From the NCBI GenBank assembly GCA_963575745.1, contig CAUYUJ010000164.1, positions 1 to 64,000 of the forward strand: a stretch of 64,000 nucleotides of DNA, written 5' to 3'. This DNA is from Prorocentrum cordatum (taxonomy: Eukaryota). The position numbers and the translations under genes are program-made. Positions 1 through 64,000 of this stretch are shown here, in pieces (the stretch's first letter is position 1; every line of letters starts with the position of its first letter). Under the pieces are notes generated by a model. That model was not told the DNA's origin, ran no database searches, and saw only the letters and a list, made by a program, of their open reading frames with translations.

Positions 1-23
1 ACGCAAAGTCTCACGGTCATCCA

Positions 24-2579
24 GTGGGTGCCAAGCCGTGGCCATGGAGGTCAAGCACACCAGCATCTGGCTCAGCTCACCGCCGACACCACGGAGGGCA
101 TGGACAGCAGCAGCCACGGTACCAGCCCCAGCACAACCAACACCACCACGCCTCCTACCACGACGAGGACCGACAGCAACACAACTACGCCCAGCATCAG
201 CAGCAGCATCAGGACGATCGCACCACAGCGAGAATGAAGCGGTCTTCCTCGAGACGACGCCGCCTGGCCTCCGAGGACACCACCAACGACCACCGACATC
301 TGCAGAAGCTGACGAAACGACAGTTGGAGGTCACTGACAAGGTCACGCCCGCTTTGCTTTCGGATGCCAAGGGACATGAAAGCTTTTCTCTTCCTCCCGA
401 CGAGCCAGACATACGTCGGGTCTGGCACGCAACCAAGGTGGCGAGGATGGCACGTCTCGCCGACCAAGTCCTCGGAGCCAGGCAAGCTCAAGTTGACCCA
501 ACCCGCCTGATCGAGGAGCTGGCCATCGTCAAGACCATGCTACATCTATTGGACACGCCTACTGCTCGCATCGCTCAATACAGATCCCAAGTGGAGTCAC
601 GGATCCAGAGACAGCGGATCGTCGAGAGCCAGCTTCACGACCTCAACAAGGAGCACGACGAGATCAAGCGCGAGATCGCATCCTTCAAGACACTCATCTC
701 CGAGGCCAAACAACATCGAGAACACGCCGACCTTTCTGAAGACAGCTGTGACGGGGGCGGCGAAGATGATGTGCGCCCTCGTGTCAGGGGCAAAACACCA
801 CACCCTGAGGGACGACAGCGACCACTAGTTTGTCAACCCGTGTCCGAGCCAACGCCCGCTTCGACTACCAACGACGACAGCGACCTGCGGAAACTCATCG
901 ACGTGCTGACGAGGAGAGTGGATGAGCAGCAGCGCAACCACGGGATACACCAACACCATCTGGCGTTTCTCCATCATGAACGTGCCGAATCTGAGCAACA
1001 CGAAGCACAGCGTCAACTGCAGACCGAGCAGATTCAGGAGCTTTCGCAACATCTACAACACTGCCAGGAACAGTTTCAGCAAGCACAACTCCAGCAGAGA
1101 CAGTCGCACTACGACGAGATCCAAGTCTTCCGACGGCGCGAGGAGCGGCTCCGATACGAGGCTCGCGAATCCATCACAGAGAACCTGGCTCACTACCAGC
1201 AGAAGGAGGCCTACATGCGCGACCAGCTCAAGGAGGAAGAGTCAGCGCACCTCGCCACTTTCATCACCCAGAGGAAGCAGGAGGAAGAGACTTTCCGACA
1301 CCAGCTACACGAGAACGCCGAGATCATGGTCCAACAATATCAACAACGATGCCACGAACAACAGCAACGTCTTCTCTCCGAGAAAGCTCAGGCTCAGCAG
1401 GAAATCAGCAACATCGCGAGGGTCGAACAGAACCAACTTCAGCATGCCAAGGAGCTACTCTTGGAGGAGTTCGGACAGGTCCAGGCTCAGAAGTACCGCA
1501 CTCTGACGGCCCAGAGCGAGTACAACAGCGAGATCGACAAGCTTCGAGGCACCTCCCGCGACATGCAACGCTTCGGGAACGAACTCCAGGAGCAGCACCA
1601 ACTCCAACTTCAGGAGCACCTTCAGCAACACAGACAGGAGCGCGAGCGACTGCACTGCGAACTGCAGCAAGCCCATGAGCTCGGCACCAGCATCGACGTG
1701 GACATCCTCAGGGAGCTCGACACACAACTTCAAGAACGAGACGAGGAAGACGCACGACTGCAAGCCCAAGCAGACGCCGAACAAGCACAAATCGACCAAC
1801 AGGTACAAGCGGCACTCGACCTGCTGACCCCACCCTCTACCTCCGAGGACTCGGGCTACCAACTCTACCTCAGACACTGCGGCAGCAGCAGCGGTGGACA
1901 GCCTAGCAGCAGCGGACAGCGCAGAAGCACACCACCACCACGACCGACACCTGCGACGCCAACCGCCACTCCTACTGCGCGACGCCCATGCCACGACGCC
2001 GACGACGCCAGCGTGCACACTCCAATCCCAGCTGACGACGACGACCTTTGCAGCCCAACCCCTGTTGCGAGCGACGCATATCCCTTCCCTGCCCCTACGC
2101 CACTACCTACCCCCGCCTTGCATACGCCAATCCCCCCTGAGCAGCCCACGCCCATCGATTTCCACCCACCCGATCTGCAGCACGACCGACCCAGCTCAGC
2201 GCCACCAACACGCACCAGAAGGACAGACCCAAATCGGCACACCCACCCATCCACTACTCTTCTCATTGACATCACTTCCGACGACGATGCACCACCACCT
2301 TCCACCCCAGTGCGCATTCCACTAGCCGACATATCCCCTACCGCACCGATGCAGCCAATCCAACCACCACCCCGCTTCCACCTCGCCACGCCTGACCGCG
2401 CCACCTCCGCTCCTCCACCCCGCACCGCTCTCCGCAAAAACGGATCATCTAGCCGAACGGCCAAGCACAAGAAAGTCCGCATTTGCGACATCGGAGACGG
2501 CTTCGCAGACCCAGGAGACCGTGTGCCAGCCTTCCTCTACGACGAGGAAGCCCCCGCGGTCAACTCACCAAAAAACTAA
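24..2579 (+). CDS. LINE ORF1-like protein (Q/E-rich coiled coil, Pro-rich C-terminus); true start may lie upstream of the window
   Basis: 851-codon open frame immediately 5' of, and overlapping, the pol-like ORF2; heptad-like Q/E/L-rich middle. Confidence 0.7.
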   Translation: MGAKPWPWRSSTPASGSAHRRHHGGHGQQQPRYQPQHNQHHHASYHDEDRQQHNYAQHQQQHQDDRTTARMKRSSSRRRRLASEDTTNDHRHLQKLTKRQLEVTDKVTPALLSDAKGHESFSLPPDEPDIRRVWHATKVARMARLADQVLGARQAQVDPTRLIEELAIVKTMLHLLDTPTARIAQYRSQVESRIQRQRIVESQLHDLNKEHDEIKREIASFKTLISEAKQHREHADLSEDSCDGGGEDDVRPRVRGKTPHPEGRQRPLVCQPVSEPTPASTTNDDSDLRKLIDVLTRRVDEQQRNHGIHQHHLAFLHHERAESEQHEAQRQLQTEQIQELSQHLQHCQEQFQQAQLQQRQSHYDEIQVFRRREERLRYEARESITENLAHYQQKEAYMRDQLKEEESAHLATFITQRKQEEETFRHQLHENAEIMVQQYQQRCHEQQQRLLSEKAQAQQEISNIARVEQNQLQHAKELLLEEFGQVQAQKYRTLTAQSEYNSEIDKLRGTSRDMQRFGNELQEQHQLQLQEHLQQHRQERERLHCELQQAHELGTSIDVDILRELDTQLQERDEEDARLQAQADAEQAQIDQQVQAALDLLTPPSTSEDSGYQLYLRHCGSSSGGQPSSSGQRRSTPPPRPTPATPTATPTARRPCHDADDASVHTPIPADDDDLCSPTPVASDAYPFPAPTPLPTPALHTPIPPEQPTPIDFHPPDLQHDRPSSAPPTRTRRTDPNRHTHPSTTLLIDITSDDDAPPPSTPVRIPLADISPTAPMQPIQPPPRFHLATPDRATSAPPPRTALRKNGSSSRTAKHKKVRICDIGDGFADPGDRVPAFLYDEEAPAVNSPKN

Positions 2580-2625
2580 CCAGGCCCTCACCCCCTGGGG
2601 GGCAACTGGCCCAGGGGGAGCGGCC
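2570..2625 (+). promoter_or_regulatory. Putative -1 programmed ribosomal frameshift signal (A_AAA_AAC plus stem-loop)
   Basis: Heptamer 2570-2576 forms the last ORF1 codons before TAA, and its -1 frame is the ORF2 frame (..TKKLTRP..). A GC stem starts 6 nt later: CCCCCTGGG 2591-2599 pairs with CCCAGGGGG 2610-2618, extended by GGCC 2583-2586/2622-2625. Confidence 0.6.
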
Positions 2626-3243
2626 CAGCATCATACCAGAAGACTACCAGCGCAACGACGGCACTTCCGACTCCTGCAGTGGTTACGCCGACGACGTCAT
2701 GCGCCTCCGGGAGCCCCTCCGAAGGAGGAGCAGATCCGCTGCACTTAAGGGCCCCTTAAGTGCAGCGGGCTGTCTTGGCCTCCGGCAGCCCCCTAAACCC
2801 AACGACACTTCACAAGTTTCACCTACCGTATCATCAGCCACTAGCGACATGCGCGTGGGGGAGAGCGCACCTCCAGATCTTTACGAGCATGGCGACATGT
2901 GGGAAATCCACACACCGCCCAACATGCTACAGCCTAGTAGTGGACCGTGGACCATCCCCTCGGCCGCTACCTCTCGCTTGGGGAGCGCGAGAAGGCTGTC
3001 TCACACAGATCCCACACTAGAGCCACATACGCTAGCGGACCGACCAGATACCGCCACCCAACCTCGACGGCAGCATGTCGACTCACATCCTCCACCAGCG
3101 GAAGCCCAGTCACGGTCGTTCCCGACGATGACGACGCCACCGCCTACGCCTCGAGAGGACGCATCGCTTTGTGAGTACAACACGGGGGGGTGCTGCCGTC
3201 TGTGGCCAGAACGACCAGAGCCACCAACAAGGCATCGACGCAC

Positions 3244-3260
3244 TAGCCATTTTGGCCAAG
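3244..3260 (+). other. Dinoflagellate spliced-leader relic inside the LINE
   Basis: TAGCCATTTTGGCCAAG versus DinoSL TAGCCATTTTGGCTCAAG (one-base deletion), followed directly by ATGGCG. Confidence 0.65.
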
Positions 3261-6200
3261 ATGGCGATCGAGACCGACAATTTTGTGACTCACTGAGCCG
3301 GCCATGTACATCAACTTCCCGCCGGCCACAATCTCCCATTTTTGACTCCCTTGACGCTACCCAGGTCCCACATGGACAGACCGACCTGCCGAATGCGGAG
3401 AGCCACGAGGCGATACGGCATGTTCGTTTCTCTCGCGAAGTTCACACCCGCGACCAGCAGACCGACAATATCCTCTACCACATCGACTTCGACGAACAGG
3501 AGCCCTTACTCCAGCACCTTCGACGACTTCAGGCTCCCAGGCTTACCTTCGACTTCACCGACCGTTGCCACAACAAGGTATCAGACTACATGGTGCGAAC
3601 ATTTCCATACCGACAGCTTCCACGAGATTCTCGCCTGTATTTATACACCGACGGCTCCAAACACCCACGCCAACATGGTCAAGACGGATGGTCGGTTGTA
3701 CTCGTCGGAGAAGACGAAGAAGGCTTCTCTTTTCAAGGCGCAATAGTCGGCAAGCACCGCGACTCCACCCTCGTAGAGATCCAAAACCTCACGGACAACG
3801 AGACCACCTCGACATCCAGCGAGATCACAGCGCTCATCTGGGCGTTCGCCTACATCATCCACAAGGACATCCACCACAGCATTTCGGTCCACTCCGACTC
3901 GCTGGGAGCGATCCAACTGGCCAGGATGGAGGCTTTTACTAACCGCGACGCCCACCTTGTGCAGCTACTGGTGATCATGTACTCGCACGTCAAGGAATAT
4001 GTCGACCGCGTCACGTTCATGCCCACGAGATGAACCCGTGGAACGAAGTTGCCGACGCCGCGGCCAACTACGCCCGAATCGAGGACTACCCGCACCCACA
4101 ACCCGAATGGGCCGACATACTCAACGCGTCCCCTCAGCGCAGCTGGGAATTCCTACTTGATGCCGACAACCACACCAAGGACGCTTACCCATCCTTTTCA
4201 CCTGGGATGCTCAGGGCCCAACGCATCGATACCACGGCAACGACAGCTCACCTTTCGACACCAGCCAAGACCACGAAGACCTCGACCGAGATAGACGTCA
4301 ACATCGCCACCTACAACATCCAGTCAGGGCGCGAACCTGGCCTCGGCGCTCGACGGCGCAAAGAGAAGATCCACAAGCTCAGAAAGACTATGCTCAACCT
4401 GTACATGGAGGACCTCCACCTGATCGGCATCCAGGAAGCCCGCACGCCCTGGGGAGTTCGCAGTGGCAACGACATCACCAGCACGAGTGCGTACGCCTAC
4501 CACGTCATCTCAGGGGGCCACGACCGGTACAACCTCGGCTGCGAGCTCCACATACTCACCAGCAAGCCGTACGGAAAGGCAGGAGCCAAGGACCTCTACT
4601 TCCGCCCCGATCAGTTCACTGTCATCGAGCACAGCCCTCGGCACCTCATAGTAAGGATCGAAGCCCCAGGCTTTCGACACACAGTCCGCGTCGCCCATGC
4701 ACCACATTCACGAGCCACGCCACACGAGAAGGATACCTTCTGGGAGACGATCGAGTGCGCAACCTCTAACCACAATATCAACATCCTCTTCATCGACGCA
4801 AACGCTCGAACGGGCAGCTTATGCAGCCAGGCAATCGGCGATCAAGGCTTCAAGCAAAAGGAGAACGACAACGGCGAACGCTTCCACAAGGTCCTGCAAG
4901 GTAACTCTCTCATCGCCGCGAATACCTTCAAAAGCGGTGGCCAGGACCACTACACCTGGGACTCAGGCAAGGACGTGCACAGACTGGACTACATAGTGGT
5001 TGGCCACGAGCTCTTCGACTCCATCTCCTACACGTCCGTAATGTACGGCATCGACACAGTAGACGACCACTCACACAAGAACGACCACTTCCCTGTCAAG
5101 GCCAACCTCGCCTACACCGTCGAGACCGCCTACCAACGCGGCACGCCCAAGCTCGACATCGCTAAGCTCGACTCCGAGACAGCCAAGAACGACTTTCAAC
5201 GACGCCTGCAGCAGATCCAACACCCTCCCTGGGAGACCAACCTCAACGACCATACTAAGAGCATCGTCGATCAGATAAAGGACGCAGCCTACGCCAGCTT
5301 CAAGAAGCAGCATCATGCCCCCCGCAAGCCCTACATTACCGAGGCCTCCTACGCGCTTCTTCGATTCCGACGCACCCTCCTCAAGACGATCCGCATAGTG
5401 AAAAGGAATGGCATTGGCTCCAAGAAATCACGCAGACGGATCCGATACACCGCGCACCTCATCGCAAACCAGTCGGCTTCAGCGTCCCCTGACGACGTCA
5501 TCCACCTCCTGGACATCCCTGGATACACCAAGTTGATGATCAAGACCATCCTCTTCATCAACCACGCGGACCCCGACCATACCACGGCTCCACACCACGA
5601 CAGCACCTCCTGCACAACCACCTTCACTACTGATCTTTTCGGCTCATACATGAGCTTCATCCAAGATGCCGACCGCGCTCTCAGAAACCGCCTCGACCAC
5701 GACCGCGACGCCCACCTCGAGCGCTTCTCCGACAACATGATATTATCAGCAGCAGGGAATGCCCCTCGGCAGGAATGGGCAAGCGTGAGGGCCTTACTCA
5801 CATATGGCGGCCGTACACCTAAGAGAACTCCGACTCCCAAAATACGCCAAGACGATGACGGCGCTCCACTCACGACGCCACAAGCCATCGCGGAGCACGC
5901 CCTTCGATACTACGGCAACATCGAGAACGGCATCAACACCGACATCGAAGGCGTCGTCAAGTACTACAACAACAAGACTGCGCACACTAAGCCGACCCCC
6001 CACATCGACAACGTCCAGACCATCCACAACCTGACATCCGCCCTGGCAGCCGCCAAGAAAGGCAGACGCGGCGGGCCCGACGGGAACACCGACGACATGG
6101 CACGAGCAGCGCCGCGCCAGATGGCCCGACTTCTGCACCCCATCATGGTGAAGATGCAGCTGATGACGACGGAGCCCATTTCGGCGAAGGGCGGCTTCTC

Positions 6201-6818
6201 CACCCATTTCTCCAAAGGACAAGGACAGCTTCATCTGCAGAAAGCCTACAGGGGCATCCTCCTGAACAACACTATTGGCAAGATCAACAGCAAGTTCCTG
6301 AGAGGCCTCTTCCGCGACATCTTACCCGACCTGCTTATGGACACACAATGCGGCGCCGTCCCTCACAAGGCGACTGACTTCATCACTCACACCGCCTACA
6401 CCTTCTTAGACGACTGCCGTACGCAGGCTCGCACGGGCAGCATCCTCTTCCTGGACTTGAAAGAAGCCTTCCATTCGGTAATCAGGGAGTTCATTTTCCA
6501 GCTGCCGACTCAGGAGGACGAGCTCGAAGACGTCATCGACAACATCGAGATTACCATCTGCCTTCTTCCCTCTCTACGACAACGCCTTCGCTGTCCAGCA
6601 CATCTCAACGCCCACGTCGACGACTCTCACCTCTGCGCCCTCGTTGCCGACCACCACACGGCCAACTGGATGACCGCCAAGGGCACCGACGCATACGTGA
6701 TCCCTCGCACCAGTACCAGGCCAGGGGTGCCATACTCCGACGCGGCTTTCAACATGCACTTCTCCCTGGTGCTTCAGGCCATCGCCGACGACGCTGAAAG
6801 GGCAGAAGACGCGGCGAG

Positions 6819-6840
6819 AAAAAAAAAAAAAAAAAAAAAA

Positions 6841-6885
<45 letters not shown>

Positions 6886-6982
6886 AAAAAAAAAAAAATG
6901 AACAAAAAAAAAAAAAAAAAAAAAAAAAAACAAAAAAAAAAAAAAGAAAAAAAAATAAAAAAGAAAACAAAAAAAAAAAAAA

Positions 6983-7056
<74 letters not shown>

Positions 7057-7093
7057 AAAAAAAAAAAGAAAAAAAAAAAAAAAAAAAAAAAAA

Positions 7094-7162
<69 letters not shown>
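6819..7162 (+). repeat. Impure poly(A) tract interrupting the RT domain
   Basis: About 340 nt of A with scattered C/G/T, between the RT RPGVPYS motif and SFVDD. Confidence 0.9.
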
Positions 7163-7166
<4 letters not shown>

Positions 7167-10110
7167 GGCCACCACATCCGCCCCTGCGACAACCCGCTCT
7201 TCTCTACGGCTCCTCATCACGGCGGCAAGCTGACCAACATGTCCTTCGTCGATGACCTCACCGACTTCAACTCGACCACCCGCCACTCCGACATCATTGA
7301 CATTACGAGAACTTCAGCCGAACGACTATGCCGTACAGCATTCACCTACGGGCTCAAGCCACACCCAGACAAGACCAAGGTCATCCTCTCCTTTAACGGG
7401 ACGGGATCCAACGTCGCACGCAGTAGGCTTGCACAGCAGAACATTACATCAATCCAGCTGAGCATCATGTCGATCTCGGTCCAGATCACAGACCAGCACC
7501 GACTCTTAGGCACCATCCTCACCAGCGGCAGCATGGGCCCCGAGGTGCAGAATCGCATGCGACGAACCGACGCTTCGGCACGAGCTCTTGAGAGGCAAAT
7601 CCTACGACGTCGACGCCTACCCCGCAAAACAAAGATCAAGTACGTGCACGCCCTCTCGACTGCCTCATTAACCTTCAACCACCACGTCTGGCCAGCACTG
7701 ACCCAGACTGACCACCAGCGCATCTCCAATGCCTACTCGAAGCCCTATCGCACGGCAGCTGGAATACCCAAAGCTAACTCGCAGCTTCATCATTTCACGG
7801 CCACCGAAGTAGTAGCCTACACTGGCATCCCCGACTTCGACCACCACCAGTCTGCTGGAAGGCTGCGATACTTACCACGGCTTCTACGATACGCTCCTCA
7901 GCAGCTCCTCCAACTGCTTGACAACCAGCGACGGAGAAAGGGCTCATGGACATACATGCTTTTCCAGGACTTCGACTTCCTGCGCACATACCTGGACGAC
8001 CAGCGCTGGCCCACGACCAGCAAGCTCGACTCCGACGTTTTTGCATGGGCACGCGCCACGCCGAAGCACTTCAGCAACTCCGTCAACCTGGCTGTCACAA
8101 ACTACATCCGCGCATCCAAAGACCGCGCCCACGTCGACAAGCTGACCAAGGTGCTCAGACCCGACGGTCCCATTGGTGCGGACCCCACGCCATCACGCGA
8201 CAACGGCGCCAGCAACTTCATCTGCTACGAGTGTGGAATCGTTACCAAGACCAAGCAGGGCATGGCAATACATATCGGACGTGAACACCGACGACCTGAG
8301 CATCCGCGAAACTGGGCATCGGGTACATCGTGCAGAATATGCCGCAAGAACTTCCACTCCTTCGCCAAGCTCGTGAAGCATCTAACTACGGTCGCCCGCT
8401 GCCGACGGTCTTGGCACCTGTGGTATTTACAAGGGCCTGCCCTCACGGAAGAGGACGTGGCCACCAATCAGGCGACATACGCAGCCAGCATAGCCGACAA
8501 CAAACGCAGAGGCCGCCCCGAACTATACCACCCTATCCCTGCCCACGCATCCGACGTCACTCCCTTACCCTCCCTTGACCTTTCACCATCACCACCGCCA
8601 TTCTTCCCGACGGTACCAGCGATTACACCACCACCACCAGCCTACTACCCTCGGACACCGACCAGAAACAGATCTCTGCTTTACCTCACCAACATTGACA
8701 GACACCCGAACGATCTGCTCGACACTACGGACCAACGACTATGCTACAATGGAATGGTGATGGAACGGGTTACTCTGACCTTCGATGACCTCTACTCTGT
8801 CGACCACCCATCTCAGTACGACGCCCTCGACTCGCTCCACCAGCACATACGACAAGGCGACTTTGCTGGAGTGATGATCAACCTCTCACCCAGCACGTGG
8901 ATCGACCAAGTCGATGGCTACCCGCCCGACAGAACGGCAGCATCTTCCAGAACGACCACGGACCCCTGGGGCAGAGTAAACCTTGGAGGTGAGGCAGCCG
9001 AACGCCGATTGATTGCGAACCACCACGCCCGCCTCGCCATCCACACCTTCCACGCGGCTCACGTCGCCGAAGTACCAGCACTACTAGCGCAATCCTCAGC
9101 CCCAGCAGGTCCGTCAGTGATGTGGAATACTGAGATGATGCTCTACGCTACGGAGAACCTTGCTACGAGACGACCGACCATCATAGACGACGCCAGCAGC
9201 CTCTACGCCATCTACTTCGGCCTCTCCCAGGACCACGGTAATCCCCTCGACGACTTCGTCACCTCCATTTTGGGCAGTCTGCCCCAGCTTGGTCGGACAG
9301 CAGCCGCTGATCCGACGACCCGATCTGGCCGTAACATGGCCCAAGACGATCGAGACAGGCGCCCACCACGGCAAGACGGCCGCAGTGCTCACGGCGGCCG
9401 CCAGCCCCATCCTGGACGCCCCCTCGAGGGCGAGGGGGGGGAGGACTCGGTTCAGGCCTGACCGAACCGAGCCGCCGCCGGCGGGCCGCCGCCTGCGCGC
9501 AGGCCGTCACGGGGGTTTTTTTCCCTTCCTCTTCAGGCCTTTACTGAGCCCCCTCTCCCTCCTTCCTCGTCCCCGAAACTCCTGGGCCCGTTTTCTCGGT
9601 CCTTTTCGGCCCCCGCCCCTCTGGCGGGAGCATGTCGGGGGGTGACCCCCCCCCAGGCGCCTCGGGCGCGCGCGCGTAGCTTCGGCCGCGCGGACGGCTG
9701 CGTCCAACTGGACATCGAGCCGATAGCGATAGCGATAGCGATAGGGAGGGAGGGAGGGAGGGAGGGAGGGCCAGCGGGCGGGGGGGGCGCGGGGATGGGA
9801 GCGCGCACGCAGACCGAGGGAGACCGCCGCGCGCGCGCGCCGAGGGAGCACGTCCGAGCAGTGCGCGGCGAGGGCCGAGGCGGCACAGTCTCGGGTCGGG
9901 CGAAAGGGGCCCAGATGGTCTGGTACCGGAAATTTTCGGTAGCGATTTCGACGCACCCCGAATTTCGGTAGCGACCGGATCTTCGTTTGAGGACGTTGAA
10001 ATAGCGGATTTCAGAACGGTCTGATACCGGTATTGGGCGCTACATTTCGGTATTTCGGTAGCGACCGATCTCTGCGGAGCGCTACCGGAAATTTTCGGTA
10101 GCGGACCATC

Positions 10111-10278
10111 AGGGGGGGGATAGCAAAGGGGGGGTTTGAGAATCAGCTCGCGTAGCTGGTTTTCCCGGCGCCTCCCGGCGCCAGAGGCGGCTATGCATCG
10201 AGGAATGAGCCCCTGGGTGAGGCCGAAACCAGCTGCATGCAGCAAATTTCGTACCCCCCCCTTTCCCAATACCCCCCT
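10111..10278. mobile_element. MITE-like repeat, G-rich TIR family (copy 1)
   Basis: Ends AGGGGGGGGATAGCAAAGGGGGGG ... CCCCCCCTTTCCCAATACCCCCCT are imperfect inverted repeats; similar copy at 22360-22527. Confidence 0.65.
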
Positions 10279-12788
10279 TTCGCCCGGCCCGACAGTTGAG
10301 AGGGCCCTGGGACACACAAAGAAATAGAGATACAACTAAGAGGAAAACCTGGGCATAGTGGCGGGAAGGCTGTTCGATAGAGAAGAGACGACATGCAACG
10401 AAGGATCGGGAATCCAGAGGGCGAGGCTCGGGCCTGAATGTCTCACCAGAATTCTTTCTGCCGTACTCCGATAGGCACCCCGACAACAAACGAATCAGAC
10501 GCACGTCGCTCACTTGGGGTCCGCGGCAGAGGCGGCAACCTTTAAAATAAATAGATACAACTATCAGGATTCTTCACATCTTCCGACATTTTCTGGGTTT
10601 TTGTCTTCCCCCCCCCACTTCCCATGTTTTCCCACATTCTCCTGGGAAGTCGACGATCCATTGTGTCTGTGTGTGTTTTCCCCCTCCTGAACAGTCACCG
10701 CGCCACAAGGAGGGACGCCCATGATGGGGAAACGAGCTCTCTATACACCGACGCTTTTTGCCCGACCCTGCGCCGAAATCCGCACAGTGACGCGGATCCT
10801 GGTGCTTACGGGATCCCGGTGTGTACATGCTTCGCTGCTTCCCGTGGAAAACGGGGGCAAGGTATACACCACACCACCCCGACGTCGTCCCCGACCCTCA
10901 AAAATGCTTGGGATTGAAAAAAAAAAAAAAAAAAAAAAAAAAAAACGACCCGCCACTGGTAGTGTAGATGTTCCAGCTCCCGACGATACAGAGGGACGAA
11001 GCGACTCGTCTGGCCGCGGCGAGCTCCGGCCGCGCGCAGCTTCCCCGGCCTGGGCCCCGACAGCGGCCCGAGAGCCCGAGCCCCTCGCGAACCTGAAGCG
11101 TGGGCTCTTACGGAGGAGGAGGAGGAGGAGGAGGAGGAGGAGGAGGAGGAGGAGGAGGAGGAGCGCCCTGACTGCAGGGCACATCGCACGCGCCGTCGCG
11201 CCCCCTGGGATGGCGAGGTTTAGTTCGAGTCTGGGTAAGACGTCACTCCGCTGGACCCTCCGGCAGCCCTCGAACATGGCGACCACTTCGCAGATCGCAG
11301 CCCCCCCCCAGGGATGGCGAGGTCTCGATTGAGCCCGCGTAAGACGTCACTCCGTTGGACCCCCGAAGCGCGGGCTGTCACATCAGCGCCCTGACTGCAG
11401 GACACATCGCTCGCGCCGTCGCGACCCCTTCCACCCGACGCTGCGAGGCAATTGCAACAGGGCCCTGTTTGTTACCGGTTCCGTCTTGCCGTTTCTCTTT
11501 GCCGGTTCCGCCGCCGTTGTTTTAGCGGTTCCGTCGCCGTTCTTTGGCCGCTTCCGGCTCGGGTTCCAATCCTGGGGCCGTTTTTTTGCCGCTTCCGGTC
11601 GCCGTTTTTTTGCCGTTTCCGTTTTCAAGGGACATTTTTCTGGAAACGGTGAAAAAACGGCCCTGCCGTTTCTGGGGCCCACAAAGTGCAGGACTCATCG
11701 CACGCGCCGTCGCGACCCCTTCGACCCGACGTTGCGAAGCAATTGCGACAGGAGATCGCAAATCATCACGGCCGAACGCTCGCCCACATCTTTCTGCTGC
11801 ATCGTTCGAGCCGGCTCGATCTGTGTTGGGCCCGGGGCCCGAAACTGGGGGAGAACGCTAGGCGTGAAAAGACTGAGGCGCCCCGATCTCAGGGCTTCGG
11901 ATCCGTCGTAATACCCTGGCGGATTTTCCGGTTCAGACTTGTCTCGGACATGCACCCCGAAAGATGCGTCAACATGCGGCGGAAACTTCCGCCCCAGAAG
12001 CAGTAGGACGGATGTTTCCGCAAAGGTACGGCACGGCAGAATCAGCGACGGCAAAGTAGGGCAGAAATCGGCATCAAGAGGACCTTGGGAAGTAAGGCTG
12101 GACCTTCCGCCCCGCCTGCGGCATCGCCCGAAGCACGGCAGACCTGAAGGCGAGGCCCCACGGTCCTCGTCCTCCGCCGCGCCCCGTGGGGCGCGGACCT
12201 CTTGGATCGGCGCTGGACCCCCCCCTCCCTGGCGCGGAGCGCGCCAGGGGCGGCGCCGGAGGCGCCGCCAGGGGGGGACCCACGCCGATACGAGAGGCCC
12301 GGACGGAGCTCAAAGAAATTACGCTCGTGCCGACTGTTGCTTTTTGACCCCGGTCCTCGTCCTCCGCCGCGCCCGGTCCTCCTCCTCTCGGGCAGGCGCG
12401 AACAGGGATCAGGGATCCGTGGACCTGGCGCCGCGTCGGCGCCAGGTCCGTGCATCGGGGAAGCGGCGCCCGAAGCATGGCGCTAGTGCCGCCCGATGTG
12501 GCGACGGACCGCGCCGGTCCTGCGTGGGAACGGGACCCGCCGCGAATCCGCGCGCCTTGATCCACGTTTGCGCTTCCTTGATTTGGACGCCCGCAATGGG
12601 TACGGACAAAACTGGGCGCAATGCCCAACAACCAATGTCGTCCCAAACCAACAGCGGCCGCTGTTGGGCAGGCGGCCTCCTGTCTCAAATGTGCACAGGC
12701 CGCGGCGACACCGACAGCGAGAGTCCTGCTCAAAATGAGCAAGCAATGCATGCTGTTGGGCATTGTACCCATTCTGTCCGTACCCATT

Positions 12789-12991
12789 CCCAGACCCCCT
12801 CGCACTGTGAAAAAATCACGACGGGAGGATTGTCGCTATTTTCGGCCTCCGAGACCCTTACCGGCCTCCGAGACCCTTACCGGGCCTCGGGACCGTCAGA
12901 AAACGACTCAGGACGAAAAACCGGTCCCGGGGCATGGGTCGGGACCTCTGGGGGTCGCGTCATGAACAAATCATGACGTCGGGGGTCTGGG
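12789..12991 (+). mobile_element. CCCAGACCCCC-TIR MITE (~185-bp family), copy with small internal duplication
   Basis: Starts CCCAGACCCCC, ends GGGGGTCTGGG, shares internal sequence with other copies; TSD not preserved. Confidence 0.8.
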
Positions 12992-13249
12992 AATTTCGGG
13001 CGCCCAGACCTGATCCTCCGCCGCTGCGAGGCCGCCCGCAGCCCGGCGGATCCGCGGCCCCCGCCGCCCCCGCTGGGGCGCACGGGCCGCTCGGCTCCGC
13101 CTCCTCGCACGCCGCCTCGCTCCAGGCGGCGGGGGCGGCCGCGGCCCCGCGGGCGCCCGGGCCCCCGAGCTCGCCCTGGCGCCGCCACCACGCGAGCTGG
13201 GCCACGAGGTCTGCAGCCTCCGCGGGCGGCCGCGAACGGCGGCCACAGC

Positions 13250-13310
<61 letters not shown>

Positions 13311-13782
13311 AGACGACGAAGACGACGGCGGCGGCGGCGGCGGCGGCGTCGACCGCTTCGCCGATCCAACAAGTCCGCGCAGAGCTCTGACAGTTCATGT
13401 CTGTGCACTCGTCTCTTCTTGGGTCCTCCTCCTGGAACAGGCGATCGACATGCTATCCCTGCCCCTGCCCACGCGCCGGCCCCACGAGGGCCAGAGCGGC
13501 GCCATGGATCAGCTCCTGGCCTCTGGAGCCACGTTCTTCGTCCATGCCCTGCGTCCCCTGGCTCCCAGGAGTGGGGGGCAGCAGCAGGCGTGCGGATCGA
13601 GCGCCGATCCCGGACCCCCGACGTCACGCTTTCTCCATAACTTCTATCCCACGGGGTCTCGACCCCTTCCCCTGGGGCCGATGTTTCATCCTGGGCCGTT
13701 TCTTGACTGCCTCGGGGCCTGGCGAGGGCCCCCAGAGGCCGAAGACAGCACAAAGCCTCCCGTCGGGACTGTCTGTTTACGA

Positions 13783-13942
13783 GGAAGTCGGGCCCGTCCC
13801 TCTACAGGCGGGATAGTCAAAAATAGTAACAAAAAAGTCAGGGGTTGATTTTTTTTATATTGTTTGACCATTTGGGAGTATGTTTTGAGTTTTTGTAATT
13901 GTTCGTCGAAAACCCCCCTGTAGGAGGACAGGCCCGACGTAA
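13783..13942. mobile_element. 160-bp MITE with 8-bp TSD, nested in a decayed CCCAGA MITE
   Basis: TSD GTTTACGA at 13775-13782 and 13943-13950; imperfect TIR AAGTCGGGCCCGTCCCTCTACAGG / CCTGTAGGAGGACAGGCCCGACGT; related end near 24826. Confidence 0.7.
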
Positions 13943-14929
13943 GTTTACGACCCGCGGGGGTCTGGGGTCCTCGGTCCTCCAGGCCCGGGGCCTTGCCTGG
14001 CCCACGGGACCGGGCGTTGCGAAGCGCATGCGACCTCGCGGCAAATCGCGACCAGAGCCCCAAGCCCCACCTTCCTGCGGCACCTGGCGAGCCGGATCGG
14101 CACACGTCGTACCTTTCTAGTCGTGCTCATCTCCGACGGTGCTCGTTGTAATTAACTGTTCCCGGCCCCCCAGTGGCCAGGAAGAGGCCCAGGACAGAAG
14201 AAGTAGAAATGAAAGGATCTTGGTCCCCCCCAAAAAACAAAGAACTCTCGAATCTTTTTTTTGAGACTGATGAGGCGGAGCCTCCAGTTCTCACAGTTAG
14301 CTTGCCTGAGCTGTGTCGGCACAGCACTCGGATGCCTGATGGGGCTTCTCCGAGAATGTTGGGAAATCGAGTTGACTGCAGAGCAAAAAAAAGAACTCTC
14401 GAATCGGCTACACGCAAGAGTGACCCTGGGTAAGAGTGACCTTTGGTGCGCGGCTTTTTAGGGGCCGCGGGGGAACCAAACCTGGGCGCACAAACCGCTG
14501 CTCCTGCTTCGTTTTCCGCCACCTGGGGACCCATCTGTGCCCGCACCAAAAGTCACTCCGGCGAAAGGTCACTCCTACGTCTAGTCGATCGAAAAATTCG
14601 AAATCAACCATGTGTACTTCATGGCCCCGGCCCGAAACTGAACGCCCGGCGCAGAAAGTTGCAGCGCCTGGATCTCAGAGCTGCCCTCCTCGGAGCCAGA
14701 GGCCCCCCGCCTCGCCCTCTGGTGGCTTTCGGGCCCCAAGCGCGGGCCTCCTGCGGCCGCTCGGGGCGGTTCGGGCACCCCCTGGAGCGCTCTCGCCGAG
14801 ATGCAGCCGGCGGAAGGCATCCCGAGGCTGGAGAGCCGCCGAGATCCGACGAGAGCGTCCGAGAACCTTCAGCCACGAGACTTCGAGCCAGCACCCCCCC
14901 CCGCCTAGTCCTCGACCCTGCTCAGGGAG

Positions 14930-17900
14930 GCTAAGGAAGACGAGGACGAGGAGGAGGAGGAGGAGGAGGAGGAAACGGAGGATGTGCAGGAGGAGGAGGA
15001 GGAGAAGGAGAAGGAGAAGGAGGAGGAGGAGGAGGAGGAGGAGGAGGAAGAGGAGGAGGGAGAGAGGGATGAGGGAGGAGGGAGGAGGAGGAGGACGGAG
15101 GAGGAGAATGGAGGAGGGAGGAGGAGGAGGAGGAGGAGAGGAGGAGGGGAGGAGGGAGGAGGAGAACGAGGAGGAGGACGAGGAGGAGCAGGAGCAGGAG
15201 CAGGAGAAAGGTGTTCCTCCTCCAGGCCAGGCCGCCGGCCTCGTCCTCGATCCTGCTCAGCTCGAGCTCCGGGTGCTGCCAATCGCGGGAGCCGAGCTGC
15301 GCGGGCGCGGCCGCCTCCGCGGGCGCCGGGCCGCGCGAGCGGCGCTGGGCGGGCCCGGGCGCCTGAACCTCGGGGGAGGCGGCGGGAGGTGGGCAGCGCA
15401 GCCAGAGCAAGATGGCCTCGCTCCCCCACTCCTCGCTCCTCCTCCGCCCCCTTCTCCTCCTCCTCCTCATACATCTTCCTCCCCTCCTCCTCCTCCTCCT
15501 CCTTTCCTCCTCCTCCTTCTCCTCCTTCCCCTCCATTCCTCTCCTCCTCTCCTCCTCCTCCCTCCTCCTCCTCTTCCTTTTCCTCCTCCTCCTCCAACTC
15601 CTCCAAACTACAACTCCCTCCTCCTTCCAACTCCTCCTCCGCCTCTCCCCTCTACCCCTCCCTCCTTGTTTCTTCTCCGTTTCCTTCCCCCTTCTCCTCC
15701 TCCTCCTCCTCCTCCTCCTCCTTCCTCCTCCTCCTCCTCCTCCTCCTCCTCTTCCTCCTCCTCCTCCTCCTCCTCCTCCTCCTCCTCCTCCTCCTCCTCC
15801 TCCTCCTCCTCCTCCTCCTCCTCCTCGGCGCTGCCCAGGAGCGCAACAAGTCTTGTCACGCCCACGCGTGGAGGGTGGGCGGGACCAAACGCCCAGCCCC
15901 GCGACTCCGACGCCCCGCGACACCCTCGAGCTGGGTGCCGCACCTTCCTGGCGGGGCACGAGAGGGGGAGATGGAGGACGACGAGAAGAGAAAAAAGGGA
16001 GGCGCCAGGCTCACCAAGTAGATTGCGATGAGCACCACCAACCCGCCGAAGGCGGGCGGCCCCCATGCCTCCCTGGCTCTACGAGTACCAGGGAACAAAG
16101 GTTACCCCACGTCGCCGTGCGGGGCACACGGCGCGTGTTAGCGCGCATGGGTAACCTTGCCCGCCCCCACAGACCCCCTTGCCCAAGGGGGGCCAAGCGG
16201 TACACGTCTTGAGCCGCTCCCGTAGGCCGACCCCCCCAGCAACACCCATGCCCCGCGACGTCACGGGAGGGCCAATACAGTGGCTGGGGCCTGCTCCCAC
16301 GAAAGCAGGTACCAGGACGCGGACCGGGATCCGCGCCAGCCCCGGGGGGGACCCTCGCGGCCCCAAAACGCCAGGTCCCCGAGGGGCCTGAAACGGCAGA
16401 CCCGTACCACAGCGGGACCACCGCTAGAGACCTCCTCCTCCTCCTCCTCCTCCTCCTCCTCCTCCTCCTCCTTCTCCTCCTCCTCCTCCTTCTCCTCCTC
16501 CTCCTCCTCCTCCATCTTCTACTCCTCCTCTTCCTCCTCCTCCTCCTTCTCCTCTTCCTCCTCCTCCACCTCCTCCAGGTTGTCTTCCTCGTCCTCTATC
16601 CTCCCCCTCCTCCTCCTCCTCTTCTCCTCCTCCTCCTCCTCCTCCTCCTCTTCCACCTCCTCCTCCTCCTCCTCCTCCTCCTCCTCCTCCTCCTCCTCTT
16701 CCTCCTTCTCCTCCTCCTCCTCCTCCTCCTCCCTCCTCACTCCTCCTCCTCCTCCCCTTCCTCCTCGTCTTCTCCTTCTCTCCAACCTCACTCCTCTACT
16801 CTTCTTAGTCCTCCTCCTCCTCCTCCTCCTCCTCCTCCTCCTCCTCTTCCTCTCCTCCTCCTCCCAGGTTTTCCGGAGCGCCGGGCGTCCCTCCTTCTCC
16901 TCCTCCTCCTCCTCCTCCTCCATCCTCCTCCTCCTCCTCCTCCTCCTCTTCCTTCTCCTCTTCTTCCTCCTCCTCCTCTCCTCCTCCTCCTCCTCCTCCT
17001 CCTTTCCTCCTCAGGTCGTCGCCGTCCTCCTCCTCTCCTCCCTCCTCCTCCTCCTCCTCCTCCTCCTCCTCCTCCTCCTCCTCTCTCTTCCATTCTCCCC
17101 TCCTCCTCCTCCTCCTCCTCCTCCTCCCTGCCTCCTCCTCCTCCTTCCTCCTCCTCCTCCCTCCCCTCTCTACCTCCTCCTCCCTCCCCCTTCTCGTCTT
17201 AGTCTTCCTTAACATCCTTCTCCTCCTGCTCTCCTGCTCTCTCCTCCTCCTCCTTTCCTTCTCCTCCTCCCTGCTCATCATCCTCCCTCCTCCTTCATCG
17301 TATTAGTCGTCCCTCAACCTCCTCCTCTCCTCCTCCTACCTCCTCCTGCCTCCTCCTCCTCCTCCTCCTCCTCCTCCTCCTCCTCCTCACACCACCACCA
17401 CACCACCACCACCCCAACACCACCACCACCATCTCATCAGCTGCAGCATCAGCAGCACCATCACCAGCATGCATCATCAGCATCAGCAATCAGCATCAGC
17501 CATCAGCATCAGCATCATCATCATCAATCATCATCCATCATCATCATCATCAGCATCATCATCATCATCCATCATCATCATCATCATCAGCATTATCATC
17601 ATCAGTATCAGTATCATCATCACCATCAGCATCATCATCATCATCATCCTCATCCTCATCCTCATCCTCATCCTCATCCTCATCCTCATCCTCATCCTCA
17701 TCCTCATCATCATCATCATCAGCAGCATCATCATCATCATCAGCATCAGCAGCATCTTCATCATCATCCTCAGCATCAGCCTCATCATCATCATCAACAT
17801 CATCATCAGCAGCATCATCGTCATCATCATCGTCGTCGTCCTCCGCCTCCTCCTCCTACTGCTCTGCATCCTCCCTCCTCCTTCATCGTCTTCCTCTTCC

Positions 17901-18570
17901 TTAACCTCCTCCTCCCCCCCCCCTCCTCCTCCTCCTCCTCCTCCTCCTCCTCCTCCTCCCTCCTCCTCCTCGTCCTCCTCCTCCCCTCCCTCCTCCTCCT
18001 CCTCCCTACTCCTCCTCCTCCTCCTCCTCTCCTCCTCCTCCTCTTCCTGGTTTCTTATGGTTGTCGTCGTCGTCCTCCTCCTCCTCCCCTCCTCCTCCTC
18101 CTCCTCCTCTCCTCCTCCTCCTCCTCCTCCTCCTCCCCCTCTCCTCCTCCCCCTCCTCCTCCTCGCTCCTCCTCCTCCTTCCTCCTCCTCTCCTCCTCCT
18201 CCTCCAGGTCGTCGTCGTCTTTCTAATCCTCCTCCTCCTCCTCCTCCCTCCTCTTCTCCGCCTCCTCACTCCTCCTCTTCCCTGTTCCTCCCCTCCTCCT
18301 CCTCCTCCTCCGCCTCCTCCTCCTTCCCTCATCCCTCCTCCTCCTTCCCCCTCCCTCCTCCTCCTCCTCCTCCTCCTCTTCCTCCTCCTCCTCTCCTCCT
18401 CCTCCTCCTCCTCGCCTCATCCTCATCCTCCCGCCTCCTCCATCCTCCTCCTCCTCTCCTCCTCCTCCTCCTCCTCCTCCTCCTCCCTCCTGTTGCCTCT
18501 CCTGCTCCCCTCCTCCTCCTCCCCTCCTCCTACCTCCTCCTCCTCCTCCTCCTCCTCCTCCTCCTCCGTC
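14930..18570. repeat. Field of GGA/CCT and CAT trinucleotide microsatellites
   Basis: Long imperfect (GGA)n, (CCT)n and (CAT)n runs with short unique interruptions. Confidence 0.9.
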
Positions 18571-18980
18571 CCTTCCTCCCCTCAGATCCGACGTCGCGGA
18601 AAACTGCAACTTCGCGAGAGACCGCCCTCAGGACTCTCGGCCCTCGCCCCTCGGCGGCTCCTCTCGAGCCACACGAGCCGTGAGGGCCCCGCGGGCCTGG
18701 AAGACGGGCCGAAGCGCGCTGTGGGAAGACGTACCGCGACGCCTGGATCTCAGGATATGCCCAGGCCGTATCCGGCGGACGCAACTACAGATTTAAGAAA
18801 CCTGGGTCAGCTTGTTGAATTGTCTTAAACACAAGCCTGCGCCAGCTTATTTACACTGGAGGGACGAAGGTGCTTAAGAAGCTAGGCCAGCTGCCCAGCA
18901 AGTTGGTGAAGCAACGCTGGCCCAGCTTTTCGAAAGGATGCTCGACTGTGGATGTGGACAGCCCAGGGGCGAGCACTGTA

Positions 18981-19038
<58 letters not shown>

Positions 19039-20009
19039 CCCCTGCACGTTCGGCGGCACTGGCCGTAAGGCCTTCGGAATTAGGTGTGGACAGCCCAGGG
19101 GCGGGCATTGTACTCATTCGCCGGGGAGCCTCGTTGGAGATATGGGCGATCGCAGCCACTGGATACTCTGATCTCCGACGTCGTGATTGTTGTTCGCCGC
19201 GTCGACCCCTGGAGGTCTCGACCACTTCCCTGGGACCAACTTTTCACCGTTGTTGGACTGTCCCAAGTCCTGGCGATAGGCCCCGAAGACCTGAAACCCA
19301 ACCGCCGTCATTTTTCGACGACGCGAGGACGTGCCCTGAGATCTGGCGTTGCAACAAGATCGCAAACAATTCGCGACGGGAGCGCTAGACCCCATGTTCC
19401 TGCTGCAACTTCCGAGCCCGATCGATCTGTGATGGTCCCAACGCCCGGAACTGAGCCAAAATGCCCAGGGTGAAACAATGGCAGCGCCCGGATCCCCCGC
19501 AGACCTCCCTCGTCGTGTCTTTTCAAGGCGTGGACCCCCAGCAGTCTGGACCCATTCCCGGGGACCAGGTGCTCATCCCGAGTCGTTTCTAATCGGTCCC
19601 GAGGGCTGGTGGGTGAGGGCCACGACGGGGCCGAAAACGAGCGACACGCATCTCATCATGTTGCTCCCGTATCCTAAAACGAGGCTCTTGTTACGACTCA
19701 CGCGCCGCCAGACCTTGCTCCTCCTTCTCCACCTCTTCCGCACTCAGACCCTTTTCATATCAGCTCAGACACTTATACTCAGACCCAGTCGCACTTGGAC
19801 CCACTCATACTCAGACTCACTCACACTCATCAGTACCCTCACACTCACTCACACTCAGGCTCGCTCACACTCATTTTCACTCATGATCACACTCACCCTC
19901 ATCCTTCCTCTCCCTTACTTAGGCTCACTCACTCACATCCACACTCAGGCTCGCTCTTCTTTCTCGTGTGGATATCCTCAGATCCAGAGTCACTCACACA
20001 CACACAGTC

Positions 20010-20760
20010 TAGAAGGATGTCTCAAGCGAGGCGGTGGCTTCAGCACTCCCAATGGGGAGCCGCTAGAGGGCATTTCACGGGCCCGTTCGCGCCCATATTG
20101 AAGGGATGCCTCAGGCGGTTTGCCTGTTTGCACGCCCAACATGATCTGCTTTCGGAGCAATATGTGAGGATGCTCCAAGCGAGGAGCTGGCTTCAACACC
20201 CCAGAGGGGGAACCGCCAGGGGGTAGTTCACGGGCCCGTTCGCGCCCAGATCGTGGGGATGTCTTAGGCGGTTTGCCTGCTTGCATGCTCAATCTCCTCT
20301 GCGTTCGGAGCAGATCGCAGGGATGTCTCAAGCAAAGAGCTGACTTCAACATCCCCAGGGGGAGCCGCCACGGGATATTTCAAGGGTCCGTTCGCGCCCA
20401 GTTTGTGGGAGTGTCTCAACCTGTTTGCCTGTCTGCATGCCCAAGAGCCTCTGCTTTCGCAGCCGATTGCGAGGACATCTCGGGCGAGGAGCTGGCTTCA
20501 GCACCCCCAGGGGGAGCCGCCAGGGCGCGATTCACGGGCCCGTTCGTGCCCAAGTTCTGGGAGTGTCTCACACGCTCAAACGCTTTGCCTTGATCGACGC
20601 CCCCGACTCCGATGCCTTCGGAACAGTTTGCGAGCATGGCTCAGGCCAGGCGCTGGCTTCCGCACCCCAATGGGGGAGCCGCCAGAGGGCGCTTCACGGG
20701 CCCGCTCGCGCCCCCGGCTCCCTTGCCGTCAGCGCGGTTTGTGGGGATGCCTCAGGCGAG
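20010..20760. repeat. Degenerate tandem repeat, ~153-bp unit, ~5 copies, inside an (ACTC)-rich degenerate repeat
   Basis: Recurring GGATGTCTCAAGC..GGCTTCA.CAC.CC..GGGGAGCCGCC...TTCACGGGCCCGTTCG near 20015, 20168, 20321, 20473 and 20635. Confidence 0.75.
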
Positions 20761-21482
20761 GCGCTGCCCTCACACTCAGACTCGCTCGTACTCAGACTCA
20801 GACTGAGCAAACTATCCTCAGACCCACGCGCGCGCAGACTTTCCTCACACTGAGACCCACTCGCAGTCACAAGCACCCATACTCAGCCTTCGCATGCTCG
20901 GGCCCACTCATACTCAGACTCTCTAATGTCTGAACTCACTGGCGCTCAAACTCAATCATATCCGGGCTTGCTCACACCCAGACTCACTCACACTCAGATC
21001 ACTCACGCTCAAATTCGCTCCCTCGCTCTTCTGCTTGTGCTTCCCTCATATCTCTCCTGAAAGATTCCCAGAGGAGGACGACGTCACTGAAATCGTCGCT
21101 GTCGTCGTCGCTGTGGCCTCCGTCATCTACGCAGACTCGCTCTCACACCCTGATGCTCACTGACAGAGCCTCTCAGCGCGACGCGACAGGAGCATGAGAT
21201 GCACAGATGGGGATTTCCGCGTCAAGCCATTCCATGGCTCGAGCGGGTCTGGGGCCCAAGGCAAGGGTGCATGCCTTGCTCCGCCCTGAGCTCATCGTCC
21301 GCCTCCGGTTGCTGTCGCCAGCCCCCAAAGATGAGCCTCGCCGTGCTGGCGCCCCCGGCGCAGGAACTTGTACTCCGGGCTGCCCGCGGCCGGGGCCGCT
21401 GGCCGCGGCGCCGCGGTGCCGCCCCTGCGCGCGAAGAACTCCTCGATCTCGGCCTCTCGGAGAGCCCCCCCCGAGACCCCCT

Positions 21483-21651
21483 CCCGGACCCACGACGTCA
21501 GGATTTTTGTCACAGCGTCGACCCCCAGAGCCCATGAGGTCTCGACCCACTCCTCGGGCCGGACGGTCCTGGGCCCAAGAAGGGCACCCAGAGGCCGAAA
21601 ATAGCGAAGAAACTCCAGTCGTGATTATTTCACGATCCGAGGGGGTCTGGG
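21483..21651 (-). mobile_element. CCCAGA MITE, decayed copy
   Basis: CCCGGACCCACGACGTC ... GAGGGGGTCTGGG with family-typical interior. Confidence 0.65.
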
Positions 21652-22359
21652 CCCTCAGGTCATAAACAAAATCAAGACGGACGGTTTGGGGAGAATTGCG
21701 GCCTCTGGGGGCCTTCGTCATGTCCCGGGGCCGAGGCTTGGGCGTCGCAAGCTTTTTTCGCGCCGGTCGATGTCGCCCTACACTTGTCGGGCCCCCACTC
21801 GAATAATGCAGCAGAAAGTTGTGGTCTACAGGGCTGTGGTCGAAGCTTTTTGTTTCAGAATGTTTGTTTATGTTTCTCGTGGCGTCGGATCTCTAGAGGC
21901 CTCCTAGATGGGTTCGGAGTAGCTGGGGTCAGAGAATCGCACATCATCGTCGATACATCGGCGATGCATCGGCCATGCACTGACGACGTCGGCGATGCAT
22001 CCGCGACGTTAGCGCGGGAAAACACGGGCTCCACATCGAGCCGCATCGTCGATGCATCGGCGACGCGGCGCGATCCTCCGACCTCATCTACTCCGACCCC
22101 ATCTGGGAGGCCTAGAGTCTCAGGGACATGGCGGCCGATCGAATTCGATTTGAAATGCCGCGGTCGGCGTTTCGCGGGAGCGCGCCGACCTTGGCCAAGT
22201 CCTCGTGTTCCCTGCTCCCGCCTGTACGAACAGCGTCGGCGCCCAGAATTTGGACCCGCGCGCCTGGTCCAGAGGGCTCCAACCGTGGTGTTCCGCGATG
22301 CTACATTTTTCTCGCAGCGTCGGATCTCAGGGGACCCCCGCCTCCTCTCGTCGGGCGAA

Positions 22360-22527
22360 AGGGGGGGATAGCAAAGGGGGGGTTTGAGAATCAGCTCACG
22401 TAGCTGATTTTCCCGGCGCCTCCCGGCGCCGGAGGCGGCTACGTATCGAGGAATGGGCCCCTCGGTGGGGCCGAAACCGGCTGCACGCAGCAGATTCCGT
22501 ACCCCCCCCCTTTCCCAATCCCCCCCT
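22360..22527. mobile_element. MITE-like repeat, G-rich TIR family (copy 2)
   Basis: Colinear match to 10111-10278. Confidence 0.65.
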
Positions 22528-23046
22528 TCCGTCCGCCCCGATCCTCCCGTTGTCGGCGGCGGGTTTCCGGCCACCTTCGGCCCCAAGGGGCGCTTGCCGG
22601 GCCCAGGATCGTCGAACAGAGGATCGTCGAACAGCTACTTATAGCCAGGCCCCAAGGGAAGTGGTCCTCCTCCTCCTCCTCCTCCTCCTCCTCCTCCTCC
22701 TCCTCCTCCTCCTCCTCCTCCCCCTCCTCTTCCTCCTCCTCCCTCCTCCTCCTCCTCCGCCTCCTCCTCCTCCTCCTCCTCCTCCTCCTCCTCCTCCTCT
22801 TCCTCCTCCCCCTCCTCCTCCTCCTCCTCCTCCTCTTCCCAGGCTACTGAGCCAGACCCCATTAAGGGAAGTGGTCCGGCTCTCCCGGGAGGAGGCCGCG
22901 CTGCAGCAAAGGACGGCGTCGGAAAAGAGCAAGCGAGACCACGGCGGTTCTCTCCCGCCTGGCCCAGGTTCGCGCTGGGAACCGCCCCCTAGGGACGCCT
23001 CCCGGGGCCCAGTGCTGGCTCTCGCCATCGCTCGGACGTCCTTTCC

Positions 23047-23222
23047 CCCAGACCTCCTCGCGTCGTGAACAAAATCACGACGGATGTTTTTCGCTATTTT
23101 CGGCCTCCGGGGGCCCGGCCTCGGGGCCGTCAAAAAAGTCAGGACGAAAAACCGGTCCCGGGGAATGGGTCGGGACCTCTGGGGGTCGCGTCATGAAAAA
23201 ATCATGACGTCGGGGGTCTGGG
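23047..23222 (+). mobile_element. CCCAGA MITE copy
   Basis: CCCAGACCTCCTCG ... CGTCGGGGGTCTGGG. Confidence 0.75.
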
Positions 23223-24457
23223 TTTCTTGCGTCGTTTTCGCAGGATGGTCCAGGATGCTCCTCGAGGGCCCTCGCCAAACAGAGAACATCCGCGCGTCCG
23301 AACGATGCCAGGGGCCTTGTTTTCTCTCGGTGCGGATGCAGCCGTGGCGACGCGAAGCCTCCAGCCAGGCCCCCCCCCCTTCCCCCGCAAGGACGAGGAG
23401 CGCCGGGGAGGGCCGCCGCCGTCTCGCTCGGCCCTCCTCCTCTGCAGACCTCCGACGCCGTGGTGGGGCGCCTCCTGATCCGGACCACAGCGCCGGGGAG
23501 GGCCGCCGCTGTTCGCAGACCTCCGACGTCGTGGCTTCTCACCATGGGGCGCCTCATGATATCCGGACCACCTCCCCGGGACGGGCCCTTCGTCCTGGGC
23601 AGCTCCCTTCTTGGCGACGGGGCCCGGCGAAGGCCCCCCCGATCAAGGCCGAGCATGATCTCATGAATCCCGGTGGTGCTGTCCGGGATCGGGGGTCGAA
23701 GTCGACTCCCGTACCTACCCCGGGGCGCGTCCTGACTCGACCGGAATCTCAAGGCAAAACAAGGGCGACAGAGCAACCGGACACCACGAAGCTCGATCCT
23801 CGAACCCAGACGCCCGACGTCATGATTCTCAGAACGTCGACACCGGGGGCCTCTACCCGTTCCGCGGGGCCGGCTTCTCGCACCCCAGAAGCCGAAAAAA
23901 ACAACGAGCAACCTCCGCCTGGATCTCTTCCATGCGTTGGACGTTTGGGATGCCCGACCCTCCCCTGGCTTCGAATCTGCTGTACGTTGGATGATGTTTC
24001 GCCTTAGGTTTGTCGGAATTGCACACCAGACGATGCGAGCAAGGACGGCGGAAACATCAGAAAGGTGCAGCGGAGATTTACGCAAAAGTATGGCGGAAAC
24101 AGCGACGGCAAATCAGGACGGACATCGACATCAAAGGAGGGTTAAACGCAGGGCGGAAAAATACCCCCTCGCCCCAAAAGTACGGCGGATCAAAAATCAA
24201 TGTCCAAACTGGAGAAACCAAAACATACCGATACCGCTACTCCCAGGACCTCTCCCGGGGTGCGTTCTGACTAGAATTTCGAAGCGAATCCAGCGGTGCC
24301 GACGAAGGCCTCCCAAGGAGCGCCCAAAAAAGGAAAAACGAGGCCACGGTAGCGGTTTCGGTAGGGCAAACGAGGCTTCGGCGGATCAAGGATCAAGGTC
24401 CAGACTTTGAGCAGGGACCGACCGTCTGGCATTCCTGTAGGACTACCACGACATGTT

Positions 24458-24643
24458 CCCAGACCCCCGACGTAATGATTTTTTCATTACGTCGACCCCC
24501 AGAGGTCACGACCCTTTCCCCATGACCGGCTTTGCATCCTGAGTCGTTTTTTGACGCTCCCGAGGCCCAGTGAGGGCCCCAGGAGGCCGAAAATAGTGAA
24601 AAACCTCCCGTCGTGATTTTTTCATTACTCGAGGAGGTCTGGG
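24458..24643 (-). mobile_element. CCCAGA MITE with 2-bp TSD (TT)
   Basis: TT flanks both ends; an uninterrupted relative of the target repeat (CTACCACGACATGTTCT...) occurs at ~43720-43900. Confidence 0.85.
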
Positions 24644-25121
24644 TTCCTAGAGCACACACATGTTCTAATAACAAAAACTATAACCTTAGAGCACAAACCC
24701 GATGTGTTGAAAGAAGACTGTCTCAGCCAGAAGTGTCCCAAGAACAGTCTGTGCAAACCACAAGAGGTTCTCACAGCATTCTTCGGTGGGCCTATAGGCA
24801 AGCCAGGACGCTGCGCCCCTAAGATTAAGTCGGGCCTGTCCCCCTACAGGGGGATTTCGACGAACAAAAATACCCCCAAAATAACCAAAACATAGTTCAA
24901 ACATAGTCTGAGGACTAACATAAGCCTAAGATCCGACGTCGTGGAACAAAAAACACCGGCGTAAACATCACGCCCGGAGCCCTGGACCCCATCATTCCTG
25001 CGCCACGTCTCGAGCGGGCTCGATCTGGGAAGGCCCCGGGGGCTCGCAAAGGGGCGAAGCTGGCCTTCTCGAGACAGTCGAGACGCCAGCATCTCGGGGG
25101 CCACTGCTTGCAAACTCCGAG

Positions 25122-25310
25122 CCCAGACCCCCCGACGTGGCGATTTGTTCATGACGTCGACCCTCAGAGATCTCGACCCCCTCCCCTGGACCGGCTTGTC
25201 ATCCTCAGCCGTCTTTCGACGGCCCCGAGGGCCGGTAAGAGCCTCGCGAGAGGCCGAACATACAGGAAACATCCCGCCATGATGTTTTCACTGCCCGACG
25301 GGGGTCTGGG
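25122..25310 (-). mobile_element. CCCAGA MITE subfamily copy, part of a longer repeat inverted at 39789-40091
   Basis: CCCAGACCCCCCGACG ... GGGGGTCTGGG; similarity to the 39.8-40.1 kb copy extends to ~25455. Confidence 0.75.
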
Positions 25311-26099
25311 TTCGAGGCCTCCACCCACTCCCCGGTGCCGGTTTTTCACCCCGAGTCGTTCCTGCGCGGTCCAGGGGCCCCGCGAACGCAGGCGGAGAAT
25401 CGCCAGAAGCCGCCTGTCCCGACTTCTCCGTGATCCAAGGGGGTTACACCCCAGGAGGAGGAGGAGGAGGAGGAGGAGGAGGAGGAGGAGGAGGAGGAGG
25501 AGGAGAAGGCGGAGGAGGAGGAGGAGGAGGAGGAGGAGGAGGAGGAGGAGGAGGAGAAAGAGGAGGAGGAGGGAGGGGGAGGAGGAGAGGGGGAGGAGGA
25601 GGAGGAGAAGGAGGGGAGGAGGAGGAAGAGGAGGAGGAGGAGGAGGAGGAGGAGGAGGAGGAGGAGGAGGGGGAGGAGGAGGAGGCGGAGGCGGAGGAGG
25701 AGGAGGAGGAGGCGGCGGAGGAGGCGGAGGAAGCGGAGGAGGAGGAGGCGGAGGCTCGAAGGGCCCTGGGAGCCGAAGGGCCCAACGGGAGCCTCGAGGT
25801 CCGCGTCGAGCCCGCCGGCCGGGCCGCCGCCGTGCTCCCCGCCGCCCGGCCCGCGCAGCTCGCGCAGCTCGCGCAGCGCGCGGGCGCCGTGCGCGGCGCC
25901 CGGCCGCGGCGCCGCGGCAGCGGCGCGCGTTGGCCCCGCGAGGGGGCCGCCGCCGCCGGGGCCCTCCGGCAGGCGCCCGGTGGGCACCTGCCAGGGCCCT
26001 AAACCGAGAGCGTGCCAGGGCCCTGCCATGGTCCCACATCCCAGACCCCCTCGCGCTGTGAAAAAAACACGACGGGAGGTTTGTCGCTATCCCAGAGCA

Positions 26100-26220
26100 T
26101 CCAATCCACAGAAAAAAATGTGGATTCACATTTCTCCTATCGATCCACATTTTTTTTGTGGATCGACATTTTTTCCGGGGAATCCACATTTTTTTTTGTG
26201 GATCCACATTTTTTTCAGTG
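26100..26220. repeat. Left subterminal repeats (TGTGGATCCACA-type palindromes with A/T tracts)
   Basis: Several variants of AAAAATGTGGATCCACATTTTT, mirrored at 38575-38665. Confidence 0.85.
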
Positions 26221-26387
26221 TTCGCTGAGTTTCACGATTTTTTCATGATTTTTTCTTGAATTTTTCATTAATTTTTCTTGAATTTTTCTTGAATTTGCTT
26301 TTTCGTTTTCTTAGTATTAATGTTTACTCGGGTATTTAATGTAAAAACGCAAGTGATACATGATGATTGTAAGCGCTGGAGCTCATT

Positions 26388-26655
26388 GTGAGGACGTTCC
26401 GAATGAGAGTGGTTGACAGTACTCTGAACCTCGGATGCCACCAGTGTAGTGGCGGGCGGATTATTGCGAACGCTTGAACTTATTCTGAGGACATCCCGAA
26501 AAAGAGCCGTTGACAGAACTCTGAGCCTCGGACGCCACCAGTGTAGTGGCGGGCGGATTATTGCGAACGCTTGAACTTATTGTGAGGACATCCCGAGAAA
26601 GAGCCGTTGACAGAATTCTGAGCCTCGGACGCCACCAGTGTAGTGGCGGGCGGGA
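26388..26655. repeat. 97-bp tandem repeat, ~2.7 copies
   Basis: CCAGTGTAGTGGCGGGCGG recurs at 26441, 26538 and 26635. Confidence 0.9.
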
Positions 26656-26984
26656 TTGACCGTTGCTGTAACTAGCCCCTCTTTGACGTGGCCGAAATCG
26701 AACCATGACCACTCCCCACCTCAGTGATGAGAGCGATGATTCCTAGATCCCCGAAGACATTTACGCGAGGTACGAAGATCCAGAGTTTGATCCTGTGCAC
26801 TACAGCATGTATAACTACGGGGGTAGAGATCGCACGCGCCAGGGACAATGACGAGGACGACGGGGACGACCCTGACGACGACCCAGACGACGACCCCGAC
26901 GACCACGGGGACGGAGGGACCGATAACGACGACGGTCGACCTGAAATGCGTATGGACTTGTGGGCCGACGACGGTCGACCTCGA

Positions 26985-27060
26985 ATGCCGCGCTTGTGGG
27001 ATCTCACTTTCGGCCCTGACCATGGTCAGGGCCGAAAGTGAGATCCCACAAGCGCGGCAT
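26985..27060. repeat. Perfect 76-bp palindrome without spacer
   Basis: ATGCCGCGCTTGTGGGATCTCACTTTCGGCCCTGACCA|TGGTCAGGGCCGAAAGTGAGATCCCACAAGCGCGGCAT. Confidence 0.95.
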
Positions 27061-27270
27061 GAGATCCCGAAAGTGAGCTTCCTCAATAATCCCGCGCCCT
27101 GAGAGCGTACCCAAAGAGAGTTCGGGAAGAGCGTCCACAAACTGAGCAAAGGACCTTTTGGGTCCAATCCACCCCACATCCCTAAGACCTGTGTTCCCTG
27201 TCCCTTGGTCCCCTTCCCTCCCATTCTCCCGTCTTCTCTACCCCTTTCTCCTGCAGCCATTTTGCCCAAG

Positions 27271-29349
27271 ATGGTGAAGAAGTGGACGCCACCAGATGGC
27301 GAAGACCCGATGTCTATACTTGCCCCTCTTTTGAAACCGCAACTCAAAGATGTGTTGAATGATGGGCTGTATTCATCTACAGATATGAAGAAGGGGATTG
27401 ACGTGCCCTACCTGGAAAAAATGTCGCCCTGTCTACACGCCCTTTTCAGCTTAGATCCCAGGGGCGGCTACTTTCTCCAAGATGACATGGTGAGAACCGT
27501 GACCCACCTGTGCCAAGAACGAGACGCTGCCTCCAAGCTGCATGCCCTGTCTGTGGGGCTCAAGAAAAGCGAATCAGAGACCATTGAAAATATCGCATAT
27601 GCCTACCGTGTAATGTGTTCCCATGTGAGGGAAAAGTTCGATGCGATCTCAAAACAATCTGGGGCCAATAGAGCAACTGGTGGGCCCCTCGACGTGGTTT
27701 TCCAAGCTTTAACCTCGTCCGCAACGGGTACACGGAGAGCCTCATCAGCCAGCGGTTCGCGACTAGGGCCGCACGGGCATGACAATCTCAGGATCGACGT
27801 TTACACCCCTGGAATCCGTAGGGCCACAAAGGCTCGAATTCAGGAAAAAAACGAGATTCAAAAGAAATTCGTGAATTCCTGGTTTCTCGAAGAGCCCCTT
27901 TTCGCAGTTACTGCCAGAACGATTCCCGTCCTCTTTTCTCTCTCTCCCTCCCTCCCTCCCTCCCTCCATCTCTCCCTCCTCTTCTTCTCTCTCTCCCTCA
28001 TCTCTTTCCCTTGACCCCGTTGGTGAGACCCCAAATTTTCTGAACCCTCGGCCGATTCGCAACTCCCCAGGCAGTCCGCCGAGAAGACGAACCCCTTCCC
28101 CTTTTTCCGCAAGAAGGACGGGGTCCACGACGACGACTCGGACGGGGACGAGGGCGACTCGAGCGAGAGCAAGGAGGACAGTGACGACGATGACAAGCGT
28201 GTCGTCTCTCGGTGCCCATGGGAGGATGATCAGGGGTTACCTCAGATGGTCCGCAACGCAATCGTCTAGCGCATTCCTGTAATGACGAGGGGGGGCAAGG
28301 GTCGACGGGGGAAAAACCTGAATAGACGGATTGTCGACGGTGGGGTGAACGTCCACCCCCCTCGGGCAAGAGTTACGGGTAATGTCGATGGTGCTCCACG
28401 TGTTTCGGGCCCGAATTCTGATCGCCCTCCCTCCCCTGCCCCCCATCTCCCCTTCGAGGGACGCCAGGCGATTGCGCTGAGGCTGCTTTGTTGTAGTATT
28501 GACACCTCCCCCAAGTTGGTTCGACGGGGTGAAAGCGGTGAGCCTGCTTTCCGACGGCACCGAGATGACTGCTACTCTCATCTCAGGCTGCCGTCCCCTC
28601 CGCACTCCTCCTAATCCTCCTCCTCCTCCTCCTCCTCCTCATCCTCCTCCTCCTCCTCCTCCTCCTCCTCCTGACCCCCCTCCTATCTTCCTCATCCTCC
28701 TCCTCCTCCTCCTCTTCCTCCTCCTCCTCCTCCTCCTCCTCCTCCTCCTCCGATCCTTCACCTCCTCTTTTCTTTATTGATCCGCCCGTGAGGCCCACGT
28801 GGGTTCGTGGTCGCGATCCACTTCGACAACCACGAGGAGGAGACGACTTTGCCGAACTCCCACCTTACCGACGAGGGCGCTGTGCGCTTGGGGACAGCTA
28901 GCGGCATGAAACGCCCAGCTGCATCCTCGGAGGAACCAGTGGGCAAGAAGCCAGCAGCGGCACTCAAGCGCCCCGCAGCTGCAGCTTCTGATGATCGTCC
29001 AGATGGTGGCGTCCCTCCGCCAGACGAGCCTCCACGCGTGAAGATCTGGCCGACCAGACTTACCACTGCTGCTGGACACAGTGGCGCCCAGGTCGTGTTC
29101 GTGCACTTCACGAACCACGAGGGCAAGAAGAAGATGATGCAGGTGGGTTCGTTCTCCCCGAATGCAATGAAGGAGGGCTACATCGTAGAGGTATGCGCCA
29201 ATAGCCACAAGGAGGTCTTGCAGGGCTACCCCGAGGACAAGTGGGACCTCAACTCGTCGCGGACGGAGGCCGAGATTGAGGAGTTCCGGACCTTTGCGCG
29301 CAAGGCTCGTGATCACATCTTGAGCCGCACTGCAGGCACTGCAGGCTAG
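27271..29349 (+). CDS. Transposon cargo gene 1, hypothetical protein, 4 predicted exons (27271-~27791?, 28071-28211, 28516-28586, 28793-29349)
   Basis: ATG follows a pyrimidine tract and SL relic CTGCAGCCATTTTGCCCAAG (27251-27270). Exons 2-4 join in phase (..VVSR-WFDGVKAV..LISG-PRGFVV..). Acidic tract and KRPAA repeats present. First donor uncertain. Confidence 0.6.
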
Positions 29350-29716
29350 TTTGATGCCGCTGTCCTAGGACAGCGGAGGAGGAGGAGGAGGCAGAGGAGC
29401 TCCTCTGCCGACCGCCTCCTCGCTCTGGCTCTTCTCCTCCCACCTCCTGTCTCCTCCTCCTCCTCCTTCTCCTCCTCCTCCTCCACCTCCTCATCCTCCT
29501 CCTCTTCTCCCACCTTCTGCCTTCTCCTCCTCCTCCTCCTCCTCGTGGTGTTCCTCCTCCTCTTCGAGATCCGTCTCACTCATCCTGCTGATCTTTTGGT
29601 AGGGGCTCTGCGACCTGGCCCTGCCCTGGAAAAAAAACAGGTCTGTCTGAATTTCTCGCTCTCGCTCAGCCGCTCCAAGCCCCGACCCCAAGCCTCAGCC
29701 ACATGGGCTCGAGGCG

Positions 29717-32019
29717 ATGCTTCTAATTTTGATTACATGTATTTCTGAAGTCTCCGCGTCGCCAATCCTTAGAATCCATGGCGATACTGTTGGTAGCCTT
29801 GTGAGAGACACAACTCCTCGGGACCTGGATGTGGCTGAGATTTTCGCGGGAAGCTTCACCCTCTCTGAAATTGCGTTTGATGTTGGCTTGCGGTCTAGAG
29901 GGCTTGATAAAAACCAAGGGCCCGATCATGACATACTGAGTCTCTCTGGCTGGACCCGTGCAAAACGTATGGTGTTGAGCGTCGTACCTGCTGGACTCTG
30001 CTGGTTCGCACCTGATTTCGATCAATGGGTTGGGGGCCGAAGCGAACGATGGGTTCGGGCAGTTGGTTCCGAGCAGTGGTCACCAGGGCCCCGAGTAGAA
30101 GGTAACTGCGCTGTCAAAGCTGTGCGTGATGCTAACAATATGTTGAGAAGGACCTTATTCCTGATGGAGCTCGGGGTCCGACGCGGTGCCCACGTAATCC
30201 TAGAGAACCCGTTCGGCAGTGAAGCGTTCAATTTCCCGATGACGGTCGCACTCGCTAATTCATTGGGTCTTTACGGGGCTGCTACATCGTTGTGTAATTT
30301 CAGCTCGGGTGGGGACGGCATGCCGCACGCGACCCTGTACCTCCTGGGCTCACCGTGGTGGATTGTCCTCCTAAGCTTGCCTTGTCTACACAGCGACCAG
30401 GGGCACAAGAGACTCGAGGGTGTTGGTTCGAATCGCCGCTATTCCAAGAAAGGCCTGCTTGTGTTCAAAAATCAATGGGGTTTATGCTGCCCTCCTACCC
30501 TCCACCCCCAACGTCCATATCCCAATCAACAATACCCAGGGTATCCGCTACTCCAACCTTTTCCCACCCCTCCTCCCTCCTCTCTCAAGGGTCCCGCCTC
30601 CCCCTCGCCACCCTCCCCCTGTCCTCTCGAAGCTGTCTCCCAGCCAGGCATTCGAAGCTATCCGACGCAATTTTGCCACCGTGTGATCACCACTTTCAAG
30701 TTCTATCGCACCAGAGTTGCACACGAATCAGGAGGCCTCCCGAGAGTAGCACTGGCGTGCATCACAATCGGCTCACACTTCCTGGGGACAGGGCGGTTTG
30801 AGCACATGGGGGATTCGTCAGAACAGCCGATTGCAAAACGACCTCGACGATGTCTTCCAGAACCCCCCGATTCTGATGATGGAGCAGGGCCCGCCCCTTC
30901 TGATGATCGAGTATTTATACATGGTCCTGGGAAGTGGTTTCAGTTATCAATGCTCTCGCCTGATGCCAGAGAGACCGCTGAGTCAGAGTTCCCACACGAG
31001 CATGACAGCGAGGTGGATCCTGAAGATCTTGGAGGACCGATGCTGGTGGACCATGGGCCTGAGTGCGAGCCTATCGAGACGAACCCTAACGAGGAAGAGG
31101 TCGTGGCAGTCGATTTCCAGGAGGACCAGAAAATCAACAGGGAGGAGGAGGAGATGGCTAGTCGCAGGCTCCTGAAGGCCATGAGGGACCACCAGGAGTC
31201 CAAGGACCTGGATCTGGCGAAGATCTTGCAGGGGGAACTCGCTAGGGAGGCTTTCGCCGCAGCAGAGGACCTGGTGATTCCAATTTAACCCACATCGTTG
31301 GCGTTTCGTTCGGCCCGTTCTCCATGGCGCGAGCTTGAGGCTCGATGACGCGCTAAAGAGAACTGAATCGAAAGAAATTCCATCGAGGTGGGTGAAACTC
31401 GAATCGACCAGGAACGAAACTCCACGGACAATGACGACACGTCTTTGGAGCTTGCAAAGAAACTACAGCAGGAGGACGCTCAAGGGATCTCTGAACAAGA
31501 GGATAAGCGGCAGGAGGAGGGAGACAGCGGTAGGAGGAGGAAGGAGGAGGACTGGAGACCTCCTCCTCCTTCCTCCTCCTCATCGTCTCCTCCTCCTCGA
31601 TCCTCAGTCTCCTCCTCAGTCTCCTCCTCCTCCTCCTCCTCCTCCTCCTCATCCTTCTCCTCGTCAGTCCTCCTCGGACGCCCTCCCATAGTCGTTGCTT
31701 CTCCAATCCTGATCCTGAGATCTCCCACATCCGCCTTGTCTGGTCCTCCAGTCTTGTCTGGTCCGCCCCTCTTGCTTCGTGAGGGCCAGACAAGACTGGA
31801 AGACCAGACAAGACGGATCAAGAGGAGTTCAAGCTCGCCCTGGACGAGGCGGACACGCTGGATTTGGGCGCGTCGGCAGCTTCGCTTCGTACGCCGACGC
31901 CTGGCGCAAGCAGCAGTGGCCCTCGAGTCAACCCATTTCCACATTTCCGAGCTCCTGGAGATGGGGAGGATGATTCTGACAGTGGCCACTTGAGCAGCCC
32001 AACTCTTGAGATGATGTAG
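29717..32019 (+). CDS. Transposon cargo gene 2: C5 cytosine DNA methyltransferase-like protein, catalytic Cys apparently replaced; acidic C-terminal tail
   Basis: Motif I VAEIFAG, motif II/III-like GLDK..HDIL, motif IV position WFAPDF (expected P-x-C), motif VI ILENP, motif X-like SYPTQF after removal of an in-frame GC-AG intron 30453-30647. Exons beyond ~31265 (to TAG 32017-32019) are tentative. Confidence 0.65.
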
Positions 32020-32836
32020 GGGCGCCCACGAGTCTCCAGCTCGGCTGATGAGAGGGTAAAAAAAACACCAGCGTTTGGTTTTGTGGTCAGATTTTGACGT
32101 TCGGCCCGCTTTCGATTTCCTCTGGCCCAATCTGGGCCGATCCTGGCCCATGGGATCGCTCTCAGACCGCTTTGGGTCAGCCTCGGTCCTGAAATTTTCA
32201 GGAATTCTGAAATTCCTGAATTTTTGAGAACAGTTAGTTTTTGATGACAGTCACAAGGAAAACAATGATTTCTGAAATTCGTGATTTTTTTCAGGAATTT
32301 ATGCCGAATGATTTTTTGATGATGTCGCAAGCGAAATTGATGTTTTGGAGGTTTTCATGAATTTTTCTTGAATTTTCTGTTTTTCATGAATTTGCTCGGC
32401 ATGGTTTTTTGAGGATGTCACAGGCGAAATTGGTGTTTTTTTGATTTTTCATGAATTTTTTCATGAATTTGGCGGCGTAGCCGGCCTCGCCGGCCTCGCC
32501 GGCCTCCAGGTGTCCGGGAACTGGGGCCTCGGGACCCCTTGGTGAACTAGAATCGGTTCCTGAAAAGCTTCAGGTTCCTGGAAAAATCAAAAAAACACCT
32601 AGATGTCTTGTCCATCGCTCCTCAACCTCCGACCTCCTACCTCCTCTTCCTCAACCAACCTCCGCCTCCTCTTCAACCTCCGACCTCCTCTTTCTTAGCT
32701 CGCAGGAAGGCTGAGCTTTATCCTGAACGATTGGGCACGGCCCATTATGGCGTGTTTGTAGCCACACATTAGGCTCGAAGCTGCTTGAGGCTGCCACCGT
32801 GCCTTACCTCACTGGCGATACCTCTCTCGGTTGACA

Positions 32837-34307
32837 ATGGCGCAAAAAGCCAAGGGGGCGGCAAAAGCAAAGGGAGCCGCGAAATCCAAGGTGGAATCCA
32901 AGGATAAGGAACCCAAGGGTTCCAAAGCTCCCAAGGATACCCCCGTCGCGGCCGAGACCGCAGTAGTTCCCGTTCAGGGTTCGGAGAAAATTCCGAGGGC
33001 GGTCCAACGAGTTCGCGAGAGTCTCAATATTCATGGCGTCGATCTCTCAACACTTACCGCTGATGACTTCATGAAGTTGTCCAAGAAAGAGATCGACGAT
33101 ACCTTCAGCGCGCTCCGCTACCAGCTCTCCAAGCGTTCGGATAAAAGTGCCCTGGACGATTACATGAAGCTGAAGGCGGATGCTGACCGCAGGGACTGGC
33201 TTGCAAAATTCGTGGTAGACCCGAGCACGGGCGGCAGCACGGCGTCGAGCAGCACAACAGTGACCAAACGCGACACGGAGAAGGAGGTCGACGAATGGTT
33301 AACAGAGAAACAACTCGGAGGTCCGCAATGGTTGAACGACCCATATGCGGCCAAGATATTGTGCGAATCTGGTGACTTGGAGGATCGCCCCCATCGCTAT
33401 CCTAGTCTTGCCAAAGCTAACATCAAGGAGTTCAAGTTCACCAGGGAGATGATGATGCGCATGAGCGGCACTGAGGAGCAGAGCAAAGTCACCACTGAGG
33501 CGGAGATGGACCCAGAGCAGTACATGCAGGTGCAGCGTGCCATGGCCGACTCCTTGAAGCGCCAGATGCTCGCAGACAACACCACCACACCCGACCCCAA
33601 AGGGAAGAGATCCAAGAAAGTCAAGACTCCGCCTGAGGACGAGACCGAGGAGGAGAAACTCGCGAGGGAAGCTCGGGATGCCTTGCGTAACCGTCTGGCC
33701 TCCAAGAACAAGACCCTGAAGGAGCTCAAGGCCTACTTCGACGGGGTCCTGAACGAGATGCGCGACGTCGACTGGGTCAAGGAGCGCCTGGTGAAGAAGA
33801 ACCTACCAGCTGCCATGGGCGACTTCGTAGCGACTCAGGTCACTGAGCAGCTGAGCAAGATCGAGCCTCTCCAGGCCTGGCGTCCGAACGCCTTACGAAC
33901 AAGGAGGAGGAGGAAGATGAGGAGGAGGAGGAGATTGAGGAGGGGGGGGGGGGGGAGAAGCTAGAGGAGGACGATGAGGGAAGGAGACGGAGGAGGAGGA
34001 GGGTTTGGGCAGCTTTCGAAAACAAGCTTGGGACAGTTTTTCAGAAAACTGTTTTTTTGTTCAAAGGGGATGAGGAGGAGGAGAAGGAGGAGGAGGTGGA
34101 GGAGGAGGAATAGGAACATGTGCGATATCGCTCCCAGAGGCCTTGTACTACGAGTACAAAGCCGTGCCCGACTCGGAGTGGACCGACAAGAAGCTCGAGA
34201 AGTTCACGGATACCGTCAACTCCAAGAAGAATACCTTCAAGACGGGCTACGACAAGTTCGTGAAGGAGACCTGGACCGACGTGAAGGGCATGTGTGGCCC
34301 TAAGTAA
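32837..34307 (+). CDS. Transposon cargo gene 3, hypothetical K/E-rich protein, exons 32837-33874 and 34140-34307
   Basis: Long open frame with G/C-ending codon bias; phase-0 GC-AG intron gives ..EPLQ-ALYYEYK..CGPK*; degenerate SL relic at 32758-32780. Confidence 0.7.
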
Positions 34308-34877
34308 GCAGCGTCGAGCATTTTGCTCACGCGCGCAGGCTGCCAGCAGAAGGCTCGGAAAGATCATCCCCCAGGATTCCTGGATTGTAACAAGCCCCGA
34401 CGTTGGCAGCCTGCGCTAGCTAGTTTCAAAGATCTGTCTCTGGGTGTAATGCGTCTCACATCATTACTGGGATATCGCCTGGATTTCAGACGATCGACCC
34501 AAAAGACAGCTTTTGCGTTACGTACTCAAACTCTTCCTCTCTTCATCCTCTTCCTTCTATTCCCCCTCCTCCCCCATCTCCTCGACCGCATTCTCCTCCC
34601 CCCTCTCTGTCATCCTTATCTCCTCCCGTCACCCATCCACCGCCTCACCCCATCTCCTCCGCTTAGCTTGACCGTCTTAGCTAGGGGATCTGGCAGAAGT
34701 CGGCGTGGCCCGACGCGAGAAAAACAGCCGCTGTGGCGCCTGGAGCCGCGCGCAATCCGAAGGCCCAAGAATTTGTAGCATCCGAGGATGGATAGCGTGG
34801 ATTGTGAGGACACTCTCGTGCAAGGAGGGGGTGCGATTGCTGTTTCGACCCAAATCTTTTAGCTGCATGTCGCCGCC

Positions 34878-37221
34878 ATGGGGGGGAAACGTGGTGGCAT
34901 TCGCCAACGACTCAACCTTGATGGGGAAAAGGGTGAACAAGTTCGCGAAGATACTGTTAACAAGCGGTACAGGTCGGGGGGGTTAGCAATCGCACTGCCA
35001 CCAAAGGGGGCGTTTAATTCAATTCCCCACGCCCTCCATACGGACCCTAGGGCCCCGACCCCATCCCATTCTGTTTCAGAAGCAGGTCGAACACCGAGAC
35101 CTGGCTTAGCAAGCTCTTTTTTCGCGGAACTCTTCCAGCAACGCATGTTGGTGATGGGGCCAGGGCAGTGTGCGACGACCAATCTGATATCGGTGATCTT
35201 CCCGATTGGGCTAAGATTGGTGCTCGAGGTGCACATCGTGGCAATTCTCATAGGCGTTTGGGGTATTAATGGGGCGAGGGGAACCCATAACCGAAAAAAA
35301 GGACCGACAAGAAACCAGTTCATCAGAGACGATGCGATGTTTTCAGTTCTCCCAGGGGTCAGACTGTTTTTGTTTGTGCCCCCCTCCTCCCGCCCCCACC
35401 CCGAGGGATCTCATGCGGGTTCTGTCCAAGAGCTCCAAGATGCCCAACGTTTACCAGGCTGAGGGTGTCTTCTGGGACAAGAGGTCTTCGACCAAGTATA
35501 AAGCGCCATTCAATTTTCTACTACCATATGAAATACTGGAGGCGCTTATACCAGAAGGGGACGAGGAACGGTGGGCGACATTCCCTGAGGGTACACTTGC
35601 GGCAGAGAGGTCACTGAAAAACCTTTGTGAACGGATCGGCGCCAGGAGATTTGACAACGACAGTGCTGCTCCTCTCGGTGGGTTTGGCGTGTGGGGGGAT
35701 GCTGCACCTTACAAGCATAGGGACAGCCTGTATCTTACTCTATGGAATATGTGCACGGGGCCAGCGACACACCACAGATTCTGGTTTACGGTTTTTGCGA
35801 AACGCGATATATGCATGTGTGGCTGCAGCGGCAGGTGCAGTTTTGAGCCAATTTGGGATGTTTTAAGATGGGTGTCACTCGTGTTTATTACAGGCCGTAT
35901 GCCAGACAGAAGGCATGATGGTATCAAATTTCAAGACTCACCGTTTAAGCACGACGCTGCTCGGGCAGCGATCGCTGGGAAGCCGCTTCGTTTTCGTGCC
36001 CTGTGTTGCCAAGCACGGGGTGATTGGTCGTGGCTGAAACAGGCTCTCGGCGTGCAAGGGTGGCAGGGTAAACTTCCTACAACTCGATGTTGCTTTCGCT
36101 GCCGTTGTACTCGCCAAGACATCCTAAATACAAGCAGCACTGCTCCGTGGCGTAGGGCGCTCATCACGCACTCGGATTTTATGAACGATGTTTTTGAAGG
36201 CCGTCAAATATTGGTTGGTTTGTTCAAGCTACCAGGTTTCACGTTAGACATGGTGGTGGCCGATCTTATGCATACTGGTGATCTCGGAATCGTTCAGAGC
36301 CTCCTCGGAAACATATTCTGGGAACTATTTCTCGAACTTGGTGGCAAATACGCCACGCCAACAGTTACACTCGACAAGCTTCTGAACATGATGAAATTTG
36401 CGTCTCGACATCTAGGGCTCGAGGCCCCCATAAACCAACTCACCGTCGGCATGATTCGGTCCACCGAGAAGGCCGCCCCGAAAATGAAGCTGAAGGCCCA
36501 AGGGTCCCACCAACATCTCTGCTGCTACTGCTTCAACTGCTGCTCATCATCCATTCCCCCTGTCCCCCCCCCGACATCCCAAGAGGGCGGGGGGTCAAAA
36601 ACAAATGTGTTTTACTGTGTAATCTGGAGTGTGCCCTTCCCCTCTCTACCTTCGAATCCCTTCCCTGGTCCCCTCTCATCCCCTCCTCCCTGTCTATCCT
36701 TCCCACCTCCGCCACCTCTTCTCCTCCCCCCTCCTCCCGAACGAGATTCCACCCAGCCCTCTGATGGACAGGCAGCCGAGGGCCGCCGAATGCTGATGTG
36801 CGCAAGGTTCATCCTAGAGTCGTTCTTTGCGGTGGGCAGCTCCCACGAGAAAACGAGATTGTGGTGTACTGATGCCCTCTGCCGTTTTTATCAGGAGCTG
36901 AAGGACTGGAGACCTCACGAATCGCCTAAACGCATAGCCTTGTTTGCGCAGCAGCATCTCGCGATGTATTTAGAGCTCCACATGGAAGCGAAGAGCGAGA
37001 TGCTTTGGAAATTTTATCCGAAGCACCATCTTTTTATGCATATCGCAGAGGACCAAGTAGAAACCCATGGGAACCCCGCTGAATACTGGGCGTACCGAGA
37101 CGAGTCGGAAATCGGAAGAGCTTCGGAGTTAGGGGCCGTTGCACATCCTCGCACGATCGGTACAGTGCTGATCGACAAGTATCGGTGCGGGGATTTGTTC
37201 GACGTTGCTGCTGATGTTTAG
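34878..37221 (+). CDS. CACTA/EnSpm(CMC)-like DDE transposase, intact, 600 aa; exons 34878-34972, 35086-35253, 35406-36495, 36772-37221
   Basis: GCCGCCATGG start; exon sum 1803 nt in frame without stops; motifs GNSHRDL, VWGDA, RGDW, CFRC, DLMH..DLG, KLKAAE, PKHH.F.H, NP..YW.YRDES.IG. Confidence 0.82.
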
Positions 37222-37789
37222 GTTGCCACTCTCGCGTGCATCCTCTGGCCCTGCCACCCTCCCCCCGCCAGCATCACATATGAACACATATCTCCTCTCT
37301 CCAACTCTCAGCCTGCTCTCGCTTTGGGCAGCTTGCGCTTCAAGCTGCAACAGTCGGTATTGGCAATTGTGAAAAAATAGGTCTCGTAAAAGCTACCTGA
37401 AGCAATTCTTCGGGCAAGTCTTGTTTTGGAACGCGCCTGGATCCACCGATTGCTATTGTTCCGATATTTCTGGTGCCACTTCTAGAGACTTGAGGCCACG
37501 TCTGAGGAGAAATGTTCGAGCATACTCAAAGCAACGTTTCTGGAAGGACATTCGGAACCGTTGGAAGGATCAAATGAGGGATATCAATCCGAAGTTGTCT
37601 GGTACCCTGCCCATTAGTCCACAGGCTACCGCCATTTTGCCGCTGCCCCGTCCACTTCACGGAGGAGGAAAAGGAAATAGAAGAGGAGGAGGAGGAGGAG
37701 GAGGAGGAGGACAAGGAAGAACAGAGTAGGAGAAATAGTTACTCCACAGGCTGACGCCAGTCCGCCGATACCCCGTCGACTTCAGCGGC

Positions 37790-38515
<726 letters not shown>

Positions 38516-38574
38516 ATACGCCAAAACGTGAAATTCAGGATTCGTGAAAAATTCCTGAAAAAATCGTGAAAAAA

Positions 38575-38665
38575 ACAAAAATCCACAAAAAAAATGTGGA
38601 TCCACATTTTTGTGTTTCCCTGGTGTGGATCCACAAAAAAAATGTGGATCCACATTTTTTCCGGG
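38575..38665. repeat. Right subterminal repeats
   Basis: AAAAAAATGTGGATCCACATTTTT palindromes matching the left end. Confidence 0.85.
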
Positions 38666-39364
38666 ACCGACGAATTTTTCCGGGGATTGGATGGTCTGGG
38701 ATTATCGGCCTCCGGGGGCCCTCACCGGGCCTTGGGACCGTCAGAAAACGACTCAGAATGAAAAACCGGTCCTGGGGAAGGGGTCCAGACTTCTGGGGGT
38801 CGCGTCATGAAACATTCATGACGTCGGGGGTCTGGGATTGGAGCGCCCTGCAAGGGTCCTATACCAGGGCCGTGCCAGGGTCCCACCAGAAGCCAACCAG
38901 GGTCATACCAGGGCCCAACCAGGGTCAAGTCCTGGCATGACCCTGGCAGGGCCCTGGTACACCCCCTAGGCAGGACCCTGGTGAGACCTTGGTACGGCCG
39001 CAATAGTACCCTGGTAGGACCCTCCCCGGAGATCCCCAGATCTCCGACGATGTCCCAGACACAGGTGGTCGCGTCGTGGAAAAATCGGGAGGGGAAGTCT
39101 TTGGCCGCGTTCGGCCTATAGGGCCCGTGAAAGAACGACTCAGGACGAAAAACCGGTCCCAGGGAAAGGCTCGGGACTTCCAGGGACCCCATAATTATTG
39201 AAAACATAAGGACGTGGCATGTCTGAGATGATCCTTGCCTTCGGCTTCAGGGGCCCGTCCCCGGGCCCTCGGCGGCCCCGGCCGTCAAAAACAGAGCTGG
39301 CACCCACACGTGCCAGTGCGTCCAGGGAGCGGGGGAATGGGTCGGGAACTCTGGGGCCGCGGAT

Positions 39365-39549
39365 CCCAGACCCCCTCGCGTTGTAAAAAAATCACGACGG
39401 GAGGATTGTCGCTATTTTCAGCCTCCGGAGGCCCTTACCGGGCCTCGGGACCGTCAGAAAACGACTCAGAACGAAAAACCGGTCCCAGGGAATGGGTCGG
39501 GACCTCTGGGGGTCGCGCCATGAAAAAATCATGACGTCCGGGGTCTGGG
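39365..39549 (+). mobile_element. CCCAGA MITE with TSD AT
   Basis: AT|CCCAGACCCCC ... GGGGTCTGGG|AT. Confidence 0.85.
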
Positions 39550-39904
39550 ATTGAAACACAAATATCGGAGGATGTCTGGGTCCAGGCGCTGCCACTTTTT
39601 CGCACCGGCCATGTTCGCTCGCTGTGGTCGGGGGCGCGTACAGGACGACAAACACGGCGGACTCGGCCAAGACGGCAGACACTTCTTTCAGGACGCGTAC
39701 TGGTCCTCCTCCCTCCTCCTCCCCCTCCATCCCCTCCTCCTCCTCCTCCTCCTCCTCCTCCTCCTCCTCCTCCTCCTCCTCCGCCTCCTCCTGGGGTGTG
39801 ACCTCCTGGGGTCACGGAGAAATCGGGACGGGCGGCTTCTGGCGATTCTCCGCCTGCGCTCGGGATGAAATAACCGGCCCCGGGGAGCGGGTCGGGGCCT
39901 CGAA

Positions 39905-40091
39905 CCCAGACCCCGTCGGGCAATGAAGACATCATGGCGGGATGTCTCCTGTATTTTCGGCCTCTCGCGAGGCTCTTACCGGCCCTCGGGGCCGTCGAAA
40001 GACGGCCGAGGATGACAAGCCGGTCCAGGGGAGTGGGTCGAGACCTCTGAGGGTCGACGTCATGGACAAATCGCTGCGTCGGGGGTCTGGG
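39905..40091 (+). mobile_element. CCCAGA MITE subfamily copy (inverted relative to 25122-25310)
   Basis: CCCAGACCCCGTCGGG ... GTCGGGGGTCTGGG. Confidence 0.75.
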
Positions 40092-40143
40092 AATAAGTGA
40101 TGACGTCGGGGGCTTCCCTGCAAGAAGGAAATGTGAGCAACTA

Positions 40144-40330
40144 CCCAGACCCCCGACGTCATGAATTTTTCATGACGTTGACCCCCAGCGGTCTGGACCC
40201 TTTCCCCGGGACCGGTTCTTCGTCCTGAGTCGTTTTCTGACGGTCCCGAGGCCCGGTAAGGGCCCCCAGAGGCCGAAAATGGCGAAAAACCTCCCGTCGT
40301 GATTTTTGTCATAACTCGAGGGGGTCTGGG
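40144..40330 (-). mobile_element. CCCAGA MITE with TSD TA
   Basis: TA|CCCAGACCCCC ... GGGGGTCTGGG|TA. Confidence 0.85.
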
Positions 40331-40491
40331 TAGCGTTCTCTAACCCCACCTTGGGACAACCCCCCCTCTGCGAACCACCGTGTGTGGGACCTGGGGCCCT
40401 CACACCTCGCTGCGGCAGGCGCGGGACGCCGGGGCCTGGGGCACCCGTCGTGGTCCGCCACGGTGCGACAGTTCTTTCGCGGCGTCAGATT

Positions 40492-40678
40492 TCCAGACCC
40501 CCTCGAGTCGTGAAAAAATCACGACGGGAGGTTTGTCGCCATGTTCGGCCTCTGGGGGCCCTTATAAGGGCCTCGGGACCGTCAAAAAACGACTCAGGGC
40601 GACAAACCGGTCCCGGGGATGGGGTCCCGACCTCTGGGGGTCGACGTGATGAAAAAATCATGACGTCGGGGGTCTGGG
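40492..40678 (+). mobile_element. CCCAGA MITE with TSD TT
   Basis: TT|TCCAGACCCCC ... GGGGGTCTGGG|TT. Confidence 0.8.
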
Positions 40679-43344
40679 TTTCAGGGTCCCGGTGGGCTGC
40701 CGGGGTCGCCGCGGGGGCTCTCTGGCAGGCGCCCCGCGGGCACCTCTCCCACGCCCCCGGCGTCATGAGTTTCTCACAGCGTCGACCCGCAGAGGTCTCG
40801 ACCCGTTCCCCGGGACCGGTTTTTCACTTCGGATCAGGCTGAAAATCCGAAAACAGAAAACAGAAAAGTCCGTCGAGATCCAACAACAAAACAAAACAAC
40901 AAAATCCCAAAACAACATCCAACAACAAAGCACAAAAAGTCAGTCGATATCCAAAAACAAAACAACAAACAAAATCCAAAAACAAATCTAAAAACAAAAA
41001 ACAAAAAGTCAGTCGATATCCAAAAACCAAGCAAAACATAACATCAAAAAACAAAAAACAAAAACAACAAAAAAACGACGAGATCCTTCACTGACCCGAA
41101 GTGGTCTGGGCTGGGGGCGCACAGGGCCCTGCAGACCCCCATCGGGCCATGAACAAGAATACGCCTGGACATTTTTCGCTATCATCGGCCCGTGCATACT
41201 TCGTGGATCTTGTTTTTGTGTGTTGTGTACTGTATCGTATTATTGGTATAATCGTAAACGCCCGATCCTTTATTATAAATAGTGCATGTCCGATTATCAG
41301 TATAATTGTAAACGCCCTCACCCGCCCTCGGGACCGTCGTGGTCCTGGGGAGTGGGTCCAGACCGCTGGGGCTCTCCGGCAGGCGCCCAGTGGGCACTTC
41401 TGGGAGCGCAGAGCAGGCAGGCGTTTGTACAATTTCGTTGGTTTTGGACGGTGTTCCAGCCTCTGGGTGCTTTGCAGCAGCTGCGCCCGGCGCCCAGAAC
41501 GTCCTGCCATGTAGGTGTCGAGGTCGTCCGCCGAAGCCGAATTATGACCCGAAGTTCAGGGATTCGAAATTCAGTGTGGAGGCACACGTCTAGCACGTCG
41601 TCGTCTCCACGCAAGCTCCAAAGCCACAAGCCCAGACCCCCACGCGTCCAAACCCTAAAGCGAAAGTCTGCGACGACCTGCACTCCCTGTGCGTCTTCGG
41701 CGACTTCGGCCCAACATGTAATCTGGTACACAGAAAGACTGCCCTTGGAGGAAGGGTCGGGACCTCTTGGGCCGCGGGTCGAAAAAACAGCATGTCGGAG
41801 GATGTCTGGGCCAGCGGGCAAGCCATGGGAAGGCTCTTGGGCGTGTTCGTTGGCCTGGGGCGGCTGCCTCGGGATGAGCTCTCCAACCGCTGCGCCTCGC
41901 CGAGAGCTTGGCCGCCGCGCGCCCCAACGATGGGCCGACACCCAGCCTGCTCGCGTCGCTTCGGGCAGAATGCTCCGGCGGCAAGTCCCCGCATAGGACA
42001 TCTCCTGGGATGGCGCGGAGGTGATCCACACCGTCGCCCCTGCGATGGTGGAGGCCCTTCTCCTGTCTCCTTCTCCGTCTCCTCCCCCGAACTACCCCCT
42101 CATCACCCCCCATCCTCCCTGCCCCTTCCTCCTGCCTCCTCCTCTTCTTCCTCCTCCCCCTTTTCCTCCTCCTCCTCCTCCGCCTCCTCCTCCTCCTTCT
42201 CCTCCTCCTCCTCCTCCTGCCTCCTCCTCTTCTTCCTCCTCCCCCTCCTCCTCCCCCTCCTCCTCCTCCCCTCCTCCTGCTCCCAAGGCGCGCGAGTCTA
42301 TTATTCTTCTTGGACGCCGTCACCGCCCCGACCAGCATAAGCACGTCTTCGCTGAGGCTCCCCAAACTCCTGGTAGTCGTCATGGTCCTCCTCCAACTCC
42401 TCCTCCTCATCCTCATCCTCCGTCTTCTCCGCGACGCTTTCGTATCCTCCTCCTCCTACTCCTTGTCCTCCTTGTCCTTCTTGCCTTTTCCTAATTCATC
42501 CTCCTTGTGCTTCCTCCTCCATCAGCCTCCTCTTCCTCCTGTAGGGAGGCTCCCGATCCAAACTTCAGCAGGAGTGAAGCCGCAAAAACAGTGACGGCAT
42601 CGAAAGCGTTCCCGTGACCCCTCGCTAATACTCCGACATGGCTTCTCTACATGGAGGGGCTCCCGCTGAAGACACGTCCTCACAATCCACTCGCACACGA
42701 GGCTCCCGCCCGAGACTTCTTCGACGTGCATGCCTCACGCTTCGGATTCATAGCACGAGGTAGGGACGACCCCGTAATGCATGGGCTCCTGGACAACCCA
42801 GAGAGCCCACAGCAGCACGAAGTGGGGGCGCGACTGCCAAACAACGGCCCCAAGAAGGCTCCCAAGCAGCCTAAAAACACCTCGCGACGCGGCAGACACA
42901 GGACCTACCTGATACACATGCGTATCCACACAACTACGTGTCTGTACAAACACTTCACGCAAATATACCTCCGCGCACACACACACAAACACACACACAC
43001 ACACATACACACACACAAGCACACACACAAACACACACACACACACGCACACACACACACGCACACACACACACGCACACACACAAGCACACACACACAA
43101 ACACACACAAACACACACACACACTCTGTTTAAGTCCGTGGGCCCCAGGGTGTGCGAGACAGTTAGGCGCCAGTCAAAGCGAGCGGTGGGCTGCACCAAA
43201 GGCGAGTACAGGCACGAAGCGGAAGGCAAGAGGCGCGAAGCAACACACACACACACTCACACCTACACGCTATCTGCATCAGGGGGTTCCCGAAGAAGGA
43301 ACCCCCATCAGCTGGACTTGCCGCTGCGCGTACAAAATTCTACC

Positions 43345-43525
43345 CCTGGTCGACCTTGGACGCGAAGCAGGGCGTCATGGGGTGGCGGCCGGGCGGGGTC
43401 GCGTCCGACGCCCAGCCGCGCTCCCGGAGCTCCTGCACGAACGGCGCGACATTCTCCTGCATGCTGCGCAGCTTGCGATGGACCTGCGCGGCGGCCTCGT
43501 CGTGGTTCTTGGAGATCCGCACCGC
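43345..43525 (-). CDS. Probable short internal exon of an unidentified host gene
   Basis: CAG|GCG acceptor, strong G/C third-position bias (AVRISKNHDEAAAQVHRKLRSMQENVAPFVQEL..). Similar GC-rich islands lie near 44230-44390, 39600-39700, 25760-25960, 21300-21450 and 15230-15360. Confidence 0.4.
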
Positions 43526-44640
43526 CTGCCTGGGCAGAAGACGGCATCGGCGCGCACACACAAATATGTATGTGTATATATATATATATACATATATATA
43601 ACATACATACAGATCTGAGGCCCGCGCTGCACTCCTTGGATCCTTGGATCTGAGCTGGGCCCTGGCACTTGTTTTGCTGAAGAACAAATGGAGCAGGGAC
43701 TGGCCGTCCCTGCATACTTCTAGGCCTACCACGACATGTTCTGTAAGCATAAGAGCGTTCTAAGAGCAACAACAACTTTCCTAGAACATAAAGCCACTTG
43801 ATGAAGACAGAATTGCCTCAGCAAGACATGGCTCAAGAACGTTTCGTGCAAACCACGAACGGTTCTCAAAACATTATTCGGTGGGTCTGTAGGCGATCCG
43901 GGAGCTTCGCCACTGCTCGAGCACATCATCTTGAGCGCGTCACGCGGGGCGCGCCATTGGCGGCGCCGGACGCCCCGCCAGGGACTCCCGGCGGCGACCC
44001 GACGAGCACGGAGGCCCCTGCGCCGGCGCCGCCCCTGGCGCCGCCCCTGGCGCCGCCACTGGCGCGCTCCGCGCGCCAAGACAGCGGCCGCGGCGCCGAG
44101 CCGAGGGATCCGCGCGGACCTCCGAGATCGTGCGCCCGTGGTGGCGTAGGAGGAGGAGGAGGAGGAGGAGGAGGAGGAGGAGGAGGAGGAGGAGGAGGAG
44201 GAGGAGGAGGAGGAGGAGGAGGAGGGGGAGGAGGTCTTCCCCGGCCGCCGGCGCAGCTGCTGGGCGGGCCCGAGGCAGTACCTGGACATGTCCGAGCTCG
44301 TGAAGTCCCAGTCCTTGCTCGGGCGGCCCGCGCCGGTGGCACCGCCGCCCCCTCCGGCGGGCTCCTGGCGCCAGCGGGCTCCTCCTCCACTTCTCTCCTC
44401 CATGCCCTCTCTCTCTCCTTCTCTCTCTCCCTCTCTTCCTCCCTCTCTCTCTGTCTCTCTTGCTGCCGGTCTCTGTCTATATTTCTCTCTCTCTCTCTAT
44501 CTCTCTCTCTCTCTTTCTCTCTCCATCGGGTACCATTGCTTGATGTACGCTATACGTATCGGTTATTGGCTTGCTTTTGTGGATTGGCCCCATGCCCGTT
44601 GCAAGTGTATGTAATTGATGCCTGCGAATGTGTTTGCTAC

Positions 44641-44682
<42 letters not shown>

Positions 44683-45559
44683 GTATGTATAGATACGTGT
44701 ATATATATATATGTGTATACATATATATATATATGACTTATGTGATTTGGGTATGTTCTTGAAACATGCGTGTGGTGGGTGTTCATAATGTGTCCGCCGG
44801 GTGTTCGTTATTGGTGTGTATGTGTTTAGCTATTGCTATTGTTGTGTGTGCTCTAGGCTGAAGCCCTCGAACATGTTCTCGACGTGCACCAATGATGCAT
44901 ACTATTGATATGTGTTGCTGACTTTGATGATTGATGCCTGCTGCTGACGTCTGCTTCTGATGTTTGTGCTTATCTGATGTCCCATACAAAAGTAAATTCA
45001 TGGTGTGTAAGTTCTTGATGTCTGCAATTGGTGTTTGTTCTTGGTGTCCGATACTGGCGCGTGAAATGTATGACTTTTTTGCATCGTGCGGCGCGCGCAC
45101 TCCATACGCGTGATCCCTTCAACCCAAAAAACTATAACAATTTTAACGCCGGACTGGGCGCAAAACTGCATTAACAATTTTAACGCCGGCTGCGCCGCAC
45201 TGGCCCCGTGACATTTGCAGCACCTTGCGCGGCGTGGGGGGACGGGGGCAGGCGGAGGGGGAGGACAAGGCGAAGGGGCAAGGGCGCTGTGCGGGTAACC
45301 CCTGAGGCCCAAACGGCCACTTATAGAACCAAACCAAAAAAAAAACAGCGCAATCCAGAGGGGAAAAAGGAGGGGAGGGGACAGGAGGAGGAGGAGAAGG
45401 AGGAGGAGGAGGAGGAGGAGGAGGAGGAGGAGGAGGAGGGAGGGAGGTAAACACATGCAATCGCCCTCAGACCCTGCCGTTGCCAAGCGCGGAGCCGCCG
45501 CCAGAGCCCGCGTGTCAGGCGGCGCTGACAGGGTGGGGCTGGCCGTGCCAGTGATGGTT

Positions 45560-46810
45560 CTGCTGGAGCCCGTCGTTCTGCCCCCGGTGGTGATGCTGGA
45601 GTCCGCCCTGCTGCTCCTGGGGGGTTGCTGGAGCCCGTGCTGCTCACGATGGTGCTGCTGGGGTCCGCGGCGCTGCTCACGGAGGTACTGCTGGACTCCG
45701 TCGAGCTGCTCACAAGGGTGATGCCGAGACCCGTCGTTGGTGCTGCTGGTGGCCCTCGTGCTGCCCCTGGTGGTGCTGCTATTGACTGCGGTGCTGCTCG
45801 CTGCGGTGCAGCTGGAGTCCGTGCTGCTCACGGTGGTGTTGCTGGAATCCGTCGTATTGCTCACGATGGTGCTGCTGGAGGCCGGAGTGTGGCTCGCGAT
45901 GGTGTTGCTGGGTGCCGTCGTGCTGTTCAACATTGTGTTGCTCGAGACCCGCGCGCTGCCCCGCTGGTGCTGCTCGATTCTGTCTTGCTGCGCACGGCGG
46001 TGCTGCGGGGGCTCGTGTCGTTCACGGTGGATCTGCGGGAGCCCGCACGGCTCACAAAGGTGCTGTTGGGGTCCGTCGTACTGATCCCGGCGGCGCGACT
46101 CGACTCCGTCATGCTCGTCACGATGTTGCTACCGGACGCCGTCTCGCTGGAAATCGTCCTGGAATTCGTCCTGCTACCCGCGGTGGTATTGCGGGGGGGA
46201 CGTTCCGCTCGCTGAAGTTCGCCTGGGGTCTGTATTGCTCACGGCTGTGCTGCTAGAGTATGTTGTTTTGCCCACGATGGAGTAGAAGTGCGTCGCGTGG
46301 CTCGCGATGGCGCTGCTGGAAGAGATTCCGATGTCCGAGGCCGCGGTAGCAGTTCCTCGTCGCGGTCATGGTGACTGCTCGTAGTCGCCGTGGCTGTTTC
46401 AGGTCGTGGTCGTGGTGGCCGTTCGTGGTCGTGGTGAGTGCAACACCGCATCATGGACAGCCCCATGTGTCACGGAATACCCCGTTCCTGGGTGGACGTC
46501 GGCGTGCTGCCGTGATGGTCGTGGACGTGGTCGTGATGGCTGTTTCTGGTCGTGTAGGGTATTTCTGGTCGTGGTCGTGGTGGCTGTCCGTGGACGTGGT
46601 CGCTGTTCCTGGTCGTGGTCGTGGTGGCTGTTCGTGGTCGTGGTGGCTGTTCCTGATCGTGATGACCGTTCCTCCTCGTGGTCGTGGTGGCCGTTCGTGG
46701 TCGTGGTGGCTGTCAGTTTCTGGTCGTGGACGTGGTGGCTCTTCGCGGGCGTGGCGGGTGCAGCACTGAAATCATGGACACTGGTGTCGTCGCGATGGTT
46801 GTGGGGGCGG
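45560..46810. repeat. Degenerate short-period tandem repeats (GTGCTGCTG-rich, then GGTCGT-rich)
   Basis: Direct reading. Confidence 0.7.
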
Positions 46811-47333
46811 TCGTGACGGCTGTGACGTTGTGAACTCCCCCACGCGGTTGATGGGGTGACGTATGACTATGACCGTTGAATTCTGTGCATATGCGTTCTT
46901 GGACTCTGTCACGTGAGTGTGTGCCCGTGTGTGCATTAGTGGTACATATGCGTGCTGTCTGCCATGTGTGTCGTTAAGTGCGCAGGTATGCGATTGGCGT
47001 ACCTGGGTTTCACGCGTTATATGCGTGGAGCACAAGGCTCTCGATTGGTAGCCGGACCTCCAAATATAGCCAAGAGTTTTCGCGGCAAGAATCAAGTACA
47101 TTGTCGTGGAACTTCTGGTCCAATGCTTCGTCCCCTGCTATGAGCCACACGTCGCTTCCTTATGTTTTCTTCGGTTGAGGAAGCGGGATTATCAATTCTG
47201 GATCATTCCTGACACTGAGACCATCGTCATCTTGCGAATTATCCGCCCAACGACGTTTCTTGCCGCTGAGTGCCAAACTTTTTGTTAGCGCCCCCTGCGC
47301 TGGTCCTAACTCATCGGCATGATCGGTTGGGGG

Positions 47334-47738
47334 TTAATCTTTCGACTTTGCATTGATTTCTCCAAATGCAACATTACCTTTGTCGTCGTCATCGTCGATT
47401 GTCCGTATGCTGTTTGACCATCTGATCCATATCCGTTCTGATAGAAATGCCCTGGAACCGGCATATACACAACGGACTGTTGATTGAATGAGGAAGAAAA
47501 GCCACCATGTGTAAACATATTGTTTAATGCGTGTGCAGACTGAAGGAACTTTTTTCCACAATTTTACCACGCCACCACCTTCCTTTTTAGCTTCATGCAC
47601 TTTTTTGCTGATTTTCAACCCATGTGCTGATTTCAACTCTTTCCATAACTTGTCGCCGAAATCATCCCAGCTTCGGCGCCTGGCGATGCATGTGGGCCAG
47701 GGGCCCGCACTGCGGATTACACGGCACAGTTCGTCCAT
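47334..47738 (-). CDS. Small hypothetical protein preceded by an SL relic; possibly a transposase C-terminal fragment
   Basis: Minus-strand TCCGTAGAACTTGCGGCTCAAG at 47773-47794 (17/22 to DinoSL) lies ~35 nt before the ATG. DKLWKELK..QYVYTWW loosely recalls IS1595/Merlin C-termini. Confidence 0.35.
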   Translation of the reverse strand: MDELCRVIRSAGPWPTCIARRRSWDDFGDKLWKELKSAHGLKISKKVHEAKKEGGGVVKLWKKVPSVCTRIKQYVYTWWLFFLIQSTVRCVYAGSRAFLSERIWIRWSNSIRTIDDDDDKGNVAFGEINAKSKD

Positions 47739-48129
47739 TCGCCGGAATACGGGAATCTCGGACGGCGAAAACCTTGAGCCGCAAGTTCTACGGATCAGTT
47801 AGAGTCATGGCAACAATACAAGAACACAGGCTGATCCACAGAACAGATGAACATAATACTAATAGATATAATGGTGATAGTATGTGTAGCGATTGTAATG
47901 TGTATGAATGATGATATTGATTATGATGAATGATATTTTTTGCGGCGCAACTTGAGCAGTGAAACTGTTGTGGGCTGCGCCTGTGTCATTGTGAAGACGA
48001 TCGGTCTTCTTGCGCGTGCAGCGCCTAACGTGAAAGCGAACAGCTTTCTTGTGAGGACGAGCAGTCCTCTTAAAGAAAAGGCCTAATGGTTGACGTGTTT
48101 TTCAACTCGTTTCCAGTAAACAGAGAAGC

Positions 48130-49544
48130 TTCATCGCTTGCTTTTCGGCGTGCGCTTCTGCTTCGGCGTGCGCTTCTTTACTTTTCCCAGTGACATGCAT
48201 GTGCCTGGATACTTCTGATGATCATTCCTGGACTGCCCCGCGGTGAACTTGTTGCGGCATAATCAGTAATGGTACAAGAAGCATCGGTAGCGCGCGCGCT
48301 TCATCTTTGACAACCAGGTCAATTTGCCCAAACGCGACCACAACTGTTCCGCCGCCAGAGAGTTCAATGTCTTTTTATGCATAGCGACCGGGGGTTTTGC
48401 ATTTGTGTTTCTTGCTGTGATACCCGCCCAAGTAACATTTATCGCACAGCATCCCTCCGAAATGCTTGGCGACCACGCATCCACAATCGCACGCGTACTT
48501 GCCAACAATCATTTTCGTTTTCTTCATATCAACCAAACATTCTTTTTTGCATGCTGTATTCTCACCATTCAACATCTCCGCCAGATGAAGAATTTCGTTG
48601 CCACCTCCTTTGCGGTTCTTCATGTTCACGGTTGCGTAGAGCCCCCCAGTTTGAGTGCGCGCAATCTTTATACTCTCAATTTGAGTAACCGCTCTGCACC
48701 TCGACTTAGCTTTCGCCTTTGCTTTAGCAGAGGCCTGCATCTTTTTGATAAGTCTCTCTACCTTCTTGTCATTCGGACGTCCGGGGAGATTATTCTTGGC
48801 GTGCTTCTTCTCTGTCTCCACGCGCTTCCGGTTGCATTGAAAATTACCATCGGTTACGACGTCGAGCTTACCGCTCGGGGGCTTGTATAACGGATCGTCT
48901 CGGGCAGCGTTGAAAATGACATGCAGGCCTTTGTTGTCCGCGTCGAAAACTTCGCCACCGTCCGGCACTGGGTCGTTGACATCGAAATCAAGAACCCCCT
49001 CTTGCAAGCGCAGGAAGCAAAATCTAACTTGCAAAATGGCTCTGCTTAATTGCTGATTGTCCCTTACATATTGAATTTCTTGACTGGCATTCCCGATGGT
49101 GACGTCAGGATATGACAACGATGTCACTGCGGCCTCGGCGACCGCCGATGCGCCTGCGCGACGCGCGCGGTTCCGCATCTGCACGAGGTAACTATACGTG
49201 AAACCAAGTCGTGCGTGCACTAGAAGAATTGGATTGTTGTCAGTCTTCGTCAGAATGTTTTCCTTCGAACCAGAACGTGCGATGCAGTTGAGTTTGCAAC
49301 GTGACCCGCAAGAGCTGTTCGTGCAAAGCTTAGTTGAATGGCGCACCACGCTGCGCTCAGCTCCGTTCCAAGCAGTGGCATCATGCGCCCAGCAGTGCCC
49401 TCGCTTCTTCTCCAAATCCCAACCGCACTCTCTGCGCGAGTCTATATCAAGACATAGTATCGGAATACTCTCTTCTACCATTGCAGAGCTGACTTTTCCT
49501 GAGTCGGTTAGAAGCCGATATGTTTCCGGCTGGCAAAAAACCAA
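48130..49544 (-). pseudogene. KDZ (Kyakuja-Dileera-Zisupton)-type transposase with N-terminal CxC-like Cys cluster; frameshifted
   Basis: LCTNSSCGSRCKLN, VVTDGN, YACDCGC, YHSKKHKC, then after a frameshift near 48390 LNSLAAEQLWSRL..M..RCFL; premature TGA at 48263; SL relic at 49551-49566. Confidence 0.65.
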
Positions 49545-50308
49545 TATGTTTTGAGCCGATGGCTACTGCCGCGACAACAATCAATACTGCCATCGCAACG
49601 ATATGAAACCGCATGCATGATTAAGTAGAACTGCGAAGTATTAGTTCTTTTTCCTAAGCGCAACATCAAGTTGAGTGTCTCCTGTATCGCTAGCAGCGAC
49701 AGTATGCAAGGACGCGCGTGAGTTTCGCCGCAAGCAGCGGCATTTAAATACAAACGCTCGGCATTAGTTTCGCTGCTAGAAGTAGCGCTTGCATATGCGA
49801 TTGACCAGCAGTCGAAAATTCAACTACCAAAAGGTACGAAGTCAGAGCGTAAGTTGCAAGTTGACAGCAAGCAGCTGCCTTCAGATTCACGTAGCAGAGT
49901 TGCGCAAACCGCCATCGGCACGAAAACTCACGTTGGTGGCCAAACACGTCCTCCTCATCCAAATCAGGGTTGCTCGGGCGAGATCCCGCTGACACTCCCG
50001 CGTTGGCGCGAGACTCATGAACAGCGCGGGCCGTCTCCGCTCTGTCAATTTCCTCCCGCGCTCTCTCCATGTTCCCATCTTCGTCGGCTAGCTCTGCCTC
50101 GGCATTGGTCTTCTCTTTCTTGGGTGCGCCAGGAATCTCTGGCTCCTCTGCCCTGCTGCGCTTCCTCTCAGGCGTGGCAGCAGCCAGATCACACTCGATT
50201 CCGTGGTGAGGTTCTGCTTTCATTCATAGAATGCGCTGCCTTTCCTGCATGTCGTCGAGGGTACCACAAAACGCAGTCGGAGCTGCATTCGCGCTGCGAC
50301 CCAAAGAG

Positions 50309-51909
50309 CTAAACCCAGCAGCCGTCAATATGGGGATGGTCGTATGACTGAGATGACATTAAAGGATCATTGAATAACCCTCTGGCGCCCCGTGCACATG
50401 AAGGCCTGATCGTTCTGGAACGGGGAATCGGCTCGCCCCTCATAGCCCTGCTCAAAGATTCCATCGACCACTTCACATCGTCCTGGTAGTTCGGCGGGAC
50501 ATCATTTAACTGTCCATGTTTCCACTTCTGCATAATAGCTGTCACTTCTGGTTTGAATATATCCATCTCTTCACCATCCGGCCAATGAATGATGGGGACG
50601 TCCACTAACTCCTGTCTAGCATTGCGGTGGATGGTGCCATCGCGAGCGATGACAATGGTGTGGAAACGACGCCTGAATGCTATCCAATCCTCTTCGTCTG
50701 CTTCTTTATCGATTGACGGCATAATAAGCTTCTGCCAATCTTTGTCGGAGATTTTATCTTTCCGCGCAAATCTCTTGGACAATTTACTGCCGTACTGTTG
50801 ACTGACTGCCCGGCGGCGCGAATGCACGTCGAAGCCAGATCCGCCCCATCTGGCGCATAGGACGGCGTCTACCTCCACGGGGTACAACAAAACTTTCACA
50901 AGATCGGCGCCGAACTGATGAAACTTTCCGTCATCAAAGATACACGACTTGAACACGGTGTTTCTTTCACCTCTGAACATATCAATGAATTTGGCAGTCG
51001 CCACAGCAGGTTTCATGTCATCTCTTTTTCTGTTGATATCCAATGGTTGGACACCGTGAAACCGTGCGTCCTTGAACGCAAGCTTTACCACATTCCGAAA
51101 TTCCGATCCATAGAATTCCATGCTCCGTATGTGTCGCAATCTTACGTTTCAGTACCAAGTCCAAAAACCACGGTTTCAAATCCTTGTACGTCGCGAAATT
51201 GAATTCAATCGTCCCGGCCGTAGACACGCCTCTCGCACAACGTTCTAAAAAACGCTCTGCATGTTGCTTCAGGCCAATCCAATATTGGGCTTTCTGGCTT
51301 TTTGGTCCAAGCGCCAACCCGCTCTGCGAATTGTCCTTCGTTGTTTGAGGATGGCTTCATCTTTCGCATAAGTGCATATCCAGCTGAGATTTTGTTGAAA
51401 TCAACGACCTTCTGCTCACCGTCATCTCCTTGCCATTTGCCGTATCGAATCTGAAACCCACCAAGCCCTTCGAATATCTTATGGAATATCTTTTTCGAGC
51501 TCGAAGGGTTGCGAGGCCACCAGCTGTGGCAGCATGTGGTACCGCACGCCAATTCTTCCCCCACCTTAACAAACTCTTGCTGTTATTCGAACATAATGTG
51601 TTCGAATAACAGCAAGAGTGGGTGGGCACAATCGCCGGTGGGCACAATCGCCAACAGCATGGTGCGCACTACTTGCCACGAGCTCGGAGGACCGATTGGT
51701 TGTAGTAAATTGTTGTAGTTGCCCGCCTGCATTCCCTGTGCTATCAATCCTCTCACGTGGTCGTTGTAACTGCCGTCCCAGTCGTCGCTCCACTCACTAT
51801 TTCCATGGAAATCATTTGAAAGTTGCTTGATGGTATTTTGTGCGTTGTCTTCGAACTTCCCACCCCAATCTACAATCCAATCAAGCACCCACTTGTTTTT
51901 CGAATTCAT
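50309..51909 (-). pseudogene. Decayed SF3/AAA+ helicase-like (Rep-like) gene
   Basis: Walker A ILWIGISECGK (~51083-51115), Walker B CIFDD (~50930-50945), ARWGG, and Arg-finger-like AFRRRF, spread over frameshifted minus-strand ORFs. Confidence 0.55.
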
Positions 51910-53179
51910 GTTTCCATGTGGGAATGGGTAAATGGGCCAATCCGCCGACCCTGTCGGCGTGTGCGAGGGGCTTGGCTGTTCAAGTCGTCGTCTCCGTCGG
52001 TCGTCGCCTTCGTCGCCCCCTTTCCCTGCAGCTTCCTTCTCAAGCTCGCGAGCGAGAGAAAAATCTAGCAGTGTCGTAATCGAGCCGAAGGAAAGCCCCT
52101 TCCCTTTGATCCCTTCCCCAGGGGGGGGGGGGGGCCCGGGGGGGGGGTCAAGGGGAGGGTCCCGGGGCCCGGGGTGGTCGGGGGTGGGGTGGGTGGGCGG
52201 GGGGGGGGGGGGCAGATTTTTTGTTCCTCGGGCGGCCTAGAAACATCGAAAACATTCCACATGAGGTCCGAATGCCCAAGATGGCCCCCGAGACGGCCCA
52301 GGAGGGCCCCGAGTCGCCCAAAGACCGGCCGAAAACGCCCAAGATAGCCCCAAGACCGTCCAAGAAGCCTCCAAGACGTCCCCGGCCCCCTCCAAGAGAC
52401 CCCCAGGAAGCCCCAAGGGGCCCCCACGAGGCTTCCAAGCGGCCCCTAGGGGCTTCCCAAGAGGCCCACAAACTACCCCCATGAGGCCCCCAAGAGCGCT
52501 CGTCGTCGTCGTCGTCGTCGCCACTCAGGGTCGGCGGCACCGGCCGTAAGGCCTTCGCATTCCGATATTTCGGTGATCACGGGCGCATCAAATTTGATAG
52601 TCGGATTTTCCGTGGCAAACTGCAACCTCGCATTGGTAATTTGCTTATCCGTATCAGCCAGGATTTGATTTGTTTTCCCTGGCATTTCCAACACAACGCC
52701 CAATGTTTTCATGCCGCCACATATAACGTTAGCCATCACCTAACTCTTTTGCCAACCAACAGTTGGCTAGTCTTCTCTACTTGTAGCTTTGAACCGCTCA
52801 TGGCAAGGCGAGGAGGGAACATATGATAATAACGAGAATGAAAGACGGAGGAGAGGAGAATAATGATAATGATGAGACCAGAAATGAAAGATTATGATAA
52901 TGATACATATTATACAGTATGTAAAAGACGAATTGAAGCGCAGTTATCTTCAGCTCCTGTCGCAGCGGCGGTTTCTCTCCCAGCGGTGAAAGCTCTTGTC
53001 GCAGCAGCGGTATCTCTCCCAGCGGCGATCTCTCGTCCAGTGGCGGAAGCTAAACTGCGAGAGCGGATGATGCTTATCATGCAGTATGTATAATACGAAT
53101 TGAAGCGCAATTATCGTCAGTTCCTGTCGCAGCGACGGTCTCTCTCCCAGCGGCGGAAGCTGCCGTTGCAGCAGCGGTC

Positions 53180-53295
53180 TCTATCCCAACGGCGGTGTCT
53201 CTCCCAGCGGCGGTGTCTCTTCCAGCGGCGGTGTATCTCCCAGCGGCAGTGTCTCTCCCAGCGGCGGTGTCTCTCCCCGCGGCGGTTTCTCTCCC
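53180..53295. repeat. 18-bp tandem repeat (GCGGCGGTGTCTCTCCCA)
   Basis: About 6 consecutive units. Confidence 0.85.
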
Positions 53296-53542
53296 AGCTC
53301 CTGTCGCTTCGCCGCCGCCGTCGTCGTCTTCGCCGCCGGAGGACGAGAGAGAGAGAGAGGTTCAGAGGGAGGGTGAGGAGAGGAGGGCGCGCGGTTCTGC
53401 TCCAGGGGCGCTCCGAGCAGGTCTGCGCTCCGAGCGGCGCCGCAGCGCTCCGTCGAGGGGCGCCCGCGCGCAGAGTGGCTCCTACCCCCTACCTGAGGTT
53501 CCCTGGGGCTCCTGAGGTCCTTTCCCTTCTTCATCCTTTTCC

Positions 53543-53642
53543 NNNNNNNNNNNNNNNNNNNNNNNNNNNNNNNNNNNNNNNNNNNNNNNNNNNNNNNNNN
53601 NNNNNNNNNNNNNNNNNNNNNNNNNNNNNNNNNNNNNNNNNN
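53543..53642. other. Assembly gap (100 N)
   Basis: Run of N. Confidence 1.
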
Positions 53643-56600
53643 TTGTCCCCCGCGCCTTCCCCACCTACGGAGCTTCCACGATCCACATGAACCGACTGCG
53701 CAAGCTCCATCGGCAACTCTGTGAGCTTCGCTTCATCGGACAGCACCATCATTTAGACTGCCGTGCCATCCCGCCGTACCTGGCGCAGCGCATCGACTGC
53801 ACGTGGACCGCGGCCCGCCCCCTATGTCACAAGCTGCGCCCCACGGTTCTCTTAGACTTCCCCGAGGCCTGGACCCCCGACGAGCCAGCACCTCACGGAG
53901 AGCACCTTGACGGTTTGATCCAAAACCTCGACTCAGAGCTGGCGCGACGCGCGAACCGTGCCAAAGCTGAACGCATCAAGATATGGGCTGAAGGCGTCCG
54001 CGAGCCAAGCGGGCGAAAGGCGGCCATATACGCACGGGCTGCTGACAGCTCGCCCACGGCGTATCTCCGCACGCCTACCACTCCTGACGATACGCAGCTC
54101 CACTGCGACACCAACGCCTTCAAACCTGACAAAGCTAGCACGGACGATAGCGACGCCGACACCGAAGCTGCCGGCTTCAGCCCCAGCGACGGTAGTTCGC
54201 CCGACACGGACAACGACGAAGACCACACTTGTGAACCACCACCTGCACAGGTCCCCGACATTCTTCCTGCCAACGCCATTGTTGCTAATACCAAAGACAT
54301 GCTTAAGCTCATGGTCGACACCTGGGAGCCCATCTTGGGCAGGTACCGCGCCCGTGCAGGACATGACGCCGAAGCCATGCCGACGTGGGCTGACTTCTAC
54401 GACGAGTGCCGACAAGAGCTGCCTACGCCATCACCAGCTACCCCTTTCCACCTCACCGACGACCAACTCATCCACTTTATTCGCACCCGTTCACCGCGCC
54501 GTGCGGGGGGACTTGACGGCTGGACTACTAAGGAGGCTAAGGAGTTACCCGACGACATCCTTCGCCTCTTCGCTAGCGTCTTACGCGCTATGCAACGCAC
54601 TGGCACCATCCCAGAACCCCTCCTTCATGTGCCAAACCCGTGCCTCCGAAAAGGCCGAGGCGAACTCCCAACGGACCAACGACTTCTCTCGGTGCTTTCC
54701 GTTTGGATGTATGCGTGGGAAGCGCCAGCTTACCGCAGCCTCACGGACTGGCGGAAAGGATGAACCCACGCCACGAGCTTCGGCGCTGTCCCCAAAGCTA
54801 CCATTGGGGACGTCAGCACCTCTCTTGCCCTGCGCATCGAACACGCCAGGGCCTTACTCCTTCCCTTAGCTGGGGCTGCCCTTGACCGACAGAAGTGTTT
54901 CGACTACCTCATCACGGACATCTGCCTTAACCTTGCGCTTCACGCGGGGTGCCCCCCAAGACATCGTTACTGTCCGCAGAAACTTCTACAGTCGCCACAA
55001 ACGCTACATCCGCATGAACGGAGCGTACTCTAAGGAATTGGCCAGGACCAACGGTCACCTCCAGGGAAGCTCTTGGTCCCTGGACGACATTAAGCTGCTC
55101 ATGTGTGTGTGGACCAAGAGGCAGCATCGATACGTTCCGCGATCACTCAGCACTACCTTTGTTGACGACAGCAACTCCACTACTCACACCGCGCCTGAGT
55201 TGCAGAAATCTCTTGATGAAACCGCCAAGTTTGATCGATTTTCAGGTCAACTCATTCACCCTGGCAAAGTGGCGGGGTGGGCGCTCACCGACGAGCTTCA
55301 CGCCGCCGTTACCCAGCTCACTCTGGCGGAACGGCCCTTACGCGTGGTCGACTCCTTCAAGCTCGTCGGGAGTTACATCAACGCCGAGGCAGCGCCGGCT
55401 CCAGCCGCGCTTAACCTCACGGCCACCGCTGACGCCATGTTCGGAGGGCGACTAGTCGCCTGCCGCGCATTGGCAAGCTCCCATCGCCGATGCTTATTAA
55501 GGCGCGGCACGCCCGTTCCCTTGCTGCCAGCGTCTGAACCACGGGCACCGACATTCAAGCCCCATCAGGCCCCGTCAAAACTGCCTACAACCATGCCCTT
55601 AAGGCGGCTATCCGCCCCAAGGGAAACAAGTGGTCGAGTTTTGGACTCTCATGGCCGTGTGCGTCCCAGGACACGCCCTGGAGATTGACGCCATCACGCA
55701 GCGTGAAGTTTTCCTGTGTCTGCGGCGACAGGTTAATCGCGACGCTACACTCTGCGGTCTCGTCAGGGATCTCCAACACCACGTTCAGACCCTGTTCGGT
55801 GGAGGACCTGTCGGACGACTTGTCCAGTCGCTCCAGCAGCTCCGTTGGACCTGGCCCACATTTGGCATCATGTACGACGACTGGGGCTGCCAGATCTGTT
55901 GGCTGAACTTACCCCAAAACGCCTTCCTTCACATGCTGCGGGCCTCACAACGCAGAGCCTTTCTGAGGAGGATCAAGCCACGGCGTCACGACCTTGGATA
56001 CATTGCCTCTGTCAGACAGGGCCTCGACCTCTTCGCCAGCACGTGGCTCGCCCGAACGAAAGGAGCAGCCAAATGCACTGCCTGGCAGCTGGCGCTCCTC
56101 CTGAACTACCTGTCGGGCGGGGACCACACCCAACAGCGACGATCCCGATCAAACACGTCTGCTGACCCCAGCCCCATTTGCCGATACTGCGACGAGGAAG
56201 AGGAAACTCAGGAGCACACTGTCCGCGACTGCAAGTGCTGGGCCCGAGAAAGACTCCCTCTCACCACCCTCATCAGTGACGAGCAGTGGGCCCGTCTTCC
56301 GCCGCGCACAAGACACTGCGGGCTCTTCGATGAAGACCCAGCCCTCCTCGACCTGCAGGCCGACCTCGCGAGGGACCCGCTACCTCAGCCCATACCGCGG
56401 CCCCCACCTGAGGGAGATCCTGCGGCTTCAGCCCAGGACTCCTACACCACCTACCTTGAACACGACACTGGTTGGACATGGGTCTACGCTGCCACGGACG
56501 GTGCATGCACCAACCAAGCCATCCCATTGCTAGCACGAGCGGGCTACGGCGTCTACTACAGCATCGACCACCGCATGAACTACAGTGCACGCGTTCACGG

Positions 56601-58244
56601 CATTACGCAGAACGCACAGCTTGCGGAGACCCTCGCCATTGTCCACCTCACGGCATGTGCTGAACGGCCCGTACACGTTTTCGTGGACAACCAGGCGGTG
56701 GTCGATGGTTCCAAAGTATCATCGACGGACACTCACCACCGCAGGGCACGCACGTGGAGCTCTGGGAAAAGATCCACCGATGCGTCATGGCCAAGCCCAA
56801 CATGTTCCGCGTCGAGAAAATCGCAAGCCACCTGGGCGACATGGGCATCGACCTTGGGCTCATCGGGCCCATCGCGGAGGAGTTCAATCGTCAGGCTGAC
56901 GCCCTCGCCACAACGGCGGCACGTACTCATAACCTTCCAGACGACATTGTCGAAGCTGCCAAAACACGACATCGCCAAGCGACCGTGCTTCATGGAGTCT
57001 CTGTCGCCATCTACGAGCGTAGACACCGTACACTCCCCCTCCCACACCGCAGGGCTGGGTTCACAGCTGCGGAACTCAACAAAATGGAACCAAAACCCCT
57101 GCTGTCTGACCAGGCACCACCCGCGGCTGGACCAGACATCCCACAGAACCCGGACGAGCTCTGGGCCGAGGCCCAACGGGCGATATTCGACGAACAGGAG
57201 GACGACCCGTTCGGCTTTTGCGGGGGCCTTGACTTCCTAGGCGACGGGCCAGCCAGCGCCAACCTTGCCCCGTCGGGCACCCGCACGTCGCCCTCGACTC
57301 CGCCACTGAGAGCGGCATCGCACCCACATGACAACGCCGCTCACCTTCAAGACGCTGACGAACAGGAGGACGACCTGTTCAGCTTCGGTGGGGGATCGGA
57401 CGCTTTGGACGACGGACCAGTCAGCGAAAACCCTGCCCCATCGGGCCACCTCTCGACGCCTACCGCGACTCCGTCCCCGAGAGCGACATCGCCCCCATAC
57501 GATGATATCGGCTCCCGCCAAGACGCCGACGACGACCTGGGTGACCCCCGCGGACTGAGTGGCATAGACGACGCACCGCCGACACCCCACGCTGCCGACC
57601 ATGCCGCCCTACCGAGACGCCACCCTTCTACGCGGCCGACCTCAGAGCCCTCGCACGGCATCATGATTGGTCCCACCGCGCAAACCACTACGCCCCCCCA
57701 CCAGCGGCAGCCCGCGGGGGCGGCTTCAGCCCCCCCGCAGGGCACTGAACCAGACAGGCCCTCGCGCCCCGTCCACGCTTCCATCGTTGCTGCGCGAGAG
57801 GATGCGGCTCTCCCGACCTCTCGGGGCGTGGCCCTAGCGGCTCCAGCCCTGGGGTCGCGTGTTCCCCTCCAGTCACCTTTCAAGGGTGACGGACGACAGC
57901 GTACAGGGTGCCGCACTACGCTAGTCCACCATTTGGACAAGCGTACCGAGGACCTCGCCTCTGTCTCGAGGCCCTCGGCCGCTGGCACTGAGCAGCCACC
58001 CCTCACCGACCGCGAAACCGAGCTGTCCCAGGCTATGGCTGCTCTCCAGCAGAGGTGCGTTGCTCTCGCCGCGGACCTCGCCGCCGCCCAAGCTCGCCAA
58101 GGCCCTCTACTCCAGCGCCTCCACAGCGCCGGGCGAGCCTTCGCCGAGCTGCTCGCGCCCTCGCCCGATGGTGCCGTGCCGTCACTCACCATCCAAGCTA
58201 TGCTGTCATCGTTCCGCGGCGCTCCACCTGGTGCCCCGCGCTAA
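53643..58244 (+). mobile_element. Second non-LTR retrotransposon, decayed: RT (~54500-55280), CCHC zf-RVT-like finger (~56175-56240), C-terminal RNase H (~56485-56930)
   Basis: AGGLDGW, LRKG..DQRLLSV, LDRQKCFD, NGHLQGSSWS, TFVDDS; CRYC..EET.EH...C; ATDGAC, GYGVY, AQLAE, VDNQ, KIASH, N..AD.LA. Several frameshifts and stops; 5' part lost at the gap. Confidence 0.85.
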
Positions 58245-58609
58245 TCTCCTCCTTTCTGCCTGCCCGTGTGTACGCGTGGCTCCGCGTCCACGGTGTCAGG
58301 GCGCGGGGGCGGGGGGTGCCCCGTCACTGCGCGCCGCCTTGCGGCCAAGCGCCCAACTGGCGGTCTGCCAAGCCGCCTAGCCACGTGTCAGCACGTCGCC
58401 TTTCTTGTTGGGGCCTCTTTCTTTACGCGGTCTGACAGGTGAGATCATCGCCGTCTGTCCGCCGTCTGTAGCGTCTGTCGCACTGCGCCGGGGGAGGGGG
58501 TTTTTGTTGCCCGCCCTCGCATCTAAAGGCTGCACCGCCGCAAATAGTGTTTAGCGAGTTGTCGCACCGCAGTGCGCCTCGCGGACGGACCCTGGTCCGC
58601 CTACTTGTC

Positions 58610-58669
58610 CGCTCTCCTCCTTCTCTCTCTCTCGTTATCTCTCTCTCTCTCTCTCTCGCTATCTCTCCT

Positions 58670-58720
<51 letters not shown>

Positions 58721-58733
58721 CTCGTTCTCGTTC

Positions 58734-58771
<38 letters not shown>

Positions 58772-59670
58772 CTCGATCGAGCGAGCGAGCGAGCCGAGCG
58801 AGTAAGTTTTTTTTTTTTTATAATAGGGATCTCTACTCTCTCATCCTCTCTCTCTCTCTCGTCTTCTCTCTCTCTCTCTCCCTCCCTCCCTCTCTCGTCT
58901 CCTCTCTCATCTCTCTCCTCTCTCGCCTCCTCTTCTCTCTCTCTCTCTCTCCGTCTCTCCGCTCTCTTCTCTCTCTCGCTCTCTCTCTCTTCTCCTCTCT
59001 CTCTCTCTCTCTCTCCTCTCTTCTCCGTGCCTCGATCCTCCTCCTCCCCCTCCTCCTCCTCCTCCTCCTCCTCCTCCCCTCCTCCTCCCCCTTCCCCACC
59101 CCCTCCCCCCTCCCCATCCTCCTCCTCCTCATCCTCCTATCCCCCTCATCCTCCTCCTCATCAGTATCATCATCATATCATCACATCATCATCAGCATCA
59201 ATCCAATCACAATCATCATCATCATCATCAGCATCATCATCATCATCATAGTTCATAATCATCATCATTAAATCAATCATCATCTCTTTTCATCTTTACC
59301 TCCAGCATCATCATCAGCCCCGGCCCTCCTAAATCAACCTCATCCTCACATTCATCAGCATCATCATCCGCATCATCATAGCATCACCATCAGCAGCATC
59401 ACCACCATCAGCATCATCAGCATCGTCATCATCATCATTATCATCACCATTATCATCATCAATATCATCATCATCGTCATCATCATCATCACCACCACCA
59501 TCATCACCATCATCAGCAGCAGCAGCACCCCCCCTCATCCCCCTCTTCCTCCTGCTCCTCCACCCCCTCGAGCCGCCTCCTCCTCCTCCTCCCTGATCCC
59601 CATCCTCCTCATCCATCTCCTCCTCCTCTTCCTCTTCCTCCCCCCCTTCCCCTCCTCCCCCCCTCCCTCC
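58610..59670. repeat. (CT)n, (CCT)n and (CAT)n microsatellites
   Basis: Direct reading. Confidence 0.9.
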
Positions 59671-62600
59671 TCGTTTGCATGGGCCCAGGCCCAGAATCGC
59701 AGGAGAGCCCGACGAGCGAAGCGCGAGCATCTCCGCGCGATCGCTGGCTTCGAATAGTTGGAACAAACTATACCGCTCATGCCTGCTGATCGAGATTCCC
59801 CCCCCATCAGGCCCCTACACATATGCGAGCAGGACGAGGGGCATCATGAGCGAGAGAAGGGGAAAGTGGAGAAAAAGGAGAAAGAGACGGAGGAGACGGA
59901 GAACGAGAAGGCGGAGAAGGAGACCGAAACGGAACTTGAGGATAAGAAGGATGGGGAGATCTGTTTGTCCCTCCTCTCTCCTCCAGCTGGTCCATCGCAG
60001 CCGCCATCATCGCGTGCATCTCTTCGTATGGCAGCTCGGGGATCTCGTTATCCTGCGGAGGGTGTTCCTCCTCCTCCTCCTCCTCCTCATCCCCCTCGCG
60101 ATTTTTCAGCTCGCTGAAGGGTTAGGGGGCGCCTTTCCAGATTCCTGGCGCAATGCCAGACCACAGCATGTTTGGAAACCGTGAGCTCACGCCGCCCAAG
60201 CATTCTGTGCCGCGGCATCGTCATGATCAGGAATTGGACCCCGAGTGGCCCCCATTCCCATCGTCTTTTTGGCGATCCCAGTGCGCAAACATGATGCGCA
60301 GCTGGCGGCTCTGAAGGTACATCAGATCGGAATGCTTCAATGTGAGGCCCCCCTCATCTCCTCAGGCTTCTCTGGCCCCAGGGGTCCGACCAACGCGAGC
60401 ACCACCCTCCTTCCCTTTCGTTTCCTGGGCCCAATTGGCCCGAACAGCACGATATCATTCCCGGGATCCTCTTCTTCTCAGGTATTGTTCGGGTAGCCCG
60501 ATCCACGCCTAGCACCCCATACTCTCCTCGCGTTTTTCTGACCCGAGAGGTCCGAACAGCACAGCCACCTGGGGTTGTTATGTGTCCAGGGGTCCGACCA
60601 GCACGATGTTCTACCCCTCCCCGCCTTTCAAGTTAGCCCCTCCTCTTCTATCCTCTCCTCGATCTCCTTCAGCGGTCCGATGTCCCTTTCCTCCACTCGC
60701 GAACGCGATGTCTGACACAACCCCTCCCCCAAAGCCCGTTCGGGCAGAGGCTCCAGGCCCCGCGAAACCCCTCGCCGCGATGCCCGACGCCGACCCTTCA
60801 CAACAACACCCCGACCTCGTTCAATGTGTTCGGGCATCAGGTCCCATCAACACAAGCACCCCCCCTTTCCTTGCGTTTTCCTGGCCCCAGCGAATCAACG
60901 CGATTGCATGTGTGTTCCTCCTTACGATTCCTGACCCTAGGAGTCCGAACAAATTTTCGCCCCCCCCCCCCCCCTGCAGTTTGTCTGACGTCCAGGGCTC
61001 CGAAAGCGCGAACGTCACCCCTTCTCGTTGGTTTATCGTGGGCCCCAGGGGTCCGATGAGATGGATTATTTGGGCGGCGGTGTGGGGTGGATCCTCGAGT
61101 GATCTCCACCTCGCCCCTATCCTCCTTATCCTTCTCCTCCTCATGGGCGGCTTGATGGCGTCCACCATCGTCTTCGGGGGGAAGCGGCCTTTCTCCAACT
61201 TGTACTTCTCGCGCAACACCGAGCCGAACGCGAGCTGCCACGCCGCCTGCGGGGATGGAGGAGCACGTGCAAAAGGCGAAGGGACAGAGGGATAGAAGAA
61301 GCAGAACACGTGGATACATCAGGAGCTACAGACATGCAACTGGGCCTCCACCGATCTTTCCCTCATCGATCCTCCGACCCTTCCCTAGCTCATAGAGCCT
61401 CCATCCTCCGATCCGCCCCTCATCGATCCTCCGAGATCATTCCTTCATCGAGCCTCCTCGTGATCGCATCTAGCGCCTCATCCGATCCTTCCCTCATGGA
61501 TCGCCGCGCCTCCATCGTATTCTGGCTGAGGCGCTCTCCGTTGGTGACGTTGTTGATCGCCTCCAGGGTCGGCACGAATGCCCCCCCTTCACGCGTTCCC
61601 ACGGGCGCGGATCGAGGAACAGAATCGAGACAGTGCAGTCGGGGCGTTGACCTAAGGAACCCTAAATAAGGAACGAGGCCCCTGTTTCCCATACGTTCAT
61701 CCCCGGCCCCCCCCTGGAAAGCCCCAGGAAAACCCGAAGCAAACTGCGAAGCATTCCAGGAACACCGAGCCCCTCCCCAACGAAAAGGATTCATTCTTCA
61801 GCGCCCCGACTGTATGAAGATAATGACCTATAGGCAGGGGGCACGGTTGACTACCTAGCATCTCTTGTGGACCCTTCTCCCGATCGAACCGCTCGACCTT
61901 CGTCCGCCTCATGCAGATCGCCCCTCTCGATCCTCGGGGCAGGATGCACCCCTCCCCTCCTTCAGCGCTGCGTAGCAAGGGCGGTCACCGCTCTTCTGGC
62001 ACGGGTAGCTTCCGAAGTCGGGGATCGTCGGATGTCCTCGCGGCGGTGCGAGGGCGAGGCTCAAGGTTGAGATTCGGTAGGCCTCAGATGGCAGGCGTTT
62101 GCGATGAGGAGAGTACGGTTTCAATGGTGATGCAGCTGGGGGCCGATGTGGCGGCAAAGAGGGATGATACAGTCCCCAGAAGAGGCAAACGGAGGAAGCG
62201 GACCAGGAGGACGATGGACGAGCAGGATACCGATGCAGAAAGGGATCTAAGTCGCGTCGTCGTCTGAACCGACGTCGCCCGAAACGTCGCTACCGTTATC
62301 ATTGATGAGGAATTGCGTCGCCATGGCAACCACCGTCAGCATCATGATCATTAGTATCGCTGTCGGTGATCACCATCGGCATCATCATCGCCATCGCCAT
62401 CACCGTTCTCCATCACCCTCATCATCGTAGTATTCGTCGCCATGGTTAGCATCAGCGTCGACGATATCGGCGTCAGTCGTCGAATGCGCGGCGCTAGCTC
62501 CTGCCAAGCACAACTGGCCGATCGTGTCCGTCTGGGTACGCAGCGCCTCGGGACGCGGTGCGGAGGTGAGGAACGCGAGAGGCATATGCATGGGTCCTCA

Positions 62601-62903
62601 TCCTCATCCCTCATCCTCACCCCTCGTCCTCATCCTCATCCTCGTCCCTCCTCGTCCTCATCCTCGTCCTCATCCTCAACCTCGCCCCCCTCCTCATCCT
62701 CGTCCTCATCCTCATCTGCATCCTCCTCCTCATCGTCGAGCCCGATCGCCAATCCTGGTCCTCATCCTCATCCTCATCCTCATCCTTATCCTATCCGTGC
62801 TCGTCCTCATCGTTCTCCGATCCATGTGCCTCGGGCTGAACTAATCCTAGAAACTCTGCCGATCGGAATTCTCATGTCCTCCTCGAGCTCCTACTCCTGG
62901 ACA

Positions 62904-63785
62904 GAAGAGGCGATCATCTGAATGTGGAATATACAAAACGCATATACACCATGCAGCGCGCGCGGGCGGGTCACCCGCGCGCGCGCCGCCCTCCACGCGC
63001 ATGTACATTTTGATACAACGGGGGCGATGTTAACTCGAAAACCCAATGGTGAAAACCCAATGTGAAAATTCATTCTCCGATCGGAAGAGGCGATCATCTG
63101 AATGTGGAATATACAAAACGCATATACACCATGCAGCGCGCGCGCGGGCGGGTCACCCGCGCGCGCGCCGCCCTCCACGCGCATGTAAATGTTGATACAA
63201 CAGGGGCGATGTTAACGCGAAAACCCAATGGTGAAAACCCAATGTAAAACTTCATTCTCTGGTCTCATCTGAATGTGGAAGATGCAATTTCGCATATACA
63301 CCATGCAGCGCGCGCGCCGCCCTCCGCGCCCTCGTATACATATTGATATACAACAGGAGCGATGTTAACTCGAAAACCCAATGGTGAAAACCCAATGCAA
63401 AAATTCATTCTCTGATCGGAAGAGGCGATCATCTGAATGTGGAATATACAAAACGCATATACACCATGCAGCGCGCGCGCGGGCGGGTCACCCGCGCGCG
63501 CGCCGCCCTCCACGCGTATGTACATTTTGATATACAACAGGGGCGATGTTAACTCGAAAACCCAATGGTGAAAACCCAATGTAAAACTTCATTCTCTGAT
63601 CTCATCTGAATTGGAATATACAGATTCGAATATACACCATGCAGCGCGCGCGCCGCCCTCCGCGCCCTCGTATACATATGGATATACAACGGGAGCGATG
63701 TTAACTCGAAAACCCAATGGTGAAAACCCAATGTGAACTTTCATTCTCTGATCGGAACGGGCGATTATCTGAACGTGGAATGCGC
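62904..63785. repeat. Satellite-like tandem array, 163-180-bp units, two alternating unit types
   Basis: TCATCTGAA anchor at 62914, 63094, 63265, 63429, 63602 and (variant TTATCTGAA) 63765; conserved GAAAACCCAATGGTGAAAACCCAATG. Confidence 0.9.
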
Positions 63786-64000
63786 ATGCGCCAACATAAT
63801 GCGGCGGCATCGGATTATTGCTCATGCGGTCGTTCAACGCGCGATCCAACAAAAAACAAGACATGCGCAACAAAAACAAGACATGATACAGAAAAACAAG
63901 ACATGCCCCAAAAAACAAGACAACGTCAACAACATCACAGCATGGCGCGAATTTCAAGACAAAACAGCAATCTTGAAAAAAATGCAGCTGGAGGATGTCA

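What the first reader, a model, noticed from the sequence alone, without database searches (positions are those of the whole stretch)
29717..32019. Transposon-borne pseudo-DNMT: SAM-binding and ENP motifs kept, catalytic Cys lost, with ubiquitin-binding-like helices
Seen: EIFAG and LENP intact, the motif IV position reads APDFDQW (TTC where a Cys codon is expected), and the frame is open across the domain. The tail has DLDLAKILQGE and, in a probable downstream exon, SLELAKKLQQED, resembling MIU/UIM-type helices. Inference: a catalytically dead DNA-binding decoy or anti-silencing factor rather than a methylase. The LINE in this window also appears to carry a dead DNMT-like domain, suggesting convergence across two TE classes.
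Basis: partly seen in the sequence, partly recalled or inferred. Interest (0 to 1): 0.75.

Follow-up and report, generated by a model that had tools for sequence, protein, structure and literature searches.

The report
Transposon-borne methyltransferase-like gene lacking catalytic cysteine
A 12.8-kb cut-and-paste DNA transposon in a dinoflagellate-like genome carries an intact gene for a DNA-cytosine-methyltransferase-shaped protein whose key catalytic cysteine is replaced, so it is probably a non-catalytic helper or a recently disabled passenger.

Summary
ORF 29717-31288 (+) has EIFAG, APDFDQW (TTC at 30017-30019) and LENP, plus two MIU-like helices.

At the Phe position, 146 of 147 relatives have Cys, including the four nearest. 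However, a diverged second copy in a public DNA run has Ser there, the ORF is intact, and 24 of 27 family-conserved positions are kept.

The gene is transposon-borne. An 11-nt TIR (CCCAGACCCCC) at 26040 and 38836 has a 2-bp AT duplication on both sides and encloses an EnSpm/Plavaka-like DDE transposase gene (35254-37218). Ten ~190-bp MITE-like derivatives lie nearby.

The claim of a dead DNMT in a LINE found no support.

Verdict: a nucleophile-less DNMT-fold passenger gene. A non-catalytic accessory role (~0.45) and neutral inactivation (~0.35) cannot be separated here. Decoy, anti-silencing and ubiquitin-binding functions are untested.

The parts
26040..38836 (+). Candidate autonomous cut-and-paste DNA transposon (12,797 bp). 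All long ORFs are on the + strand.
   Evidence: The 11-nt terminal inverted repeat CCCAGACCCCC lies at 26040-26050 (+) and 38826-38836 (-). The 2-bp flanks are identical, AT|...|AT. Its 5' ~70 nt and 3' ~137 nt are homologous to the two ends of the ~190-bp MITE-like units (D17, 38).
26038..26039 (.). Left target-site duplication (AT). Its partner is at 38837-38838.
   Evidence: The 2-bp flanks are identical in 7 of the 11 elements with this TIR; binomial P about 1e-6.
26105..26214 (.). Subterminal repeats (ATCCACA..TGTGGATCCACATTTTT type). A matching set lies at 38581-38678.
   Evidence: families D19 and D20.
29717..31288 (+). DNMT-fold gene: first ATG to TAA. The frame is open from 29651.
   Evidence: Family HMM E 9e-61.
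29738..30448 (+). Methyltransferase-like domain as modelled (237 aa).
   Evidence: AlphaFold2 pLDDT 86.8, pTM 0.86. Best PDB matches are C5 DNA MTases.
29837..29851 (+). EIFAG, the motif I-like beta1/loop. The next residues are S-F, so the second Gly of F-x-G-x-G is Phe.
   Evidence: Family columns: E 139/144, G 135/144; second Gly position G 68/144, A 31/144.
30008..30028 (+). APDFDQW, the motif IV-like loop after beta4. Phe codon TTC at 30017-30019 stands where the family has Cys.
   Evidence: Column counts: C 146, F 1 (query), S 1, of 148. A diverged contig in run X1 reads TCC (Ser) here.
30200..30211 (+). LENP, the motif VI-like end of beta5.
   Evidence: Family columns: E 145/148, N 111/148, P 143/148. 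Strand E152-158 in the model.
30449..30655 (+). Pro-rich, low-complexity insert relative to family members. It may be an in-frame intron.
   Evidence: The family HMM aligns residues 35-257 and then, weakly, 336-403. See also the alignment.
30656..30697 (+). SYPTQFCHRVITTF, which resembles the family's C-terminal S-x-A-Y-P..L-G..I helix (motif X-like).
   Evidence: Positionally consistent but not significant on its own: domain E 52. Family consensus.
31205..31237 (+). MIU-like helix 1 (DLDLAKILQGE).
   Evidence: Pfam CCDC50_N E 0.0045, 17.7 bits against a cutoff of 27, over residues 476-533. The strict motif occurs in 1 of 176 stored proteins.
31442..31477 (+). MIU-like helix 2 (SLELAKKLQQED). 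Same frame, but downstream of three stop codons.
   Evidence: No RNA evidence for splicing.
31783..32019 (+). Possible last exon in another frame (acidic tail ending at TAG 32017-32019).
   Evidence: A diverged contig in X1 covers 31695-31979, with indels of +3 and three of -1. Its coding status is unproven.
35254..37218 (+). DDE transposase-like ORF (P0159, 655 codons). Residues ~420-510 are an insert relative to homologues and may be an in-frame intron.
   Evidence: Six homologues, E 1e-84 to 2e-18, one named by its source as Alexandrium andersonii. Alignment A4 shows GxxGDxxPY, invariant RGDWS, C-x2-C, DxMHxGDLG, PKxHLFxH and DESxIG. An ESM Atlas lead points to Plavaka PF18759, score 0.91.
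32789..33961 (+). Further ORF of the element (P0160, Lys-rich and coiled-coil-like). No family assigned.
   Evidence: no Pfam hit below E 0.07.
27103..28011 (+). Further ORF of the element. No family assigned.

Best explanation
Shown. ORF 29717-31288 encodes a member of a large, unnamed family with no Pfam match, whose fold and motif order are those of C5 cytosine methyltransferases. The order is: beta1 E-x-F-x-G; an acidic residue after beta2; D-I; beta4 followed by A-P-x-C-S-S-W; beta5 ending E-N-P; and a C-terminal S-x-A-Y-P helix. The gene is cargo of a 12.8-kb cut-and-paste DNA transposon (26040-38836). The transposon has an 11-nt TIR, a 2-bp TSD and subterminal repeats, carries an EnSpm/Plavaka-like DDE transposase gene, and has a swarm of ~190-bp MITE-like derivatives. 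In this copy the family's near-invariant Cys is Phe. The flanking Ser-Ser is Asp-Gln, and a near-invariant Lys is Ala.

Inferred. Without the thiol that attacks C6 of the target pyrimidine, the protein cannot carry out the canonical covalent C5 methyl-transfer cycle. The cofactor-pocket residues and the fold are kept, so it can probably still fold and bind AdoMet and/or nucleic acid.

Most likely mode of action (inferred, about 0.45). It is a non-catalytic accessory protein of the transposon, working like DNMT3L or DNMT3B3. It would occupy target sites or pair with Cys-bearing paralogues, and its MIU-like helices could tether it to ubiquitylated proteins. Whether this would protect the element from methylation or recruit methylation is unknown.
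For: Family and fold:
- 424 relatives at E<=1e-3, best 3.8e-37.

Cys loss:
- 146 of 147 relatives have Cys where the query has Phe.

Signs of retention:
- 24 of 27 columns that are >=80% conserved are kept.
- The terminal branch is 0.92, against 0.74-0.98 for the four Cys-bearing sisters.
- The ORF is open over 523 codons from the ATG. Simulated neutral substitution leaves it open in 13% of trials at 4% divergence, 6% at 6% divergence and 0.4% at 12% divergence.
- A second copy in DNA run X1 (17 differences and 3 gaps over 162 nt) reads Ser at the same codon and has a net 3-nt insertion.

Transposon:
- The TIR 11-mer occurs 27 times against 3.3 expected.
- TIR pairing and the AT/AT flanks.
- 2-bp TSDs in 7 of 11 elements, P 1e-6.
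- Transposase motifs.
- The layout matches the CMCT description read in passages of PMC12730594.
Against: - No expression or splicing evidence.
- Of the 9 substitutions listed (out of 17) between the two copies, only 2 are synonymous (30010, 30040). The other 7 fall in 6 codons and change the residue (my reading of codon positions). That does not look like strong purifying selection, though this stretch is the family's most variable loop.
- Three further conserved positions are lost: K198A, S229V and SS>DQ.
- Cys-less forms are rare: 2 of 148 rows, both singletons.
- The diverged contig may come from another strain or organism in the run, which would weaken the shared-loss argument.
- No sequence profile (Pfam, NCBIfam, PDB) links the family to PF00145.
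- The MIU assignment rests on a recalled consensus and a sub-threshold Pfam hit.
Confidence: 0.45

Rival explanations
1. Same anatomy, but no function. The cargo gene was an active family member that lost its Cys recently and is drifting. The open frame reflects youth and the GC-rich composition.
For: 146 of 147 relatives keep Cys, including all four nearest, so Cys-less forms do not seem to persist or diversify. Other conserved residues are also lost. The listed differences between the two copies are mostly non-synonymous. At 2% neutral divergence the ORF would stay open in 37% of simulations.
Against: A second, ~12% diverged copy also lacks Cys, carrying a different residue (Ser), and has only an in-frame net indel. 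24 of 27 conserved positions are kept, and the branch is no longer than those of its sisters. The carrier element looks intact: perfect 11-nt TIRs, a TSD and the transposase motifs.
Confidence: 0.35
2. One reading: a ubiquitin-binding, DNA-binding decoy that shields the element from host methylation (an anti-silencing factor).
For: The fold and cofactor residues are kept while the nucleophile is lost. There are two MIU-like strings within 270 nt and a weak CCDC50_N hit. There is precedent for transposons carrying epigenetic modifiers, from passages of PMC12730594 and PMC5890265.
Against: No test of DNA or ubiquitin binding was possible. The second MIU-like string lies behind three stop codons. 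None of the other 175 stored proteins carries the motif, so it is not a family feature. PDB sequence searches with both tails found nothing relevant.
Confidence: 0.12
3. The family is not a cytosine-C5 enzyme. It could be another Rossmann-fold transferase, or act on RNA, on uracil or on a small molecule. In that case the Cys is not a nucleophile and its loss need not abolish activity.
Against: C5 DNA MTases fill the top six ranks of the unbiased search, with the longest alignments (191-219 residues against 150-165 for SDRs). They also fill all of the Foldseek top 50 for both models. The Cys follows beta4 and E-N-P ends beta5, as in M.HhaI-type enzymes (the motif positions in M.HhaI are recalled). 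The Cys is the most conserved residue of the family.
Confidence: 0.06
4. Assembly or sequencing error at the codon.
For: None specific. In run X1, the best holder, no listed contig identical to the window covers this codon.
Against: Two contigs of run X3 cover 29859-30148 with 0 differences, and the diverged X1 contig also lacks Cys. The neighbouring residues (D-Q instead of S-S) differ too.
Confidence: 0.02

Closest known systems
SymbioLINE-Dnmt and SymbioDIRS-Dnmt3 retrotransposons of Symbiodinium (de Mendoza et al. 2018, PMC5890265; passages read)
   Same: Mobile elements of dinoflagellates that carry a cytosine-methyltransferase-type gene as cargo.
   Different: Those are retrotransposons (LINE, DIRS). 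Their DNMTs are recognised by PF00145 and are reported to keep the key catalytic positions. Here the carrier is a TIR/TSD cut-and-paste DNA transposon, the domain escapes PF00145, and the nucleophile is absent.
Fungal DNA transposons encoding TET/JBP dioxygenases, including EnSpm and Plavaka of the CMCT clade (Kojima 2025, PMC12730594; passages read)
   Same: Cut-and-paste elements with a DDE transposase that has C(2)C and H(3-4)H motifs and short TSDs, and that carry a DNA-modification-type cargo gene.
   Different: The cargo there is a dioxygenase, not a methyltransferase-like protein, and the hosts are fungi. The termini there are mostly CA..TG; here they are CCCAGA..TCTGGG. No Pfam transposase model matches P0159 at E<=1.
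DNMT3L and DNMT3B3, the non-catalytic partners of DNMT3A/3B (their role is recalled; DNMT3A-3L and 3A2-3B3 complexes are among the structural hits)
   Same: DNMT fold retained with catalytic capacity lost. This is a model for how a dead methyltransferase can still act.
   Different: No homology closer than the shared fold (9-12% identity). Partner binding was not tested. Those are host genes, not transposon cargo.
Bacterial C5 DNA methyltransferases M.HhaI and M.HaeIII
   Different: P-x-C instead of P-C, E-N-P instead of E-N-V, and a Cys/His-rich small C-terminal lobe. Identity is 8-11%, and no profile match was found.

Membership tests
C5 cytosine methyltransferases (PF00145 DNA_methylase; M.HhaI/DNMT type) | AdoMet-MTase Rossmann fold whose closest solved structures are C5 MTases | tested here: met
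C5 cytosine methyltransferases (PF00145 DNA_methylase; M.HhaI/DNMT type) | Motif I F-x-G-x-G cofactor loop | tested here: inconclusive
   The window reads F-A-G-S-F: the first Gly is kept and the second is Phe. In the family that position is Gly in only 68 of 144 rows.
C5 cytosine methyltransferases (PF00145 DNA_methylase; M.HhaI/DNMT type) | Motif IV Pro-Cys with the nucleophilic Cys | tested here: not met
   The window has A-P-D-F (TTC at 30017-30019). The family has A-P-x-C, with C in 146 of 147 relatives.
C5 cytosine methyltransferases (PF00145 DNA_methylase; M.HhaI/DNMT type) | Motif VI E-N-V at the end of beta5 | tested here: met
   E-N-P at 30203-30211. Family columns: E 145/148, P 143/148. 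It ends strand 152-158 of the model.
C5 cytosine methyltransferases (PF00145 DNA_methylase; M.HhaI/DNMT type) | Match to the family's sequence profile | tested here: not met
   No PF00145 hit for the ORF at E<=10, for 31 members at E<=1 or for 136 members at E<=1e-3. NCBIfam found none. The family profile against PDB sequences found none.
C5 cytosine methyltransferases (PF00145 DNA_methylase; M.HhaI/DNMT type) | Methyl transfer to cytosine C5 | not testable with these tools
   Needs biochemistry.
Unnamed A-P-x-C-S-S-W / E-N-P family (424 cluster representatives) | Significant full-domain sequence similarity | tested here: met
   E 3.8e-37 to P0002, 40% identity over residues 6-226. HMM E 9e-61. 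Clade with P0002, P0009, P0003 and P0004, support 0.946.
Unnamed A-P-x-C-S-S-W / E-N-P family (424 cluster representatives) | Near-invariant Cys after beta4 and Lys at column 198 | tested here: not met
   Phe and Ala in the window. Family counts: C 146/147, K 130/137.
Unnamed A-P-x-C-S-S-W / E-N-P family (424 cluster representatives) | C-terminal Cys/His cluster and S-x-A-Y-P..L-G helix | tested here: inconclusive
   C216 and H218 are present. S-Y-P-T-Q-F..V-I follows only after a ~55-residue Pro-rich insert and is not significant alone.
CMCT clade of DNA transposons (EnSpm/CACTA, Mirage, Chapaev, Transib, Plavaka), for the carrier element | Terminal inverted repeats and 2-5 bp target-site duplication | tested here: met
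   11/11-nt TIR at 26040 and 38836 with AT on both flanks. 2-bp TSD in 7 of 11 elements with this TIR, P 1e-6.
CMCT clade of DNA transposons (EnSpm/CACTA, Mirage, Chapaev, Transib, Plavaka), for the carrier element | [quoted passage not shown] | tested here: met
   Alignment A4 of 7 proteins shows GDxxPY, invariant RGDWS, invariant C280-x2-C283, PKxHLFxH and DESxIG. The catalytic residues were assigned by eye, not by a profile.
CMCT clade of DNA transposons (EnSpm/CACTA, Mirage, Chapaev, Transib, Plavaka), for the carrier element | 5'-CA..TG-3' termini (stated as 'in most cases') | tested here: not met
   The termini are CCCAGA...TCTGGG.
CMCT clade of DNA transposons (EnSpm/CACTA, Mirage, Chapaev, Transib, Plavaka), for the carrier element | Match to a curated transposase profile (e.g. 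PF18759 Plavaka, PF02992) | tested here: not met
   No Pfam hit at E<=1 for P0159 or three homologues. The only link is an ESM Atlas lead, score 0.91 with 147 shared features.
MIU (motif interacting with ubiquitin) | Short helix of the type acidic-hydrophobic-x-L-A-x-x-L-Q-x-x-acidic with a central Ala (consensus recalled; Ala essential per passages of PMC2699339) | tested here: inconclusive
   Both strings fit by eye. The Pfam CCDC50_N hit is sub-threshold, E 0.0045. PDB sequence searches found nothing.
MIU (motif interacting with ubiquitin) | Binding to ubiquitin | not testable with these tools

The most novel reading that the evidence does not exclude
A family of EnSpm/Plavaka-like DNA transposons in dinoflagellate-type genomes carries, as a selected accessory gene, a nucleophile-less DNMT-fold protein with tandem ubiquitin-binding helices. 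This would be a transposon-encoded pseudo-methyltransferase that interferes with, or redirects, the host's cytosine methylation of the element. It would be the DNA-transposon counterpart of the DNMT-bearing retrotransposons, with the opposite (non-catalytic) strategy.
Probability: 0.15. Interest if true: 0.8.

Novelty: new variant of a known kind. Interest (0 to 1): 0.5.

Why it matters
Dinoflagellate retrotransposons are known to carry active-looking DNMTs, and fungal DNA transposons carry TET/JBP enzymes.

This locus would extend the theme of mobile elements carrying DNA-modification genes in three ways:
- a new carrier: a TIR transposon with MITE offspring;
- a new cargo family: a DNMT-fold family that Pfam-based surveys cannot see, with 424 cluster representatives;
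- possibly a new strategy: a dead enzyme.

It also flags a large, unannotated methyltransferase-like family in marine protist data that is worth biochemical characterisation. If the Cys loss is simply decay, the locus is still a clean, well-bounded example of a new DNA transposon family with cargo.

Tried and rejected
- No whole genome is held for the window, so other copies of the element could not be collected.
- The word-indexed protein search with the domain found nothing. With the family profile it found 16 unnamed proteins, none with a Pfam domain.
- The cluster look-up of 10 relatives gave no names.
- JGI metagenome contigs gave only 4 distant loci at 28-41% identity. L001 keeps Cys, and none carries the TIR or a P0159-like gene.
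- The IMG/VR scan found no relative.
- A genome search for PF00145 reference sequences, needed for a profile-profile comparison, could not run because no record is held. No hhalign against DNMTs was therefore done.
- No RNA holder is listed for the stretch. One run guessed to be RNA (X4) has a single 237-nt contig at 30883-31110 with a 9-nt insertion. No conclusion on expression was drawn.
- The recalled dinoflagellate spliced-leader 21-mer has no match with <=3 mismatches.
- I first took the 421-nt inverted repeat 25122-25540 / 39704-40091 (85-92% identity) for the element's TIRs. I rejected this because there is no TSD there, and each arm contains a complete ~190-bp unit with its own TIRs. 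The unpaired TIRs at 26040 and 38836 fit better.
- Second DNMT in a LINE: tblastn with the ORF found no second hit below E 0.12. The family HMM found nothing below E 0.5. Pfam at E<=1 found only weak RNase_H/RVT_3 (2453-4030), Exo_endo_phos (3943-7230) and zf-RVT (55603-57237) hits, and no PF00145.
- No complex-prediction job was run. No earlier scan notes exist for this place, sequence or topic.
- Literature: four searches listed no paper describing a cut-and-paste transposon with a DNMT-like gene, or this family. This covers only the held open-access library.
Full report
**1. The observation**

The window is GC-rich (about 0.5-0.67), full of low-complexity tracts, and plainly eukaryotic. No genome is held for it.

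On the + strand a frame is open from 29651 to 31285, 545 codons. The first ATG is at 29717 and TAA at 31286.
- EIFAG at 29837-29851
- APDFDQW at 30008-30028, with TTC at 30017-30019
- LENP at 30200-30211
- DLDLAKILQGE at 31205-31237
- SLELAKKLQQED at 31442-31477

The last string is in the same reading frame but lies behind three stop codons at 31286, 31346 and 31364. It is translated only if an intron of 3n bases is removed. I have no RNA evidence for that.

**2. What the domain is**

No curated sequence profile recognises it.
- Pfam on the whole ORF at E<=10 gives only a sub-threshold CCDC50_N hit in the tail (E 0.0045, 17.7 bits against a cutoff of 27).
- NCBIfam gives nothing.
- phmmer against PDB sequences gives nothing relevant.

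An exhaustive phmmer search of 1.84 billion cluster representatives did find a family. There are 424 relatives at E<=1e-3, 35 at E<=1e-10, and the best is P0002 at E 3.8e-37 and 40% identity. Several follow-up checks gave no annotation:
- None of 136 aligned members has any Pfam domain at E<=1e-3.
- None of 31 members has PF00145 at E<=1.
- A family profile finds no PDB sequence.
- The 10 clusters looked up carry no names.

One homologue of the neighbouring transposase-like gene is named by its source as Alexandrium andersonii. This is the only taxonomic pointer, and it suggests dinoflagellates.

The family consensus runs as follows: R-D-L-D-x-V-E-x-F-S-G-V-G ... F-D ... E-D-I-x-T ... G-G-L-L-W-x-A-P-x-C-S-S-W ... 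R ... G-N ... R-G-V ... E-N-P-x-x-S ... R-C-A-F ... K ... W ... C-x-C ... H ... S-x-A-Y-P-x-x-L-G.

Structure prediction settles the fold.
- The window's domain, with 136 sequences in the alignment, gives pLDDT 86.8 and pTM 0.86.
  - The Foldseek hits listed against the PDB (ranks 1-50) are all DNMT3A/3B/3C or DNMT2, the best at E 7.6e-6.
- A full-length Cys-bearing relative, P0016, models at pLDDT >=95 over residues 1-270.
  - The Foldseek top 50 are again all DNMTs.

**3. The missing cysteine**

I aligned the query with the 150 listed relatives using MAFFT. In the column of the query's Phe, 146 rows have Cys. One has Phe (the query) and one has Ser (P0030), out of 148 occupied rows. It is the most conserved column of the family.

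The query also departs at the two residues after it (D-Q for S-S; S in 110 and 112 of 148 rows), at K198 (Lys in 130 of 138 occupied rows; the query has Ala) and at S229. It keeps 24 of the 27 columns that are >=80% conserved. These include the motif I Glu and Gly, the acidic residues after beta2 (D57, D65), R101, N133, R149, E156 and P158.

In a FastTree phylogeny of 141 rows, the query sits in a clade with P0002, P0009, P0003 and P0004 (support 0.946). All four keep Cys.

Within the organism the picture differs. I laid Logan contigs of four public runs on 29400-32300.
- Two contigs of a marine-metagenome run (X3) are identical to the window across the codon.
- In the best holder (X1, a DNA run of a single organism), the only listed contig over this codon is a diverged copy: 17 differences and 3 gaps over 29969-30130. 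It reads TCC (Ser) there and has a net 3-nt insertion nearby.
- Two further diverged contigs, at 84-85% identity, cover 30620-30782 and 31695-31979.

So at least two diverged copies lack Cys and carry different replacement residues.

If the loss was shared and the copies drifted neutrally, the ORF should rarely have stayed open. My simulation leaves it open in 13% of trials at 4% divergence, 6% at 6% and 0.4% at 12%. The query's terminal branch (0.92) is no longer than those of its Cys-bearing sisters (0.74-0.98).

Against selection, only 2 of the 9 substitutions the tool listed (out of 17) for the diverged contig are synonymous. That stretch is the family's most variable loop, so the weight of this is limited. 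The contig could also come from another strain. I therefore cannot separate 'selected pseudo-enzyme' from 'recent inactivation'. I put them at about 0.45 and 0.35.

**4. The transposon**

The 11-mer CCCAGACCCCC, allowing <=1 mismatch, occurs 27 times in the window against 3.3 expected. Ten pairs in inverted orientation delimit units of 176-358 bp, most about 187 bp. They lie at 12789-12991, 13609-13966, 21471-21651, 23047-23222, 24458-24643, 25122-25310, 39365-39549, 39905-40091, 40144-40330 and 40492-40678.

One further pair, 26040 (+) and 38836 (-), encloses 12,797 bp.
- Its flanks are AT on both sides.
- Over all 11 elements, the 2-bp flanks are identical in 7 (binomial P 1e-6).
- The long element's first ~70 nt and last ~137 nt are homologous to the two ends of the short units.
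- Both of its ends carry subterminal ATCCACA..TGTGGATCCACATTTTT repeats.

This is the classic relation between an autonomous element and its MITE-like deletion derivatives.

Inside it, all long ORFs are on the + strand. ORF 35254-37218 (P0159) has six homologues, E 1e-84 to 2e-18. The 7-protein alignment shows GxxGDxxPY, an invariant RGDWS, an invariant C-x2-C, DxMHxGDLG, PKxHLFxH and DESxIG. That is a D...D...C(2)C...H(3)H...E layout. It matches what Kojima 2025 gives for the CMCT clade (EnSpm/CACTA, Mirage, Chapaev, Transib, Plavaka), together with 2-5 bp TSDs (passages of PMC12730594).

Some criteria are not satisfied:
- No Pfam transposase model matches at E<=1.
- The termini are not CA..TG.
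- The only independent pointer is an ESM Atlas lead to Plavaka, score 0.91.

I am about 0.8 confident that the DNMT-like gene is cargo of this element, and less sure of the superfamily.

Residues ~420-510 of P0159 are an insert relative to all homologues. Residues ~267-335 of the DNMT-like ORF are likewise an insert relative to its family. Both are Pro/Ser-rich and probably in-frame introns.

**5. The tail**

The strict pattern [DES][LIVMF]xLAxxLQ occurs in 1 of 176 stored proteins, the window's own, against 0.06 expected from shuffles. It occurs once more in the downstream ORF. It is therefore a feature of this gene, not of the family.

The resemblance to MIU helices rests on three things: a consensus I recall, the importance of the central Ala (passages of PMC2699339), and the sub-threshold CCDC50_N hit. 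PDB sequence searches with both tails found nothing. Ubiquitin binding is a hypothesis only.

**6. The LINE remark**

The window has LINE-like traces:
- weak RNase_H/RVT_3 in 2453-4030
- weak Exo_endo_phos in 3943-7230
- weak zf-RVT in 55603-57237

Three checks found no second DNMT:
- PF00145 does not hit at E<=1.
- The family HMM has no hit below E 0.5 in any other of the 957 six-frame ORFs.
- tblastn with the ORF finds no second hit below E 0.12.

The 'convergence across two TE classes' in this window is unsupported. One relative, P0030 (1175 aa), does fuse this domain to a Copia-like polyprotein (RVT_2, E 1.2e-4), and it has Ser in place of Cys. The domain can therefore ride on retroelements elsewhere.

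**7. Comparison and verdict**

The closest known systems are:
- the DNMT-bearing LINE and DIRS retrotransposons of Symbiodinium (PMC5890265; passages);
- the TET/JBP-bearing DNA transposons of fungi (PMC12730594);
- non-catalytic DNMT paralogues such as DNMT3L (role recalled).

This locus combines elements of all three: a TIR transposon, a DNMT-fold cargo invisible to PF00145, and a lost nucleophile. Four literature searches listed nothing that describes it, within the limits of the held library.

It is not a member of PF00145 by profile, and it fails the nucleophile criterion, although it has that fold. I rate it a new variant of a known kind, with interest 0.5. The anatomy is solid. The functional reading remains open until copies, transcripts and biochemistry are examined.

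Noticed in passing
window 12789-12991, 13609-13966, 21471-21651, 23047-23222, 24458-24643, 25122-25310, 39365-39549, 39905-40091, 40144-40330, 40492-40678: Ten MITE-like units (176-358 bp, mostly ~187 bp) share the 11-nt TIR CCCAGACCCCC, and most have 2-bp target-site duplications. They cluster on both sides of the long element.
   Followed up: yes
protein P0030 (1175 aa): A relative of the DNMT-fold domain sits at the N-terminus of a Copia-like polyprotein (RVT_2 E 1.2e-4). It has Ser at the Cys position, making it the only other Cys-less row among 148.
   Followed up: partly
family proteins P0002-P0176, C-terminal tails: 23 of 98 members of 300 aa or more carry one or more [RKSA][SAT]WxxP motifs in their disordered tails (35 motifs in total). 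Shuffled tails gave 3.3 members on average, 10 at most. The window's protein has none. This may be a docking motif.
   Followed up: partly
window 36514-36783 (inside ORF 35254-37218) and 30449-30655: Pro/Ser-rich in-frame inserts, absent from all homologues of the transposase-like and DNMT-like proteins. They are probably introns that happen to stay in frame.
   Followed up: partly
window 29717-29764; N-termini of P0002 and P0004: The subfamily's N-termini are short hydrophobic stretches that look signal-peptide-like by eye. In the P0016 model the equivalent region is a helix packed on the domain, so this may be structural. No predictor was available.
   Followed up: no
window 2453-9458 and 53645-58241: Long + strand ORFs carry only weak RNase_H/RVT_3, Exo_endo_phos, C2H2 and zf-RVT signals. 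They are likely divergent LINE-like elements. No reverse-transcriptase profile reached E<=1.
   Followed up: partly
window 26362-26652: Three tandem copies of a 97-bp unit (81-82% identity) lie just inside the 5' end of the long element (D16).
   Followed up: no
window 25122-25540 versus 39704-40091: A 421-nt inverted repeat (85% by blastn, ~92% in the core) extends beyond one MITE-like unit into GGA repeats on both sides of the long element. It may be a composite or a duplicated flank; there is no TSD.
   Followed up: partly
window 53543-53642: A run of 100 N, an assembly gap.
   Followed up: no
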